Shown: piece by piece, positions 1-64,000 of the stretch
Position numbering within the stretch: position 1 is the first letter of the stretch
How the letters are laid out: the number at the start of each line of letters is the position of its first letter
Source: Gammaproteobacteria bacterium
Lineage (GTDB): Bacteria > Pseudomonadota > Gammaproteobacteria > Ga0077536
NCBI GenBank assembly: GCA_963662545.2
Contig: CAXXLL010000003.1
Coordinates: 1 to 64,000 of the forward strand
DNA length: 64,000 nt
Direction of reading: 5' to 3'
Program-made: the position numbers and the translations under genes
Notes under the pieces: model-generated
What the model saw: only the letters and a program-made list of their open reading frames with translations
Database searches by the model: none
What the model was told of the DNA's origin: nothing

Positions 1-185
1 TAGCGCGATGAGGCGTCATGACCTCCTGCGTCCGTGCCGTTCCGCCCACGTCTTTCGCCTCTCACCTCTGTCCATTTAAGGCATATCGACTTCGATCGGA
101 GGGGGCAGTATGGTGGGCCGAGCCGTGACATCTACGCAATCTAGCGATAGAGCTGACGCATTCACGCTACATTCCGGGAGGGAGT

Positions 186-950
186 ATGAGTTGGAACACC
201 GTCGCTATCGAACGCCAGGGACCGGTTGCCATCGTGCGTATGCAGCGCGAGGCGAATCTCAACGCGTTCAACCGAGAACTGACTGTCGAGTTGACCGAAG
301 CGGCTCGCACCTTTCACGACGACCACGATACCCATGTCGTCATTCTTACCGGTACTTTACGGGCGTTTTCTGCCGGCGCCGATCTTAAGGAAATACACCC
401 GCCGATGACCTTCGCGGAACAACGCCAGCGGAGCCATCTGGGTCGTCATCTGTGCCGTACTTGGGAAGAGATGCCGCAGACCACCATCGCCGCGATCGAA
501 GGGCCTGCCGTCGGAGCGGGGGTGGCGATTACCCTTTGCTGCGATTGGCGCGTCATGTCGAGAAGCGCTTACCTGTATGTCCCTGAGGTAAAGATCGGTT
601 TGACCTTGCAATGGCAGGCGATTCCCCGGCTGGTGGCGCTGGTCGGGCCCGCCCGCGCCAAACGCATCGTCATGCTGTGTGAAAAGATGGGCGCGGAGCA
701 GGCCCTGGCCTGGGGCCTGGTCGAGGAGATCGCCGATGACGGCCAGGCGGTGGACGCGGCGATGGAACTGGCGCGAGCGGCACTCGAGATGCCGCCGGTT
801 ATCATGACCATGACTAAACAGGCGATCAACGCCACGGCCAATGCCAAGCTGCATGCGTCGTCGTTCATGGATGCCGATGTCTCGCTGATGGTACTCAACA
901 GCGACGCAGCCAAACAGGCCCGGGAGGCGTTCCGCGGTGATTCACGATGA
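186..950 (+). CDS. Enoyl-CoA hydratase/isomerase (crotonase) family protein
   Basis: AFSAGADL and IAAIEGPAVGAG crotonase motifs; RBS GGGAG upstream. Confidence 0.9.
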   Translation: MSWNTVAIERQGPVAIVRMQREANLNAFNRELTVELTEAARTFHDDHDTHVVILTGTLRAFSAGADLKEIHPPMTFAEQRQRSHLGRHLCRTWEEMPQTTIAAIEGPAVGAGVAITLCCDWRVMSRSAYLYVPEVKIGLTLQWQAIPRLVALVGPARAKRIVMLCEKMGAEQALAWGLVEEIADDGQAVDAAMELARAALEMPPVIMTMTKQAINATANAKLHASSFMDADVSLMVLNSDAAKQAREAFRGDSR

Positions 951-1181
951 GTCATTCCCGGGGGGGCGGGTTCGGTCTTGCCGTTTGACGTTTTGGACTC
1001 GGTCAGGCGACCCGTAGGGGATCTGGAAGACCATTGCTGATGACTAGACAACCATCGCACCCGAATTCCGGCCCGCAATGTCGGCGAAAAGAAATCTTTG
1101 GACGCGCAAACGAAAAGCTGTCATCGATTTCCCAATCGTCTCGCCGTGATTCCCTATGCCGTACAAGTCCCTAGCCCGGGC

Positions 1182-2477
1182 ATGAATATGCCGCCGCTAG
1201 CCGACCAGCTTCGACCGACATCGCTTGCTGAGTTTCACGGCCAGGGTCACCTGCTCGGCGAAGGTCAACCGCTGCGGCGCGCACTCGACGGCGGCATGCT
1301 GCATTCCATGGTTCTGTGGGGACCGCCGGGCAGCGGTAAAACGACGCTCGCCCGCATGCTTGCGACGAATGCCGAGGCCCAATTCATATCCTTTTCGGCC
1401 GTGCTCGGCGGCGTAAAGGACATTCGCGCCGCCGTCGAACAAGCGCACCAGGGGCGGGCGATGGGCCGCTCGACCGCCGTCTTCGTGGACGAGGTGCACC
1501 GGTTCAACAAAGCCCAGCAGGACGCCTTTCTGCCGCACATCGAAAGCGGCACCATCACCTTCATCGGGGCGACGACGGAGAACCCCGCATTCGAACTCAA
1601 TAACGCGCTCTTGTCGCGCCTTCGCGTGTATACGCTACGCCCGCTGGATGAACCGGCCGTGCGGCAGGTCATCGATCGCGCGATCGCGAAGATGGCCCCG
1701 GATCGAACGATATCGATGGCATCAGATCTGCGCGACGGTCTCGCGCGCGTGGCCGACGGCGATGCGCGGCGCGCGCTCAACCTGCTGGAGCTCGCAGCGT
1801 CCCTGGCGAAGAACGGCCGCATCGACGAGGCGAGCATGAAGCGGGCCGTCGAGGGTGCGGAGATACGGCGGTTCGATAAGGGCCAGGACAACTTCTACGA
1901 TCAGATCTCGGCCCTGCACAAATCCGTCCGCGGTTCCAATCCCGACGCCGCACTCTATTGGTACGCGCGGATGCTGGACGGGGGCTGCGACCCCGGCTAC
2001 ATCGCCCGGCGGGTTCTACGCATCGCCTCCGAAGACGTCGGCAATGCCGACCCGCGCGCACTCGGCATCGCACTGGACGCATGGGAGGCGTGGCGCCGCA
2101 TGGGCTCCCCGGAGGGCGAACTCGCGATCGCCCAGGCAATGGTGTACTGCGCGGTCGCCGCCAAGAGCAATGCGGTTTACGTGGCATTCAATCGCGCCAC
2201 TGCCGCCGTGAAATCCCGCGGTTCAGACGCCGTGCCGACGCATTTACGGAATGCGCCCACGGCACTCGCGCGAGCTGAGGGGCACGGTGAGGATTACCGC
2301 TACGATCCCGACGAGGCGGATGGTTTCGCCGCGGGTCAGACGTATTTCCCCGCGGCGCTCGGCGAATTGATCTTCTATGAACCCGTCGATCGCGGCATGG
2401 AGATCAAGATTGCGGAAAAACTCGAACGCCTGCGCCGCGCAGGCAAGGCCGGCGGCGGCGACACGCTCGCTCGATAG
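1182..2477 (+). CDS. rarA: Replication-associated recombination protein A (RarA/MgsA AAA+ ATPase)
   Basis: PLADQLRP, WGPPGSGKT, DEVHRFNKAQQD, FYDQISALHKSVRGS; start taken at ATG 1182. Confidence 0.95.
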   Translation: MNMPPLADQLRPTSLAEFHGQGHLLGEGQPLRRALDGGMLHSMVLWGPPGSGKTTLARMLATNAEAQFISFSAVLGGVKDIRAAVEQAHQGRAMGRSTAVFVDEVHRFNKAQQDAFLPHIESGTITFIGATTENPAFELNNALLSRLRVYTLRPLDEPAVRQVIDRAIAKMAPDRTISMASDLRDGLARVADGDARRALNLLELAASLAKNGRIDEASMKRAVEGAEIRRFDKGQDNFYDQISALHKSVRGSNPDAALYWYARMLDGGCDPGYIARRVLRIASEDVGNADPRALGIALDAWEAWRRMGSPEGELAIAQAMVYCAVAAKSNAVYVAFNRATAAVKSRGSDAVPTHLRNAPTALARAEGHGEDYRYDPDEADGFAAGQTYFPAALGELIFYEPVDRGMEIKIAEKLERLRRAGKAGGGDTLAR

Positions 2478-2509
2478 GGTTCGTAAGGGATAGGGAGTGC
2501 GCGGGAATC

Positions 2510-2883
2510 GTGGTCGAGAATCTGATACTTATCGCTGCCGGTGGCGCCTGTGGTGCGGTCTTGCGCTTCGGGATCTCATCGAGCGTCGCGGCGGTGTTCG
2601 GCCCCGGATTTCCGTTGGGCACCTTGGTCGTCAACGTCCTGGGTTCATTGCTTATCGGTGTCCTCTACGTGTTTCTGACCGAGCGCGTCATGGGCGGCGC
2701 GGGCATGCGCGCGCTGCTCGTGGTGGGATTGTTAGGGGCATTTACGACATTTTCGACCTTCTCCATTGAAACTTTGCAATTGATTGAGAATGGCGAGGCC
2801 GCGAGAGCGCTTGCGAATGTGTTCGCCAACGTCGTGCTCTGTCTCGCCGCCTGCTGGCTCGGTCTGATAATCGTCAGAGAGTT

Positions 2884-2887
<4 letters not shown>
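2510..2887 (+). CDS. crcB: Fluoride efflux channel CrcB/FluC
   Basis: GGACGAVLR, FPLGTLVVN, GAFTTFSTFS motifs. Confidence 0.93.
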
Positions 2888-4655
<1,768 letters not shown>

Positions 4656-4734
4656 CGAATTCGGGTCGCCCTGATACTAAACGGCCCCGCAGTGCGGGGC
4701 CGATAGTTTTGCAAGCTGCTTCGACGGACAAGCG

Positions 4735-5400
4735 TCAGTCGTCACCGGCAAAACCGAGCAGGTGAAGCAGGTTGATGAAGATGTTGAAGATGCTCAGGTA
4801 CAGGCTGATGGTGGCGTAGACGTAATTGGTTTCCCCGCCGTTAATCATGCGGCCGGTGTCATAAAGTATGAACCCGCTCATCAGCATGATGATGACCGCT
4901 GACAGCGCCAATGAAAGTGCCGGAATGTGGAGGAAAATATTGACCAGCATTGCCCCGACGACGACCAGGAAGCCGACGAAGAGAAAGCCGCCGAGGAAGC
5001 TGAAGTCACGCCGCGTGGTCAGCGCATAACCGGACAGCCCCAGAAAGATGACGCCGGTTCCGCCGAGCGCGGTCGCCACGATCTGCGGCCCGTTCGGCAA
5101 CGCCAGATACTGTGTCAGCATCGGGCCCAGGCCCAGTCCGAGCAAGCCGGTGACGGCGAATACGATGCCGATGCCGGCCGCCGAATTGGCGTAGCGGGGC
5201 AGGACGAACCACACTAAGAGAATGCCACCGATAAAGGAACCGAAAGCAATGCCGCTCGGTACCTGCAAGACGATAGACAAGGTGGCGGTGAAGGTGCTGA
5301 AAATCAGCGTCATCGCCAGCAGCGTGTAGGTATTGCGAATCAGCTTGTTGGTCGATAAGACCGCAGCTTCTGAACGGGCGGTAGCGATGTTAGTTGCCAT
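4735..5400 (-). CDS. yccA: Bax inhibitor-1/YccA family membrane protein
   Basis: NKLIRNTYTLL, ILYDTGRMINGGETNY, LYLSIFNIF; about 7 TM segments. Confidence 0.92.
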   Translation of the reverse strand: MATNIATARSEAAVLSTNKLIRNTYTLLAMTLIFSTFTATLSIVLQVPSGIAFGSFIGGILLVWFVLPRYANSAAGIGIVFAVTGLLGLGLGPMLTQYLALPNGPQIVATALGGTGVIFLGLSGYALTTRRDFSFLGGFLFVGFLVVVGAMLVNIFLHIPALSLALSAVIIMLMSGFILYDTGRMINGGETNYVYATISLYLSIFNIFINLLHLLGFAGDD

Positions 5401-5651
5401 ATAGGAATTCCTCTTGAATAAAGCGCGACGAACGCTCGATGGTTATTTGGACCACGCGTCCGTACTGTAAGTTTCTATATCGAATGATAGGGGCGAAACA
5501 TTAAATTTCAACTAAAACCATGCCTTTATGTGGCGTTTTTTATGCGATAACCTTGCTCGCGACGGCCACCGGGAGGCCGATTCCATGACGAATTCGGGGA
5601 CTTAAGGGGCCCGAAAGCGCCGCAAAGGGCGAATACGGTCAAAAAGTAATC

Positions 5652-5825
5652 GGAGAGGCGTTGGAGCAGTTGAATGCACTGGAGTTGAAATGCAGCAAGG
5701 GGTAGCACCCTTCGGGGGTTCGACAAACTCGCGAAAGCGAGTTTGGACGCTGCAGCGAAGCGGAGGCGCCCCGCAGGGGTGAGCGCGAGCCCAAGCTCGT
5801 GTGAATCAATCCCTCCTGGGCGCGA
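5652..5825 (+). pseudogene. Degenerate tRNA-Ser copy with an ~85-nt palindromic insertion in the T-loop
   Basis: Aligns to the adjacent tRNA-Ser up to GGGGGTTCGA, then an insert (5724-5808), then ATCCCTCC. Acceptor stem unpaired, no CCA. Confidence 0.8.
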
Positions 5826-5882
5826 TGCAACGTAGTCGTCTAAGTCGTCGCCGATGCGACTATTGCCGAAGGAAAAATTATC

Positions 5883-5972
5883 GGAGAGGTGGCAGAGCGG
5901 TTGAATGCACTGGTCTTGAAAACCAGCAAGGGTTAGCGCCCTTCGGGGGTTCGAATCCCTCCCTCTCCGCCA
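5883..5972 (+). tRNA. tRNA-Ser(TGA)
   Basis: 90 nt; GGAGAGG/CCTCTCC acceptor stem, CTGGT-CTTGAAA-ACCAG anticodon arm, long variable arm, GGTTCGAATCC, encoded CCA. Confidence 0.97.
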
Positions 5973-6024
5973 TAACATTCAGTAAGCTTCTGTTTTTACT
6001 GGATGAATGTCCGTAGGTCCAAAC

Positions 6025-6045
6025 TCTACCCACGTTTCTACCCAC
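6025..6045 (+). repeat. TCTACCCAC x2 (12-bp period), putative integrase arm-type sites
   Basis: Direct repeat about 55 bp downstream of the tRNA 3' end. Confidence 0.5.
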
Positions 6046-6204
6046 AACTCGATCGCTCAAACACGCTTAAATTACCTTTTGAGACGGGCTTCGATCGTGG
6101 GTACAGCCGGCGACTGCATCGTCTGCAGGGACGCTGCAGTCGGGCATTTCGATCTTGTTCCCAAGCGCCCACGGCTACGATCTCAGCGATCCGTCAGTGG
6201 GGGA

Positions 6205-6462
6205 TTATCGGGTGCGGCTCTGCTTTGCGCTGAACGCGCGATTGAAGATTTCGGCTGTCGGCGCCCTCAGCGCGTCTGGGTTATAGCGGCCCCGTGGGCT
6301 ACAGAAATATTCGACGTATGTGAGGCAGGCCAGCGACTCCGCAGCGCACCTATCAGCTTTCGCGCAACCATCGCAGGGCGGCGCCGGCATCTTCTTGTTG
6401 GGCTCAGCGAGCGTCCGTAATAGATCGTGTGCCTTCGTTGAGGGGAGAGCGACGTCTACCAT
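6205..6462 (-). CDS. Small Cys-rich hypothetical protein (phage/integrative-element-like)
   Basis: PPCDGC...RC...LAC pattern; first ORF inside the island; start taken at MVDVAL. Confidence 0.45.
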   Translation of the reverse strand: MVDVALPSTKAHDLLRTLAEPNKKMPAPPCDGCAKADRCAAESLACLTYVEYFCSPRGRYNPDALRAPTAEIFNRAFSAKQSRTR

Positions 6463-6484
6463 AATGCGGATATTACACCCGCCC

Positions 6485-6514
6485 ACGGTCTCCGGAGGAA
6501 CGGTCTCCGGAGGA
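6485..6514 (+). repeat. Perfect tandem 15-mer ACGGTCTCCGGAGGA x2
   Basis: Read directly from the sequence. Confidence 0.85.
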
Positions 6515-6747
6515 CAGCCATGAATGATCGCTTCGGATCTTACCTTCGCGCCTGTGTCGAGATTGGAAATCTATACCGCGTGGCACTCGGCTATTAGATA
6601 TGCGCCAGAGGGGCCGAAGCGGCGCCGATTGAATCTACAACGATGTTTCTGTTCGTACGCATCGGGAACTCGGTAACGATGGCCATATTGCAGCGGGCGC
6701 TATGGCCGGAGGGTGGGGAAGAGGAATAAGAAGCGTCGATATAGCCC

Positions 6748-6820
6748 ACGTCCGCTTTACCCGAAAGCAGCCATCACCGACGATGCGAATCCCACACTTG
6801 ACCATGACGGCTTACGGCCA
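6748..6820 (+). repeat. Palindrome cluster: ACGTCCGCTT-TACCCGA-AAGCAGCCAT plus the left half of the next site (ATGACGGCTT-ACGGCCA)
   Basis: The second site is completed by AAAGCGGACAT at 9409-9419, after the inserted element. Confidence 0.75.
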
Positions 6821-6944
6821 AGGGACTAAACCGCTCGCGCGGTAGGGGGAGGTTTCACCAGGCGTTAGCGATGGATTGACGGGAAGGGTCTGTCCCGTGT
6901 TGATGTTGGTTTGCGACATGCAACTCAACACAAGGAACAGACCC

Positions 6945-7835
6945 ATGACCCAGAACAAGCATTCTATCAGCCCGTTGCGTCAACGCATGCACGACGACAT
7001 GCGCCTTCGTAAGCTCTCTGAGAAAACACAGACAGCCTATATCCGTGCGGTCAAGAATTTCACCCGCTTTCTCGCCCGTTCTCCCGACACCGCCGGTAGC
7101 GAAGACCTGCGGCGTTATCAACTTCACATGGTCTCCACCGGCGTGTCTCGCACGACCATCAACGCCACCATCACCGGTTTGCACTTTTTCTTTGAGATCT
7201 CCCTCGAGCGGCCCGATGCGATGAAACGGATGAGTACCGTGCACGTGGAACGTAAGCTCCCGGTGGTCTTGAGCGGTGAGGAAGTTGCGCGCCTGTTACA
7301 AGCCGCGCCCGGCATCAAGTACCAGGCGGCGTTGTCGCTCGCCTATGGCGCCGGCCTTCGCGCCGGCGAGGGAGTCATGCTGAAAGTCACCGATATTGAC
7401 CGTGAGCGCAAGCTCCTGCGCGTCGAGCAGGGTAAGGGACGCAAGGACCGCTACGCTATGCTCTCACCGACCTTGCTCAAGGTGTTGCGCACCTGGTACC
7501 GCAGCGCTGCATCGCAGGGCAAGATGTGGCCCCACGGCTGGCTGTTCCCGGGGCAGAACCCCGTCAACCCTCTGACCACCCGCCAGCTCAACCGGGCCTG
7601 TCATGCGGCGGTGGACCTAGCGACCATCGATAAGCGCGTGTCGCTGCATACGCTGCGCCATTCATTCGCAACTCATTTACTTGAGCAGGGGGTCGACATC
7701 CGTGTGATCCAGGTGCTGCTCGGACACCAGAAGCTCGAGACCACCGCGCTGTACTCCCAGGTCGCCACGCGCACGCTTCGTGAGGTCGTGAGCCCACTGG
7801 AACATCTCACCCTGGAGTTGAGACCGCCCGCCTGA
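6945..7835 (+). CDS. Tyrosine recombinase/integrase with N-terminal SAM-like domain
   Basis: YGAGLR, GKGRKDR, HTLRHSFATHLLE, LLGH, TTALY; RBS AAGGA before ATG 6945. Confidence 0.93.
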   Translation: MTQNKHSISPLRQRMHDDMRLRKLSEKTQTAYIRAVKNFTRFLARSPDTAGSEDLRRYQLHMVSTGVSRTTINATITGLHFFFEISLERPDAMKRMSTVHVERKLPVVLSGEEVARLLQAAPGIKYQAALSLAYGAGLRAGEGVMLKVTDIDRERKLLRVEQGKGRKDRYAMLSPTLLKVLRTWYRSAASQGKMWPHGWLFPGQNPVNPLTTRQLNRACHAAVDLATIDKRVSLHTLRHSFATHLLEQGVDIRVIQVLLGHQKLETTALYSQVATRTLREVVSPLEHLTLELRPPA

Positions 7836-7848
7836 CCCGGCGGGTGAG

Positions 7849-9042
7849 GTGTCTCGGCAACCGCTCGAGGTCGCGGATATCTTCCGCGCCTACGGTCCGG
7901 CTTGGCGTCATGCGCACGCCGGACACCTCAGTCTCGGGCAGCTGAAGGTCATGTCGGCCATCGAGCGCTGTCGTAGCGCAGCGCTCGGCGGCCACGTTGT
8001 GCACTGCGACGCCTGTGACCACATCGAGATCGCCTACAACTCCTGCCGTAACAGGCACTGCCCGAAGTGCCAGGGCGCAGTGGCCAGGCAATGGCTTGCC
8101 GCGCGCGAAGCCGAGCTGCTACCGGTCGCGTACTTCCACGTCGTGTTCACGGTGCCGGCAGAGATCGGCAACCTCGCCTATCAGAACAAGGCCGTTATCT
8201 ACAACCTCTTGTTCAAAGCCGCCGCCGAGACCTTGCTCACCATCGGGGCCGATCCCAAACACCTCGGGGCACGCCTGGGGCTCACCGCCGTGCTGCATAC
8301 CTGGGGCTCGGCCATGACCCATCATCCCCATCTGCACTGCATCGTGCCTGGCGGCGGGCTCTCGCTCGACGGCGTGCGTTGGCTCGCCTGTCGGCCCAAC
8401 TTCTTCTTACCGGTGCGGGTGCTCTCGCGGTTGTTCCGACGCCTGTTCCTCGGCCAACTGGGTGAACTCCACGCGGGCGGACAGTTGGCCTTCTTCGGCC
8501 AATACCAGGGACTCGAAGACCCGCACGCCTTCGCCGAGTTCCTCACTGCGTTGCGTAAACGCGAGTGGGTCGTTGATGCCCGCCCGCCCTTCGCCGGACC
8601 CGCCGCGGTGCTCGAATACCTCGCCCGATATACCCACCGCGTCGCCATCGCTAACTCGCGTCTCATCACCTTCGACCAACAACGCGTGAGCTTCAAGTGG
8701 AAGGACTATCGCGCCCAGCAGGAGAACCGCTACAAGACCCTGTCGCTCGAGACCGGCGAGTTCATCCGCCGCTTCCTCATCCACGTCCTACCCCACGGCT
8801 TCCATCGCATTCGCCATTACGGGTTGTTCGCAAACGGCGGGCGCACCGAGAACCTCGCAAAGGTCCGCGCTCTGCTCGGCATCGAGACACCCCAAGATGT
8901 CAACGACAACGACAACACTGATGAGGCGACACCCGACTGGCTACGCTGTCCGTCCTGTGGAGGTGCGATGCACATCATCGACACCTTCGAGCCCGGTCAC
9001 GCGCCCTGTGCACCACCGCACCGCGGAGGCGACCCACCTTGA
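7849..9042 (+). CDS. IS91-family rolling-circle transposase with N-terminal Zn-binding domain
   Basis: YNSCRNRHCPKCQ, HPHLHC (HUH), YLARYTHR, RIRHYG. Confidence 0.93.
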   Translation: MSRQPLEVADIFRAYGPAWRHAHAGHLSLGQLKVMSAIERCRSAALGGHVVHCDACDHIEIAYNSCRNRHCPKCQGAVARQWLAAREAELLPVAYFHVVFTVPAEIGNLAYQNKAVIYNLLFKAAAETLLTIGADPKHLGARLGLTAVLHTWGSAMTHHPHLHCIVPGGGLSLDGVRWLACRPNFFLPVRVLSRLFRRLFLGQLGELHAGGQLAFFGQYQGLEDPHAFAEFLTALRKREWVVDARPPFAGPAAVLEYLARYTHRVAIANSRLITFDQQRVSFKWKDYRAQQENRYKTLSLETGEFIRRFLIHVLPHGFHRIRHYGLFANGGRTENLAKVRALLGIETPQDVNDNDNTDEATPDWLRCPSCGGAMHIIDTFEPGHAPCAPPHRGGDPP

Positions 9043-9691
9043 CCCTCGACCGTTCGAACTCGCCAGCCCACCAGCCCACAAATCGCCGCTTTACCACCGG
9101 CAACGTTACCGTCTTGCTTGGCGCCGTGACGAAACCACATAGCGGTACCGATCCCGCTCCTCAACGTCCGGTCACCCACCCACCTCATTGCACGCTGACC
9201 CGTTCTTGCCCGACACACCGCTTGCCGTTGGCTACCGATCATATCAATCCGAACAACGCCACCCTCAAATCCCCATAGCACCGTGCCGACCAACGCGCCG
9301 GCGTTCTTCTCCCGCGGTTTCCTCCCTTGAGGCTTGTCAGACGCCTGCCCCCACCCTCTCGACCCAGTCCGTCCACTGTCTACGGCAGGCATCTGACAAC
9401 CCTTAACAAAAGCGGACATGCCCGGTCTCGCGACATACTACCCCGGCGACCACACATCAATTTGGTTGAGGTCGAAGGTCGTGGCCGGTGGTCGCGCGCT
9501 TCACCCCGCCGTAGGTTTGTCTTGAAGCGTATTTCCTGCTTTTATGTCCCACTCTCGCGGCCCGCTGACGCACCCCATACGCACCCTGAGCGCTGGTCTC
9601 CGGCCGACGGCCAGAGCGACGGTGCCAAGTATAGGCGGCATTAACACCTCTTCCCCCCCACTTCACGTTAAACATCCGGCGAGTAGCAATT

Positions 9692-9889
9692 ATGGGTCGC
9701 CGCCAATTAGTGGAGTTCCATCCCCAAGCCGGCGGTGCACGTCGGTATTGCGAGGCGCTGCTGAAGCGTAGCGTATTGTGCAAAGAAACCCACAAGGATA
9801 CGGTTCGCTTCACCCCTCCGTTGGTGATCAGCAAAGACGAGGTCGATTGGGCGCTCGAGCGAATCGAGCCAGTGCTGCGAGAGAACTGA
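9692..9889 (+). pseudogene. rocD: C-terminal fragment of ornithine aminotransferase (class III)
   Basis: GGARRYCEAL...LCKETHKDTVRFTPPLVISKDEVDWALERI; the N-terminal part is absent. Confidence 0.75.
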
Positions 9890-10115
9890 CGGATAACAGA
9901 AAGGAAATCACGTTTGACATAAGAGGAGTTATACGCACCTCAAGTGTGAACCGCAGATTGTAGTGTCGGTTTTTCCTTCGCTGGAGACCCGACATGGACC
10001 CGAGAGTCACTGTAATAGTTCTTGCGACTGGAGTGAAACTCATCCGATGAGCATGTACTCACCTTGTCGCTGGAAACTTGTTCGCACATAGCTATACCCC
10101 ACGTTCGAGCAGCCG

Positions 10116-11060
10116 TTACCGGTCCAGTTCTTCCAGTACCTTCCCGAAGCTTTCGATGCTCTCAATCGTATTCGGCACCAGAGCCACCTGCAGGTGCGCG
10201 ATACCCTGCTGTGCGAAATCCCGGATGCCGGCGGCAATCTCCTGCGGCGAACCGGAAAGTGGCGTGGCTGTATCCGGCGCCATACTCAACGGTATCTTGC
10301 CTGTTCCGGTCGGGGCCACCTGGATGGAGATGGTGCGTTCCAGCGTCGCCGGATCCCGGCCCGCGTCACGGCATGCCGCATCGACGAGCTCACGCCGTGC
10401 CGGAACCTCGTCGGCGTTGCTGCGTTCGCTGCACAGCCAGGCATTCCACATCTGAACGTGCGGCACCGTGATACGCAACATGCGTTTGCCGGTTGAACCG
10501 ATCATGATTGGGGGCCCATTGGGGCGAGGGCCGCGCGGGCGCAGCTCGCAATCTCTGGCCGAGTAATAGGTGCCCTCGAAATCCACGGCACCGTCCACCA
10601 GCAGGCCGCGGATAATGGTAAAGGCCTCTTCAAAACGGGAGACCAGGCGATCGAACGGATAGCCGAAGGCACGGTATTCATCTCCGTGCCAGCCGGCACC
10701 GAGGCCGAGGATGATTCGTCCACCGGAGATCTCCTCCACCGTATCCACAATTTTGGCCAGCATGGCCGGGTTGCGGTACGAGGTAGGTGTCACCAGTGAG
10801 CCCAGTTCCACTCGTTCGGTTATGGCCGCGAGACCCGTGAGAATGGACCAGCATTCTCTTACGCCCTGCTGCTCGATGGTGGTCGCGTCGCCGCGATAAA
10901 GCAGGTGATCAACGAACCATATGGAGTCGATACCCATGTCCTCGATCAGTCGGGCCATGGCCACATAGTCGCTCCAGCCAGCAGTTTTGCCACCCATGTC
11001 CCACTCGGCCTCGGGGAGAACCAGGCCCAGTTTCAACGGTCGCTTCCTTTGTGAGTTCAT
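10116..11060 (-). CDS. LLM class flavin-dependent oxidoreductase
   Basis: DSIWFVDH, AAITERVELGSLV, RNPAMLAK, SGGRIILGLGAGW. Confidence 0.9.
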   Translation of the reverse strand: MNSQRKRPLKLGLVLPEAEWDMGGKTAGWSDYVAMARLIEDMGIDSIWFVDHLLYRGDATTIEQQGVRECWSILTGLAAITERVELGSLVTPTSYRNPAMLAKIVDTVEEISGGRIILGLGAGWHGDEYRAFGYPFDRLVSRFEEAFTIIRGLLVDGAVDFEGTYYSARDCELRPRGPRPNGPPIMIGSTGKRMLRITVPHVQMWNAWLCSERSNADEVPARRELVDAACRDAGRDPATLERTISIQVAPTGTGKIPLSMAPDTATPLSGSPQEIAAGIRDFAQQGIAHLQVALVPNTIESIESFGKVLEELDR

Positions 11061-11256
11061 CGTCTTCCCCCGGTCGATATTGGATGAGTACCTGCATCAC
11101 CATCTCAGAGCGTCGTAGTCTTATCGAATCTTTGACCTGACACGAAAATCCCTCGAGAAAGCAACGGCGATCGGACATGGCTTCTTCTCATAAATACGGC
11201 GGAATTATCGTGAGAAATCGAGCCACTGCCCTAGCAGAAGCCTACCAGCAGAATTC

Positions 11257-11455
11257 ATGGAGACTCAGACATCACTTCGCGAGGGGGTCGGCTCCGGCGG
11301 CGTTTCAGTGGCGATGGCAGAAGCGTGGCCCAACTTGTCGATCACGCTCGCTGACCTTCCCAGCACGGTCGCAGTTGCGGAGCGTTATATCAGCGAAGCT
11401 GGGCACAAGTCTCGCATTCAGTTGCGACCGACCGAGATTGGCGCCGAAAAGCTGA
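11257..11455 (+). pseudogene. Fragment of a SAM-dependent O-methyltransferase
   Basis: GVGSGGVSVAMAEAWPNLSITLADLP..VAERYISEAG..SRI resembles the Methyltransf_2 core; truncated at both ends. Confidence 0.6.
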
Positions 11456-11486
11456 AGGAACCTACGACGTAGCCATTATACGGGGT

Positions 11487-11756
11487 GTGATTCCCGTACT
11501 CTCCCCGGACCAGAACCAGGCTGCAGAAGATAGAGGCCGGTTCGACTTGATTATGCTGCAGGCATTTCGCGAAAGTGATATTCAATACCATCAAAAACGA
11601 TCACAAGCACTCGATGAAGATCACTGGTCTGCAACATACAGAACGATAGAATTCATCGTAAATACCGCTGGCGGAAGGGAATCTTGGGAGCGCCAAAAAA
11701 ACTTTGTAAGTAATTCTTTTCAAGACCTCGTGAACGAAATGCACAGAAATGCCTAG
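11487..11756 (+). pseudogene. 3' half of a hypothetical gene related to 15319-15876
   Basis: EDRGRF...YHQ...LDEDHW...GGRESW...FQDLVNE mirrors the C-terminal pattern of the 15319 protein. Confidence 0.5.
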
Positions 11757-11793
11757 CAAACTGATCGAATTGGAAGTCATGGTCGGCCGCTAA

Positions 11794-12103
11794 ATGTCCG
11801 CAAAGGGTCCAGACTGTGTGAAAACTCAAAAATACGACGACGAAATAAAAATATTCCCCACCAGCATAGTTGTTATGCCCCTCGAATAGGGATCGGCATT
11901 TCAATTAGATCCAATTTCGAGGGTAGTTCCCCCACTTTTGAAAAATGAAAATAGTTTTCACACACTCTGGGTCGTGAGCCGCCGCCTCGCGGCAATGCAG
12001 CATTGCTAAACGTTACGTCTTCTATGCGCCCGAAAGCGGTCGTCGAGTAGCATTGGGCGGAACGTTAGCGGAGCAGGACGGTTCTCGGCCAACAACAAAC
12101 GTT
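11794..12103 (+). repeat. Tripartite palindromic repeat, copy A (site 1 split by a MITE)
   Basis: ATGTCCGCAA-AGGGTC|GT-GAGCCGCC; ACGTCTTCTA-TGCGCCCGA-AAGCGGTCGT at 12015; AGGACGGTTC-TCGGCCA at 12075. Confidence 0.85.
11810..11969. mobile_element. 160-bp MITE, copy 1 (IS1182-like ends)
   Basis: TIR CAGACTGTGTGAAAACT / AGTTTTCACACACTCTG; GGTC on both flanks; near-identical to 15919-16078. Confidence 0.85.
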
Positions 12104-12117
12104 AAGTCCGTCGCGCT

Positions 12118-12260
12118 GTCTGTATAAAAATGGTTGACCGCCGGGCAGATCCTCGCGCTAAACTCCCGTCACCATGGAAATAAACACTGTTACTGGGTTT
12201 CTAAATGATGTTCGCCCGTTATTTTTATACGGACCGAGATAATTACTGTTCAGAGGTTCC
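12118..12260. repeat. Small IR-bounded element plus a solo IS/MITE end
   Basis: GTCTGTATAAAAAT (12118) / ATTTTTATACGGAC (12221-12234); TTCAGAGGTTCC at 12249-12260 matches the MITE end at 63127-63138. Confidence 0.5.
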
Positions 12261-12282
12261 TTAAAGGCGCAAGTCATCGTCA

Positions 12283-13188
12283 TCACGTCATCTGGACAAA
12301 CTGTTCAATCAGCGCCGACACCGTCTCCGGCGCATCCTCCTGTAGAAAATGCCCGACGCCAGGTAGCGTGACAACCGGCGCGTCGGGCCACAAATCTTTA
12401 AAACACCCGATGGTAAATGATTGAGGCAGCGCGCGGTCGGCCTCGCCGAACACCATCATGGCGGGCTTTTGCTTTACCGAAGCGACGGCCTCCGGCGTGC
12501 GGATGGATTTGAGGTAATCCACCGTTTCCCTGTCGGCGATACATTGCGGAAAGCGGTAGGCCGCTATACATGACTCAGGCGTTGGGAAGGGCGCGGCGTA
12601 GGCGCGAACCCAAGTCTCGTCGATATCGGCAGTGCGTTCGAAACCGACGCGTTTCATTACCGACAGCACGGTACTGTTCAAGTTGTGGATGGTCGGTTCA
12701 AAAGAAGGCCCGGCAACCCACACGGGCCACGGTGATGTGCTGAACACAGACGAGCTTTCCTTGGAGCGGCCACCGACAATCGCATTCATGACGCAAAGCC
12801 GTTTGACCCTTTCAGGGTGGCGGTATGCAACCGCACTGCCTATCGGCCCACCCCAGTCCTGCAGCACCAACGTCAGGTTGGTTAAATCAAGCTCGAGTAC
12901 CAGCTTGTCCAAATTCTCGCAGTGCTCTTCGATGGTGTATCGACGGTCCTGTGGCGTTTCGCTTTTGCCGAAGCCCATCTGATCCGGGACCACCACGCGG
13001 CCATGCCTCGCCAATCGTGGAATGATGTTCCGGTAGAGGTAGCCCCAGGTAGGTTCTCCGTGGACGCAAAGAAACGTCTCTGTGCCTTCGGGGTTTTCAT
13101 CCACGTAGTGCATCGCAAAGCCGTTGCCGTGGAAGAAATTCGGAGCAAACGGCCAGGTGCCGTCGAAGGTCTCGTGCGCTTCAATCAT
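12283..13188 (-). CDS. Alpha/beta hydrolase, haloalkane dehalogenase-like
   Basis: MHYVDE, HGEPTWGYLYR, PDQMGFGKS, QDWGG (Asp nucleophile), GHFLQED. Confidence 0.88.
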   Translation of the reverse strand: MIEAHETFDGTWPFAPNFFHGNGFAMHYVDENPEGTETFLCVHGEPTWGYLYRNIIPRLARHGRVVVPDQMGFGKSETPQDRRYTIEEHCENLDKLVLELDLTNLTLVLQDWGGPIGSAVAYRHPERVKRLCVMNAIVGGRSKESSSVFSTSPWPVWVAGPSFEPTIHNLNSTVLSVMKRVGFERTADIDETWVRAYAAPFPTPESCIAAYRFPQCIADRETVDYLKSIRTPEAVASVKQKPAMMVFGEADRALPQSFTIGCFKDLWPDAPVVTLPGVGHFLQEDAPETVSALIEQFVQMT

Positions 13189-13413
13189 GATTTAGTCGGT
13201 TCCTTCGGAAAAAAGGGTGATGGAGGGACGATATTCTCGTCAGGATTCGAATTCTAATCCCTCGGTCACCGAAATTTGAACGAAAACGATGACCTCCGGG
13301 CTTCCCAGTCTGCGCCCAGTTATGGGCGCCGCGACAACGGTGTTGCCCGCTTTGCTTACCGCCTTTCCGAAGGCCGCGCTGCTTTCTATTAGGGTAGTTG
13401 TCGAAATCGACGA

Positions 13414-13556
13414 ATGTCGCATAAGGGTCGGTAGCTGCCCTGTCGCCTCAGCGCAGCATTGCTAAGAATTACGTCTGCAATGTGCTCGTAAGCGGTCGTT
13501 CTGTAGCGTTTGGGCAGTGCGTTCTTGACTACGATGTTCTATCTCAAAAGCGACGT
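13414..13556 (+). repeat. Tripartite palindromic repeat, copy B (uninterrupted; site 3 degenerate)
   Basis: ATGTCGCATA-AGGGTCGG-TAGCTGCCCT; GCGCAGCATTGCTAAG linker; ACGTCTGCAA-TGTGCTCGT-AAGCGGTCGT at 13471. Confidence 0.85.
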
Positions 13557-13560
13557 CTAA

Positions 13561-13800
13561 ATGACCGTTGAACTGAAATTCTTCGACAAGCGAACCGATG
13601 TCGGAAACATTAGAAACCGAGCGTTCTACAGAACCTGCGGAACCCCAATATCGGAAACCACGACGGGGTATCCTGGTCAGATCTCCATAACGGTGGGTAC
13701 GCCGGATGATCCCCGATGTGCAATGCTCGATGCCAAGGAGCCCGCACTGGCTCGAGAGCGTCATTTGATTGAAGGGGTTCGAGAAGGCCCCGAGATTTAA
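13561..13800 (+). pseudogene. Fragment of a GFA/CENP-V family protein
   Basis: RAFYRTCGTPI...ISITVGTPDDP matches the GFA C-terminal half; the N-terminal Cys cluster is missing. Confidence 0.6.
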
Positions 13801-13825
13801 ATACCTGTTTCCAGAGTACGGATTA

Positions 13826-14485
13826 CTATGCGGCGGAGCGGGCTTCGGTGCCTTGATTCAACCGCGCCATCAGTTCGTCCGCGGTCAAGAGCTCCGAGAT
13901 ATAACCTTGCTTGAGGGTCTCGACAGTGTACTTGTGGATCATGGCCGCCGGTGTGCCGTCGTCGGTATCGAAAGTACAATTCAGATCGTCAACGAAGATC
14001 ACATCGTAGTCACGGTTGAATGCGTCGATCGAGGTCGTCATGCAGCAGAAGTTCGTCGCCATACCGATGACGATGCAAGTGTTACGTCCGCGGAAAGGCG
14101 GGTTGTTCATGACGACGTCGAGCTTGGTGTTCCAGAAGAGGCTGTACTTCGGTTTCGGAATGTAGACCTCGTATTCGTTGAAGGCGTCGGGCTTCAATTC
14201 GTCGACGAGTTCAACGCCCTTGGTTCCTGAATTCAGTGCAACGCCGTCGTAAATCGGCCCCCATCGATCGAGCAACGTACCTCTCATGTCGGTTGAGACG
14301 CCGTGCGCGATCGGGATCTTGTGGTCGCGCGCGAACTTGAGCAATTGCCCCATCTTGCCGTACATATCGCGGCCTTCGTCAATCACGAAAGGCTCGCCCT
14401 CTAGCAGGAAATCATTGATCATGTCGAGGCACAGGATGATAGCGTCGTCAACGAGGGGCTTGTTTGGAGCTATTCGGCTGTACAT
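13826..14485 (-). CDS. Isochorismatase/cysteine hydrolase family protein
   Basis: LDMINDF (Asp), PKPKYS (Lys), GMATNFCCMTTSIDAF (Cys). Confidence 0.88.
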   Translation of the reverse strand: MYSRIAPNKPLVDDAIILCLDMINDFLLEGEPFVIDEGRDMYGKMGQLLKFARDHKIPIAHGVSTDMRGTLLDRWGPIYDGVALNSGTKGVELVDELKPDAFNEYEVYIPKPKYSLFWNTKLDVVMNNPPFRGRNTCIVIGMATNFCCMTTSIDAFNRDYDVIFVDDLNCTFDTDDGTPAAMIHKYTVETLKQGYISELLTADELMARLNQGTEARSAA

Positions 14486-14612
14486 GGTGTGGTCGTCCTA
14501 TCGCGCATAGACCCTACAATCATAGTATGCGCGTCCCGATTATTCGACAAAGCGTCACCGTCGGTAACGAATCAAAACAGCAAGGATAACTAGATTTTCG
14601 TCCAGATCGGCG

Positions 14613-15259
14613 ATGACCGCTGGTGACGGTCAGAGAGGGCGCTATGGGGTGGCGGAGAGGCCCGTAGTACTGAGGAAGCCGGGTAATGCTGGTGGAGGGA
14701 AGGGGCCTTAGTTCAAGACGGGCACTGAAAGCGGCAAAGCACAGGAGATTGGGGCAACCCTAGGCAACTCCGGTAAGGTGCGGGCGCGGTGGAAGGCGTC
14801 ACATGTTGAAGCGAAGGAAGAACCCGGATTGCGATCTGGAAGCGAATGCCCACCCAAGTGGTGGCATTGGCGGTTGTGTGCAGAACGCTCGGTTCGTGCA
14901 CGCCGGGATACACGGCCCGGTGTGGTGGGTCGGGTGAACTGCGGATGACCTTTCGTGTGCCAAGGCATGAGTCTTGTCCGAGAGCCGGATGCGGTAGTTC
15001 CGCCTGTCCGGTTCGATGAGGAGGATGTGGAAACGGAGTGATGGTCCGGCTATTGAGGCACCGCCAGACGAAAGGGGCGGCAACAGATTGGCTGAACCTT
15101 AGACCACCGCGCCACATCCTTACTCTACCGTGAGCCGCCCCCTCGCGGCAGCGCAGCACAGCTAGAGATTAGGTCTGCAGTACCCCCGTAAGCGGTCGTG
15201 CAGTAGCTTTCAGTGGAGCGTTAGCTGAGCAGGACGGCTCTCGGCCACAACCGGACGTT
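14613..15259 (+). repeat. Tripartite palindromic repeat, copy C (site 1 split by a group II intron remnant)
   Basis: ATGACCGCTGG|...|CGTGAGCCGCC; AGGTCTGCAG-TACCCCCGT-AAGCGGTCGT at 15171; AGGACGGCTC-TCGGCCAC-AACCGGACGT at 15231. Confidence 0.85.
14624..15128 (+). ncRNA. ORF-less, 5'-truncated group II intron remnant (class E-like)
   Basis: DII/DIII-like GTGGCGGAGAGG..GAAGCCGGGTAATG..GGAGGGAAGGGGCC; DV GAGCCGGATGCG...GTCCGGTTC (14982-15014); extended DVI ending CTCTAC; only a decayed trace of the RT N-terminus (..EAKEEPG..). Confidence 0.8.
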
Positions 15260-15318
15260 CAAGTCCTCGACGCCCTCGGATATGCTGCCCGCTGGCTTCG
15301 CCAACGGGAGATTGAAAG

Positions 15319-15876
15319 ATGAACTGGGAAGCGGTAGGTGCAATTAGCGAAGGGGTCGGAGCCATTGCGGTCGTATTGACTCTCATATATCTCGCCATGC
15401 AGATCCGGCAGAACACTTCACAACAAAAGCGCGAAGAAATCGTCTCCGTTCAAGTTGGGCAAAACAAATTAGTCGAACAGCTTCAGGATCCGTCACTGGT
15501 GCGTGCGTACGTTCGGGTAACAGATGGCAACACTCCTGTCAGCACGGCTGACCGAGCAAGGACAATTTTCTGGGTCATACAATACATAAACCACTTCGAA
15601 ATAGTTTTTGACCTCTATCATGACGGGTCACTGGATGACGACCGTTACGAACACTGGGAATCGATTGCCGTTAGCGTTGTAGCGACCAAAGGTATACGGG
15701 CGTGGTGGGACGGTGAGTCAGGAAAACTCGCCTTCAGACCAAAAGTGCGCGATCTCATCGATCAAAAACTCAATGACGCCGAGAATCCGCCTACCCCGTT
15801 CAACAGAGGGTGGGAGATTATGAACCCCGAATCCTGGAGAGATGTCGAATTAGACGACGTTGCGAGAGGAACCTAA
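15319..15876 (+). CDS. Hypothetical protein with N-terminal TM anchor (MNWEAVGAI...TLIYLAxQIRQNT type)
   Basis: Intact 185-aa ORF with RBS GGGAG, located between repeat copies C and D. Confidence 0.8.
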   Translation: MNWEAVGAISEGVGAIAVVLTLIYLAMQIRQNTSQQKREEIVSVQVGQNKLVEQLQDPSLVRAYVRVTDGNTPVSTADRARTIFWVIQYINHFEIVFDLYHDGSLDDDRYEHWESIAVSVVATKGIRAWWDGESGKLAFRPKVRDLIDQKLNDAENPPTPFNRGWEIMNPESWRDVELDDVARGT

Positions 15877-15902
15877 ATCCAAACAATCTTGTGGAGTTAC
15901 CG

Positions 15903-16165
15903 TGATCCGCTCCGGGTCCAGACTGTGTGAAAACTCAAAAATACGACGACGAAATAAAAATATTCCCCACCAGCATAGTTGTTATGCCCCTCGAATAGGG
16001 ATCGGCATTTCAATTAGATCCAATTTCGAGGGTAGTTCCCCCACTTTTGAAAAATGAAAATAGTTTTCACACAGTCTGGGTCGGAAGCCGCCTAATTGAG
16101 GAAGCGCAGCACTGCTCTAGGTTCGGTCTGCAATGCGCTCAGAAGCGGTCGTCCAGTAGCGGACT
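15903..16165 (+). repeat. Palindromic repeat, copy D (site 1 split by a MITE; site 3 lost)
   Basis: TGATCCGCTC-CGGGTC|GG-AAGCCGCC; GCGCAGCACTGCT linker; CGGTCTGCAA-TGCGCTCAG-AAGCGGTCGT. Confidence 0.8.
15919..16078. mobile_element. 160-bp MITE, copy 2 (IS1182-like ends)
   Basis: Perfect TIR CAGACTGTGTGAAAACT / AGTTTTCACACAGTCTG; GGTC duplication. Confidence 0.85.
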
Positions 16166-16204
16166 TCACTAGCATGAGCTGGCGCGCTCTGCCATTAGGA
16201 CCCT

Positions 16205-16885
16205 TTAAAATTTCTCGACCCAGGGGCGTAGTTCAACTTCCCACGTCCACGCGCTGCGATGTTGTCGGTGAATATCCAGGTAGCTTTGGGCGATGGCGTC
16301 CGGATCGAGTTGCTCGTCACCACCGGGCGCTGCATCTGGACTCCTTATGCCACCATCGATCACGAAATGTGCGACGTGAATGCCGTGCGGCGCAAGTTCC
16401 CGCGCCGATGCTTGAGCCAGGCCACGCAAGCCGAACTTGCCCATTGCGAATGATGATGAGTTGGCGAATCCTTTGACGCTGGCGGACGCGCCGGTCATCA
16501 ACAAGCTGCCCGTTCCGCGTGCGAGCATGCGCTTGGCCGATTCCTGGGTTACCAAAAAACCGCCGTAACAAGTCACCAACAGCGCATCGCGCACGGCGCG
16601 GGCGTCTATCTCGGTGACTGGCCCACGGACTCGCGCGCTAGGATTATAGACAACGACGTCAGGGGTGCCGATATTGTCGTCGGCGCTGGCGAACATCTTT
16701 TGAACGTCAGCCGGATCCGACGCATCGCATGCTACGGTGATGGCCTCTGTTTGTTCCACCAACGCTTCGAGTTTGTCGGTGTTACGCGCCGCCAACATGA
16801 CCTGCATGCCGTTTGACCGAAACAGTCGCGCCAATGATGCACTCAAGCCGTCGCCGGCACCTATGATCAATGCTGATTCGCTCAT
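16205..16885 (-). CDS. Short-chain dehydrogenase/reductase
   Basis: IIGAGDGLS, TGASASVKG, FAMGKFGLRGLAQ, HVAHFVIDG. Confidence 0.9.
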   Translation of the reverse strand: MSESALIIGAGDGLSASLARLFRSNGMQVMLAARNTDKLEALVEQTEAITVACDASDPADVQKMFASADDNIGTPDVVVYNPSARVRGPVTEIDARAVRDALLVTCYGGFLVTQESAKRMLARGTGSLLMTGASASVKGFANSSSFAMGKFGLRGLAQASARELAPHGIHVAHFVIDGGIRSPDAAPGGDEQLDPDAIAQSYLDIHRQHRSAWTWEVELRPWVEKF

Positions 16886-16971
16886 ATGTCCCCCTCAAAA
16901 TTTCTAAATACACGGATGCGTTCTCTTTATCCTATCCTCCCGCCTGTCGTTCATAAATGACCATCCAGACC

Positions 16972-18120
16972 TAAATAGGTGTTCCAAAAACTCGATCAAA
17001 TAAAAAGAACTGAGGTGACATTCAGAGATCAGAGGTTGTATCGAGCAATCTACGTTCCCGAAAGAGGTCACCTGAGTATGGATAGTTTAGTGTCATTGAC
17101 GCGCTCACAGAAACGTCGCTTTAAGCGGTTGATTCAACGCAGCGATAACGGGCGGGTGGTTCGCCGCGCTCAAGTCCTGTTGCAGTTAGCTTCAGGCGTC
17201 TCACCGACGGCCGTGTCACGCAGTTTGTCGGTCGCGCGTTCAACGGTTTATCGATGGGTCACGCAATTCCAGACCGCGGGTGAAGCCTTTCTCGAGGCGT
17301 GCGGCTCGGGCCGGCGGGCGTATACGGTGGATGACACCCTGTTGGAGACGCTCGCCGAGTTAGTTGAGCAGCCGCCCAGTGATTATGGCTACCTGCGCAG
17401 TACGTGGACGAGCGAGATGCTGGCCGAGACGCTGAATTCGTTGCTGTCACGGCCCATTCACGCCTCTACGGTACGTCGCTGGCTAGTTAATTTGGGATTC
17501 GGCTGGCGTCGTGCTCGTCCGACCTTACATCTGCGCGACCCACGGGCAGCCACGCGCCTGAAAGCCATTCATCGTGCGTTGTCTCGAGCCCCATCGGGGC
17601 ATGAAGTGTTTTACGCCGATGAGGTCGATATCGACCTCAATCCCAAAATCGGTTTCCTTTGGTCTACTCAAGGTTGTCAACGTGCCATCCCCACGCCTGG
17701 GCAAAACCGGAAACGCTATCTGGCGAGCGCGCTGCACGCACGAACCGGTCGCGTTGCGTATGTCGAGGGCACACGGAAAAACAGCGACCTGTTCCTTTGC
17801 CTGCTCGACCACCTGCGGCAAACTTACCGCGCCGCGCGTCGAATTATCTTGATCGTGGATAACTACATCATCCACAAATGTCGCTTGGCACACGTCTGGC
17901 TAAAGCACAATCCGAAATTCCGATTGCTGTTCCAGCCGGCCTGTCAGCCCTGGGTCAATGACATTGAGAAACTCTGGAAACAGTTGCACGACAATGTCAC
18001 CCGGAATCATCGTTACTCGACCATCGACCGTCTGATGGACGCAGTACGTGCCTTCATGCGTGCGGCAAGTCCATTCCCGGGAAACTGCCCGAGTGTCGCA
18101 AGATTTGGATCACCTATTTA
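16972..18120 (+). mobile_element. IS630-family insertion sequence
   Basis: TA-AATAGGTG / CACCTATT-TA ends with TA duplication in a CTAG target. Confidence 0.88.
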
Positions 18121-18121
18121 G
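17078..18121 (+). CDS. IS630-family transposase
   Basis: HTH N-terminus; YADE, VDNYIIHK, NDIEKLW DDE motifs; start uncertain. Confidence 0.88.
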   Translation: MDSLVSLTRSQKRRFKRLIQRSDNGRVVRRAQVLLQLASGVSPTAVSRSLSVARSTVYRWVTQFQTAGEAFLEACGSGRRAYTVDDTLLETLAELVEQPPSDYGYLRSTWTSEMLAETLNSLLSRPIHASTVRRWLVNLGFGWRRARPTLHLRDPRAATRLKAIHRALSRAPSGHEVFYADEVDIDLNPKIGFLWSTQGCQRAIPTPGQNRKRYLASALHARTGRVAYVEGTRKNSDLFLCLLDHLRQTYRAARRIILIVDNYIIHKCRLAHVWLKHNPKFRLLFQPACQPWVNDIEKLWKQLHDNVTRNHRYSTIDRLMDAVRAFMRAASPFPGNCPSVARFGSPI

Positions 18122-18233
18122 TCAGGCTGCCTTTCGGATATATTGTCAGCGTCAGGTTTTTCAAAGCAAAAAGAAACCGGCCAAAGCTGGTTCTACGAGC
18201 TACGGAGGATGCCCCAACTATTCGTGACCCGGA

Positions 18234-18267
18234 GTGTCCGAAATGGGTCTATTGTGTTGAAAAAGTC
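18234..18267 (+). repeat. Left half of a GGGTC-type palindrome followed by an IS-end-like sequence
   Basis: GTGTCCGAAA-TGGGTC then TATTGTGTTGAAAAAGTC (resembles the MITE end); cut off by IS6. Confidence 0.55.
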
Positions 18268-18286
18268 GTACGGCATACGATTTTGA

Positions 18287-19084
18287 GGTTCTGTCAGGTT
18301 GGCGCCGGATCGCGGACAATTAACGCATGGCAGAAGCTCCTAATTATCGCGGATATCGATTTCCGCCTGAAATCATCGCGCGGTCGGTGTGGTTGTACCA
18401 TCGTTTTACGCTCAGCTTTCGCGATATCGAAGACCTTTTAGCCGAGCGCGGCGTGACGGTTTCGTATGAAACTATCCGCCAGTGGTGTCTGACGTTTGGA
18501 CCCGATTACACTCGCCGAATTAGGAAACATCAGGGGCCTTGCGGCGACTGTTGGTTTCTCGATGAGGTCGTCGTCTCAATTCAAGGAAAGCGTCGTTACC
18601 TTTGGCGAGCCGTGGACCAAGACGGCGATCTGATTGAGATCCTCGTACAAAAACGCAAGGATACTAAAGCCGCTAAGCGCTTCTTTCGAAAGGCGCTACG
18701 CTCACAAACAGCCGTTCCTATCGAGATAACAACCGATAAGCTCCGTAGTTACGCCTCAGCCAAACGCGAGGTAATGCCGTCCGTGCCACACTGCCAAGAT
18801 CACTATGCGAATAACCGCGCGGAAGTTTCACACGAGCCGACGCGGGAACAAGAAAGGCAGATGCGCGGGTTTCGATCGGACGGACACGCGCAGCGCTTTC
18901 TAAGCGTCCACGGTCAAGTCAACAATCTGTTTCGCCTCGGTCGTCATCTCCTCAGAGCGAAGAACTATCGTGAACTACGCTCCAAGGCATTTCTCACTTG
19001 GTCGGAGGTGACATGCGCCTGCTGATTGACGATGATTCTACTTGCTCGAAAGATCGGGCCTGCGCGCAACAACCTGACAAAACC
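18287..19084 (+). mobile_element. IS6-family insertion sequence, no target duplication
   Basis: TIR GGTTCTGTCAGGTT / AACCTGACAAAACC; flanks GATTTTGA vs CAAGTGCG differ. Confidence 0.9.
18327..19025 (+). CDS. IS6-family transposase
   Basis: YRFPPEII, LSFRDIEDLLAERG, WFLDE, YLWRAVD, NNRAEVSH. Confidence 0.93.
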   Translation: MAEAPNYRGYRFPPEIIARSVWLYHRFTLSFRDIEDLLAERGVTVSYETIRQWCLTFGPDYTRRIRKHQGPCGDCWFLDEVVVSIQGKRRYLWRAVDQDGDLIEILVQKRKDTKAAKRFFRKALRSQTAVPIEITTDKLRSYASAKREVMPSVPHCQDHYANNRAEVSHEPTREQERQMRGFRSDGHAQRFLSVHGQVNNLFRLGRHLLRAKNYRELRSKAFLTWSEVTCAC

Positions 19085-19199
19085 CAAGTGCGGCCATAAG
19101 ATGAATCGCGAGCGCTACCTAAGAAGCGAGCGAGTCCGACGCGTGACATTAGAAAGGACCGTACTGAGCACATTTGAGACGATATAGACGCGATTCTGA

Positions 19200-19270
19200 G
19201 CGTCAGCTTTCCCGTAAGCCGACGGTCGCTTTGCATCAAGCTACAGCCGGGTTCGGTCATTAGCGGTCAG
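19200..19270 (+). repeat. Degenerate palindrome pair of the island repeat family
   Basis: GCGTCAGCTT-TCCCGT-AAGCCGACGG and ..TTCGGTCAT-TAGCGGTCA. Confidence 0.45.
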
Positions 19271-19584
19271 CAGGGTTCTCCCGACTCAGGTTCGCTATTC
19301 AGGCCAACATCGCATCGAAGCACAGATTGACCACTGTTTGATGACCTGGGGATACTCGATGCACTTGGGGAAAAGACCTTTTATTCTGCCTATACTCCGA
19401 TCGAAGTTCATCGGCGTGGCGTTTGGCCTGTGGCTTGCAGAACTGGAGCCCGGTCGCAGCGGCGCTTGTGAGGGACCAGGAGTGAGGAGATACGTCCCGA
19501 TATTTGGACCACAAATTTCCTTTTTTTCCTAGAGCTGTCGTGTTCGCGCGGATCTAGAGGTAATTACGTCGGAAGGAGGGTGAT

Positions 19585-20358
19585 ATGGACCTTGGTTTAA
19601 AAGACCGCGTAGCGGTCATTACTGGAGCGAGCTATGGGCTGGGCGAGGCCATGGCCCAGCGCCTAGTCAAAGAGGGAGCACGAGTCGTTATCTGCGCGCG
19701 CGGCGAGGAGCAATTGAACCGTACTGCACAAGCTCTGGGTCCCAACGCACTAGCAATCCAGGCTGATGTGAGCAAGGCGGCAGACATCACACAACTTTTT
19801 GATAGCACTGTGAAGCACTTCGGCAAACTTGACATCCTGGTCAACAATGCTGGCTGGTATCACCTGAGCCAAGGACTGGATCTATCCGACAAGGAGTGGC
19901 AGGACAATCTTGATATCAACCTGTTCAGCGTGATTCGCTGTTCGCGGCTTGCCGTTCCCCTGATGCAGAAACAGAAATGGGGTCGGATTGTCAATATTTC
20001 TTCGATCTTCGGCAAACAGCCTAACGCGGGCTTGATCGACTACAACACCACCAAAGCAGCAGTTATCAGTCTCACCAAAACCCTGGCCGACGAGTTGGCC
20101 AAGGAAAACATACTGGTCAACGCAGTCTGTCCAGGACCAACGCGTACGCCATTGTGGGATGGTCTGGCCAAGACGTTTAATCCTGACGATCCGGATGGCA
20201 TGATTAATGACTTTGCCGCCGCGAATATTCCGCTAGGCCGGTTTGGCCGCCCTGAGGAGATTGCCGACCTGGTTGCGTTTCTGTCCTCAGAACGGGCTAG
20301 CTTTATCACTGGTGCAGCTTATGACATCGACGGCGGGATGGTGAAGAATATGGCGTAG
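19585..20358 (+). CDS. Short-chain dehydrogenase/reductase (FabG-like)
   Basis: TGASYGLG, LVNNAG, YNTTK, VNAVCPG, IDGG; RBS GGAGG. Confidence 0.92.
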   Translation: MDLGLKDRVAVITGASYGLGEAMAQRLVKEGARVVICARGEEQLNRTAQALGPNALAIQADVSKAADITQLFDSTVKHFGKLDILVNNAGWYHLSQGLDLSDKEWQDNLDINLFSVIRCSRLAVPLMQKQKWGRIVNISSIFGKQPNAGLIDYNTTKAAVISLTKTLADELAKENILVNAVCPGPTRTPLWDGLAKTFNPDDPDGMINDFAAANIPLGRFGRPEEIADLVAFLSSERASFITGAAYDIDGGMVKNMA

Positions 20359-20465
20359 GAGTGAGCTGCCATCAGAAAACTGGACCAGTTCGTAGGGGCA
20401 GGTCAGATCCACCCGTTTCTTCCCGACTGTTCGAGCAGGAACTAACCGTTGCGGAGTTTGTAGTG

Positions 20466-20538
20466 ATGACCGCTTCGGGCACATAACGGACTCACGAGCC
20501 TTTCGCGCGAACGTCCGCTATCGAGCGCAGGAGACATT
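20466..20538 (+). repeat. Palindrome pair of the island repeat family
   Basis: ATGACCGCTT-CGGGCACA-TAACGGACTC and ACGTCCGCTA-TCGAGCGC-AGGAGACATT. Confidence 0.6.
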
Positions 20539-20635
20539 CGGCGGTTGCCAGATACGGTCGAAAATTAGAATCGACATCTGTAAGAACAAGTCTGAGTTTT
20601 TACACCTGAGTTCTAGATTAGAAGCTCGATCCTGC

Positions 20636-20659
20636 TGACGGTAACTTTGACGGTAACTT
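20636..20659 (+). repeat. TGACGGTAACTT x2, putative integrase arm-type sites
   Basis: Perfect 12-bp tandem repeat near the island end. Confidence 0.55.
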
Positions 20660-20958
20660 CCAAAAGTCTAACTGGACATTACTCGCCGCTTCAGTACGTT
20701 ACGCGCCGAATTAAATTGCACCAGGTGACCCTTAATCCCCGGACCCTTCGGAATGCGTTTTCAAAGCTGGGCCGTCGCTGGCCGGTTCAAGGAAGTTTGG
20801 TTGGCTGCAATGATTGGAAATACTTATCGACGCCTACCTGGCGGGGGTGTTGTCGTCACGCACGGCCGCCAGGAAGCGGACGGATAGGACCGCGGCAACG
20901 ATCAGATTGGGGGCTAATCGGGGGGCCGGATATTATTTAAATGAATGAACTATCTATT

Positions 20959-20971
20959 AATCAATATGTTA
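20959..20971 (+). promoter_or_regulatory. IHF-binding site next to the tRNA 3' end
   Basis: AATCAATATGTTA matches WATCAANNNNTTR exactly, in an AT-rich tract. Confidence 0.6.
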
Positions 20972-20982
20972 ACTTTTAAGTT

Positions 20983-21072
20983 TGGCGGAGAGGGAGGGAT
21001 TCGAACCCCCGAAGGGCGCTAACCCTTGCTGGTTTTCAAGACCAGTGCATTCAACCGCTCTGCCACCTCTCC
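20983..21072 (-). tRNA. tRNA-Ser(TGA), second copy
   Basis: Reverse complement of 5883-5972. Confidence 0.97.
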
Positions 21073-21129
21073 GATAATTTTTCCTTCGGCAATAGTCGCA
21101 TCGGCGACGACTTAGACGACTACGTTGCA

Positions 21130-21303
21130 TCGCGCCCAGGAGGGATTGATTCACACGAGCTTGGGCTCGCGCTCACCCCTGCGGGGCGCCTCCGCTTCGC
21201 TGCAGCGTCCAAACTCGCTTTCGCGAGTTTGTCGAACCCCCGAAGGGTGCTACCCCTTGCTGCATTTCAACTCCAGTGCATTCAACTGCTCCAACGCCTC
21301 TCC
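21130..21303 (-). pseudogene. Degenerate tRNA-Ser copy with T-loop insertion, second copy
   Basis: Mirror of 5652-5825. Confidence 0.8.
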
Positions 21304-21554
21304 GATTACTTTTTGACCGTATTCGCCCTTTGCGGCGCTTTCGGGCCCCTTAAGTCCCCGAATTCGTCATGGAATCGGCCTCCCGGTGGCCGTCGCGAGC
21401 AAGGTTATCGCATAAAAAACGCCACATAAAGGCATGGTTTTAGTTGAAATTTAATGTTTCGCCCCTATCATTCGATATAGAAACTTACAGTACGGACGCG
21501 TGGTCCAAATAACCATCGAGCGTTCGTCGCGCTTTATTCAAGAGGAATTCCTAT

Positions 21555-22220
21555 ATGGCAACTAACATCGCTACCGCCCGTTCAGAAGCTGCGGTCTTAT
21601 CGACCAACAAGCTGATTCGCAATACCTACACGCTGCTGGCGATGACGCTGATTTTCAGCACCTTCACCGCCACCTTGTCTATCGTCTTGCAGGTACCGAG
21701 CGGCATTGCTTTCGGTTCCTTTATCGGTGGCATTCTCTTAGTGTGGTTCGTCCTGCCCCGCTACGCCAATTCGGCGGCCGGCATCGGCATCGTATTCGCC
21801 GTCACCGGCTTGCTCGGACTGGGCCTGGGCCCGATGCTGACACAGTATCTGGCGTTGCCGAACGGGCCGCAGATCGTGGCGACCGCGCTCGGCGGAACCG
21901 GCGTCATCTTTCTGGGGCTGTCCGGTTATGCGCTGACCACGCGGCGTGACTTCAGCTTCCTCGGCGGCTTTCTCTTCGTCGGCTTCCTGGTCGTCGTCGG
22001 GGCAATGCTGGTCAATATTTTCCTCCACATTCCGGCACTTTCATTGGCGCTGTCAGCGGTCATCATCATGCTGATGAGCGGGTTCATACTTTATGACACC
22101 GGCCGCATGATTAACGGCGGGGAAACCAATTACGTCTACGCCACCATCAGCCTGTACCTGAGCATCTTCAACATCTTCATCAACCTGCTTCACCTGCTCG
22201 GTTTTGCCGGTGACGACTGA
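21555..22220 (+). CDS. yccA: Bax inhibitor-1/YccA family protein (copy 2)
   Basis: Identical to 4735-5400. Confidence 0.92.
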   Translation: MATNIATARSEAAVLSTNKLIRNTYTLLAMTLIFSTFTATLSIVLQVPSGIAFGSFIGGILLVWFVLPRYANSAAGIGIVFAVTGLLGLGLGPMLTQYLALPNGPQIVATALGGTGVIFLGLSGYALTTRRDFSFLGGFLFVGFLVVVGAMLVNIFLHIPALSLALSAVIIMLMSGFILYDTGRMINGGETNYVYATISLYLSIFNIFINLLHLLGFAGDD

Positions 22221-22299
22221 CGCTTGTCCGTCGAAGCAGCTTGCAAAACTATCGGCCCCGCACTGCGGGGCCGTTTAGTATCAGGGCGACCCGAATTCG

Positions 22300-24067
<1,768 letters not shown>

Positions 24068-24071
<4 letters not shown>

Positions 24072-24445
24072 AACTCTCTGACGATTATCAGACCGAGCCA
24101 GCAGGCGGCGAGACAGAGCACGACGTTGGCGAACACATTCGCAAGCGCTCTCGCGGCCTCGCCATTCTCAATCAATTGCAAAGTTTCAATGGAGAAGGTC
24201 GAAAATGTCGTAAATGCCCCTAACAATCCCACCACGAGCAGCGCGCGCATGCCCGCGCCGCCCATGACGCGCTCGGTCAGAAACACGTAGAGGACACCGA
24301 TAAGCAATGAACCCAGGACGTTGACGACCAAGGTGCCCAACGGAAATCCGGGGCCGAACACCGCCGCGACGCTCGATGAGATCCCGAAGCGCAAGACCGC
24401 ACCACAGGCGCCACCGGCAGCGATAAGTATCAGATTCTCGACCAC
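24068..24445 (-). CDS. crcB: Fluoride channel CrcB (copy 2)
   Basis: Identical to 2510-2887. Confidence 0.93.
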
Positions 24446-24477
24446 GATTCCCGCGCACTCCCTATCCCTTACGAACC

Positions 24478-25773
24478 CTATCGAGCGAGCGTGTCGCCGC
24501 CGCCGGCCTTGCCTGCGCGGCGCAGGCGTTCGAGTTTTTCCGCAATCTTGATCTCCATGCCGCGATCGACGGGTTCATAGAAGATCAATTCGCCGAGCGC
24601 CGCGGGGAAATACGTCTGACCCGCGGCGAAACCATCCGCCTCGTCGGGATCGTAGCGGTAATCCTCACCGTGCCCCTCAGCTCGCGCGAGTGCCGTGGGC
24701 GCATTCCGTAAATGCGTCGGCACGGCGTCTGAACCGCGGGATTTCACGGCGGCAGTGGCGCGATTGAATGCCACGTAAACCGCATTGCTCTTGGCGGCGA
24801 CCGCGCAGTACACCATTGCCTGGGCGATCGCGAGTTCGCCCTCCGGGGAGCCCATGCGGCGCCACGCCTCCCATGCGTCCAGTGCGATGCCGAGTGCGCG
24901 CGGGTCGGCATTGCCGACGTCTTCGGAGGCGATGCGTAGAACCCGCCGGGCGATGTAGCCGGGGTCGCAGCCCCCGTCCAGCATCCGCGCGTACCAATAG
25001 AGTGCGGCGTCGGGATTGGAACCGCGGACGGATTTGTGCAGGGCCGAGATCTGATCGTAGAAGTTGTCCTGGCCCTTATCGAACCGCCGTATCTCCGCAC
25101 CCTCGACGGCCCGCTTCATGCTCGCCTCGTCGATGCGGCCGTTCTTCGCCAGGGACGCTGCGAGCTCCAGCAGGTTGAGCGCGCGCCGCGCATCGCCGTC
25201 GGCCACGCGCGCGAGACCGTCGCGCAGATCTGATGCCATCGATATCGTTCGATCCGGGGCCATCTTCGCGATCGCGCGATCGATGACCTGCCGCACGGCC
25301 GGTTCATCCAGCGGGCGTAGCGTATACACGCGAAGGCGCGACAAGAGCGCGTTATTGAGTTCGAATGCGGGGTTCTCCGTCGTCGCCCCGATGAAGGTGA
25401 TGGTGCCGCTTTCGATGTGCGGCAGAAAGGCGTCCTGCTGGGCTTTGTTGAACCGGTGCACCTCGTCCACGAAGACGGCGGTCGAGCGGCCCATCGCCCG
25501 CCCCTGGTGCGCTTGTTCGACGGCGGCGCGAATGTCCTTTACGCCGCCGAGCACGGCCGAAAAGGATATGAATTGGGCCTCGGCATTCGTCGCAAGCATG
25601 CGGGCGAGCGTCGTTTTACCGCTGCCCGGCGGTCCCCACAGAACCATGGAATGCAGCATGCCGCCGTCGAGTGCGCGCCGCAGCGGTTGACCTTCGCCGA
25701 GCAGGTGACCCTGGCCGTGAAACTCAGCAAGCGATGTCGGTCGAAGCTGGTCGGCTAGCGGCGGCATATTCAT
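24478..25773 (-). CDS. rarA: RarA/MgsA (copy 2)
   Basis: Identical to 1182-2477. Confidence 0.95.
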   Translation of the reverse strand: MNMPPLADQLRPTSLAEFHGQGHLLGEGQPLRRALDGGMLHSMVLWGPPGSGKTTLARMLATNAEAQFISFSAVLGGVKDIRAAVEQAHQGRAMGRSTAVFVDEVHRFNKAQQDAFLPHIESGTITFIGATTENPAFELNNALLSRLRVYTLRPLDEPAVRQVIDRAIAKMAPDRTISMASDLRDGLARVADGDARRALNLLELAASLAKNGRIDEASMKRAVEGAEIRRFDKGQDNFYDQISALHKSVRGSNPDAALYWYARMLDGGCDPGYIARRVLRIASEDVGNADPRALGIALDAWEAWRRMGSPEGELAIAQAMVYCAVAAKSNAVYVAFNRATAAVKSRGSDAVPTHLRNAPTALARAEGHGEDYRYDPDEADGFAAGQTYFPAALGELIFYEPVDRGMEIKIAEKLERLRRAGKAGGGDTLAR

Positions 25774-26004
25774 GCCCGGGCTAGGGACTTGTACGGCATA
25801 GGGAATCACGGCGAGACGATTGGGAAATCGATGACAGCTTTTCGTTTGCGCGTCCAAAGATTTCTTTTCGCCGACATTGCGGGCCGGAATTCGGGTGCGA
25901 TGGTTGTCTAGTCATCAGCAATGGTCTTCCAGATCCCCTACGGGTCGCCTGACCGAGTCCAAAACGTCAAACGGCAAGACCGAACCCGCCCCCCCGGGAA
26001 TGAC

Positions 26005-26769
26005 TCATCGTGAATCACCGCGGAACGCCTCCCGGGCCTGTTTGGCTGCGTCGCTGTTGAGTACCATCAGCGAGACATCGGCATCCATGAACGACGACGC
26101 ATGCAGCTTGGCATTGGCCGTGGCGTTGATCGCCTGTTTAGTCATGGTCATGATAACCGGCGGCATCTCGAGTGCCGCTCGCGCCAGTTCCATCGCCGCG
26201 TCCACCGCCTGGCCGTCATCGGCGATCTCCTCGACCAGGCCCCAGGCCAGGGCCTGCTCCGCGCCCATCTTTTCACACAGCATGACGATGCGTTTGGCGC
26301 GGGCGGGCCCGACCAGCGCCACCAGCCGGGGAATCGCCTGCCATTGCAAGGTCAAACCGATCTTTACCTCAGGGACATACAGGTAAGCGCTTCTCGACAT
26401 GACGCGCCAATCGCAGCAAAGGGTAATCGCCACCCCCGCTCCGACGGCAGGCCCTTCGATCGCGGCGATGGTGGTCTGCGGCATCTCTTCCCAAGTACGG
26501 CACAGATGACGACCCAGATGGCTCCGCTGGCGTTGTTCCGCGAAGGTCATCGGCGGGTGTATTTCCTTAAGATCGGCGCCGGCAGAAAACGCCCGTAAAG
26601 TACCGGTAAGAATGACGACATGGGTATCGTGGTCGTCGTGAAAGGTGCGAGCCGCTTCGGTCAACTCGACAGTCAGTTCTCGGTTGAACGCGTTGAGATT
26701 CGCCTCGCGCTGCATACGCACGATGGCAACCGGTCCCTGGCGTTCGATAGCGACGGTGTTCCAACTCAT
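26005..26769 (-). CDS. Enoyl-CoA hydratase/isomerase (copy 2)
   Basis: Identical to 186-950. Confidence 0.9.
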   Translation of the reverse strand: MSWNTVAIERQGPVAIVRMQREANLNAFNRELTVELTEAARTFHDDHDTHVVILTGTLRAFSAGADLKEIHPPMTFAEQRQRSHLGRHLCRTWEEMPQTTIAAIEGPAVGAGVAITLCCDWRVMSRSAYLYVPEVKIGLTLQWQAIPRLVALVGPARAKRIVMLCEKMGAEQALAWGLVEEIADDGQAVDAAMELARAALEMPPVIMTMTKQAINATANAKLHASSFMDADVSLMVLNSDAAKQAREAFRGDSR

Positions 26770-26970
26770 ACTCCCTCCCGGAATGTAGCGTGAATGCGTC
26801 AGCTCTATCGCTAGATTGCGTAGATGTCACGGCTCGGCCCACCATACTGCCCCCTCCGATCGAAGTCGATATGCCTTAAATGGACAGAGGTGAGAGGCGA
26901 AAGACGTGGGCGGAACGGCACGGACGCAGGAGGTCATGACGCCTCATCGCGCTACCGATTAAATCCTTAT

Positions 26971-28269
26971 TCAGAAATCCTTCGACCAGCTGACGTCGAT
27001 CATGTTCTCATAGATCGAATTGCGTGCGGCCGCACCAAAGAGCGCCGTCGAGCGATCGCGGTTCGTTTTCTTGAACGCGTGCATATAGGTCAATGACAAT
27101 TCACTTCCGCCCACGAATCGCCAGCTACCTCCGAGCGCGACGTTATCATTGGTCGTGGCGGGCGAGATGGTATTGAACAAGGTTTCGCGATTCGGGATCT
27201 GGCTTGAGCCGTGGTTCCAGCCGGCGCGCAAGGTCAACCGGTCGTTACAGCGGTAACGCGCGCCGAGCTTGAATATCGATTGATCGATCCAGCCAAAACC
27301 GATCCCGCCGCTGGCGCCAAGCAAGCGCGCCGGCGTGATCGTGCCGGCCAGCTCCGCCGCGGTCGGTCCGGGGTTGCTGATCGCATCGACCGAATCCCAT
27401 AGGATCCGCTGAAAATCGAAGACGATCGTCAGCCGGGGCATCGCGTCCCACGACAGCCCCACGCTCCACTGCGGCGGCGCATCAAGCTCACCGTTACCGG
27501 CAAGCAATCCATTGTACTTAGTCGAACGGCCGATCCAGATCCGGCTGGTGTACTGCGCGCCGATCCGAACGCGGGTATGTAGTTCTGCAATCCAGCCCAC
27601 GCGAACGCCGCCGCCGAGTTCATAGTCGGTCGCGCGGTTGGATACGCTGCTTGGGTCCTTCGACAGCCGCGCGAAACTCTCCAGTCCGCGAATGCTGAAT
27701 CGCTGTACCGCCATGATCGGTGAAATCCCGATCGTATGCGCCGGATGGATCCGCCATGCCAGCGACGGCGCGATGAAGACCTGTGAAAAGTCGACGCCGA
27801 GTTTCCCGTCGCCTGGGAAACCGGGCGTTCCGGGGACACCACCCAGGATGCGCGCACCCGCCTCATCAAACAGCGCGCGGCCGTAGGTCGTGTTGATCCC
27901 GCCGTTGCCGTAAACCGTGACGCCAATGGCAATGCCGTCCGAGAGGTGCCGGCTCCAACCGAAATTAGGGACAACAAACAAGTCGCGGGCCGAGCGGTCC
28001 TCGACGACCGCATCACATGCGCCGATCCCGCGACAATCGATGCTGGCCTCACGTATCGCTGTAATCACCCTGAGACCCGCATCGTACCCGCCGGGAACCA
28101 GGGCCATGCCCGCCGGATTCACCGCGCCGGCAAGACGGTCCTGCGGAAACGCGACCCCTGCACCGCCGACGCCAATCGCTTTCGCCCCGTATCCGATCAT
28201 GAAATAGCCGTTGGTCGCGAGGGCCGGGTGCGCCCATATCACGATCATTATCAGGATCGAAAAGCGCAT
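26971..28269 (-). CDS. OmpP1/FadL/TodX family outer membrane transporter
   Basis: Signal peptide, ATNGYF..GYGAKA.G.GGAGVA, NPAG, C-terminal aromatic residue. Confidence 0.88.
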   Translation of the reverse strand: MRFSILIMIVIWAHPALATNGYFMIGYGAKAIGVGGAGVAFPQDRLAGAVNPAGMALVPGGYDAGLRVITAIREASIDCRGIGACDAVVEDRSARDLFVVPNFGWSRHLSDGIAIGVTVYGNGGINTTYGRALFDEAGARILGGVPGTPGFPGDGKLGVDFSQVFIAPSLAWRIHPAHTIGISPIMAVQRFSIRGLESFARLSKDPSSVSNRATDYELGGGVRVGWIAELHTRVRIGAQYTSRIWIGRSTKYNGLLAGNGELDAPPQWSVGLSWDAMPRLTIVFDFQRILWDSVDAISNPGPTAAELAGTITPARLLGASGGIGFGWIDQSIFKLGARYRCNDRLTLRAGWNHGSSQIPNRETLFNTISPATTNDNVALGGSWRFVGGSELSLTYMHAFKKTNRDRSTALFGAAARNSIYENMIDVSWSKDF

Positions 28270-28384
28270 AATAATCAAATTATAACCAAATTTAGGTAAT
28301 AAATAAGATTAACTTTTTTTTTCAAAGAATCAAGGGAGATAATTATCGAACGCTGCCTTCCTGCGCCCGCGCGATCCCAGGACA

Positions 28385-28631
28385 AGCTGATAAAAATGGG
28401 GGATCCTGAACACGGCCGTCTGCGCCATGACGCCACCGTGGCCGCGACACCGATAACGGGCGGCACCTCTACGACGAATACCGGAAGCTTCAGGCCCGCG
28501 GATTCTGCATCATCGCCGCGCTCGTCATCATCGCGCGTAAGCTCGCCCGGCTCGCCTTTAGTCTCTTTGGAGGACGCACGAGCTTCGACCCGATGGATCA
28601 CCGAGCTGTTTGCCCGGCAACATAGAATCTC
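28385..28631 (+). pseudogene. 3' remnant of an IS110-family transposase
   Basis: Manual translation KLIKMGDPEHGRL.. then (frameshifted) ..QARGFCIIAALVIIARKLARLAFSLF...FDP; stop at 28623-28625. Confidence 0.65.
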
Positions 28632-29273
28632 CTACGGCACCCCGCCCCGAATTACATCGACGCCGGGCGGTGGACTGAACTCGAACAGCTTATCGTCGAG
28701 TTCCAGGTTGCGGCTGATCTCGTCGAAATGCAGCAAGGTCGACTGACCGAGATTGTCGTTCAAGCGCATCGCGCGGACTTCGCCGCCGGCCAGACCCAGC
28801 TCGATCCGCTGAAAATCGGTCGCGGCAAGTTTCGGCGTCAGACGGTACCAATCGTAAGCACCGTCAGGACCGAGGGCTTCGATGTCGTAGCGGGAATCGA
28901 CGTCCATACCACCACCGAGTAACTCCGCCGGCGATCCGGCCTTGACCTCACCCATCGGGTTGACCGTCACCTGTTCGAGGTCTTCGTCGTATATCCAAAG
29001 CGTATCACCGTCGCCAATGATCGACTGCAGATACGGCGACGTGTAAGACCAGCGGAAACGGCCGGGTCGCTTGACGAGACAGCGGCCAGACGCCGTTTCC
29101 AAGAGCTCGCCGTATTCGTCGTAGCGTTCCTGCGCAAATGCGGCGGAAAACGATTCGAGACCGTTGAGGTAGTTGCGGAGCACGTCGATGCCGGCGCCGT
29201 CGACCGCGATCGCGGGGCCCATGAGCGTGAAGCATGCGGTGGCGAGAAGCGGCGCGATTCGTACGCTGAACAT
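28632..29273 (-). CDS. lolA: Outer membrane lipoprotein chaperone LolA
   Basis: KRPGRFRW, LWIYDEDLEQVT, F.PPPGVDVI; directly downstream of ftsK. Confidence 0.93.
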   Translation of the reverse strand: MFSVRIAPLLATACFTLMGPAIAVDGAGIDVLRNYLNGLESFSAAFAQERYDEYGELLETASGRCLVKRPGRFRWSYTSPYLQSIIGDGDTLWIYDEDLEQVTVNPMGEVKAGSPAELLGGGMDVDSRYDIEALGPDGAYDWYRLTPKLAATDFQRIELGLAGGEVRAMRLNDNLGQSTLLHFDEISRNLELDDKLFEFSPPPGVDVIRGGVP

Positions 29274-29552
29274 GGGACGATTCCTGTGGCTGGGACCGAC
29301 TGGGAAAAATGTGGAAGGAATTGTACTCCAGCTATCCCTGGCTTCTGCCGACCGCTTGCAAAGCGGTCCTCGATGATTCTCTTGCAAAGACGCAAAGCAC
29401 GCCAAGGAAAAGACGGCCGTGGGTGTCGAGGAAGATCAATGATTCCTTAGCGTGCTTGGCGGCTTGGCGAGAACAATCATCGCCGGGGATACCTACTAAT
29501 TCCGCCGAGCTACCTAGCAGGCCGGTGAGAAACAGGACTTTTCACCAGGGCG

Positions 29553-31859
29553 TTAATCTTTGGGCGGCGGCGGTGCCAGCACTTCGCGGCTGCCGTTGGA
29601 CTGGAGTTCGCCGATGACCCCCGCGCGTTCCATTTCTTCGACCATGCGGGCCGCGCGGTTGTAGCCGATCTTCAAACGCCGTTGAACGCCCGATACCGAA
29701 GCGCGCCGCGATTCGGTGACGATGCGCACGGCCTGGTCGTAGAGTTCGTCCTGCTCGGCATCCGTGTCGAAGTCCATACCACCAGCGGCATCGTCGCCGG
29801 CATCGGCGGGCCCGGACAGGATCGCATTGAGGTACTCCGGTTCGCCGACCTCCTTGAGCCGTTGCACCACCTTGTGTACTTCCTCGTCGGAAACAAAGGC
29901 GCCGTGCACGCGTGTGGGAATCGCGGTGCCCGGCGGTAGATAGAGCATGTCGCCGTGGCCAAGCAGCGTCTCCGCACCCATTTGATCGAGGATCGTGCGT
30001 GAATCGACCCGCGAAGAGACCTGAAATGCGATGCGGCTCGGAATGTTGGCCTTGATCAGGCCGGTGATGACATCGACAGACGGCCTTTGGGTCGCCAAGA
30101 TCAGGTGAATGCCGGCGGCGCGTGCCTTCTGTGCAAGTCTTGCGATGAGCTCTTCAACTTTCTTACCGACCACCATCATCATGTCGGCGAGTTCGTCGAC
30201 GATCACGACGATCTGCGGCAGCCTGGTCAGGGGGAGTGCGGCATCGTCTTCGTCTGGCTGCGGCTCGTAGAAGGGATCGGGGATCGGCTTGCCTTTTTTC
30301 GCGGCCTCATCAAGCTTGCGGTTATAGCCGCCGATGTTGCGTACGCCTAGGGTCGCCATCAGGCGGTAACGCCGATCCATTTCCGCCACGCACCAGCGCA
30401 GCGCGTTCGACGCCTCTTTCATATCGGTGACAACGGGCGCGAGCAGCGCCGGGATCCCCTCGTAAACCGACAGCTCCAGCATCTTCGGATCGATCATGAT
30501 TAGCCGGACGTCCTCGGGAGTCGATTTGTACAGCAGGCTCAGGATCATCGCATTGAGAGCAACCGACTTACCGGCGCCGGTCGTGCCGGCAACCAGCAGA
30601 TGCGGCATCTTCGCGAGGTCGACGACCATCGGCTGGCCGGCGATATCCTTGCCCAGTGCAAGGGTGAGCATCGAGGCGCTGTGCTCGTAGGCGTCAGATT
30701 TGAGCATGTCACTGAGCGACACGATTTCGCGCTGCTCGTTCGGAATTTCAAGGCCGATGACCGTCTTGCCCGGAATCACCTCGACGACACGCACACTGAT
30801 GGTCGAAAGCGAGCGTGCGAGATCCTTGGCGAGGTTAGTGATCCGACTCGCCTTGATGCCGGGCGCCGGTTGCAATTCGAACCGCGTGATCACCGGTCCT
30901 GGGTGAACCGCCACGACTTCGACCTCGATGTTGAAGTCCTTGAGCTTGAGTTCGACCTGGCGCGACATGGCTTCGAGTGCCTCGACGGAATAACCCCCGA
31001 CGCGGGACACGGGCATATCGAGCAGGCTCAGTTCCGGCAGACTGGTTTGCGGAGAAGGCTCAAACAGGGGTTCCTGTTTTTCGCGCTCGACCCGCACGCT
31101 CGTCGGTTTCTCTACAATGCGGGGCTCGATCCGGGGCGGCGGGCGGTTTTCCAGTTTTTCCGTTTCCTCCTTACGCACGGCCGTGCGCTCCCTTTTCGCC
31201 CGCATGCCGCGAATCGTATCGAGGAGGTCGTCGATGCCCAGGCAAGTCCACTCCCACCCAATCAGGCTGTAGCGACCAACGGTATCCATCAACCAGATCC
31301 AGGAAAGCCCGGTGAACAACGTTACGCCGGTAAAAAAGATCGCAATCATCAACAACGATCCGCCTAGCTCGCCGAAGCTGGCGAAGGCGGCCGTGGCCGT
31401 CACGTCCCCGAGGATCCCTCCGGCCTGATGCGGTAATTCGGCAACGGCGCCGTTTGTACGCACCCAAAACAGCCCGCAGCCGGTGACCACGGTAAAAGTG
31501 AAACCGACGAAACGAACACTGAGACTGAAGTAATCGGAAAAGAATTCCCCGGCGCCTTCACGGATGATCATCCATCCGCCGTAGATCACCATCAGCGGAA
31601 ACAGGTAGGCGAACTGGCCGAACAGATAGAGCGCAAGGTCGGCGACCCATGCGCCGACCAAGCCACCCTCGTTGCGGAGAAATTCGGTGTTTCCGGTTTG
31701 GGACCAGCCTGGGTCGGAGGGATGATGCGACAACAAGGCGATCAGCAGATATAGGGCGATACCGCCAAGCCCGATTAAAATCCCTTCTTTGAGTCTTCGC
31801 ACGACGTGTTTCGATATCGGCAGCACGAGCTCCGATTGCTTGCGGATCGCTTGCGACAT
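29553..31859 (-). CDS. ftsK: DNA translocase FtsK
   Basis: N-terminal TMs, [26 protein letters not shown], gamma domain IGYNRAAR. Confidence 0.98.
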
Positions 31860-32165
31860 AAGGTCAAATAGGATTCTACTGTTTATCTAGTAAACTTATG
31901 AAAAATATGTAGATAAATAATGATAGTTCGTAACCGCGACGAACGCCAGCATAGGCCTTGAAAAGCCTGCCGCGGGGACATTTCCCGATGCCGGTCCGCC
32001 GGAGGCATGAAGACCCCAGGAGCCTGTATGGCATAGGATGAATCTACGGCGGCGGTAGGAAATCGGTCCAGCTTTCCGATCATGTTCGTTAAATAGTCAC
32101 CACTATTCGCCTCGAATGATCGAAAAGCTGGCCTCGATTTCCCCCTCGCCTCGCTACGATTCCCT

Positions 32166-32990
32166 ATGCCATACAGACGCCTAGTGGGCACCATCACCGC
32201 CGTGCTGCTGGTCTACGCGGGGCTGTGTGCGCTCGTATACCTGGCCCAGCCCAGCCTGATTTACCATCCAGATCGCCAACTTACCGGCGCACCGGCCGAT
32301 CGCGGGCTGGCATTCGAGGACGTTACTCTCGATACTGCCGACGGCGAATCGATCCACGGTTGGTACGTCCCGGCGGCAGAGTCCGCCAGCCACGTACTCT
32401 TTTTCCACGGCAACGCCGGCAACATTTCGCACCGTCTGGATACCGTCGAGATTCTTCACCGGATGGGGCACGCGATCTTGATCGTCGACTACCGGGGATA
32501 TGGGCGGAGCAGCGGCCGACCGTCGGAGGCCGGAACCTACGCCGATGCCGCCGCGGCCTGGGATTACCTACGCGACACGCTTGGCGTCGAACCGCAGCGG
32601 ATCGTCGTCTATGGTCGCTCGCTCGGCGGCGCCGTCGCCGTATGGCTTGCCGCGAACCGCACGCCTGCAGGACTCATTATTGAATCGACGTTTACACACA
32701 TGGCTGACATGGGCGCCCATCACTACCCTTACCTGCCTGCCCGAGCGCTGACGCGCATCCATTACGATTCACTGTCGCGCATGCCCTCGGTTCGTTGTTC
32801 AGTGTTCGGCGCCCACAGCGACGAAGACGAAATCGTACCCTTTCATTTGGGCAAAAAGCTCGCTGATTCGGCGCGGAATCTCGCTCTGTTCGTGACGCTT
32901 AAAGGTTCTCACAATGATTCCTTCCTACGCGGCGGAGCCGCCTATCACCGGGCACTCGACACGTTCATTCGCAGCGTGTCCGGTGATTGA
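32166..32990 (+). CDS. Alpha/beta hydrolase (ABHD13/BEM46-like)
   Basis: FHGNAGN, DYRGYGRS, GRSLGG, HND. Confidence 0.88.
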   Translation: MPYRRLVGTITAVLLVYAGLCALVYLAQPSLIYHPDRQLTGAPADRGLAFEDVTLDTADGESIHGWYVPAAESASHVLFFHGNAGNISHRLDTVEILHRMGHAILIVDYRGYGRSSGRPSEAGTYADAAAAWDYLRDTLGVEPQRIVVYGRSLGGAVAVWLAANRTPAGLIIESTFTHMADMGAHHYPYLPARALTRIHYDSLSRMPSVRCSVFGAHSDEDEIVPFHLGKKLADSARNLALFVTLKGSHNDSFLRGGAAYHRALDTFIRSVSGD

Positions 32991-33053
32991 CCGGTGCCGG
33001 CCCTTCTGCGACATTGAACGCGCCCGCCACACGACCGAGATAAGCTCAAGACC

Positions 33054-33782
33054 ATGAAAATCCAGTTTTTCTCGGACATCCACCTCGAGTTCGGGCCAGC
33101 CGAACTGCCGCTGACCGATGCTGACATCATCGTCGCGGCAGGCGACGTGGGCGTCGGGACGACGGGCGCTGAATGGCTGAAAACGGGCGGTAAACCGACT
33201 CTATACATCGCCGGCAATCACGAATACTACGGCGGCGACATCGCCACGGTTCAACAGGACATTCAAGCGGCCGTGGCTGGGACGAAAATCGTCTTTCTCG
33301 AATGCGAATCGGCCGAGTTCGATGGGGTTAGATTCTTGGGTGCGACCTTCTGGACGAACTTCATGGGCGAAAACGAGAAGCTGATGGAAACGCTCAACGA
33401 GCAAATGAACGATTATCAACAGATCACTTATCAGGGACGCGACCTGGCGCCGCATGATCTGGCGGCGATCAACCGTGAATCCAGCGCCTGGCTGGAGGAG
33501 GAACTGGCCCGTGGCTACGACGGTAAAACCGTCGTCCTGACGCATCATGCGCCGCTCTTTGCAAGCTGGCGATCGTCTCTGAATTCCATTTTCAAAGGCG
33601 CCTATTGCAATAACTTGAGCCGCATGATCATCGACTACCCTATCGATCTCTGGATCCACGGACACATCCATGCGCGGTCGGACTATCTCGCGAACGATTT
33701 ACGTGTCGTGTGTAATCCTAGAGGTTATGACGGTTATCAACTGGTCGATGATTTCGACGCGGCACGGACCGTGACCGTGTGA
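33054..33782 (+). CDS. Metallophosphoesterase
   Basis: SDIHLE, AGD, GNHE, HHAP, HGHIH, NPRGY. Confidence 0.88.
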   Translation: MKIQFFSDIHLEFGPAELPLTDADIIVAAGDVGVGTTGAEWLKTGGKPTLYIAGNHEYYGGDIATVQQDIQAAVAGTKIVFLECESAEFDGVRFLGATFWTNFMGENEKLMETLNEQMNDYQQITYQGRDLAPHDLAAINRESSAWLEEELARGYDGKTVVLTHHAPLFASWRSSLNSIFKGAYCNNLSRMIIDYPIDLWIHGHIHARSDYLANDLRVVCNPRGYDGYQLVDDFDAARTVTV

Positions 33783-33948
33783 TTAGCGCGGGCGCCTTTT
33801 AAGGTCACGTTAATGCAGTCGTTTCTCAATACGAACGCACGTGCAGAAAACCGCCTGCCACACCCGGGCACGCTGTTCGCGGCGGCTATAGGGGCGATTA
33901 TGCTACGATGCGCGGTCAACTTGGAGGCCGAATCGAAACGGCGCTGTC

Positions 33949-34287
33949 ATGCCCGAAAAACATACTTATAGGATTACATTTCACAATCAGGGAAAGGTCT
34001 ACGAGATCTATGCACAGAGCGTGCATCAAAGCGGTCTTTTCGGATTCATCGAAGTGGAACAAATCGTTTTCGGCGCAAAGTCCTCAGTTGTCGTCGACCC
34101 GTCTGAGGAACATCTCAAAACTGAATTCGAGGGAGTCACTCGCACCTACCTCCCCATGCACGCCATCATACGAATCGACGAAGTTGAAAAGACCGGACAC
34201 AGCAAAATTACCGATGGGGACGAACGCAGTAACAACGTCACACCGTTCCCCGTTTTCACGCCGGGCCAGGGAACAACGAAATCCTGA
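33949..34287 (+). CDS. DUF1820 family protein
   Basis: F.NQGKVYEIYA, VVDPSEE.LK.EF, PMHAIIRIDEV. Confidence 0.8.
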   Translation: MPEKHTYRITFHNQGKVYEIYAQSVHQSGLFGFIEVEQIVFGAKSSVVVDPSEEHLKTEFEGVTRTYLPMHAIIRIDEVEKTGHSKITDGDERSNNVTPFPVFTPGQGTTKS

Positions 34288-34388
34288 CCCCCCCGAGGTG
34301 GCGGAATTTTTCGGCAGCGCCTCAGGTTTTTCGCTTTAAATACGCGTTGCGAATGATAGGACGTTTCCTTGTTTGTAACGGTATTCGT

Positions 34389-34473
34389 CATTCGCCCGCA
34401 AGCGGGCTCCTACGCAGCCCCCGCACTGTGTTGGCGAAATCTCGAATCATAGGAGCCCGCTTGCGGGCGAATT
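34389..34473. repeat. Inverted REP pair (REPIN-like)
   Basis: ATTCGCCCGCAAGCGGGCTCCTAC ... TAGGAGCCCGCTTGCGGGCGAAT. Confidence 0.75.
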
Positions 34474-34476
34474 GAA

Positions 34477-35004
34477 ATGTGTCTCGTAATTCGGAACAGC
34501 TTTCTGGTTGCGTTCATCGTCCTCTGCGGTGCGTGCAACGCGGCGGCTGCCGCCGCCGCGCCGTGGACATTACGAGAATCGAACGCCATCGCCGCAGCCG
34601 GATACGCGCACGCCGTACAGGTTGATAACTCCGGAGGAGAAATCCGGGTATTCCGGGACGACCGCGCCCGCGTTTTTCTCGAATTCAAAATCTCGCCGGG
34701 GTTCGACGGCTTCTCGCGCTCGAGCTGCCCGACCTTCCAGATTGATGGGCGGAAACCCATGCATTTTTTCGATATCGACCGGTCCTGTCGCGTCGACGTT
34801 AGCCGCGCGATTTACGCGCTCGGACAAATTCGAAACAAGGTACTCACGTCGCTGATTTTGCATCGCTTGATGAACGGCGGAACCGTGGCGTTTCGCTACC
34901 TGACGCAGAACGGTGCTTATCACGAATCGAGATTTGCGTTGTTGCAGTCCAAGCAGGTCCTGCGTAATGCGCTCGGCCTCGATACGCGCATCTCACCGGA
35001 ATAG
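34477..35004 (+). CDS. Hypothetical exported protein
   Basis: Signal-peptide-like N-terminus; fills the gap on the operon strand. Confidence 0.6.
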   Translation: MCLVIRNSFLVAFIVLCGACNAAAAAAAPWTLRESNAIAAAGYAHAVQVDNSGGEIRVFRDDRARVFLEFKISPGFDGFSRSSCPTFQIDGRKPMHFFDIDRSCRVDVSRAIYALGQIRNKVLTSLILHRLMNGGTVAFRYLTQNGAYHESRFALLQSKQVLRNALGLDTRISPE

Positions 35005-35029
35005 CCGGCGCCACTCTGACTGGGCCTAA

Positions 35030-36160
35030 ATGCGAATTACCGTGCTCGATTCGCTGGCCGACATCGATCCCAAAGTCTGGGATGCCATGGCAGGCGGCGA
35101 TCCTTTTCTCAAGCACGGCTTTCTTCACGGGCTGGAGGTCACCGGCTGTTTGGCACCGCAGGGCTGGTACCCGCAGCACCTCGCTGTTTATGACGATGAA
35201 GTCTTACGCGGCGTACTGCCGTTATATGTGCGCGACAACAGCTACGGCGAGTTTGTTTTCGACTGGAGCTGGGCCGACGCCTTCGAACGTGCCGGCGGAA
35301 ACTATTATCCCAAGCTGGTCACAGCAATTCCCTTTTCCCCAGTGACCGGACGGCGGCTGCTGATCGATCCTAATGCCGAAAACCGTGCACAAATCGCCGA
35401 ATTAATGGTCGGCGCGGGTGTTCGTGCCTGCGACGATAACGGTATGTCGTCCTGGCACTGCCTGTTCCCGGAACCAGACGAACTGGCATCCTTTGAGAAG
35501 GCCGGTCTACTGACGCGGCTCGGCTGTCAATATCATTGGTTCAATCACGACTACGCGGATTTCGACGATTTCCTCGCCGCCTTGACGTCCAAGAAGCGCA
35601 AACAAATCAAACGAGAGCGACGTAAGGTATGTGAACAAGACCTGGAGATCGAAGTGTTGGTGGGCGACGATATCAGTGCCGATCACTGGTCTATTTTTCA
35701 CCGCTTTTACTGCTCGACTTTCTATCGCAAGTGGGGCGAACCGCGCCTTACCGAATTGTTCTTTCAGACCTTGAACGAACGGCTTCCGGGCGCGCCCATG
35801 CTGTTACTTGCGAGCGCCGACGGTGAATATTTCGCGGGCGCTTTTGCGTTAGTGGGGGAAGACACGCTCTACGGCCGGCATTGGGGTTGCAGCGAGTCCC
35901 GCGATAATTTGCATTTTGAGCTGTGCTACTATCGAACCATCGAATACTGCATCCGGCACGGACTCAAGCGGCTCGATGCCGGTGCACAGGGCGAACACAA
36001 ACTTGCACGTGGATTCATCCCTGTCAGCACTTGGTCCATGCACTGGATACGCGACACCGGTTTCAGGCATGCCGTGGGCGAATTCGTGAAACGCGAACGC
36101 CAAGCGTTGGAACAACAAATGCGCGCGCTGGAAGCACACGTCGCCTTCAAGCAGGACTAA
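35030..36160 (+). CDS. GNAT/FemAB-like protein (DUF482)
   Basis: SYGEFVFDWSWA, YYPKL, LYGRHWG, LHFELCYY, GAQGEHKLARGF. Confidence 0.9.
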   Translation: MRITVLDSLADIDPKVWDAMAGGDPFLKHGFLHGLEVTGCLAPQGWYPQHLAVYDDEVLRGVLPLYVRDNSYGEFVFDWSWADAFERAGGNYYPKLVTAIPFSPVTGRRLLIDPNAENRAQIAELMVGAGVRACDDNGMSSWHCLFPEPDELASFEKAGLLTRLGCQYHWFNHDYADFDDFLAALTSKKRKQIKRERRKVCEQDLEIEVLVGDDISADHWSIFHRFYCSTFYRKWGEPRLTELFFQTLNERLPGAPMLLLASADGEYFAGAFALVGEDTLYGRHWGCSESRDNLHFELCYYRTIEYCIRHGLKRLDAGAQGEHKLARGFIPVSTWSMHWIRDTGFRHAVGEFVKRERQALEQQMRALEAHVAFKQD

Positions 36161-36182
36161 GGAACCTCTGAATAAGTTATGG
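36161..36182 (+). repeat. Solo MITE terminus
   Basis: GGAACCTCTGAATAAGTTATGG, 21/22 match to the TIR at 62977. Confidence 0.65.
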
Positions 36183-36203
36183 CACACCTGCCTTGCGCCT
36201 GCA

Positions 36204-36932
36204 ATGGATCGCCATGATCTGACCAGTTCCCTGTATTGGGTCCTGGATTGCCGCCTGGCCCAGGATTTCCCGCCGACCGATCACGCACTCGATGAACCGG
36301 ACGGCTTGCTCGCGATAGGCGGCGATCTCAGTGTCGAACGCCTGGTTCACGCGTATTCACGTGGAATTTTTCCGTGGTATTCGGACGGTCAACCGATTTT
36401 GTGGTGGACGCCGAACCCGCGATCGATCCTTGAGCCCGAAGCGGTTCATCTCTCTAAAAGCCTTGCCAGAAAAATTCGTAAAGGCCTTTTCAATCTCGAG
36501 TGGGACCTCGCGTTCGAGCTCGTTATCAACGCCTGCGCCGCACCACGCGACCCGCACGGAGGGACCTGGATCACGAGCGACATGCGCGACGCGTACCTGG
36601 AATTGTACCGGCGCGGCATTGCACATTCGGTCGAATGCTGGCGCGACGGGGTACTATGCGGTGGCCTCTACGGAATCGCAATCGGGCGCATTTTTTTCGG
36701 TGAATCGATGTTCAGTCACGAACGCGATGCATCCAAAGTTGCTTTCATTCACCTTTGCCGCCTGCTTGGGGATTGGGGTTATCGCTTGATTGACTGCCAG
36801 ATCCATACGCCACATCTTGAGCGGCTCGGCGCGCGATGCGTGTCACGCCACGATTTCGAAACAATGCTCCACACGTGGGTTGATCAAACCGTGTCGCCGT
36901 CGGCGTGGCAGCATCTAGGACGGCCGTCGTGA
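36204..36932 (+). CDS. aat: Leucyl/phenylalanyl-tRNA--protein transferase
   Basis: GLLAIGGDLS, GIFPW, AHSVE, GGLYG, FFGESMFS, ASKVA. Confidence 0.96.
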   Translation: MDRHDLTSSLYWVLDCRLAQDFPPTDHALDEPDGLLAIGGDLSVERLVHAYSRGIFPWYSDGQPILWWTPNPRSILEPEAVHLSKSLARKIRKGLFNLEWDLAFELVINACAAPRDPHGGTWITSDMRDAYLELYRRGIAHSVECWRDGVLCGGLYGIAIGRIFFGESMFSHERDASKVAFIHLCRLLGDWGYRLIDCQIHTPHLERLGARCVSRHDFETMLHTWVDQTVSPSAWQHLGRPS

Positions 36933-37693
36933 CTGAACCGCCGACGGCGCCCCGTCTCGGATTCTTTACCTCACCGCCGCATGAATGCGGCTACCTTCCG
37001 GCGCGTGACGCCGTGACGATGTTTACCGATCCACGTTTGAACCTGAATATCGAGGCCTATACCTGGCTTTCCGCACATGGATTCAGAAGAAGCGGCGCCC
37101 ATGTATACCGGCCACACTGTGGCTCGTGCAACGCCTGTATCGCGGTGCGCGTAGCCGTCGATGAATTCAAACCGCGTCGGATTCACCAGCGCACGATCGT
37201 GGCGAACCAGGACCTCGAAATCAAACATCGGCCGGCGTGTTTCGACCCCGAGCATTTTCGACTGTACGAATCCTATCTCACCGCGCGGCATCCCGATTCC
37301 CGGATGGATTCATCCAGCCCCAGCGCATACATGAGTTTTCTCACGGCTTACTGGTGCGAAACGGATTTCTACGAATTTCGCCGCAAGGATGAGCTACTGG
37401 CCGTCGCCGTCGTCGACAAACTCGGTGACGGGTTGTCGTCGGTCTATACATTTTTCTCGCCCGATCACCAAAACCGCAGCCTTGGGCGGTTCGCCATACT
37501 CAAGCAGATCGAATGGGCCCGCACGGCCGAACTTCCCTGGCTGTATCTCGGATACTGGATCAAAGCTTGCGGCAAGATGTCTTATAAAAACGAGTATGCG
37601 CCGCTCGAATACTACCGAGACGGTCATTGGACGAGGGATCCCGCTTCGCGTAGCGCCATCGTGGAAAGCCGCGAAGCGCAATCCCGTCGATGA
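36929..37693 (+). CDS. bpt: Arginyl/aspartate-glutamate leucyltransferase (ATE/Bpt)
   Basis: CGYLP, GFRRSG, YRPHC, SSVYTFF, LYLGYWI..KMSYK. Confidence 0.9.
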   Translation: MTEPPTAPRLGFFTSPPHECGYLPARDAVTMFTDPRLNLNIEAYTWLSAHGFRRSGAHVYRPHCGSCNACIAVRVAVDEFKPRRIHQRTIVANQDLEIKHRPACFDPEHFRLYESYLTARHPDSRMDSSSPSAYMSFLTAYWCETDFYEFRRKDELLAVAVVDKLGDGLSSVYTFFSPDHQNRSLGRFAILKQIEWARTAELPWLYLGYWIKACGKMSYKNEYAPLEYYRDGHWTRDPASRSAIVESREAQSRR

Positions 37694-37781
37694 ACGCGGC
37701 ATTTTCTTCTTTTGCGACTGCCTTTGCTGCGCCTGCCCGATTGAGGCACAATTGCGCGCTTCCTAGCGAGACCGAGGAATT

Positions 37782-38000
37782 ATGCCAAAGGAAGACCAAA
37801 TCGAAATGCAGGGTAAGGTCATCGAAACCTTGCCCAACACCATGTTTCGAGTGGAACTCGAAAATGGCCATGTCGTGACCGCTCACATATCCGGCAAGAT
37901 GCGAAAAAATTACATCCGCATTCTGACGGGGGATACAGTGACGGTCGAACTGACGCCCTACGATCTCTCGAAGGGACGGATCACCTACCGCGCCCGCTGA
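37782..38000 (+). CDS. infA: Translation initiation factor IF-1
   Basis: [31 protein letters not shown]. Confidence 0.99.
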
Positions 38001-38066
38001 GCACAGGGTTTCGATGGTCCGCCGTTGAATTCTGGGCGGCCGAAAACCGGGGTTTTCGCCAACCTA

Positions 38067-38525
38067 TCAAGAGCGCAGCTCGGCCAGCAGTGCAATGACA
38101 CCGTCGGCGATGAGGCGGCCCGCCGTTTCGTATCCCCGCCGATTACCGCCGTAAGGATCCGGCACTTCGATGAATCCTGAGCGTGCGGTGGAAGGCATCA
38201 AAGTGATCGTTCCCGCAAACGCCTCCGGCCGTATGAAGCTGATCAGATCCAGATGTCCCCGGTCCAGCGCCACAATGGTATCGAACCGTACGAAATCCGC
38301 CTGCTCGAGTGGGCGAGATCGCAATGCGGAGATGTCCGCACCATACGCGGCGGCAACGGCTACCGCGGCAGGTGCCGGGCAAATACCCTCCCCGGCGTGC
38401 GTCCCGGCGGAATCGACCAGCCACCCGGTGTGTTCGCCATACCCGTCGAGTGCGGCCTGGAACAGGCCCTCGGCCATCGGCGAGCGGCAGATATTACCGG
38501 TGCAAACGAATAAGACGCGCTGCAT
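38067..38525 (-). CDS. Low-molecular-weight protein-tyrosine phosphatase
   Basis: VCTGNICRSP, DSAGT, VPDPYG. Confidence 0.93.
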   Translation of the reverse strand: MQRVLFVCTGNICRSPMAEGLFQAALDGYGEHTGWLVDSAGTHAGEGICPAPAAVAVAAAYGADISALRSRPLEQADFVRFDTIVALDRGHLDLISFIRPEAFAGTITLMPSTARSGFIEVPDPYGGNRRGYETAGRLIADGVIALLAELRS

Positions 38526-38689
38526 GCGCTAGTAAGCCGTCCGGCCAATCGGTTCCACAATTTGCTGTTTCTTTTTGCCCCCGGATGTCGTGCTCGTCCT
38601 TGTGCAAGGCCCGCTACACGGCGTTTTCACGGCGTGCCAGCAACAATTATCCCTGCGCGACTTATGAAACCAGTTCGCGGGACGGCACA

Positions 38690-39433
38690 CTAGGCTCGGC
38701 GCAGCTGCTCCAGATCAGCGCGCGTATCGATGCCGGCGCCGCAAGCGGCGACGGCATCGGCGGCAATAATACTTGCACCGAAATCGAGTGCACGCAGCTG
38801 TTCCAGGCATTCGAGTTCCTCGATCTGCACGGGCGGTGCGGCCGCGAAACGGGCGAGGAAGTCGGTGCGAAACCCATAGATGCCGACATGCCGCCGGTAC
38901 GCCTCTAGCGCATGAGTCACCCGAGCACCATCGGCAAATTCGTCCCGGCTCCACGGAATTGTCGCGCGGCTGAAGTAGAGTGCGCGGTCGTTTGAGTCGC
39001 GTACCAGCTTGACGACGTTGGGGTCGAACAGCTGCTCGAATGCAAGCGGTTCACAAATGGTCGCGAGGTCGCATTCCGGACTCTGGGCCAGCGCGGCGAC
39101 CTGTCGAATCACACTGGCCGGAATATCCGGTGTATCGCCCTGGACATTGACGATCACGAGATCAGCCGGTTCGCCCCTGACGCGCACTGCTTCTGCAATT
39201 CGATCGGTTCCGGAGCGGTGATTGGGGGATGTCATGCAGGCGCTGGCCCCGAATCCAATGGCCGCGTTCAGGATGCGTTCGTCATCGGTCGCAATGATGA
39301 CGTCTTCCGCGCCGCTCTCGCGCGCGCGTTCATAGGCATGCTGGATCAGCGGTTTCCCATGAATCTCAAGAAGCGGCTTACCCGGCAGGCGAGTCGCACC
39401 GTAGCGAGCCGGGATGTAAACCTTGAACTTCAA
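38690..39433 (-). CDS. kdsB: 3-deoxy-manno-octulosonate cytidylyltransferase
   Basis: [37 protein letters not shown]. Confidence 0.96.
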
Positions 39434-39621
39434 GAACCCAGCTGCTCGATTTCTTCGGGGCTGATCTCACGCGCTTCGTCCTCCAACATCACCGGTATCC
39501 CATCGCGTATGGGATAGGCCAGCCGGGCTGCTTTCGAAATCAGTTCGCCCTTTTCTTTGTCGTAAATAAGTGCGCCTTTCGTTACGGGGCACACGAGCAG
39601 ATCAAGCAGCTTCTTGTCCAT
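39430..39621 (-). CDS. Trm112/YcaR family protein
   Basis: [25 protein letters not shown]. Confidence 0.92.
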
Positions 39622-40612
39622 GGAATACCCTTCTCAATAGCGTTTTGACACGGCGTTCGAATACGTCGGGAAGTTCGGCCGCGACCGGTACGTACCAGAA
39701 TCGATCGTCCTTTAGATGTTCGCACTTTACTGCATCCTTTTCGGTCATGAGAACCGGATGCTCGTCACCGAAAGCGAAATCGTCCGCCACAAAACGATGA
39801 TGATCGGGAAACGGATGCGGCGTGACGCGAAATCCGTTGCGCTTGAGGAGTGCGAAGAAACGCTCCGGATTACCGATTCCCGCAACCGCATGTACTACTT
39901 TTGGCGCAAACGCCTCGAACGTTTCCGAGCTTTGGGCGTCCATCATTCGATGGACGCGACCAGCGAGGTATCGCATCGAAAATTCGCCGCGCGCGGCCAG
40001 ACCATTGGTCACGATCAAGTCGACCCGGTCAAGTCGGGACGGCGGTTCCCGCAGCGGTCCCGCCGGCAGGCAGGCGCCGTTTCCAAAGCGGCGAATACCG
40101 TCGACGACGGCGATTTCGATGTCACGAGCGAGCGCGTAATGTTGCAGCCCATCGTCGCTGATAATGATGTTCACGCCGGAATGCTTGCGTAGCGCAATGA
40201 TGGCCATACGGCGATTCGGCCCGACCGCGACGGGCATTCCGGTACGCCGGGCCAGAAGCACCGCTTCGTCGCCAACGGCAACGGGATCGCTGTCGGCCCT
40301 GACCTGTTGCGGCCAGTTCGTCGCAATACCACGGTAGCCCCGTGCGACGATCCCCGGCTGGAAACCAAAATCCTTCAACTTACGAGCGAGCCAGATCACC
40401 AGGGGTGTTTTACCCGTACCCCCGATCGATATGTTCCCGACGACGATGATCGGTACCGGCGCTCGGTAAACGCTGAGCAGCCCCGACTCATACGCCGCCC
40501 GGCGCGCCCAGGCACATGCCTGATAAAGACGGCCCAGCGGGGCGAGCAGGATGCGGGCAGGGTGTTTTCCGTACCAGACGTCGTCGAGCATGTCATGCCA
40601 GGTGTTGTTCAA
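39602..40612 (-). CDS. lpxK: Tetraacyldisaccharide 4'-kinase
   Basis: [36 protein letters not shown]; start uncertain. Confidence 0.95.
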
Positions 40613-40631
40613 GCGATCCGCGCCTCGGCAC

Positions 40632-41051
40632 TCACTCCTGCTCGCGTAAACGTGTCGGGAATGTGATTCGGTATAGCTTAGCCTGCCGCGCCGCATCCAT
40701 AACGTCGACCACCGTTTGGTGGCTGGCTTGTGCGTCGGCACGGATGATCACGACCGGGTCACCGTCGTCGGTTCGTGCATCCAGCAAGGCTTGCCGGATC
40801 GTAATGAGTTTGGTGTTGATCAAGGCCATTTCGTTGATGAAAATATTACCCTCGCGATCAATTGATATTTCAATCTTGTCGAGTGGATCTTCACGCAATT
40901 CCTCGCTGGCCTGGGGTAGGGTCAGGTCGATTTCCGACTCCTTGATGAACGTGGTTGAAACCATGAAGAAAATGAGCAGCAGGAATACAACGTCGATTAA
41001 CGGCGTCAGATTGATATCGACGTCCTGTTCACTGGTCGGTCGGAAATTCAC
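40632..41051 (-). CDS. exbD: Biopolymer transporter ExbD/TolR
   Basis: INLTPLIDVVFLLLIFFMV. Confidence 0.9.
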   Translation of the reverse strand: MNFRPTSEQDVDINLTPLIDVVFLLLIFFMVSTTFIKESEIDLTLPQASEELREDPLDKIEISIDREGNIFINEMALINTKLITIRQALLDARTDDGDPVVIIRADAQASHQTVVDVMDAARQAKLYRITFPTRLREQE

Positions 41052-41052
41052 G

Positions 41053-41685
41053 TCAGCCGCCGGATCCTGCTTCTTCTCTTTCGCGTTCGCCGTGCAGTAC
41101 TTCGACGAGCTTCAGCGCTTCCTGCTCCATTGCGACGACGAAACCTTCAACCCGGCCGCGAAAAAACCGATAGAACATTAGTGTCGGGATCGCCACGGAC
41201 AGCCCTGCAGCGGTCGTGATCAAGGCTTCCGAGATCCCGCCGGCAAGAACAGAAGCATCACCCACGCCCTGTGCCGTGATCGCCGCGAAGACCTTGATCA
41301 TGCCGATCACGGTGCCGAGTAAACCGAGCAAGGGCGTAATCGCGGCAATGGTTCCGAGTGTGTTCAGGTAACGTCCCAATTCATAGACGACGTGCCGGCC
41401 CACTTCCTCGATGCTTTCCTTCATGACGATGCGGTCATGCTCCCGATTGACCAGCCCGGCGGACAACACCCTGCCCAGTGGCGAGCCGTCGCGCAACGCC
41501 TGAATACGCTTTGCATCGAGGACATCGGAGCGCGCCCATTGCCAGACCTGAGCGACGAGGTTATCCGGCGTAATACGGCGGGTCTGTAACGACCAGAAGC
41601 GCTCGACGATGAGCGCCATGGCGATGACGGAGGACATCAATATCGGCAACATCATCCATCCACCTGCTTTGACGAATTCCAACAC
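41053..41685 (-). CDS. MotA/TolQ/ExbB proton channel
   Basis: PLLGLLGTV.GMI, GISEALITTAAGL. Confidence 0.92.
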   Translation of the reverse strand: MLEFVKAGGWMMLPILMSSVIAMALIVERFWSLQTRRITPDNLVAQVWQWARSDVLDAKRIQALRDGSPLGRVLSAGLVNREHDRIVMKESIEEVGRHVVYELGRYLNTLGTIAAITPLLGLLGTVIGMIKVFAAITAQGVGDASVLAGGISEALITTAAGLSVAIPTLMFYRFFRGRVEGFVVAMEQEALKLVEVLHGEREREEAGSGG

Positions 41686-41799
41686 GGGGGGACACTCTCC
41701 TCACAACGCGTGCGCTGCACACCAGATTGCGGCAGACCTTACCAAACGGAATGTAACGCGCCTAGCCCGGATATCTCACCAGACGGTCTTCCGTGGCTC

Positions 41800-44085
41800 C
41801 TAACCACCCCTGCTTCGCCAAAATCCCCATCCCGACTCACGATACGTGCTCACTCGGATCGCATGACGCCCGACCTCGAGCCTGACGGCGCCCTGCTTCG
41901 CGGTGTTCAGCACCCGTGCACCGCGGTCGCGATAGCGTGCGACGACTTGGGCGTGAGGGAAGCCGTAACGGTTGCGGTAACCCGCGGAAACGACCGCGAA
42001 CTCTGGCCGCACGGCGTCCGCGAACGCCGCCGTTGAGGAGCTGATGCTGCCGTGGTGCGGCACGATCAAGACCTCGACAGCCAAGGCCGCGCCATAACGG
42101 TCGAGTAGCAACGATTCGCCACCGCTTTCGACATCGCCGGGCAGCAGCGCGCCGCCGCCCGATCCATCGATGGCGAGAACACAGGAGCGATCGTTGCGAG
42201 ATCCTTGATCGCGTGGGAAAGGATGCAGGATCCGGAACGACACGCCGTCCCAGGTCCAGCCGTCCGCTGCCCGGCACAGCGCCGCATGCGGTAAGGGATC
42301 GGACCGACGGCTCTCAGAAACGAGTACGCGCTGAACGGGCATGGCTTCTATCACCGCATGCGCACCACCCGCGTGATCGGCATCGGCATGGCTGATGATC
42401 ACGGCGTCAAGCCGATCGACGCCAAGCGCCTTCAAGGCTGGCAAGATCACGACCGAACCGGCTTCCGAGGGCCCACCCCACCAGCGCGGCCCGGTATCAT
42501 AGAGCGCCGCATGGCGCCTGGTCTGCACCAGGATCGCAAGCCCCTGCCCAACGTCAAACACCTCGAGTCGAAACTCGCCGTCTTCCAGAGGCCGCTGGCG
42601 CGGAAGGGCGCAGGTGCACAACAGCAGAATGCCGAGCACACGTCCTGCAACACCGCGGGGCAACGCAAGAATGGATAGGCCCAGAACGAGCAGCACGGCA
42701 CCACCCGCGTCGATTGATCCCGCGACCATAAGCCGCGGAGATACGGCCGCCAGGTATTCGAGAAAACGCCAGAGCAGCAGCCACGAGCGCGCCGCCATAT
42801 CCCACAGCAAGGGCGCGATCGCGCCATCGAGGAGTGAGCAAATAACGCCGAGAAGCGTTAGCGGAACCACGAAAGCTGCGCACCAGGGGACTGCGACGAG
42901 GTTTGCGACCGGTGCCGTCAACGACAGTTGACCGAAGAAAAGCGCCGCGAGCGGCGCGATGCCGATTGCCAGGGCGAGGTGCGAACGCCAGTGGCGGGCA
43001 AAGCCGGCGCGGTGCGTGACCGCGCCCATCCATACGAGGATTCCGGCAGCACAGAATGACAACCAGAATCCGCCCGACAAAGGGCTCAGGGGATCGGCCG
43101 TAACGACCGCCACAAGGGCCAGGGACAGGTTGTCCGAACTCAGTACGCGCCGACCTTTGAGCGCGGCGAAGCCGGCCGTTGCGACGACGATGGCAGCGCG
43201 CCGCGCGGGTACGCCAAATCCTGCGAGTGCGGCATAGGCTAGAGCGGCAGCGACCGCCATAAACCAGGCCAAACGAATCGCGGGATACGATTGGCGGTGC
43301 CGAAAACCATAGCCCCCAGCGTAACGCGACAACAAAAACGTCCATCCGGCCACCAGGGAAACGTGTAGGCCGGAGATTGCGAGCAGGTGCCCAGTCCCGG
43401 TCTGGCGCATCACATCCCACTGTCCATCCCCAAGTCCGCTACGATCCGACACCGCCAGGGCCTTGATCACCGCCGCCGTTGCGGGTACCGGGATCGCGGC
43501 ATCGATGCGTGCGCTGAGACGGCTTCGAATACCGGCTAGCGAGCGTGCCGGCGCGATGTCCAAACAGAGGTTTTCCGGATGAGCCACGACATAACCACGG
43601 GCTCCAACGCCGCGAACGAGCAAGGCGCGTTCCAAATCCCGCCCGCCCGGGTTTGCAAAGGCGTGCGGACGTTTTAGGCGCACGTAAAGTTCACACCAGG
43701 CGCCCAGTGGCGGTAGTGCAGGGTTGTCGAACCAGACGAGGGCGACGCGTCGAGGTAGCGCACGCCCGTCACGCCGTCTATCGTCGAGTTTGAGATTGAA
43801 CGAAACTAAGCCGCCGCGTCGGATGGCGAATGAGTCCACGACGCCACCCACTTTCAGCACCTCGCCTTCGAGTTCCGGCGCAACCCGATCGTCGAGGGCA
43901 CCGCTGATGCTCAGGCTCGCCCAGGCGAAACCCGCAAGCGCGAGTGCCGGTAGACGCGTCGCCCGACAAACGGCCGCGGCGGCGGCGATACTGATCAACA
44001 ATATCGCCGTTGTACTATGCGGCGGCGCCGGATTAGCGAGCGCGCTCAGAATACCGGCGAGGTAAAATGCCCCGTAAACCTGCAT
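41800..44085 (-). CDS. comEC: DNA internalization competence protein ComEC/Rec2
   Basis: NPGG.D, HLLAISGLH, DVGQG, SHADADH, PHHGS, NRYGFPH. Confidence 0.93.
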   Translation of the reverse strand: MQVYGAFYLAGILSALANPAPPHSTTAILLISIAAAAAVCRATRLPALALAGFAWASLSISGALDDRVAPELEGEVLKVGGVVDSFAIRRGGLVSFNLKLDDRRRDGRALPRRVALVWFDNPALPPLGAWCELYVRLKRPHAFANPGGRDLERALLVRGVGARGYVVAHPENLCLDIAPARSLAGIRSRLSARIDAAIPVPATAAVIKALAVSDRSGLGDGQWDVMRQTGTGHLLAISGLHVSLVAGWTFLLSRYAGGYGFRHRQSYPAIRLAWFMAVAAALAYAALAGFGVPARRAAIVVATAGFAALKGRRVLSSDNLSLALVAVVTADPLSPLSGGFWLSFCAAGILVWMGAVTHRAGFARHWRSHLALAIGIAPLAALFFGQLSLTAPVANLVAVPWCAAFVVPLTLLGVICSLLDGAIAPLLWDMAARSWLLLWRFLEYLAAVSPRLMVAGSIDAGGAVLLVLGLSILALPRGVAGRVLGILLLCTCALPRQRPLEDGEFRLEVFDVGQGLAILVQTRRHAALYDTGPRWWGGPSEAGSVVILPALKALGVDRLDAVIISHADADHAGGAHAVIEAMPVQRVLVSESRRSDPLPHAALCRAADGWTWDGVSFRILHPFPRDQGSRNDRSCVLAIDGSGGGALLPGDVESGGESLLLDRYGAALAVEVLIVPHHGSISSSTAAFADAVRPEFAVVSAGYRNRYGFPHAQVVARYRDRGARVLNTAKQGAVRLEVGRHAIRVSTYRESGWGFWRSRGG

Positions 44086-44197
44086 TTGTCATCCATGACA
44101 ACTTCCCCCATCCATTTCTAACGACTGCGGCCCGCACCTATGCTCGCAGCCCATATGGCAGTTCAAGCTTGAAGTGTAACTCAACAAGCCCGCGATA

Positions 44198-44725
44198 ATG
44201 AATCCCAGAAGTATCTTGCGGCGTTACCTCGGAGACCGCGAATCGATCGCCAAATCCCGCGTGGCCGGTTGGCTCGGCGCGCGACTCCACGATTCCGAGG
44301 TCTGGCATCTCGGTCGACGCTCCGTCGCCGGCGGAGTATCACTCGGGTTTTTCCTCGCGTTCATTCCCCTCCCCATCCAGATGCTGGTCGCCGCGCCGCT
44401 GGCATTGACGTTCCGGGTCAACCTGCCGGTAACGATGGCGTCGCTCTGGATCACGAACCCCTTCACCTTTGCGCCCATGTACCTTTTTGCCTACAAAGTG
44501 GGCGAATGGATCACGGGGTACCCAGGCGAGGTCGGGGCGCTTGCCTTCCCAAGTTCCTTTTCAGGACTCATCGACATCCTCGGTGAGATCTGGCTGCCCC
44601 TGTGCGTGGGTTGTCTCGTTTGCGGGTGCAGCGCCGCTGCGATCGGTAATGTTTCCGTGCGCTGGATGTGGCGTGCCTATCTTCTCAACCGGCGCCGCAG
44701 GCGGCGTCTCGAACGCGCACGCTAG
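44198..44725 (+). CDS. DUF2062 membrane protein
   Basis: WHL.RRSVAG, PLP.QM, NLP...WITNP; sits between lolD and comEC. Confidence 0.85.
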   Translation: MNPRSILRRYLGDRESIAKSRVAGWLGARLHDSEVWHLGRRSVAGGVSLGFFLAFIPLPIQMLVAAPLALTFRVNLPVTMASLWITNPFTFAPMYLFAYKVGEWITGYPGEVGALAFPSSFSGLIDILGEIWLPLCVGCLVCGCSAAAIGNVSVRWMWRAYLLNRRRRRRLERAR

Positions 44726-44779
44726 CAGCCTTTCATAGGTTGGTTCTTAAGCCCGTAGTTCCCAAATACCGTTTTAACG

Positions 44780-44869
44780 AACCACAGAGATCACAAAGGA
44801 AACCATTATCTTTTGACCTGTAAAGAGTCTTTTTTCCGTTTCTCTGTGTACTCTGTGATCTCTGTGGTT
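44780..44869. repeat. Palindromic intergenic repeat (AACCACAGAG-type)
   Basis: AACCACAGAGATCACAAAG / CTCTGTGATCTCTGTGGTT, with 9-bp CTCTGTG iterations. Confidence 0.65.
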
Positions 44870-44908
44870 CATTGCGATCGTAAATCGGAACCGCGAGTTT
44901 ATTAACTA

Positions 44909-46605
44909 GTGTGCATCCCTAAACGCGATGCGGTTGAAATAAAAAGGAAAATTTGTCGCTTAAGGGATCGAAACCTCCGGTGGGTCGTGATCTAATGGAA
45001 CTTCAAACCTCTGATTTTCCACACAATCATCGACACCACAGGAGGGGGAATGCGTCAGAAACGCACGGCCCAAGCGAGTATATACGAGCTGTTTGCTGAC
45101 CATGACCTGGGGCGAGAGCTGCAGGGCATGTCCGAGTGGCTCGATGCTCACCCCAAGGTCCTCACGCCGGTCATGAACGATCTGTGTCGGCGGGGTTTGA
45201 AGCCCACCGGTCGACGCGGACTGTCGGCGGAGTCGGTGCTGCGCTGCGCGGTGCTCAAGCAGCACCGGCAATTGAGTTACGAGGAGCTGGCCTTTCACCT
45301 GCAGGACTCGGCGAGCTTTCAGGCCTTCGCCCGGTTGCCGGGTAATGAACGTCCGAAGAAGTCTGCCTTACAGCGGGTGGTCTCGGCGATCCAGGTATCG
45401 ACGTGGGAGTCTATTCATCGCGCCCTGCTGGCGACGGCGAAAGAGACGCGCATTGAGCCGGCACAGCGTGTACGGATTGATAGCACGGTAACGGACAGTG
45501 CCATCCACGCGCCGAGCGACAGTCATCTGCTGTGGGATGGCGTGCGTGTTGTGGTTCGTCTGCTCGCACAGGCGCGCGAGTTGCCTGGCGCGCCGGAGTT
45601 GTGCTTCGTGAACCACACTCGATTGGCGAAGAAGCGTGCGCGGGCGCTGTGGTATGCGCGTGGTGCGAAGCAACGCCAACGTCTGTATCGCGATTTGATT
45701 GGGGCGACGCGTTCAACCTTGGAAGCGGTAGCGAGGGTACGTGAGCAGCTGCTGAGCCCGGGCGTCACCGGCGTTGAACTGCCGGACTGGCTAGCGCAGG
45801 TAGCGCACTACGAAACACTTGTTCTGCAGGTGATTTCGCAAACTGAGCGGCGGGTGTTCGGCGGTGAGAAGGTCCCCGCGAGCGAGAAGTGCGTGAGCTT
45901 GTTCGAGCCGCATACCGACATCATCATAAAGGGTGCGCGCGACGTTCAGTACGGACACAAAATCAATCTGGCTTCGGGGCGCAGTGGCCTCATCCTCGAC
46001 GTGGTCATCGAGCGAGGCAATCCGGTCGATAGTCAGCGCTTCATGCCGATGCTCGAACGGCATCGAACACACTACGGGACGATGCCACGACAGGTCGCCG
46101 CCGATGGCGGCTATGCGAGCCTCGACAATCTCCGGGCGGCGAAAGCAGAAGGCATCGAAGACGTTGCCTTCCACAAGAAGCGCGGGCTCGCGATCGCCGA
46201 CATGGTCAAGAGTCAGTGGGTCTATCGACGCTTGCGCAACTTCCGCGCCGGCATCGAGGCCGGTATCTCCTGCCTGAAGCGTGCATACGGATTGGCACGT
46301 TGCACCTGGAAGAGCCTGCCGCACTTCGAAGCCTACGTGTGGTCTTCTGTGGTCGCCTACAACCTCAGCCTGCTCGCGCGCTATCAACTCGAATAGCGAC
46401 GTTCACTCGCACTAACTGACCTCCTCGATATCGTCGAACGGGCGACTTTGGGTTGCAGCGCTCTGCGGCCGGCGAACGTACTCACAATTACGCTCGAAGA
46501 GCCCTTCGACCCCCACCGAACCGCCGCTACCGCTCCAACAACCTACTTTCAACACCTCGATTTCTCCGTGCCCATCGAAGAAAATGCCTGTTTATGGACG
46601 GACAC
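44909..46605 (+). mobile_element. ISNCY-type insertion sequence, copy 1 (1697 bp)
   Basis: TIR GTGTGCATCCCTAAAC / GTTTATGGACGGACAC; 6-bp duplication TAACTA. Confidence 0.9.
45050..46396 (+). CDS. ISNCY-family DDE transposase
   Basis: RIDSTV, SLFEPHTDII.KG, ADGGY, FRAGIEAGISCLKR. Confidence 0.88.
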   Translation: MRQKRTAQASIYELFADHDLGRELQGMSEWLDAHPKVLTPVMNDLCRRGLKPTGRRGLSAESVLRCAVLKQHRQLSYEELAFHLQDSASFQAFARLPGNERPKKSALQRVVSAIQVSTWESIHRALLATAKETRIEPAQRVRIDSTVTDSAIHAPSDSHLLWDGVRVVVRLLAQARELPGAPELCFVNHTRLAKKRARALWYARGAKQRQRLYRDLIGATRSTLEAVARVREQLLSPGVTGVELPDWLAQVAHYETLVLQVISQTERRVFGGEKVPASEKCVSLFEPHTDIIIKGARDVQYGHKINLASGRSGLILDVVIERGNPVDSQRFMPMLERHRTHYGTMPRQVAADGGYASLDNLRAAKAEGIEDVAFHKKRGLAIADMVKSQWVYRRLRNFRAGIEAGISCLKRAYGLARCTWKSLPHFEAYVWSSVVAYNLSLLARYQLE

Positions 46606-46613
46606 TAACTAAG

Positions 46614-47309
46614 CTACGGCAAGCTGTTATCGACTGGCTGCAACAGGCCGTCGTCGAGACGATAGTGCCGGTTCATGCGCGCGGCCACCTGTTCGTTGTG
46701 CGTGACGATCACGACCGCCGCCCGTTCCCCGTGACACAACTCGAGCAGCAGATCGCACGCGATCGCCGCATTGCGAGCATCCAGGTTTCCGGTCGGCTCG
46801 TCCGCAAGCAGGCACTTCGGCGAGTTAACGATCGCGCGCGCGATCGCGACGCGCTGCCGTTCGCCGCCGGAGAGTTCAGCCGGGCGATGTCCTGCACGCG
46901 CGCCAAGACCGACTCGCTCGAGGACTGCCTGCGCGCGGTCCGCCGCTTCGGCACCGCGCATCCGCCCGATGAGCAGCGGCATGGCGACATTTTCCAAAGC
47001 GGAAAATTCCGGCAGAAGATGATGGAACTGGTATACGAAACCGAGCATCTGGTTTCTGAGGTGTCCGCATTCGCGATCCTTGAGGGTGGCGAGGTTGCGG
47101 CCACACAACATCACGCAACCCGCGCCCGGCTGATCCAAACCGCCAAGCAGGTGTAGAAGCGTACTCTTGCCTGATCCGGATGCACCGCTGACCGCGACGG
47201 TTTCGCCAGCATTCACCGTCATATCGATGCCCTTTAATACCTCGATGCGGGCATCGCCATCCGCAAAACTTCGCGTAATACCGCGGCACTCGATCACCAC
47301 GTCACTCAT
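46614..47309 (-). CDS. lolD: Lipoprotein-releasing ABC transporter ATPase
   Basis: [39 protein letters not shown]. Confidence 0.93.
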
Positions 47310-48561
47310 GCCGAAGTCCTTCGCTCGGCACCGTGCTCACCGCGAGCCAAGCGGGATAAAGCGGCGCGAGCACGCTCAACAACCCAGCGAGCACGGCCGT
47401 GACGATGAGGTCCGGCATGCGGAGTTCGGAAGGAATGTCGCTGATGTAGTAAACCTCGGGCGACAGGATCTTAAACCCTATGACCGTCTCGAAAAACGTC
47501 ACGATAGCGCCGACGTTCAAGGCCAGCACCACGCCGACGACCAAACCGACACCCACGCCGACGATCCCCGTGATCCCGCCCTGAATCAGGAACACCCGCA
47601 TCAATGCACCGCGCTCCATGCCCAGCGACCCCAGCATCGCAATGTCCGGGCGCTTTTCGGTCACGGCCATGACGAGTATCGAGACGATATTGAACGCCGC
47701 GATACCAATTGCGATCGCGAGAATACTGAACATTACGATCTTTTCAGTTTTCAATGCGCGGAACAGGTTCCGATGCATCTGCGTCCAGTCCCGGGTTTCG
47801 GCGAAACCCATATCGAGGCCGCGGAGCAGTTTCGTCAACTCGCCTCTTATGGTCGGCGCGAGTGACGCGTCTTTGAGGACCGCGCGAACGCCGTCGATAC
47901 CGGGCCCCGTACGAAACAGGCGCTGCGCATCGACCAGATGGATCAGCCCCAAACCCGAATCGTGCTCGTTCAAACCGAATTCAAAGATCCCGATAACTTC
48001 GAATCGCTTCAGCCGCGGCAACAACCCCGCCGGCGTAACAATGGGCTGCGGCGCGATCAGGGTGAGCCTGTCACCCGGCGACACCCCGAAGGCGTCGGCG
48101 AGTTCGCGCCCGATCACGATACGAAAACTCCCGGGTTCAAGCTCGTTCAGCCTGCCTTTACGCATGTGTGCATCCACGGACGTCACCCGCTGTTCGAGTT
48201 CGGGCACGATGCCCCGCACTTCCACGGCGCGAACGATGCCGTGGCGAGACAGGAGTACGTCGCGGCTGACGAAAGGTGCCGCGCCGACTACAGAGGGATT
48301 TCCGGCAACGGCGTTGACGAGTGCGGGCCAATCGCGGACGGCTTTATCGTCGGTTTCGACGACAATATGCGATGTCATGCCAAGAATGCGTTCGCGCAGT
48401 TCACCCTCGAAGCCGTTCATAATCGACAGTATCGTGAGGAGGACGGCAACGCCTAGCGCCGTCGCCACGATGGAAGTCACGGACATGAAGGCGATAAAGT
48501 GATTACCGCGGCTGGCGAATATGTAGCGTGTGCCGATGAAGGCTTCGACTGGCGAAAACAT
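47302..48561 (-). CDS. Lipoprotein-releasing ABC transporter permease (LolC/E)
   Basis: SIMNGFE.ELRERILG, AAFNIVS.L.M.V.EK, YPAW.A. Confidence 0.92.
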   Translation of the reverse strand: MFSPVEAFIGTRYIFASRGNHFIAFMSVTSIVATALGVAVLLTILSIMNGFEGELRERILGMTSHIVVETDDKAVRDWPALVNAVAGNPSVVGAAPFVSRDVLLSRHGIVRAVEVRGIVPELEQRVTSVDAHMRKGRLNELEPGSFRIVIGRELADAFGVSPGDRLTLIAPQPIVTPAGLLPRLKRFEVIGIFEFGLNEHDSGLGLIHLVDAQRLFRTGPGIDGVRAVLKDASLAPTIRGELTKLLRGLDMGFAETRDWTQMHRNLFRALKTEKIVMFSILAIAIGIAAFNIVSILVMAVTEKRPDIAMLGSLGMERGALMRVFLIQGGITGIVGVGVGLVVGVVLALNVGAIVTFFETVIGFKILSPEVYYISDIPSELRMPDLIVTAVLAGLLSVLAPLYPAWLAVSTVPSEGLRHE

Positions 48562-48624
48562 GGCTGCGAATTATAGCGAAATGGCGAAGATCATCCGTTG
48601 CGATACCGGAAACGTCCAATGGCA

Positions 48625-49290
48625 ATGAACATTCTTGCACTCGAAACGTCGGCGGATGCGTGTTCGGTCGCAGTTTACAGCGAGCGCGTGCTCGTAGAAC
48701 GCCATGAAGTAGCGCCGAGACGCCACACCGAATTGATCTTCGCCCTGATCGACGAAGCATTGGAAGAGGCGCGAATCGATCGCAAGGCGATCGATCTCGT
48801 TGCATTCGGACGGGGACCCGGTTCCTTTACCGGTGTCAGAATCGCGGCGTCGGTGGCGCAAGGCATCGCCTTCGCCCACGATCTGCCAGTCGCCCCCGTT
48901 TCAACGCTGTTTGCCCTTGCGGCCGGCGCCGCACGTCTGTTCGACGCCGCCAAGGTCGTTACCGTTACGGACGCGAGACGCAAAGAAATCTATACCGCTG
49001 CGTACGAATTAAATGAAGACCTTAGTAGCACCCGTGTAGTCGACGCGGAGAGGGTCATCGCACCCGAGGATTTCAGGCTGCCTGCAACGGCGGATTGGGT
49101 GGCGGTCGGGAACGGCTGGAAAGAATACGAAAATCGCTTCGCGCCGGCGATGATACCGCCACGGCGCCCAGACCTGCCGCACCCACGGGCGCGCGACGTC
49201 GCGCGCATCGCCGCCATCATGCACGAATCTGGGCAATCCGTTGCGCCGCGCGATGCCCTGCCGGTCTACCTCCGCAAAGGTGTCGATTGA
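48625..49290 (+). CDS. tsaB: tRNA threonylcarbamoyladenosine biosynthesis protein TsaB
   Basis: ILALETS..CSVA, GPGSFTGVRI, DARRKEIY, P.YLR. Confidence 0.95.
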   Translation: MNILALETSADACSVAVYSERVLVERHEVAPRRHTELIFALIDEALEEARIDRKAIDLVAFGRGPGSFTGVRIAASVAQGIAFAHDLPVAPVSTLFALAAGAARLFDAAKVVTVTDARRKEIYTAAYELNEDLSSTRVVDAERVIAPEDFRLPATADWVAVGNGWKEYENRFAPAMIPPRRPDLPHPRARDVARIAAIMHESGQSVAPRDALPVYLRKGVD

Positions 49291-49428
49291 TCGAACGCCC
49301 AACTCGAACAAGCTCGACCATCTAGCGCCGGTACGGGGAATGTGATTTCGGCATCGTGATACCTCCTCTGCCAAGTCGTTGAGGTATCTACCAAACCAGG
49401 TCAACTCCACTACCCGACACATGAATCG

Positions 49429-50182
49429 TCATGCACGGGCCATCGGCACGCGCACGACCGAACTCGTTACCTGACCCGCGGCGCTGAGATCGATGATCCG
49501 GTAGCCGGGCGCCCTCGCATCCGCAGCGTAGCGCGTCGCCCGGGGCATGAATTGAACACAGGTCGACGGCGTAGCGAGAACCCGAACGCGCCCGCGGTAC
49601 CAGTCTAGGTTCTGGTGTACGTGTCAATGCAACGAGGCGAACGGCGGGATGCGCATCTATCGCCGACCACAATGCATCCGGCGAAACCAACCCCATCGCA
49701 TCCATCCAGGGGCTGCCGATCGATGCCGGATGATGATGCAGAAACACGGCAGCGTAATCGTCGTCGGCGGCGCCCAGCGAGCGGTTCAACCAATCGATCT
49801 GCGCCGCTTCGATCTCGCCATGCGCGCAATCATCGACCTGGGTATCCAGCAGGATCAGATGCCATTCGGCAATCACATAACAGAGCGGCGCTGGTGCGGC
49901 CGTACTCAAGCCCGATTCGGCTAAGAACCGCGGCTGATCGTGGTTCCCGGGCAGGCACAGCACCGGGACTTCTTCTGCCAGCATATGCCGCAAATATCCG
50001 TATGCCTCGCGACTGCCGTCCATCGCCAGGTCACCGGTCAGCAATAGCCCGTCGTAAGCAGGATTGAATCGATGCAGGTGCTTTATCACGCGCTCGAAAC
50101 TTGCTCGCGTATCCACGCCTTCGAAACAATCTCCGGCCTCGGCGTAGATGTGCGTATCGGTTATTTGAATAAGGCGGATCAT
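49429..50182 (-). pseudogene. cpdA: 3',5'-cAMP phosphodiesterase CpdA, frameshifted
   Basis: TDTH, TGDL, PGNHD, HHHP. The expected FGHVHQ..ATPSTC tail is in another frame after an apparent 2-bp loss at 49625/49626. Confidence 0.8.
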
Positions 50183-50266
50183 GCGCGCGGCAGGTCAAAT
50201 GAGCCATGACAGCATTGGCGCACAAGGTTAGCATGAAAGGTGTTAGTGCAAAGATCGATAACGGTT

Positions 50267-50929
50267 ATGGCAAACAAAACAATCGTGCTAAATAACAGCC
50301 TTTACGACTATTACCGTGGTGTGTCATTGCGCGAAGACCCGTTGCTCGAGGCATTACGCAAAGAAACCGAAGGCATGCGCGGTGCCGGTATGCAAATCGC
50401 GCCCGAACAGGGCCAGTTCATGAGCTTGCTGGCTCGAATCAGCGGTGTAAAAAAGGCGCTCGAGATCGGCGTGTATACCGGTTACAGCGCCTTGTGCGTG
50501 GCACGTGCACTGCCACCCGATGGACGTCTTATTGCGTGCGACGTCAACCGGGAATGGACGAACCTCGCACGGCGCTATTGGGAACGGGCGGGCGTCGCCG
50601 ACAAGATCGAACTTCGGCTCAAACCGGCCAGCGAAACCTTGCAGGAAATGCTCGACGCCGGTGAACGAGGCAAGATCGACTTCACCTTCATCGATGCCGA
50701 CAAGGAAAACTACGTGCGCTACTTTGAATACGCGTTGGAACTTTCTAAACCAGGCGCGCTGATCCTCGTCGACAACGTTCTCTGGGGCGGGAAGGTCGCG
50801 AACGATACGGTCCACGATACGGACACCATGGCGATCCGGGATCTGAATGCGCGACTGCATAATGACGATCGCATCGAACTGGCAATGCTGCCGCTGGGAG
50901 ACGGTTTGACGATTGCGGTTAAACGCTGA
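50267..50929 (+). CDS. Class I SAM-dependent O-methyltransferase (CCoAOMT-like)
   Basis: MQIAPEQG, LEIGVYTGYS, FIDADK, DNVLW.G, GDGL. Confidence 0.92.
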   Translation: MANKTIVLNNSLYDYYRGVSLREDPLLEALRKETEGMRGAGMQIAPEQGQFMSLLARISGVKKALEIGVYTGYSALCVARALPPDGRLIACDVNREWTNLARRYWERAGVADKIELRLKPASETLQEMLDAGERGKIDFTFIDADKENYVRYFEYALELSKPGALILVDNVLWGGKVANDTVHDTDTMAIRDLNARLHNDDRIELAMLPLGDGLTIAVKR

Positions 50930-51205
50930 GCGGTTGGCAGCCCGGCTGGCGCCGTGCGCGAAAAGCATCCCAAGGGGCGACGAAATCCCAGCGCCTCCCG
51001 GCTCACGACAGCGCCATTTCCGGCGCCGCTTCCCGTCCGCAGCTCCCTTGCGCTGCCTCCTTCGGGGGCGTTCCGTGCGGTGGCCCAGGATGGGCCGCTT
51101 TGATGCCGAAATTAGACCTCGTCGCTAACGCGCTGATCTATGAAAGAAACCTCGATCTTATCCCCAGATTACGCGCAATTTTCGCATAGCTTACTCTTGA
51201 CAAAT

Positions 51206-51262
51206 ACACATTATGTTGGGGTGTTGAATTCTCTTGACCACAATCTATTGTGGTGTTATACA
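51206..51262 (+). promoter_or_regulatory. Tandem NrdR boxes overlapping a sigma70-type promoter for nrdAB
   Basis: ACACATTATGTTGGGG (51206-51221) and CCACAATCTATTGTGG (51238-51253), 32 bp apart; TTGACC-17bp-TATACA. Confidence 0.7.
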
Positions 51263-51345
51263 GTCGCTTACGTTATATTTATAAGAAGATTTACGAGCCG
51301 TTTTCAAGCGGCCGTAACAACAGAATCTAGGCGTCTGGAGGGGCT

Positions 51346-54231
51346 ATGGAATTGGAGAATGCCGCCGTACGGACGGAGACCGTTCCGCTGCACTCACAAC
51401 AAGCTAGCGACGCAGCCGTTGCCATCGCAGCGACAGCGCCGGGTGAGTTCAGGGTCATCCGCCGCAACGGCAAGGTCACCGCATTCGACGGCAACAAAAT
51501 AAAGGTCGCGCTGACCAAGGCATTCCTCGCAGTCGAGGGCAGTAACGCCGCAGCGTCCACCCGCATTCACAACCTGGTCGAAGAGTTGGCGCAGCAAATC
51601 GCAGCGGCTGTCACGCGGCGCATGCCGTCGGGTGGAGCGACCCACATCGAGGACATTCAGGATCATGTCGAGTTGGCGCTGATGCGCGCCGGCGAACACA
51701 AAGTCGCGCGTTCTTACGTGCTCTACCGCGAGGATCGGTCGCGCAAACGCAAAGCGCAGCAACGCGAACAAGCACCCGTAATAAAGCAAAATACTATCAA
51801 CGTCAGCCTGCCCGACGGCGCCAAAGTCCCGCTGGACAAAAAGCGGCTGCAACAGGTCGTCGAAGAGGCCTGCTCCGGCATTCAGGGCGCCGATGCCGAC
51901 GCCGTGATCAAGGAGACCATGCGATCGCTGTTCGACGGTGTCGCCGAATCCGACATTCCCAAAGCGGTGACGATGAGCGCGCGGATGTTCATCGAACGCG
52001 AACCGAATTACACCTACGTTGCCGCGCGACTGCTGCTCGATGCGTTGCGCCAGGAAGCCTTGAGTTTCGTCAGCAAGCACAAGGATGAAGCGACCCATCA
52101 CGAAATGGCCGATCGCTATCCGCTTTATTTCGAAGCCTACGTCAAGCGGGCCATTGATCTGGAGCTGATGGATCCGCGCCTGGGTAATTACGATCTCGTA
52201 CGCCTCGGCGAGGCGATCAAACCCGAACGTGATTTCAACTTCAACTACCTTGGCATGCAGACGCTCTACGATCGGTATTTCCTACACAGCCAGGAGACCC
52301 GGTTCGAGCTGCCGCAAGCGTTCTTCATGCGTGTGGCCATGGGTCTGTCGATCAACGAAATCGATCCGGAATCGTGGACCATCGAGTTTTACGACCTGCT
52401 CTCGACTTTTGACTTTATGAGCAGTACGCCAACCCTGTTCAATTCGGGGACTTTACGGCCGCAGCTCTCGTCGTGCTATCTCACCACCGTGCCCGATGAC
52501 CTCAACGGTATTTTCAGCGCGATCCGGGACGACGCACTGCTGTCCAAATTCGCCGGCGGCCTCGGTAACGATTGGACGCCGGTGCGGGGAATGGGAGCCC
52601 ACATCAAGGGAACGAACGGTAAATCGCAAGGGGTCGTACCCTTTCTCAAAGTCGCAAATGATACAGCCGTCGCCGTCAACCAGGGCGGTAAACGAAAGGG
52701 CGCCATGTGCGCGTATCTCGAGACATGGCATATGGATATCGAGGAATTCCTCGAACTGCGAAAGAACACGGGCGACGATCGGCGCCGTACGCACGACATG
52801 AACACCGCGAACTGGGTACCGGATCTGTTCATGAAGCGCGTATGCGAGGACGGTGAATGGACGCTGTTTTCCCCCGATGAAGTACCTGATTTACACGACC
52901 TCTTCGGTGCCGAGTTCGAAAAAAGATATCGGGAGTACGAGGACAAGGCCACACGCGGAGAAATCCGCAATGTAAAACGCCTGAGGGCCGTCGATCTGTG
53001 GCGCAAGATGCTGGGTATGCTCTTCGAGACCGGGCATCCGTGGATAACGTTCAAGGATGCGGCTAACCTCCGCTCGCCCCAGCAGCACACTGGCGTCGTG
53101 CACAGCTCCAACCTGTGTACCGAGATTACCTTGAATACGTCCGCGGGCCATGAAATAGCGGTCTGCAATCTCGGTTCCATCAATCTCGCGCAGCACATGG
53201 ACGACGACGGCCTCAACCTTAAGAAGCTGGAGCACACGGTGACCATCGCCATGCGCATGCTCGACAACGTCATCGACTACAACTACTACAGCGTATCGAC
53301 CGCGAGAGCCTCCAACCTGCGGCACCGTCCGGTGGGCCTGGGCCTCATGGGATTCCAGGACTGCCTGTACAAACTTCGCCTGCCGTATGCATCCGATGAA
53401 GCCGTTAATTTCGCGGATGAATCGATGGAAGCGGTCAGTTATTTCGCGATCAAGGCGTCTACCGATCTGGCGGCCGAGCGCGGCGTTTACCCAAGCTTCG
53501 ACGGCTCGCTGTGGAGCAAGGGCATTCTGCCCATCGATTCTATCAGTCTGCTCGACGAAGGCCGGGGCGGATACCACGACATGAACCGCGATTCGAGCAT
53601 GAATTGGGCGGCGCTGCGCGAGCGCGTTGAACAAACGGGTATGCGCAATTCTAATTGCATGGCGATCGCACCGACAGCGACGATTTCGAACATCTGCGGC
53701 GTTACCCAGTCGATCGAGCCCACTTATCAGAATTTGTTCGTGAAGGCGAATCTCTCGGGCGACTTCACGGTCGTCAATATGTACCTCGTTGATGAATTGA
53801 AGGAACGCCGCTTATGGGATGAGGTCATGGTCAACGACCTCAAGTACTACGACGGTAGCGCGGCGCAGATAGATCGTATTCCCGACGAACTCAAGCAAAT
53901 CTACGCCACTGCTTTCGAGGTCGACCCTCGCTGGCTGGTCGAGGCGGGATCGCGCCGCCAGAAATGGCTGGACCAGGCGCAATCCTTGAATCTGTATATG
54001 TCAGAACCGAATGGCGCGAAGCTCGATAACCTTTACAAGCTGGCATGGGTTCGCGGTCTCAAGACGACCTACTACTTGCGCACCTTGGGCGCGACCCATG
54101 TCGAAAAAAGCACCTTGGCGGACGGCAAGCTCAATGCCGTCGCCGGAATGGTCATTACGGACCCAACGGAAAAGCAAGAAGCTCCGTTAGTGTGCTCGGT
54201 AGTGGATCTGGAATGCGACGCCTGCCAATAG
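51346..54231 (+). CDS. nrdA: Ribonucleoside-diphosphate reductase alpha subunit (class Ia, ATP-cone)
   Basis: VIRRNG ATP cone, TPTLFNSG, SSCY, SNLCTEI, APTATIS, KTTYY, C-terminal CDACQ. Confidence 0.97.
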   Translation: MELENAAVRTETVPLHSQQASDAAVAIAATAPGEFRVIRRNGKVTAFDGNKIKVALTKAFLAVEGSNAAASTRIHNLVEELAQQIAAAVTRRMPSGGATHIEDIQDHVELALMRAGEHKVARSYVLYREDRSRKRKAQQREQAPVIKQNTINVSLPDGAKVPLDKKRLQQVVEEACSGIQGADADAVIKETMRSLFDGVAESDIPKAVTMSARMFIEREPNYTYVAARLLLDALRQEALSFVSKHKDEATHHEMADRYPLYFEAYVKRAIDLELMDPRLGNYDLVRLGEAIKPERDFNFNYLGMQTLYDRYFLHSQETRFELPQAFFMRVAMGLSINEIDPESWTIEFYDLLSTFDFMSSTPTLFNSGTLRPQLSSCYLTTVPDDLNGIFSAIRDDALLSKFAGGLGNDWTPVRGMGAHIKGTNGKSQGVVPFLKVANDTAVAVNQGGKRKGAMCAYLETWHMDIEEFLELRKNTGDDRRRTHDMNTANWVPDLFMKRVCEDGEWTLFSPDEVPDLHDLFGAEFEKRYREYEDKATRGEIRNVKRLRAVDLWRKMLGMLFETGHPWITFKDAANLRSPQQHTGVVHSSNLCTEITLNTSAGHEIAVCNLGSINLAQHMDDDGLNLKKLEHTVTIAMRMLDNVIDYNYYSVSTARASNLRHRPVGLGLMGFQDCLYKLRLPYASDEAVNFADESMEAVSYFAIKASTDLAAERGVYPSFDGSLWSKGILPIDSISLLDEGRGGYHDMNRDSSMNWAALRERVEQTGMRNSNCMAIAPTATISNICGVTQSIEPTYQNLFVKANLSGDFTVVNMYLVDELKERRLWDEVMVNDLKYYDGSAAQIDRIPDELKQIYATAFEVDPRWLVEAGSRRQKWLDQAQSLNLYMSEPNGAKLDNLYKLAWVRGLKTTYYLRTLGATHVEKSTLADGKLNAVAGMVITDPTEKQEAPLVCSVVDLECDACQ

Positions 54232-54261
54232 GCTCGATTGCGGGATTACAGGGAGAGATTA

Positions 54262-55524
54262 ATGCTAAATTGGGATGATCCGGTTTCGAAATTCAAAAGC
54301 ACAAAAGAAACGCCGGGTGCGAAAGCGATGATGGCCAGCGAGGCGCTGGCCGCAGTCGAGCGGGCTGAGGAACGGGTCGCGAATTCCGTCAAACAGACGC
54401 TGACGGTCTCGCCGGCGCCCGTCATCGATCGTTCGCCCGATACAGGTTCAGATGATAATGAAGGCGAACAGGGCTTAACCGGCCTCGAACAGGTCGCCTT
54501 CGGCGCGCGTCGTCTGGTTGTCGACGACAAGAAGATGATCAACTGCCGGGCGGACTTGAACCAACTCGTACCGTTCAAATACAAGTGGGCCTGGCAAAAA
54601 TACCTGGACGGTTGCGCCAATCATTGGATGCCGCAGGAAATCAACATGAATGCGGACATCAGCCTTTGGAAAGATCCCAATGGGCTGACCGATGACGAAC
54701 GCACCATAGTCAAACGAAATCTCGGCTTCTTTTCAACCGCCGATTCGCTGGTTGCAAACAACCTTGTACTCGCGGTTTATCGGCATATCACGAACCCTGA
54801 ATGCCGGCAGTATCTCCTTCGCCAGGCGTTTGAAGAGGCACTGCATACGCATGCCTACCAGTATTGCATCGAGAGCCTGGGGCTGGACGAAGCAGAAGTT
54901 TTCAACATGTACCGCGAGGTTCCGACAGTCCATGACAAGGCCGCCTGGGCCATGCAGTTTACCGACAGCCTCGGCGATCCACAGTTCGTAACCGGCACGC
55001 CCGAAGCCGATCAACGTTTACTACGCGATCTCATCGCATTCTACGTGGTGTTCGAAGGCATCTTTTTTTACGTCGGCTTCGTGCAGATCCTGTCCATGGG
55101 ACGGCGCAACAAGATGACCGGTGTAGCGGAGCAGTTTCAATACATCTTGCGCGACGAATCCATGCACATGAACTTTGGCATCGACGTAATCAATCAGATC
55201 AAGGTCGAGAATCCGCATATCTGGACCCCATCTTTTCAGGCTCAGATAGTCTCGCTGCTCCGTGAAGCTGTCGATTTGGAAATCGCGTACGCCCACGACA
55301 CCGTGCCGAGAGGCGTCCTGGGCCTCAACGCCGTCATGTTCGAAGACTACTTGCAATTTATAGCCAATCGACGATGCGCTCAAATCGGGCTGCCCGAGCA
55401 ATATCCCGGGGCGACCAATCCATTTCCCTGGATGAGTGAAGTGATCGACCTCAAGAAGGAGAAGAATTTCTTTGAAACTCGGGTAACCGAGTACCAGACC
55501 GGCGGCGCTCTTAGCTGGGACTAA
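54262..55524 (+). CDS. nrdB: Ribonucleoside-diphosphate reductase beta subunit
   Basis: [31 protein letters not shown]. Confidence 0.97.
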
Positions 55525-55575
55525 TTGGGCATTAGACCAGACCTCCTCGCATGGGAGCTAAGATGCGCTGCATTA

Positions 55576-55608
55576 GCCGGTGGGGCTAAAATCCCACCGG
55601 CATTTTTT
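55576..55608 (+). terminator. Rho-independent terminator after nrdB
   Basis: GCCGGTGGG / CCCACCGGC stem followed by a T-run. Confidence 0.8.
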
Positions 55609-55637
55609 ATCTATCTAATCTTCCCTAGCATTTATTC

Positions 55638-55704
55638 ATTCGCCCGCAAGCGAGGCTCCTAAGGCGCCGCGGTTTCGGATCCCCGGCGCGATAGCGGGCG
55701 AATA
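55638..55704. repeat. Degenerate REP pair, same family as 34389
   Basis: ATTCGCCCGCAAGCGAGGCTCCTA ... GCGGGCGAAT. Confidence 0.55.
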
Positions 55705-55722
55705 TTTCAGCCCACGTCGTCG

Positions 55723-56352
55723 CTACGTGTCAACGCGGGCACCGAAAAGTTGTCCGCTGCGAACTGCGTCGTTAAATTCGACGTGTTGACACTTCGATAC
55801 GAGCATCGTTGGGAGCGGGTAGCGCGCCAGGAGTCGGGGAAAAAAATCATCTATCAATCCTTGCAGCGACATTTGCACCGCGGTGCCGTTGGTCAGCAGC
55901 GAGGCATCGACGGACTTGACCAGAAGCAAGGCATCGGCCTGTATACGATGAGCAACGTGAAGCGCGATACTGTCCGAAGTCACTTCCCAGGTTTCGGGTA
56001 GGCCGTCGATGGTCATCCCTGGAGGAGGTGTCCAGATCGCCGTATAGCGCTTTCCGGTCCCTCCTGCTATTTCAGCTAAATCTGAACTCAAGCAGGGGGC
56101 CTGCAAAAGCGCCTGCAACACCTGCGCATTCATTCGCATGGCCTCGATCGCAAGCGCATGCGCTACACGGTCATCAAATTCCCATGTCGCTTGGAGCGCC
56201 CTCACCTGATCGGCGAAACCACCCCCTCCCGGCACCATCACGCATCGGACTTCACCGTTTTGTTCGGCGCAGGCGCTCAACCATTGACGCAGGTCCGGCG
56301 CCCGCATCATGGCGCCGCCGAGCTTAACGACCCATGTTTTCGATTTCGGCAT
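55723..56352 (-). CDS. Amino-acid-kinase-fold protein of H4MPT/methanofuran clusters (Orf21/MfnE-like)
   Basis: VVKLGG, VPGGGGFADQVR, WEVTSDSIA, LLVKS; gene context. Confidence 0.8.
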   Translation of the reverse strand: MPKSKTWVVKLGGAMMRAPDLRQWLSACAEQNGEVRCVMVPGGGGFADQVRALQATWEFDDRVAHALAIEAMRMNAQVLQALLQAPCLSSDLAEIAGGTGKRYTAIWTPPPGMTIDGLPETWEVTSDSIALHVAHRIQADALLLVKSVDASLLTNGTAVQMSLQGLIDDFFPRLLARYPLPTMLVSKCQHVEFNDAVRSGQLFGARVDT

Positions 56353-57731
56353 CAGCAAAGAGGTTCAACATGGCTGCCGCTTTGTCCAGACTTTCCTGGT
56401 ATTCGCCGTCCAATTCGGAATCGATGACAATACCGCCGCCGGCCCAGCAGTAAAGCTTCTCGCGATGGTGGAGCAACGTTCGAATGGCAATGTTCGTATC
56501 CATTTGCCCATCGTGAGAAACGTACCCGATAGCGCCACAATAGATGCCGCGCCGCGTGGGCTCGAGCTCTTCGATGATCTCCATACGCGCGTAATTTCGG
56601 CGCACCGGTTATCGAGCCCCCAGGGAAGCAGCCGCGTAGAACGTCGAGGGCATGTAAGCCATCTTGCCGCCGCCCGCGTACCGTACTGACCAGGTGATGA
56701 ACCCGAGCGAATGATTCTACCGCGAACAATTCCGGTACTTCGATAGTGCCGAACACGCAGATTGTACCCATATCGTTGCGTAATAAATCGACGATCATCA
56801 GATTTTCGGCGCGATCTTTCGCGCTTTGGGATAACTCGACCGCCAGCCTGCGATCGTCCACAGGATTGCACGATCGCGGTCGTGTCCCCTTGATCGGTTT
56901 CGTTTCGACTTCGTCGCCGGTGACCCGGAGAAACCGTTCCGGCGACGAGCTCAATACCGCGGCACCGGGAATCTTCAAAAAGGCGGCGTAGGGCGCGGCA
57001 TTCAAATTTCTCAATCTCAGATAGGCATCCCACGGGTCGCCTTCGGCCAATGCTGAAAAACGCTGTGCGAAATTAACCTGATAACAATCACCGTCTCGAA
57101 TGTAACGCTTGATCCGCCGGAACGCAGCTGCGTACTGCAAGTAGCTCATGTCACGCCGTACGGACGAGGTGACGATAAAGCGAGTCGAGAACGCGGCCGG
57201 CGTCACGGTACGGGGTATTTCGAGCCGAGCGAGGGCGTCGCGAACCTCAGCTTCTTGGAGACCACGATGGATGAACCAGGCACGGCCTTCGTCGTGGTCG
57301 ACAAGCAGGAATCGATCGTAAATCCCGACGGCCATATCGGGGACCTGGATATCACGGACCGCAGTGGCGGGAAGCCGTTCGATACGCCTCGATAGATCGT
57401 AGCCAAAATATCCGATGGCACCCCCGGTGAAGGGAAGTTCGGGGTGTCGGGTTTCACGGCCCAGTCGGTCCCTCACCAAGCCGAAGGGATCTGCCGCCGA
57501 TTCAGACAAACGGCCGTTCTCGAAGATCCGCGTGACCTCACCCTCAGTGACGAAGGTGGTGACGGGGTCCCACGCGACGATGTCATAGCGTCCCGCCGTG
57601 TCGCAAAAGCGGCAGCTGTCGAGCAGAACAAACCATGGATGTTGAGAAAGACGGTGCACGCGGGCGGCCGTATCGTGCCAGTACGCGACCGGTACTGCGC
57701 GGGGCTCAGAAAGCGTCAATTCGTCATCCAC
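56324..57731 (-). pseudogene. pabB: Aminodeoxychorismate synthase component I, frameshifted
   Basis: GDCYQVN, SSSPERFL, KPIKGT, ENLMIVDLLRND, GSITGAPK. An extra base at 56585 moves MEIIEELE..RGIYCGAIG..GGGIV.DS out of frame. Confidence 0.85.
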
Positions 57732-58765
57732 GCCAATTTAGCCACCGCGACGGCCGGCGCGGCGATGGAAACGTCTTCGGCGAGCTCCGAAGCGGCCCCA
57801 ATCAACGCATCGAAGCTCTGGTAGGAAGCGCCGGTCGAGCGCGCAAGCTGCTGCACGAGGAAACGCCCGACGCCTGCGCCGACCATAAGCCGGCTGTGCA
57901 CGCGAGTCGGTTCTCGGCTCACAGCCAAACTGACGGAGTGATCGACCAGATTGCGCTGAGTGCGCGCGATGAACTCGGCGACTTTGACAATCTCCGAAAG
58001 ATCACCTGCCTCGTGGTCCCAACCGAGCATACGCGCAAGCCTCCTCGCACTCGAGATCAGGTCCTTTCCCCGATTATCGGCGGTGTGCATGAGATCATGT
58101 CGATCTTCGATCTGGCCCAGGAGTCGATATACGTCGCTCATGGTGGCAAAGTGCTCGGCTGCCAGGTGTTGCCAATGTCCGCGGAACGGCACGGCGCGGC
58201 AAACGGCGATCACGGGCGTGCGCACCACCCCGGTGTACACGAGTTCTTCACAGGCGAGTCGCGATGCATCGTTCCTCCCTGCGCATTGAACTTCAGCATT
58301 GATGATGGGAATGATGTCGGTGGTCGTACTTCCAACATCGACGAGTACACCATCACCAATGAGTTCAGCGGCAAACGCTCCGAGCGCAAGCCAATTGGCC
58401 GATGCTACCGACAGGGTATACGGCCCGGTAGCTTGTTCCGGACTCAACCATCCGTCGTAGCCGCCATAAATTCGGACCGTGGCGGAAGCATTTATATGTG
58501 GTAGCAGGCGCTCGACGATTTGTTTGACACCGGCCGATCGGTCTGCAAACACATCGCACAACTCGCCAGTCATCGTCACCGCATGAACGGCATCCTCGCC
58601 ATCGATGTCGAAATCCAGCAGGGCCACGGCGCGCGACAACTCGCCCACGCCACGCCAGAGCGGGCACGCGATCTGCCGGACCTTGAGAATGTCGCCGTCG
58701 TCATTGAGCTTCGCGATTTTCAAGTGCGCGCCGCCGACATCCCAACCGAAATATTGCTTACTCAT
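57716..58765 (-). CDS. Hydantoinase/oxoprolinase-like H4MPT-linked protein (Orf9/MfnF-like)
   Basis: GWDVGGAHLK, CPLWRG, TMTGELCD, ASANW, DVGSTTTDIIP, YTGVVRTP. Confidence 0.85.
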   Translation of the reverse strand: MSKQYFGWDVGGAHLKIAKLNDDGDILKVRQIACPLWRGVGELSRAVALLDFDIDGEDAVHAVTMTGELCDVFADRSAGVKQIVERLLPHINASATVRIYGGYDGWLSPEQATGPYTLSVASANWLALGAFAAELIGDGVLVDVGSTTTDIIPIINAEVQCAGRNDASRLACEELVYTGVVRTPVIAVCRAVPFRGHWQHLAAEHFATMSDVYRLLGQIEDRHDLMHTADNRGKDLISSARRLARMLGWDHEAGDLSEIVKVAEFIARTQRNLVDHSVSLAVSREPTRVHSRLMVGAGVGRFLVQQLARSTGASYQSFDALIGAASELAEDVSIAAPAVAVAKLAWMTN

Positions 58766-58975
58766 CAGAAAGCAGGTGTAGCTCGAGTCAGTTTCGTGGT
58801 ACAGCCGTCCTGGAACCGGCTCCCGGGCCGTTCGAATTGACCGGTTTCATTTCCATTCTAAATAGGTGTTTCGAATGATGCGACACTTCGTTGTCTCCGC
58901 AGGAGGGCTTGATTCGCCCGATGGGGTGCGATATCGCGCTATGATCGCCTCGCCGACAGATTACTCAATGCCCTG

Positions 58976-59674
58976 ATGGAAATCATTCCCGTTATCGATA
59001 TCAAAGGCGGCGTCGTCGTCCATGCGAAGCGCGGTGAACGCACGAATTATGAACCGATATCCACGCGCTTGTCGGTTTCCCCAGAACCCTTGGATGTGGT
59101 CCAGGGTTTCTTGAATTTTCTTCCGTTCGAGAACATTTACATCGCCGACCTCGACGCCATCACCGGCGATTCGCGTAACGACGACATCATCATCGCTATC
59201 GCCACTGCTTATCCCGAACTCAGGATCTGGCTCGATGCGGGATTTTCCAAGATCGACTCGATGGCTGCGTTCATGCGAACGACGAATATCGATTTCGTCT
59301 TCGCCAGTGAATCGATTCCTTCGATGTCGGGGTTCGAAAAAATGCGCGCACTGCTGGCGCCGGAGCGGGTTGTGCTGTCTCTCGATCGTTCGGACGCTGC
59401 TCTGATCGGCTGCCCGGATATCTTCGAGCAACCGGACGCCTGGCCCGAGCGGATTATTCACATGAACTTGAGCCGGGTCGGCACGGAAAGTGGACCCGAC
59501 TGGGACGGCCTCAAACGTCTGCATGAAACCGCCAGCGAGCATAAGATTTACGCCGCGGGCGGCGTACGCGATGAAAACGATCTCCGCCGGCTTGCGGAAC
59601 TAAGCATTAGCGGCGCACTGGTCGCCACCGCGCTGCATAACGGTGGCATCCGAAGTCTGCGCCTCAGCGGATGA
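58976..59674 (+). CDS. HisA/HisF-related protein of H4MPT clusters (Orf17-like)
   Basis: IIPVIDIKGGVVVHAKRGER.NY.P, YIADLDAI, RVG..SGPD, AAGGVR, ATALHNG. Confidence 0.85.
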   Translation: MEIIPVIDIKGGVVVHAKRGERTNYEPISTRLSVSPEPLDVVQGFLNFLPFENIYIADLDAITGDSRNDDIIIAIATAYPELRIWLDAGFSKIDSMAAFMRTTNIDFVFASESIPSMSGFEKMRALLAPERVVLSLDRSDAALIGCPDIFEQPDAWPERIIHMNLSRVGTESGPDWDGLKRLHETASEHKIYAAGGVRDENDLRRLAELSISGALVATALHNGGIRSLRLSG

Positions 59675-59692
59675 TCTAAGTATCGTGCGCAC

Positions 59693-59718
59693 AAAAAAAC
59701 GCCCCGCTAAGCGGGGCG
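59693..59718 (-). terminator. Rho-independent terminator (fae strand)
   Basis: CGCCCCGC-TAA-GCGGGGCG stem with A7 on the + strand. Confidence 0.8.
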
Positions 59719-59753
59719 CCATTTTCGATCGGCGGGTAAGCCCCACCTAGCAA

Positions 59754-61450
59754 GTGTCCGTCCATAAACAGGCATTTTCTTCGATGGGCACGGAGAAATC
59801 GAGGTGTTGAAAGTAGGTTGTTGGAGCGGTAGCGGCGGTTCGGTGGGGGTCGAAGGGCTCTTCGAGCGTAATTGTGAGTACGTTCGCCGGCCGCAGAGCG
59901 TTGCAACCCAAAGTCGCCCGTTCGACGATATCGAGGAGGTCAGTTAGTGCGAGTGAACGTCGCTATTCGAGTTGATAGCGCGCGAGCAGGCTGAGGTTGT
60001 AGGCGACCACAGAAGACCACACGTAGGCTTCGAAGTGCGGCAGGCTCTTCCAGGTGCAACGTGCCAATCCGTATGCACGCTTCAGGCAGGAGATACCGGC
60101 CTCGATGCCGGCGCGGAAGTTGCGCAAGCGTCGATAGACCCACTGACTCTTGACCATGTCGGCGATCGCGAGCCCGCGCTTCTTGTGGAAGGCAACGTCT
60201 TCGATGCCTTCTGCTTTCGCCGCCCGGAGATTGTCGAGGCTCGCATAGCCGCCATCGGCGGCGACCTGTCGTGGCATCGTCCCGTAGTGTGTTCGATGCC
60301 GTTCGAGCATCGGCATGAAGCGCTGACTATCGACCGGATTGCCTCGCTCGATGACCACGTCGAGGATGAGGCCACTGCGCCCCGAAGCCAGATTGATTTT
60401 GTGTCCGTACTGAACGTCGCGCGCACCCTTTATGATGATGTCGGTATGCGGCTCGAACAAGCTCACGCACTTCTCGCTCGCGGGGACCTTCTCACCGCCG
60501 AACACCCGCCGCTCAGTTTGCGAAATCACCTGCAGAACAAGTGTTTCGTAGTGCGCTACCTGCGCTAGCCAGTCCGGCAGTTCAACGCCGGTGACGCCCG
60601 GGCTCAGCAGCTGCTCACGTACCCTCGCTACCGCTTCCAAGGTTGAACGCGTCGCCCCAATCAAATCGCGATACAGACGTTGGCGTTGCTTCGCACCACG
60701 CGCATACCACAGCGCCCGCGCACGCTTCTTCGCCAATCGAGTGTGGTTCACGAAGCACAACTCCGGCGCGCCAGGCAACTCGCGCGCCTGTGCGAGCAGA
60801 CGAACCACAACACGCACGCCATCCCACAGCAGATGACTGTCGCTCGGCGCGTGGATGGCACTGTCCGTTACCGTGCTATCAATCCGTACACGCTGTGCCG
60901 GCTCAATGCGCGTCTCTTTCGCCGTCGCCAGCAGGGCGCGATGAATAGACTCCCACGTCGATACCTGGATCGCCGAGACCACCCGCTGTAAGGCAGACTT
61001 CTTCGGACGTTCATTACCCGGCAACCGGGCGAAGGCTTGAAAGCTCGCCGAGTCCTGCAGGTGAAAGGCCAGCTCCTCGTAACTCAATTGCCGGTGCTGC
61101 TTGAGCACCGCGCAGCGCAGCACCGACTCCGCCGACAGTCCGCGTCGACCGGTGGGCTTCAAACCCCGCCGACACAGATCGTTCATGACCGGCGTGAGGA
61201 CCTTGGGGTGAGCATCGAGCCACTCGGACATGCCCTGCAGCTCTCGCCCCAGGTCATGGTCAGCAAACAGCTCGTATATACTCGCTTGGGCCGTGCGTTT
61301 CTGACGCATTCCCCCTCCTGTGGTGTCGATGATTGTGTGGAAAATCAGAGGTTTGAAGTTCCATTAGATCACGACCCACCGGAGGTTTCGATCCCTTAAG
61401 CGACAAATTTTCCTTTTTATTTCAACCGCATCGCGTTTAGGGATGCACAC
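59754..61450 (-). mobile_element. ISNCY-type insertion sequence, copy 2 (1697 bp, inverted)
   Basis: Same TIRs as copy 1; at least two substitutions relative to copy 1; flanks TAGCAA / TAGATA are not identical. Confidence 0.9.
59963..61309 (-). CDS. ISNCY-family transposase
   Basis: Protein identical to 45050-46396. Confidence 0.88.
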   Translation of the reverse strand: MRQKRTAQASIYELFADHDLGRELQGMSEWLDAHPKVLTPVMNDLCRRGLKPTGRRGLSAESVLRCAVLKQHRQLSYEELAFHLQDSASFQAFARLPGNERPKKSALQRVVSAIQVSTWESIHRALLATAKETRIEPAQRVRIDSTVTDSAIHAPSDSHLLWDGVRVVVRLLAQARELPGAPELCFVNHTRLAKKRARALWYARGAKQRQRLYRDLIGATRSTLEAVARVREQLLSPGVTGVELPDWLAQVAHYETLVLQVISQTERRVFGGEKVPASEKCVSLFEPHTDIIIKGARDVQYGHKINLASGRSGLILDVVIERGNPVDSQRFMPMLERHRTHYGTMPRQVAADGGYASLDNLRAAKAEGIEDVAFHKKRGLAIADMVKSQWVYRRLRNFRAGIEAGISCLKRAYGLARCTWKSLPHFEAYVWSSVVAYNLSLLARYQLE

Positions 61451-61461
61451 TAGATAGATCG

Positions 61462-61974
61462 TCAGCTATGCGCGGCGAAGGGGTGCTCGGCAGATCCTTT
61501 CTGCGCCACGACATCCGATGCCTTGGGCTCACGGGCGATGGCGCGCTGAATCGATTCCTTCACCGCTTGATAGTTGTAGTCCTGGATCTTGGCGTCATCT
61601 TCGGCCAGCCAATGGATGAAGACACCGACACAAATGAAAATATCGTCGGCTTCTGCTGCGGGAATCGTGCCATCCCCGACGCTGTCGGCAACCGCCATGG
61701 CGACGGCGCGCTGAGCCGGGCCAAACATTTGAACCGCCTGCTTCGAACCCTTGATCGTGACCTTGTTGAACATAACCGTATTGGGCTTGGTCATCAGGTT
61801 CGGTGCGACGACGGCGAGCAGGCTATTAAAACCGTCTTTGTGATTCGTCAAACAATTACAGAATGCGGTTTCGACTGCGCTTCCGCGCGGTCCCATGATC
61901 AAATCGATATGGGCTACCTCATTGCCGTCGCCAACCAGCGATTCACCTGTAAGTACTCGATCAACAACTGCCAT
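61462..61974 (-). CDS. fae: Formaldehyde-activating enzyme (H4MPT-dependent)
   Basis: [43 protein letters not shown]. Confidence 0.96.
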
Positions 61975-62098
61975 GCCTTGTTCTCCTTAGTAGTGCTGCA
62001 GAATCCTCAGGTTGAGTCCCAAAGAGTGCTTTGAAAATGGACATTTCGCCAACACCTCGTCAGCGGTTTGACGCGCCTGTAGCAGGCCCGTTGATACT

Positions 62099-62971
62099 TT
62101 ATTTTTTTTGGAGGCGTTCTTGAAGCAACAGTACGGACACGCTCGCTACGGTTAGATCTGCGCTTGTTCCCGGGTTGACGCCCCTCGATTTAAGCTCGTC
62201 ATCGAACGCGGTGAGTACGGGTCTGAGCCGCCGGGGATTCTCGCACGCTTTCAAGGCCTTTTCCACCTCCCGCGCGCGCCGCCGCACCTCCTCCGCCACG
62301 ACCGATCCGTGCTTTCTAACGACGTGTGAATCCGGATGCAAACTCAGGAAACTCAAGTAACAAGCGCTGCAAGCCCACGCCAAAGAATGCCATCGCGCAC
62401 GGTAGCGAAACAGGTTCGGTAAGCCCGTACAAAAGACGTCCTCGAAATCTGTAACGTATTGGCGAGCGATCGTGTCCCGTGAATGGGCAAGACGCATGAC
62501 CTCCCGCAAATTCGCGTCGGGTTCTCGCGATACATCCTGCTCGGCAACCGCTCCCATCCCCGCCGGTTCAGCTAATTGGATACCGGCGTAACAGCATTTC
62601 GCATCGTCGACCGTCAGATTTTCGAGCACCTCTGCCAGGCTCGCACGAAGATCGTCGCCGCCCCTCTCCAGTACTGCGTTGGCGATTGGCGCGAGTAGAA
62701 GAACGATCCCCAGATTGGTATTGCACTCGACGGCCGCCCGCGTGGCGGCGATCGCAGTCCGAATGCGCTCGCCAACCGTGAGCAAAGGCATCGCCAACGC
62801 CGGTGCAGCCGCTTTCGCGCTGATGAGAAAATCCTGCGCCCGCATACCGTGGCCATCGGCACACAAGCTCACGTTACCGGGCTTAAAGGCCACGACGTCG
62901 AGACGGCACGCCTTCGCGAAGATGGATTCGACACGCTCCGCTAACGAACCGGCGCGGTCTTCGCCTTTCAT
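62099..62971 (-). CDS. CitG-like triphosphoribosyl-dephospho-CoA synthase family protein (Orf7-like)
   Basis: KPGNV, NTNLGIVLL, DSHVVRKHG, NPGTSADL. Confidence 0.85.
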   Translation of the reverse strand: MKGEDRAGSLAERVESIFAKACRLDVVAFKPGNVSLCADGHGMRAQDFLISAKAAAPALAMPLLTVGERIRTAIAATRAAVECNTNLGIVLLLAPIANAVLERGGDDLRASLAEVLENLTVDDAKCCYAGIQLAEPAGMGAVAEQDVSREPDANLREVMRLAHSRDTIARQYVTDFEDVFCTGLPNLFRYRARWHSLAWACSACYLSFLSLHPDSHVVRKHGSVVAEEVRRRAREVEKALKACENPRRLRPVLTAFDDELKSRGVNPGTSADLTVASVSVLLLQERLQKK

Positions 62972-62976
62972 GCTAA

Positions 62977-63138
62977 GGAACCTCTGAATAAGTCATGGTG
63001 CGTCTGAATTGTTCATGCAATCGTGCAGATCAAGGCACGAATCGCAGGTCATAGCGGGGGCTAGGGCTAAGGTTCGTAACGTAAGGCTCCGCGATTTCAT
63101 GGGCAAGGCAGATGGGCCATGACTTATTCAGAGGTTCC
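62977..63138. mobile_element. 162-bp MITE
   Basis: Perfect 22-bp TIR GGAACCTCTGAATAAGTCATGG / CCATGACTTATTCAGAGGTTCC. Confidence 0.8.
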
Positions 63139-63200
63139 CTTGCTTCCTATTCCGATTTACGAAACAGATTTCAATTCGCCCCAAGTAAGGAAATCTCGCA

Positions 63201-64000
63201 TCATTCGGAACGCCTATTCATCACGGCGACACCGCGTCTGAGGCGGGTCAGAAACGCATGACCCAGCATGGCCGTGACGTCGATGCCGGTCGCCCGTTGC
63301 AGCCCCCGCCAGGCGGGAATTCCATTGACCTCAGTCACCAGCCAGCGCCCGTCCACCGCGCGCATGAGATCGACGCCAGCGTAGTCCGCGGACACCGCCG
63401 CCGCAGCATTTTCCGCGAGTTTTACCAGCTTGTCCTGCAATGGTATGGAGCGGCAGTCTGCGCCCTGTGCGCGATTCGTGATCCAGTGATGACTGCGCCT
63501 TTCCATCGCCGCTATAGCCTCGCCATCGACGACCATCACGCGACAATCGCAGTACGGACCGTCACCGATCTCGATGAACTCCTGCAGGTAAGCGACCTCG
63601 CCCGGCAATAGATGAGTCAAGTCGTTCGGCGATTCCACGCGCCGTAAACCCTTGCCCTGTGAGCCGAACAGAGGTTTCTTCACCAAGGTTCGACCGAGCG
63701 AAAGCTGCCGGCGAACGAACTCCATTGCGCTCTCCACGGACTCGCTGACGAAAGTCACCGGTGTCGGGACGTCGTGATGCCGCAGCAGAAGGCTCGTCAT
63801 CGCCTTGTCGACAGTGCGTTCTATGGTCCGCCCGGAATTGAATACCGGAAGCCCGAGCGCGGCAAGCTGATGCAGAAAATCCAGGCGCAATACGATCTCC
63901 TCCAGGGATCCTCCCGGCACACCCCGCACGAAAGCGCCGTCCGGAAGTCGTCCGTCGAAGCCGGGGATCGATAAACCACTGGCCGACGCCTCGAGATCGA
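63201..64000 (-). CDS. RimK-family ATP-grasp ligase of H4MPT clusters (Orf5-like); 5' end beyond the window
   Basis: PDGAFVRGVPGGSLE, IERTVDK, KPLFGSQGKG, YLQEF, YAGVD, EVNGIPAW; frame stays open to the window edge. Confidence 0.85.
   Translation of the reverse strand, partial: DLEASASGLSIPGFDGRLPDGAFVRGVPGGSLEEIVLRLDFLHQLAALGLPVFNSGRTIERTVDKAMTSLLLRHHDVPTPVTFVSESVESAMEFVRRQLSLGRTLVKKPLFGSQGKGLRRVESPNDLTHLLPGEVAYLQEFIEIGDGPYCDCRVMVVDGEAIAAMERRSHHWITNRAQGADCRSIPLQDKLVKLAENAAAAVSADYAGVDLMRAVDGRWLVTEVNGIPAWRGLQRATGIDVTAMLGHAFLTRLRRGVAVMNRRSE

Follow-up and report, generated by a model that had tools for sequence, protein, structure and literature searches.

A repeat unit of ~145 bp, present in 119 copies in the 5.58-Mb genome of an uncultured marine gammaproteobacterium, separates accessory genes in arrays that apparently form a gene-shuffling platform, neither an integron nor the dif-module system of Acinetobacter. 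We give roughly even chances to the reading that the units are double-stranded recombination sites of a module-shuffling system whose logic is closest to that of dif modules, with an enzyme that is only a candidate. Each unit would then be a block of three double-stranded tyrosine-recombinase-type core sites, and a recombinase would exchange strands within the conserved centres only where both sites have the same centre. Such exchange could excise or insert a module, or swap it by double crossover, and its repetition would build co-oriented arrays of unrelated accessory genes.

The window, that is, the whole stretch of 64,000 nucleotides analysed, contains four main copies of the unit, all on the + strand, as the first-pass annotation had described. 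A profile built from these copies yielded 112 genomic matches at E<1e-5, which excludes recurrence by chance. The features of the locus, in order, are:

5883-5972, +, tRNA-Ser(tga); its 3' end bounds a 15-kb segment on the left
6748-6821, +, degenerate unit made of a left arm resembling site 1 and a left half of site 3 that ends in CGGCCAAG; recognized by eye, not significant by nhmmer
6822-9409, +, IS91-family element with two genes, inserted in the degenerate unit without target duplication
6876-7835, +, IntI/Xer-like tyrosine recombinase 'rec', 319 aa, without the integron-integrase insertion
7849-9042, +, IS91-family HUH (Y2) transposase
10116-11060, -, luciferase-like monooxygenase, cargo
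about 11793-12101, +, unit A, with a 160-bp MITE (11810-11969) in the site-1 centre, flanked by the 4-bp target duplication GGTC
12283-13188, -, haloalkane-dehalogenase-like alpha/beta hydrolase, cargo, sole ORF of the A-B interval
13412-13557, +, unit B, uninterrupted (site 1, 13412-13439; site 2, 13469-13500; diverged site 3, about 13531-13557)
13826-14485, -, isochorismatase-family hydrolase, cargo, sole ORF of the B-C interval
14611-15258, +, unit C (left arm, 14611-14621; remainder, 15126-15258), with a 5'-truncated, ORF-less group II intron fragment (14622-15125) in the site-1 spacer
15319-15876, +, 185-aa ORF, cargo, sole ORF of the C-D interval; no Pfam or NCBIfam family found
about 15902-16195, +, unit D, with a 160-bp MITE (15919-16078) in the site-1 centre
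16205-16885, -, short-chain dehydrogenase, cargo
16971-18121, +, IS630-family IS (DDE_3), with ~20 near-identical genomic copies
18236-18286, +, site-1 left half (18236-18253), then a MITE/IS-variant end, cut by the IS6 element; by eye
18287-19085, +, IS6-family IS (DDE_Tnp_IS240)
19205-19325, loose likeness to sites 2-3; by eye
19585-20358, +, short-chain dehydrogenase, cargo
20466-20545, +, one or two isolated half-sites, possibly including an outer-arm/outer-arm palindrome; by eye
20983-21072, -, second tRNA-Ser(tga), identical to the first, which starts the right arm (20983-26954) of an inverted duplication

This inverted duplication is perfect over 5,972 bp; its left arm lies at the contig start and ends with the 3' end of the first tRNA gene. 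Because the contig start is duplicated in this way and also overlaps contig C2 at the end of the latter, part of the local order in the window may be a product of assembly. Partial versions of the unit reported at 6748, 18234, 19200 and 20466 can be recognized by eye (the one at 19200 loosely), but a sensitive nhmmer scan of the + strand gives no match below E = 0.1 for any of them. The proposed rule of one gene per interval holds for the three intervals between window units but fails genome-wide, where intervals (median 2.1 kb) contain 0-11 ORFs each.

The consensus of 117 distinct genomic copies contains all the elements first described: three imperfect palindromes (sites 1, 2 and 3), position-specific spacer classes and conserved linkers between the palindromes. 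Each site consists of two arms of ~7-10 bp around a ~10-bp spacer. The centre is GGGTCG in site 1 and CGGCCA in site 3; site 2 has conserved arms around a variable spacer of ~10 nt and probably serves for accessory binding. Site 3 repeats site 1 in inverted orientation, a relation missed in the first-pass annotation. The two share their outer arm, GATGTCCGCT, and inner arm (AGCGGCC in site 1, AGCCGCC in site 3) and differ in their centres, and imperfect inverted repeats form the two ends of the unit. Site 3 of one unit and site 1 of the following unit enclose a gene module of 0.6-10 kb, whose flanking sites are therefore inverted and heterospecific, not direct repeats; outer arms face inwards around each module, and inner arms around each 115-bp unit core. 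Across the same 117 copies, consensus-base frequency is 0.96 and 0.93 in the 6-bp centres of sites 1 and 3, 0.54-0.70 in the 2-3 nt on either side and 0.63-0.90 in the arms. Centres more conserved than the flanking nucleotides are the pattern that would be expected of an overlap region needing to match between partner sites.

The units are not scattered as ordinary REPs would be: 110 of the 119 lie in 12 clusters, which together span 270 kb (4.8% of the genome). The arrays are chromosomal and up to 93 kb long, and ten of the 12 clusters are uniformly oriented, including runs of 33, 17, 10, 9 and 8 units. Uniform polarity is a property of the units but not of the genes, with 84 interval ORFs on the unit strand and 99 on the opposite one. 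A link to tRNA islands, inferred from the window, is not general: two of the 12 clusters are bordered by a tRNA gene next to an integrase gene, a tRNA gene adjoins the window's cluster and tRNA genes lie within 12 kb of two further clusters. The unit is restricted to one uncultured genus of marine or sponge-associated gammaproteobacteria plus a few environmental contigs, and occurs in two sister species, with 27 units in G001 (89% complete) and seven in G002 (95% complete).

Comparison of contexts among other arrays, the two sister species and metagenome contigs places many homology breakpoints within the sites. The set comprised 14 unit pairs with a flank at least 88% identical, of which four were set aside as whole-region duplicates or uninformative, and three further junctions from separate comparisons. 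At seven of 11 informative junctions homology breaks in the centre of site 1 (window unit B against G002; L108 against C2:697796; C2:1628732 against G001) or site 3 (window unit A against G002; G001 8387 against C2:1627053; C3:930016 against C2:76187; G001 L042 10118 against C2:1113522), as had been anticipated for spacers. In these seven pairs the outer arm has no mismatches and the unit core has 7-20 per 27-31 positions; the outer half of the terminal repeat stays with the adjacent gene module and parts from the unit core, and neither genome has an IS at these clean junctions. G002 also contains the dehalogenase module of the window, ~95% identical, but there it lies between other unit cores and has other neighbours. 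Three other breaks fall between site 1 and site 2, two of them in the interval containing the CTAG of the IS630-type IS, and one additional junction is ambiguous. Public short-read contigs over the region contained no usable evidence of excision or circles. We infer that the breakpoints are the product of site-specific strand exchange, perhaps by the IS91-borne recombinase described below. The site-1 and site-3 breakpoints also coincide with IS/MITE insertion points, so IS-mediated homologous recombination followed by IS loss may instead have produced them. The original proposal of recombination sites in a capture system is supported in part, among other things by the conserved centres and the breaks within them.

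Five mobile-element families target the unit. The central GGTC of site 1 is duplicated in 69/69 strand-wise detections of an IS1182-type IS and its MITEs (~35 elements), and a group II intron occupies the site-1 spacer of three units. The IS630-type IS enters the unit outside the site-1 and site-3 spacers. All six copies of the recombinase-IS91 element lie at the site-3 spacer/right-arm junction or in tandem behind another copy; in the window, the element splits site 3 between spacer and right arm, and the arm resumes at 9410-9419.

The recombinase of this element is 36% identical to the IntI of the genome and lacks its 25+9-residue insertion. All six copies in the genome are associated with arrays and co-oriented with the units, and 11 of the 14 IS91-transposase matches lie in arrays or at their heads. 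In five other genera, the sequence next to recombinase-IS91 elements is an arm-like pentamer with 10 (sometimes 13) nt after it; in G100, which encodes recombinase and IS91 transposase as a fusion, the element has split a nearly perfect site 1. Because there is no duplication and the target is tetranucleotide-like, insertion looks like IS91-type transposition, not integrase-mediated integration. The suggested co-occurrence with a specific recombinase family is seen in the source genome but not in the sister species: neither the recombinase nor the IS91 transposase was found in G001 (89% complete) or G002 (95% complete), the latter having only two Phage_integrase matches, both Xer-like by score. 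The family itself belongs to a widespread IS91-type IS, with thousands of relatives at 70-80% identity and matches in nine of 300 genomes of the class, including the source genome and the unpublished G164. The IS91-borne IntI-like recombinase is a candidate enzyme in the source genome, and another or a lost enzyme is equally possible.

Several of these observations are shared with other explanations. The unit might be an interspersed repeat, non-autonomous and specific to the lineage (MITE- or BIME-like, ~27-bp terminal inverted repeats), that colonized the intergenic regions of accessory islands and at present is chiefly an IS landing pad; the mosaic would stem from homologous recombination between IS/MITE copies at identical positions of different units, with occasional precise IS loss. 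The imperfect inverted repeats at the unit ends fit this account, as do the ~35 IS1182-type elements at one exact site-1 position, segmental duplications bounded by IS1182-type copies (e.g. C2:2578486-2586675 and C3:910003-918192), a genus-restricted range like that of many REP/MITE families and the failure to find a cognate enzyme in the two sister genomes. We nevertheless regard it as rather unlikely. A mobile unit is not expected to leave its outer terminal-repeat half to move with a gene module, empty outer-arm/outer-arm targets were not found beyond four chance-level matches, and the seven clean junctions are free of IS in both genomes. Nor does random insertion of a palindrome-ended MITE predict uniform arrays of up to 33 units, and conservation is higher in the 6-bp centres than in the arms. 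It is improbable, too, that the sites are nicking and termination signals of the IS91-type HUH (Y2) transposase; modules would then travel as transposition units, by a rolling-circle process, between successive nick sites, the mechanism proposed for gene capture by ISCR elements, and the sole role of the tyrosine recombinase would be to choose the target. Most IS91-transposase matches do lie within or head arrays, every insertion of the recombinase-IS91 element is at the spacer/right-arm junction and lacks a duplication, the arm-plus-10-nt rule is valid in other genera and the fusion in G100 joins the two enzymes. However, the module-linked part takes in most of the spacer on both sides, which fits a crossover inside the centre better than an arm-boundary nick; the inversion of sites 1 and 3 would put equivalent nicks on opposite strands; the units have no single-strand hairpin; and searches of G001 and G002 found no IS91 transposase.

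The folding of the units further separates them from systems that act on hairpins. Their single strands fold no better than shuffled sequence (z -0.02 to -1.02, 6/6), and the consensus fold reaches only -7.6 kcal/mol, with neither covariation nor a consensus structure found; real attC sites of the genome give z -7.6 to -10.9 (4/4). The sites behave as double-stranded DNA. This weakens the alternative first raised, of HUH-processed hairpins, and REP/REPIN-like elements handled by a RAYT-type HUH enzyme are very improbable: the units are imperfect palindromes targeted by insertion sequences as REPs are, and the genome has seven Y1_Tnp matches, one a fragment (C2:745668) within an array, but the coordinates of the other six place them outside arrays, an intact Y1 transposase gene flanked by units was not seen in the genome, and 92% of copies occupy 4.8% of the genome instead of being dispersed. 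That the units are unusual attC sites of integron cassette arrays without an integrase (CALINs) is hardly credible, even though the genome encodes two true integron integrases and the array architecture and diverse enzyme cargo are like those of sedentary chromosomal integrons. The true attC sites of the genome have core motifs and long hairpins and are unrelated in sequence to the units, which have neither; that the units are not attC was already the view of the first-pass annotation. The genes are not co-oriented and neither intI gene lies <65 kb from a unit.

Read as double-stranded sites of module exchange, the units still have points in common with integrons (attC/IntI, sedentary arrays and CALINs): long co-oriented, lineage-specific repeats of ~100-150 bp between unrelated accessory genes, and a candidate recombinase related to IntI. 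Integron attC sites serve as targets for dedicated IS and group II introns (IS1111-attC and group IIC-attC elements), and IS and group II introns likewise insert in the units. In contrast to integrons, the units lack attC core motifs and a single-strand hairpin, genes show no polarity, intervals hold 0-11 genes, no intI is adjacent and the insertion specific to IntI is missing from the candidate recombinase; the source genome also has true integrons, whose repeat is different. The res sites of the Tn3 family and cer/psi-type Xer sites are blocks of ~120-150 bp with three imperfectly palindromic protein-binding subsites, at least one of them possibly architectural, and the unit is a block of similar size with three imperfect palindromes. 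Whereas res is single-copy, used once per transposon and crossed over at subsite I only, the units number 119 and lie in arrays, with breakpoints at two of three subsites, and serine resolvases have a single match in the genome, in a broken gene.

Closer in logic are the dif modules (pdif, XerC/XerD) of Acinetobacter Rep_3/OrfX plasmids, discrete modules between ~28-bp two-armed sites; in the C and D modules, as here, site orientation alternates and inverted sites flank each module with like arms inside (PMC13141974). Inversions, deletions, single-module replacements and 'empty' modules are documented among them (PMC13141974), and pdif sites are targeted by a dedicated IS family (PMC10132070). 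Unlike dif modules, the units are chromosomal and form fixed triplets, in which every second 'module' is the conserved 115-bp core with a third site; their centres fall into two fixed classes, not many, their sites do not resemble the canonical dif of the same genome (C2:2180004), and the host is an uncultured marine or sponge-associated genus with only a candidate recombinase.

The element at 6822-9409, with its Zn_Tnp_IS91 and Y2_Tnp domains and no target duplication, resembles IS91-family IS with an upstream tyrosine-recombinase gene. In the literature searched on recombinase-carrying IS91 elements we found no description of a palindromic arm-N10-arm target, of a fused recombinase-transposase form or of an association with arrays of arm-N10-arm sites. 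Two-gene IS91 members of this kind, with a tyrosine recombinase upstream of the Y2 transposase, are presumably listed in ISfinder. In Chryseobacterium, an IS91-XerD gene pair is reported to adjoin tetX-catB genes (PMC11194056).

The roughly 140-150-bp repeat proposed in the first-pass annotation is real. A repeat search of the window returned a four-copy family (at 11969, 13425, 15125 and 16078), and a profile of the four copies gave 112 genomic matches at E<1e-5; a second profile, from 30 clean copies, gave 120 matches, merged to 119 units across the whole genome (5.58 Mb in three contigs, 58% G+C, with the window as the first 64 kb of contig C3). The units are strongly clustered: 110 of the 119 fall in 12 clusters of three or more, which together span 270 kb (4.8% of the genome), a distribution distinct from the dispersed REP/BIME-like pattern and in line with the expectation that the copies are not scattered like ordinary REPs. 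A single orientation prevails in ten of the 12 clusters, including runs of 33, 17, 10, 9 and 8 units, and the predicted uniform polarity of the sites is borne out in these; the two mixed clusters hold three minus-strand units with one plus-strand unit, and four minus-strand followed by six plus-strand units. The median interval between units is 2.1 kb, and intervals contain 0-11 ORFs, with 84 on the unit strand and 99 on the opposite strand (crude ORF caller with GC3 filter), indicating polarity of the units but none of the genes. One gene per interval, as originally suggested, describes only the three intervals in the window and not the genome as a whole. Cargo includes hydrolases, short-chain dehydrogenases, luciferase-like monooxygenases, a PQQ dehydrogenase, an MFS transporter, a methyltransferase, flavocytochrome c sulfide dehydrogenase, acetoacetate decarboxylase and many insertion sequences (IS). 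The proposed clustering in tRNA islands holds in part: a tRNA gene adjoins three of the 12 clusters (two of them also with an island integrase) and two more have tRNA genes within 12 kb, but the rest do not follow this pattern. An 8-kb segmental duplication of three modules (C2:2578486-2586675 and C3:910003-918192) is shared by two arrays and is bordered by copies of an IS1182-type element.

The unit was described from 117 distinct copies, with conservation expressed as the frequency of the consensus base.

Parts of the unit, in order
Site 1: outer arm (GATGTCCGCT), 2 variable nt, centre GGGTCG, 2 variable nt, inner arm (AGCGGCC)
Linker, site 1 to site 2: conserved
Site 2: two well-conserved arms (0.93, 0.86) and a variable spacer (0.76)
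Site 2 to site 3: variable stretch of ~30 nt
Site 3: inner arm, 2 variable nt, centre CGGCCA, 3 variable nt, outer arm

Read as its reverse complement, site 3 agrees with site 1 in each arm, which makes the ends of the unit an inverted pair of sites with different centres; gene modules have outer arms facing inwards, and the 115-bp unit cores have inner arms facing inwards. These centres are the best-conserved parts of the unit (0.96 in site 1, 0.93 in site 3), the nucleotides flanking them the least conserved (0.54-0.70) and the arms intermediate (0.63-0.90). Judged from the consensus, this gradient is exactly that predicted for an overlap region identical between recombining partners, and it is not predicted by simple protein-binding palindromes. 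A genome search for 'empty' palindromes of two outer arms found four outside units, which is chance level. Isolated palindromic sites with an outer-type arm on either side lie outside the arrays at C2:1217083-1217242, C3:1262223-1263907 and about 20500-20530 in the window; two are occupied by the IS1182-type IS or its miniature derivative (MITE), and they may mark where modules were excised or serve as primary attachment sites.

Breakpoints were located by comparing units with homologous flanks but different contexts, both within the genome and against the sister species of the same genus (G001 and G002) and metagenome contigs. Fourteen pairs had a flank at least 88% identical; three whole-region duplicates and one uninformative pair were set aside, and three junctions from other comparisons were added. 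The break lies in the centre of site 1 at three junctions and in site 3 at four, such that seven of the 11 informative junctions have their break in one of these two centres. The earlier expectation of breakpoints in the spacers stands for these seven, but not for the three that break between sites 1 and 2 (two of them in the interval with the CTAG used by an IS630-type IS) or for one ambiguous junction. At the seven site-1 and site-3 junctions, the outer arm has no mismatches and the unit core has 7-20 per 27-31 positions. The clearest case is the dehalogenase module of the window, which is ~95% identical in G002 from the site-3 centre through to the site-1 centre, with both flanking unit cores and both neighbouring modules differing. 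This pattern indicates that the rearranging entity is a half of site 3, the genes and a half of site 1, with the 115-bp cores assorting separately. The most likely explanation, at about even odds, is that each unit forms a block of double-stranded recombination sites and that strand exchange within the conserved site-1 and site-3 centres assembles and reshuffles the arrays; for the enzyme, the IS91-linked recombinase described below is a candidate. An apparent inverted and duplicated 'cassette' between G001 and C2:710902-712064 was rejected as evidence of inversion, being an IS630-family IS at a CTAG target inside a unit. Parts of the region occur in twenty public runs; the four compared are short Logan contigs that end at repeats, and the joints in them could all be other unit, MITE or intron copies, so that excision, circles and the contig-start duplication gain neither support nor contradiction from these runs.

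The first-pass annotation also anticipated a specific recombinase family at the arrays, and one is present within the window.

Two-gene element
6822-9409: 319-aa tyrosine recombinase and IS91 Y2 transposase

The IS91 family does not duplicate its target and inserts beside a preferred tetranucleotide. The transposase belongs to this family, having a Y2 HUH domain and a zinc-binding N-terminal domain (PF04986 and PF14319) and a match to NF033538 (429 bits; cut-off 125). Six copies of the element are present in the genome, all co-oriented with the units, and each lies without target duplication at the boundary between spacer and right arm of site 3 or in tandem behind another copy. At five independent left junctions, CGGCCA plus 2 nt precede the element (CAAG, CAAC, CAGG, CAGA), and the right arm of the site directly follows it. 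The recombinase is 36% identical to the genome's own IntI but lacks the 25+9-residue insertion of the latter, and it scores 186.6 bits in two stretches against TIGR02249 (cut-off 265), placing it outside IntI as so defined. Its family comprises thousands of relatives at 70-80% identity, mainly on short contigs, and it was found in nine of 300 sampled genomes of the class, a tally that includes the genome under study and an unpublished one (G164). Elements from five other genera border, at their left end, on an arm-like pentamer and then 10 (sometimes 13) nt, and the site-1 motif is not enriched in these genera relative to a reversed-pattern control. The split target in one genome, G100, is an almost perfect site 1 within otherwise AT-rich DNA; here (L145 793-2922, G100:C35) a single 709-aa ORF fuses the SAM-like and catalytic domains of the recombinase to the zinc-binding and Y2 domains of IS91, an architecture for which the literature searched held no description. 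Searches of G001 and G002 found neither the recombinase nor the IS91 transposase gene, which counts against this recombinase as the enzyme of the arrays; the two Phage_integrase-domain matches in G002 are both Xer-like. Host XerC/XerD was rejected as the unit enzyme on sequence grounds, given that the single dif-like 28-mer (C2:2180004) is canonical and the unit sites are unrelated to it. Small integrase ORFs beside three arrays (C3:1447224, C3:352378 and C2:73456) were likewise discarded as truncated catalytic domains or an ordinary island integrase. An IS91-XerD gene pair has been noted beside tetX-catB, in the relevant passage without a mechanism (PMC11194056), and another report describes a subgroup of simple tyrosine recombinases, termed 'integron-like', with incomplete conservation of the insertion (PMC8138268). 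No description of unit arrays, or of a target rule for IS91-recombinase elements, was found in the literature searched.

Among the alternatives, those invoking single-stranded hairpins can be judged against true attC sites in the same genome. Two integron integrases score above the NCBIfam cut-off (462 and 461 bits; C2:996723 and C3:1527239). The first integron (C2:985244-997664) has intI and, upstream, ten 110-nt self-complementary attC repeats with conserved end motifs, and the second (C3:1524818-1528180) has intI preceded by one attC; both intI genes are more than 65 kb from the nearest unit. All 11 genomic attC sites show the conserved inverse-core and core motifs, which are absent from the unit consensus, and the two kinds of repeat are unrelated in sequence. 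Real attC sites fold strongly as single strands (z -7.6 to -10.9 in four of four folds), whereas three units, on both strands, fold no better than z -0.02 to -1.02 (six of six folds). These flat folds exclude attC, confirming the initial view that the sites are not of this kind, and weaken every single-strand-hairpin reading, including REP/REPIN and the alternative of an HUH enzyme raised at the outset. Identification of the unit as attC or a CALIN was thus rejected on core motifs, hairpin and the ORFs, which are not co-oriented with it. The idea of a structured RNA was also dropped, given how weakly a consensus of 21 units folds as RNA or ssDNA (-7.6 kcal/mol, covariation term -0.11). Of seven Y1_Tnp matches in the genome, by coordinates only one 78-aa fragment lies within an array. 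REP/RAYT and attC, taken jointly, are very improbable explanations.

The main rival, which is considered unlikely, holds that the unit is a lineage-specific interspersed repeat and that the mosaic arose by IS-mediated homologous recombination. The distribution of the unit is indeed narrow: a sequence-only covariance model run on 41 genomes had strong matches in G001 (27) and G002 (7) only, with two further genomes marginal (E 3e-4 to 7e-4) and 36 without a match, and a scan of the site-2 pattern across 185,579 species genomes and a metagenome collection found true units only in records of G001 and G002, on the small MAG contigs L074 and L079 and on the metagenome contigs L092, L108 and L124, with all other stretches at 23 bits or less or without a score. 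Mobile elements are also abundant at the sites. An IS1182-type IS (1,685 bp; 478-aa DUF772/DDE transposase) and its ~160-bp MITEs number about 35 elements, and every one of the 69 strand-wise detections has the central GGTC of site 1 duplicated (4 bp) at its flanks; related MITE ends also follow the CGGCC of site 3, a group II intron occupies the site-1 spacer of three units, and an IS630-family IS targets CTAG in the unit linker. Set against this rival are the conserved centres and the seven junctions that break within them. A rolling-circle (IS91) mechanism could draw on the six co-oriented elements at site 3, but is less probable still, with the transposase gene not found in the sister species that share the arrays. 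Even on a modest reading, four mobile-element families home to spacers in one or the other of two short sites, with a fifth targeting CTAG within the unit. The IS630-family IS at 16971-18121 in the window has ~20 genomic copies at >99% identity, indicating its recent expansion in this organism.

A broader and doubtful proposal is that the arrays represent a third, independent bacterial gene-capture platform, in which an IS91-borne IntI-like recombinase without the attC-binding insertion exchanges whole modules at double-stranded sites. The enzyme would have lost, or never had, this insertion and would ride an IS91 rolling-circle element; its substrates would be double-stranded core sites of two heterospecific classes in inverted pairs, and modules with their own promoters would be swapped between arrays by double crossover, as a natural form of recombinase-mediated cassette exchange. 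Integrons, in contrast, excise and insert cassettes one at a time.

The observed arrangement of the sites resembles dif modules in that adjacent sites are inverted, as in the alternating C/D-module geometry of Acinetobacter plasmids, although site 2 breaks strict alternation and the unit sites do not resemble chromosomal dif (XerC arm, 6-bp spacer, XerD arm). Were the sites active, they would give one cell a second means, beside integrons, of stockpiling and reshuffling accessory genes, and the principle of dif modules would reach beyond small plasmids of Acinetobacter to chromosomal arrays of ~100 kb whose sites are unrelated. They would also account for the assembly of accessory islands in an uncultured lineage (encoding dehalogenase-like hydrolases, oxidoreductases, transporters and sulfide dehydrogenase), provide a testable DNA target for the widespread and unexplained pairing of IS91 transposases with Xer/IntI-like recombinases, also seen beside tetX-catB resistance genes, and could supply new orthogonal recombination sites for genome engineering.

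Within the window, the units sit in a 15-kb segment (5973-20982) with an identical tRNA-Ser(tga) gene at either border. In units A and D, the first palindrome (site 1) has a 160-bp MITE in its spacer, and in unit C the same position holds a group II intron fragment (Rfam Intron_gpII, 36.1 bits; gathering score 40), which is truncated given that two other genomic copies reach further 5'; unit B has no insertion. Partial units reported earlier can be made out by eye as degenerate copies or half-sites; none is significant by nhmmer. At gathering thresholds, Rfam matched two tRNAs in the window and no RNA family over the unit, and at E<=1 the intron domain was the sole further relevant match. A promoter and terminator scan of 11700-16300 found none inside units, with counts at or below shuffled expectation.

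The segment is enclosed by a perfect 5,972-bp inverted duplication, the arms of which (1-5972 and 20983-26954) contain serS, a yccA-like gene and tRNA-Ser, each ending with the tRNA-Ser(tga) gene. The final 4,459 bases of contig C2 (C2:2586676-2591134), once reverse-complemented, are identical to window positions 8971-13429, and further pieces of the segment reappear in the C2 terminal array at 99.7-99.8%; for this reason, the local order at the start of the contig may in part be a product of assembly or a strain variant. The duplication and overlap likely reflect an assembly fold-back or strain bubble at a repeat-rich island, and the true path may lead from the end of C2 across the recombinase-IS91 element and on to the tRNA-Ser at C3:20983. 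The conclusions on the units are independent of this order. An 82-nt stretch at 5642-5723 (mirrored at 21232-21313), 231 bp upstream of the tRNA-Ser gene and 84% identical to it, received no call from ARAGORN or Rfam and could be a degenerate tRNA copy or a relic of attachment-site duplication. The window holds another perfect inverted repeat, 1,709 nt in length (44903-46611 and 59748-61456), which probably consists of two IS copies in opposite orientation.

Follow-up and report, generated by a model that had tools for sequence, protein, structure and literature searches.

Three unrelated parasite lineages integrate almost exclusively in the spacers of paired inverted sites of a chromosomal cassette array

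The 64,000-nt window, that is the whole stretch of DNA analysed, covers a portion of a chromosomal array made up of gene cassettes and, between them, a conserved 124-nt unit; parasites of three unrelated lineages integrate almost exclusively in the spacers of the sites at the ends of these units. The whole is best explained, with a probability of roughly 0.6, as a cassette array with paired inverted core sites to which the three lineages have homed. An earlier note on the same DNA had suggested that three transposition chemistries meet on one small palindrome, and the convergence of DDE transposition (IS1182 family), group II intron retrohoming and the tyrosine-recombinase/HUH machinery of IS91 elements on the spacers of one site family was borne out. 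The idea of a single palindrome stood only in part; there is one palindromic site family, but it comprises two related, inverted sites, of which the DDE elements use both, the intron site 1 and the integrase+IS91 elements site 2.

The unit family and its arrays

A search with nhmmer of the host genome, that of a marine bacterium, revealed 121 copies of the 124-nt unit, all co-oriented within 11 arrays (an array being at least three co-oriented units) that span 346 kb of 5.58 Mb (6.2%). The unit length is fixed, the distance from GGTC to GGCC being constant across units, and its ends are formed by two inverted, related sites of ~26 bp, giving the consensus termini GGGTCGTC.../...CGGCCAA. Site 1 consists of an a-arm ATGnCCGCTT (core GnCCGCT), a spacer of 8–10 bp with GGTC at its centre and a b-arm AGCSGCC, and site 2 is its mirror image with GGCC as the spacer centre. 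The cassettes in between are mostly single-gene and 0.5–2.5 kb long, with no bias in ORF orientation (41 versus 31, longest ORF in 72 cassettes of at most 2.5 kb).

Insertions at the site spacers

When analysing the window (all features on the plus strand), two 160-bp elements were found inside the sequence ...CCGC-N-GGGTC^GTsAGCCGCC of site 1 with GGTC duplicated, as the earlier note had read them. The first (11810..11969, GGTC repeats 11806–11809 and 11970–11973) is preceded by the left arm and spacer half of unit A site 1, ATGTCCGCAAAGGGTC (11794..11809), ending in the left GGTC duplication, and followed by the 124-nt core of unit A up to the GGCC of site 2 plus the right arm (11970..12105; nhmmer match 11968–12092, E 2.2e-28). 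The second (15919..16078, repeats 15915–15918 and 16079–16082) occupies site 1 of unit D, which retains only its first 85 positions, the second half being degenerate (16079..16161; nhmmer 16077–16161). For this latter element, contigs joining 15913 to 16078 and skipping 164 bases (the element plus 4) are present in three of four public runs (X16, X18 and X19). The 160-bp elements are MITEs, since they share their ends with an IS, duplicate GGTC, lack coding capacity, are multi-copy and have an empty allele. Their terminal inverted repeats are 17 bp (CAGAsTGTGTGAAAACT), and genome-wide there are 21 full or near-full copies with at least 19 distinct left flanks.

The related IS, 1685 bp long with 18-bp inverted ends, belongs to the IS1182 family, its transposase (Pfam DUF772, DDE_Tnp_1 and DDE_Tnp_1_6) matching the family model NF033551 with 466.5 bits against a cut-off of 270, and terminal inverted repeats being present. 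The 14 full-length copies, which occur in both orientations, all lie in site context between 4-bp GGTC/GACC repeats, and among the 14 IS1690 copies at least 12 left flanks are distinct, one left flank being common to three copies. Altogether one IS and at least four MITE families occupy the exact spacer centre with 4-bp duplications. The IS-end-like sequence noticed earlier behind GGGTC at 18250 proved to be the left end of a third MITE family (TATTGTGTTGAAAAAGTC..., 18250..18286); it comes after another site 1 of which the left arm and half the spacer are present, GTGTCCGAAATGGGTC (18235..18249, GGGTC at 18245–18249), and is cut, like the array itself, by an IS6-family element (18287..19085). 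A related MITE is found at site 2 in genome G001.

As the earlier note had proposed, flanks were collected genome-wide and compared with background, and the signal was much stronger than in the window. Elements of IS1182 type were present in 39 of the 111 copies of site 1 and in 14 of the 94 copies of site 2. The genome contains 54,924 GGTC and 34,539 GGCC tetranucleotides, only 205 of which are unit site centres; ends of this type at 53 unit sites, against ~0.14 expected if any GGTC or GGCC were used, thus exceed chance. Identical 4-bp flanks were seen in 54 elements (GACC in 25, GGTC in 16, GGCC in 13), and arm-like flanks, read by eye from the printed sequences, surround all 51 paired elements and 7 single ends.

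It could be argued that this targeting is secondary, segmental duplication or gene conversion having multiplied one or a few insertions along with their units, or insertions being tolerated only in dispensable regions. Duplicates do exist: positions 8971–14621 of the window recur at the end of contig C2, and C2 and C3 have a block of two cassettes in common; the left flank shared by three IS1690 copies points the same way, and the arrays, 6.2% of the genome, contain 21 of the 149 copies of other IS families, an enrichment of ~2.3-fold. However, the distinct left flanks, the two orientations and the separate 4-bp duplication of each element, together with the MITE-free allele and insertions at orphan palindromes distant from the arrays, make such an origin highly improbable. 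The ten other IS families used as a control (149 full-length copies) have no end within 15 nt of any site, and none of their 21 copies inside arrays touches one; an IS630-family copy within a cassette (16970..18121), away from the unit sites, serves as an internal control in the window.

The second lineage is represented by a 506-nt, ORF-less group II intron (14623..15128) located between GGT and C of unit C site 1. It is followed by CGTGAGCCGCC, the bases following GGGT in unit A, as had been noted before, and by the remainder of unit C up to site 2 and the right arm (15129..15262; nhmmer 15129–15247, E 1.2e-28). A match to domains V–VI lies at 14980–15128 (Rfam Intron_gpII, plus strand, 36.1 bits, E 3.4e-5, under the gathering score of 40), and no Rfam family for D1–D4 matched. 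The genome holds three copies of the intron representing two independent events, and in every copy the 3' exon starts at the C of GGTC. The 5' junctions lack the expected GGGT, in the window following the left arm cgatgaccgctg (14611..14622); retrohoming was therefore not clean. In a paralogous copy at the end of contig C2, gatgaccgctatGGGTC is retained and a MITE stands in place of the intron. A related full-length intron, encoding a reverse transcriptase-maturase in domain IV, exists in G070, where contig C274 aligns to intron bases 1–204 and 331–506 (75–80%) around ~1.2 kb encoding a 443-aa RVT_1+GIIM protein, and where the ends (5' GTGACGG..., 3' ...CTCTAC) match those of the 506-nt intron. 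No GIIM gene was found in G000.

The third lineage splits the site 2 of the first unit in the array, in agreement with the earlier reading. This degenerate unit (6750..6820), missed by nhmmer and compared by eye with the unit consensus, consists of a left arm GTCCGCTT, a 6-nt centre and the unit second half, with the left half of site 2, GGCTTACGGCCA, at its end; the element (6821..9407) is inserted after GGCCA, and the right arm AAAAGCGGACAT follows at 9408..9419. It encodes an integrase (int, 6927–7835; Phage_integrase with a SAM-like N domain) and a transposase (tnpA, 7849–9042) of the IS91 family, a Y2 HUH enzyme with an N-terminal zinc domain (Zn_Tnp_IS91, PF14319, and Y2_Tnp, PF04986; NCBIfam IS91 model NF033538, 429.5 bits against 125). 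Five junction-distinct insertions of two sub-families were found, all after CGGCCA, one standing in tandem behind another. The IS91 family usually has a tetranucleotide target, which is absent from the flanks of these copies. Relatives with 54–68% protein identity occur in other Proteobacteria, and when these were inspected by eye a left flank CGGCCA[AG]^ was seen at five loci and a right flank of the type ^A..GC[AG]G at about a dozen. The integrase is probably the enzyme of the parasite and not that of the cassette system, because this query retrieved no IS91 transposase from the other two unit-holding genomes of the genus, G001 (89% complete) and G002 (95%).

Cassette boundaries and the nature of the sites

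Cassettes are exchanged by crossover at the site spacers, because identity between species begins and ends at the spacer centres. Four cassettes common to different species are 92–100% identical while the flanking units drop to about 45–80%, and in all four junctions resolved at base level (the comparison covers these four cassettes and four junctions) identity breaks ~5–8 nt or less from the GGCC or GGTC centre. The earlier proposal that the site is abundant and functional is thereby sustained, and the identity breaks lend the cassette idea independent support. Neighbouring cassettes of G001 are dispersed among different arrays of G000, and identical cassettes are present in three G000 arrays. 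One block shared by two duplicated cassettes in G000 begins within the upstream unit (~positions 20–55), not at a site centre. The segments of the unit show linkage equilibrium, which means that units are also shuffled by homologous recombination or gene conversion.

These observations bear on a reading of the units as intergenic repeats of a selfish or structural kind, similar to REP/BIME or MITEs, with ordinary genes in between, no cassette system, and elements that evolved to recognise an abundant repeat. The ~26-bp terminal inverted repeats and fixed length are MITE-like, the unbiased ORF orientation is unlike that of integron cassettes, and REPs are documented IS targets (PMC1525189). Yet the units are concentrated in 11 co-oriented arrays and not dispersed, for which reason a REP/BIME assignment was rejected, and neither the near-identical cassettes amid diverged units, with breaks at site centres, nor the reshuffling between G001 and G000 arrays would be expected; we regard this reading as improbable.

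The earlier note further proposed that the site is extruded as a hairpin. If so, the sites would act as single-stranded hairpins or extruded cruciforms like attC, with parasites and cassette recombinase recognising structure. HUH enzymes do act on single strands, the consensus arms are complementary (G.CCGCT / AGCGG.C), and the integrase of the IS91 elements has IntI4 as its nearest relative among solved structures, although it lacks the IntI-specific insert. The arms are, however, palindromic in the consensus only, with 57% of arm cells Watson-Crick in the best register and the central pair in 28 of 77 units, and more than one Watson-Crick type is seen only at one arm pair (11–28) and two flanking positions. 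No covariation was found between outer arms (5.96 of 10 within a unit, 6.02 across a cassette, 5.82 at random) or among unit columns, RNAalifold gave no consensus structure for the units, and single-unit folds are inconsistent (z about -1.5). Folding of the empty site is weak (-3.8 and -2.8 kcal/mol, z -0.5 and 0.1), the first value being that of the uninterrupted site 1 of unit B, ATGTCGCATAAGGGTCGGTAGCTGCC (13414..13445, z -0.52), which had rightly been picked out as empty and belongs to a unit with a degenerate site 2 (13425–13513, nhmmer). The targets of relatives give some encouragement, as group IIC-attC introns use attC sites (PMC3001079), some IS1182-family members target palindromes according to a review cited in PMC4923244, and IS1272/TnSha1 of this family use hairpin-forming targets (PMC4923244). 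The present element shares the preference for inverted repeats, but IS1272 is described as having no primary-sequence specificity, cutting the stem bluntly and deleting part of the target (PMC4923244), whereas here one sequence family is used and the central 4 bp are duplicated. Extrusion thus appears unlikely, and a double-stranded recombinase core site, by analogy with Acinetobacter dif modules, would fit better.

Relation to known systems and a possible exchange system

An attC site is an imperfect, folding palindrome with terminal R''/R' cores, RYYYAAC ... GTTRRRY. The units do not belong to this class, because the true integrons of the genome, with two IntI genes above the TIGR02249 cut-off (C2:996723 and C3:1527239), use a different 110-bp attC (adjoining 108–111-bp repeats RCCTAAC...GTTAGGY); no units were found near these genes with nhmmer, no IntI gene adjoins the unit arrays, and the unit consensus contains no RYYYAAC/GTTRRRY cores. 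A classical attC identity was rejected on these grounds and because the units show no fold and the cassettes are not co-oriented, so that the attC analogy drawn earlier survives in logic only: arrays of mostly single-gene cassettes resemble integrons, and a repeated cassette-junction site offers a safe harbour to a group II intron and an IS, much as integron attC hosts group IIC-attC introns and IS1111-attC elements (PMC3001079). As abundant intergenic palindromic repeats that are IS hot spots the sites also recall REPs, for which Tobes and Pareja (2006, PMC1525189) describe several IS with high target selectivity, among them ISPpu9 and ISPpu10, assigned to the IS110 family by later papers; REPs, though, are short, dispersed and bound no exchangeable cassettes, while here DDE, retro-element and HUH/tyrosine elements converge.

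The closest resemblance is to Acinetobacter dif modules, which have pdif (XerC-XerD) sites in inverse orientation at their two ends (PMC10132070, PMC13141974); IS1202-family IS target these sites (PMC10132070). Both have discrete gene modules between inversely oriented sites of two half-sites, shuffled between replicons, with a dedicated IS family at a fixed offset within the site, and here too the sites are inverted and identity ends at them. The present system differs in being chromosomal, in its 121 sites, in having the same non-coding unit as every second module, in spacers that differ within a unit and in its parasites (IS1182, group II intron and IS91 instead of IS1202). XerCD is not an obvious candidate, as the host canonical dif, a single dif-like match at C2:2180004, has no arm in common with site 1 or site 2.

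We suggest that the sites serve a putative recombinase as double-stranded recombination sites of the core type, with a half-site on either side of a spacer and an organisation like that of the inversely oriented pdif sites. Since the two spacers differ, a pair of independent crossovers could swap each cassette without losing it. The IS1182-family IS and MITEs cut the exact centre of the spacer with a 4-bp stagger, the intron is placed at GGT^C and the integrase+IS91 element at GGCCA^. Homing may have arisen because the parasite enzymes favour palindromic, protein-bent or transiently unpaired DNA, because insertion in a site spares genes, and because the site exists in many copies and moves with the mobile cassettes.

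Tentatively, and at somewhat less than even odds, the sites may mark a previously undescribed, integron-independent chromosomal cassette-exchange system, in which unit modules alternate with cassettes and paired site-specific crossovers are made by an enzyme that is neither IntI nor canonical XerCD, with its own guild of site-specific parasites. If so, it would be a natural counterpart of recombinase-mediated cassette exchange and would support a guild made up of IS1182 elements with their MITEs, a group II intron, and the integrase+IS91 elements. These last would recognise related palindromes with a GGCC centre in alpha-, beta- and gammaproteobacteria.

Units and the sites that bound them

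Five copies of a 124-nt unit occur between 6750 and 18290 on the plus strand of the window: a degenerate unit at 6750-6820, unit A at 11970-12105, unit B from 13414, whose site at 13414-13445 is intact and uninterrupted, unit C at 15129-15262 and unit D at 16079-16161. They are separated by one-gene blocks encoding a luciferase-like monooxygenase, an alpha/beta hydrolase, an isochorismatase, an unknown ORF and a short-chain dehydrogenase. The window units served to build an nhmmer profile, and after its refinement a search of the 5.58-Mb assembly of the genome under study (G000, three contigs) gave 121 unit copies, organised in 11 arrays of 3 to 39 co-oriented units each and covering 346 kb. 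BLAST revealed units in both of the other two genomes of the genus (G001 and G002) and in none of 28 further relatives, and nhmmer searches of 25 loci around relatives of the integrase treated below gave no unit, only small palindromes of the same type. Neither such units nor target sites of integrase+IS91 elements are described in the open-access literature searched. At the gathering threshold Rfam identified only two tRNAs in the window.

The unit consensus, read after in-silico removal of inserted elements, runs from a left arm gATGtCCGCTt through yGGGTCGTcAGCsGCC, a conserved core and ~35 variable bases to CGGCt.tCGGCCAa.AGCGGnCAT. Its right end is an inverted counterpart of the left (ATGnCCGCT-nTT-GGCC-GAG-AGCCGCC versus ATGnCCGCT-tyG-GGTC-GTC-AGCGGCC) and so every unit has an inverted pair of related sites as its boundaries, each built of an outer a-arm, a spacer of ~8-10 bp with the centre GGTC in site 1 and GGCC in site 2, and an inner b-arm. 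The spacing from the left-end GGTC to the right-end GGCC is constant within the unit, and the site-2 consensus lies at an identical offset in most units.

A compact palindrome at window 6750-6775, GTCCGCTT-TACCCG-AAAGCAGCCAT, has the left arm joined straight to right-arm-like sequence and resembles a site without the first 75 nt of the unit; four orphan palindromes of similar build are found elsewhere (e.g. C3:1262223), all with an IS or a MITE. ORFs of 100 and 125 aa without Pfam match are located at 13462-13764 and 9457-9834, both on the minus strand, the former overlapping unit B and possibly not a gene. The whole array-bearing island is bracketed by a 5976-bp inverted duplication (window 1-5976 and 20980-26954, 99.98% identical) with a tRNA gene at the end of each copy (5883-5969, plus strand; 20986-21072, minus strand); the duplication is either genuine or was produced by misassembly where the contig starts. 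At its end, contig C2 (C2:2559278-2591134) carries a reversed variant copy of the window array (compared with window 8971-20996), 100% identical over 4459 bp and followed by an extra unit and cassette block between two copies of a 1685-bp IS; it may represent an insertion at site 1 resembling a composite transposon, or else an alternative allele that entered the assembly twice.

Elements inserted in the site spacers

The earlier note had reported that unrelated mobile elements, namely two MITEs, an intron 3' end, an IS-type end after GGGTC and an integrase+IS91 element, all interrupt the spacer of one palindrome that is empty in unit B. All five observations were recovered at their places, and the pattern is confirmed and generalised genome-wide. 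The 160-bp MITEs, at 11810-11969 and 15919-16078, each have a GGTC duplication around them within ...CCGC-N-GGGTC|GTsAGCCGCC, and the IS-type end at 18250-18286, truncated by an IS6 copy, directly follows GGGTC. The MITE ends (17-18 bp) are shared with the 1685-bp IS, whose 478-aa protein reaches 466.5 bits with the IS1182-family model (cut-off 270) and matches DUF772/DDE_Tnp_1 in Pfam, and a second IS, 66%-related to it, encodes a 480-aa homologue. All 14 full-length copies of the 1685-bp IS are found in the context GGGTC|...|GGTCG, 12 in one orientation and 2 in the other.

Searching the genome for the end pattern gave 137 matches, 109 of them with GGTC, GACC or GGCC flanks; these form 51 pairs and 7 single ends, with a site-1- or site-2-like arm at every one when the flanks were read by eye, and the other 28, singletons with unrelated flanks, were taken as chance matches of a loose pattern. 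The MITEs belong to at least four families, CAGAsTGTGTGAAAACT (160 bp, 21 full or near-full matches), CAGGCTGTCCGAAAACT (5 copies), TATTsTGTTGAAAAAGT (6 copies) and GAGGCTGTGTCAAAAGT (159 bp, 10 pairs), and the end type goes with the spacer, CAG-starting ends being at GGTC and GAG-starting ends at GGCC. Identical 4-bp flanks were seen in 54 elements (GACC 25, GGTC 16, GGCC 13), and the duplicated tetranucleotide is the exact spacer centre. Elements occupy 39 of the 111 units with a site-1 end and 14 of the 94 with a site-2 end, and the few that lie away from profile-detected units occupy compact orphan palindromes similar in type. In G001, two units carry a related MITE end after the GGCC or GACC of site 2.

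Among public sequencing runs with contigs holding the locus, three out of four join 15913 to 16078, skipping 164 bases that equal the MITE and one GGTC, and in the fourth the MITE at 15919-16078 is present; as contigs, these data show that the empty form exists and are silent on its frequency. All runs are short-read contigs, which break at repeats, and joints between units of different arrays, most likely from paralogues or other organisms, were left out.

G000 contains 54,924 GGTC and 34,539 GGCC tetranucleotides, only 205 of which are centres of unit sites. Under random tetranucleotide use ~0.14 of some 60 elements would be expected in unit sites, against 53 seen. Of the 149 full-length copies of ten other IS families, among them 19 of the IS630 type also seen in the window, none has an end within 15 nt of a site centre; 13 of the 14 copies of the 1685-bp IS do have one. 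Since 21 of those other copies are inside arrays and none is at a site, regional tolerance of insertions fails to explain the pattern and was rejected. That the elements were merely copied along with the units was likewise rejected, the 14 IS copies having at least 12 distinct left flanks, both orientations and a duplication of their own per copy. The genome is very IS-rich in general, with a 1.72-kb IS in 47 full-length copies and several others in 10-19 copies each. Another type of IS, 1385 bp long (ends ...AATCTGTCCC...), directly adjoins site 2, behind TGCCA, at C2:2583487-2584871 and in a duplicate at C3:915004-916388, its other three copies being elsewhere; one duplicated event out of five copies was considered too few to call it site-targeting.

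The 506-nt element at 14623-15128 matches with its last 149 nt the Rfam model of group II intron domains V-VI (36.1 bits, E 3.4e-5), a score just under the gathering score and seen at the E-value threshold only. G070, whose genus is a different one of the family, has a relative that matches bases 1-204 and 331-506; the ~1.2 kb between these parts codes for a 443-aa protein containing RVT_1 and GIIM domains, and the ends of the relative are the same (GTGACGG... and ...CTCTAC). The window element is therefore predicted to be derived from a true group II intron and to have lost the ORF. A search of the G000 assembly (96.85% complete) gave no maturase gene, and the location of the G070 copy is unlike a unit site. 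G000 harbours three copies of the 506-nt intron, two of which have a common upstream flank, giving two independent events. The 3' exon starts at the C of GGTC in all three (CGTGAGCCGCC in the window copy, CGTCAGCGGCC and CGATAGCCGCC); on the 5' side the junctions, gaccgctg| and ggagaccg|, are irregular and lack GGGT. In the runs X15, X16, X18 and X19 contigs cover the 5' end portion of the intron (window 14482-14712) 30- to 400-fold more deeply than the cassettes on either side, and loose ends are numerous there. Those samples are therefore rich in related introns, which other organisms may carry; the excess, most likely due to paralogues or other organisms, was left out of account.

The 2587-bp element at 6821-9407, encoding a tyrosine recombinase and an IS91-family transposase, is situated between GGCTTACGGCCA and AAAAGCGGACAT. 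Such elements form two sub-families in G000, 68% identical in DNA, with five junction-distinct insertions: the window copy and C3:923403 (left flank in common, right flanks different), C2:623541, C2:613111, C2:1616790 and C2:627524, the last in tandem directly behind another copy. All insertions are after CGGCCA and before A(n)nAGCGGnC, with no base lost or duplicated. The integrase is catalytically intact by alignment and the closest solved structure is the integron integrase IntI4 (E 1e-34), the IntI-specific insert being absent. Relatives with 54-68% protein identity are found in alpha-, beta- and gammaproteobacterial isolates and MAGs, and read by eye their right flank is of the type |A..GC[AG]G..C in about a dozen loci and |CA.AGCGGTCAT in the Devosia-type copies; the left flank is CGGCCA[AG]| in five loci. 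Just left of the element in a locus from a beta-proteobacterial MAG (L042) there is a 45-nt mini-unit with site-1-like (atggctgctgtGGGTCGTGAG) and site-2-like (CGGCCAA) sequences, and at a distance of 3 kb an intact GACCGCTG...CAGCGGTC palindrome occurs, hinting at related junction sites far outside the genus. Taken with the flanks of the relatives, the mini-unit and the palindromes indicate that the target preference belongs to this IS91 clade rather than being a local accident. The integrase was also considered as the recombinase of the system, the insertions being at the first to third unit of an array in four out of five cases, but the IS91 transposase was not found with the query used in G001 or G002, though both have units, and the element is therefore regarded as another parasite and not as the engine of the system.

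Cassette exchange and the form of the site

Four cassettes common to G000 and G001 or G002 are 92-100% identical, with identity dropping to ~45-80% in the flanking units. Two of them were aligned base by base, and at all four junctions near-identity gives way to divergence no more than ~5-8 nt from the centre, GGCC on the left and GGTC on the right; hand alignments were used here, Megablast having matched four out of nine cassettes with alignments that ran into similar units and gave uninformative offsets. These breaks make the parasite-attracting spacers the cassette crossover points, in agreement with the earlier suggestion that the insertions lend independent support to cassettes. Neighbouring cassettes of G001 have their counterparts in separate G000 arrays and three G000 arrays share a 1889-nt cassette; cassettes are mobile as discrete modules. 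Homologous exchange also happens, since in two within-G000 duplicates the common block starts inside the upstream unit and unit segments are in linkage equilibrium. A fixed crossover inside the unit was rejected, with r ~0 in Mantel tests between unit segments and variable left boundaries of within-genome duplicates. The orientation of cassette genes is unbiased (41 vs 31), which fits modules bounded by inverted sites, unlike integron cassettes.

Convergence of the elements on a functional site stands, but its proposed extrusion as a hairpin found no backing in folding and covariation tests. In the best arm register 57% of the cells are Watson-Crick, the central pair pairs in 28 of 77 units, and more than one Watson-Crick type is seen only at the central arm pair and two flanking positions. 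The outer arms showed no covariation within the unit or across the cassette (p 0.18 and 0.13) and there are no covarying paired columns in the unit, mutual information consisting only of sub-family blocks in positions 93-126. RNAalifold gave no consensus fold of the unit, the folds of eighteen single units were inconsistent (z from 0.2 to -2.9) and unit B's empty site, with -3.8 and -2.8 kcal/mol, was no better than shuffles. Introns and HUH enzymes can, however, use single strands, which would suit a hairpin. Passages of PMC4923244 report that IS1182-family elements prefer hairpin-forming or palindromic targets, and on these two grounds a site acting as a hairpin, although unlikely, keeps about a quarter of the odds.

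Relation to attC, Tn3 and dif sites

Units were rejected as integron attC sites. Both integron integrases above the TIGR02249 cut-off in G000 (C2:996723-997664 and C3:1527239-1528180) are far from any unit and adjoin a different repeat type, the classical 108-111-bp RCCTAAC...GTTAGGY attC repeats (arrays C2:983668-995548 and C3:1524820), so classical integron arrays and unit arrays coexist in the genome. The first 40 nt of the unit are reminiscent of a Tn3-family terminal repeat, and this candidate was dropped with no Tn3-family transposase (PF01526) in the genome. According to PMC10132070, the pdif sites bounding Acinetobacter dif modules have a dedicated IS family. The G000 sites, with two half-sites around an 8-10-bp spacer, staggered 4-bp cuts at the centre and alternating orientation, have an anatomy closest to that of these pdif sites. 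The host dif at C2:2180004 is unrelated to the unit sites and XerCD is therefore no obvious candidate for the recombinase.

Site-specific parasites of a recombination site are a known kind of phenomenon, IIC-attC introns and IS1111-attC elements marking attC and IS1202 elements marking pdif, and the cassette system to which the parasites point here may be new. Functional recombination sites are reliably marked out by their specialised parasites, and in this genome three chemistries mark a site family outside both the attC and the pdif systems. If the recombinase is found, this would add to the natural gene-cassette platforms a third kind, large (121 junctions) and chromosomal, and would come with an IS1182-family transposase with a defined 26-bp target and an integrase+IS91 clade with a target conserved across Proteobacteria, both of which would help in grasping target choice and possibly serve as site-specific insertion tools.
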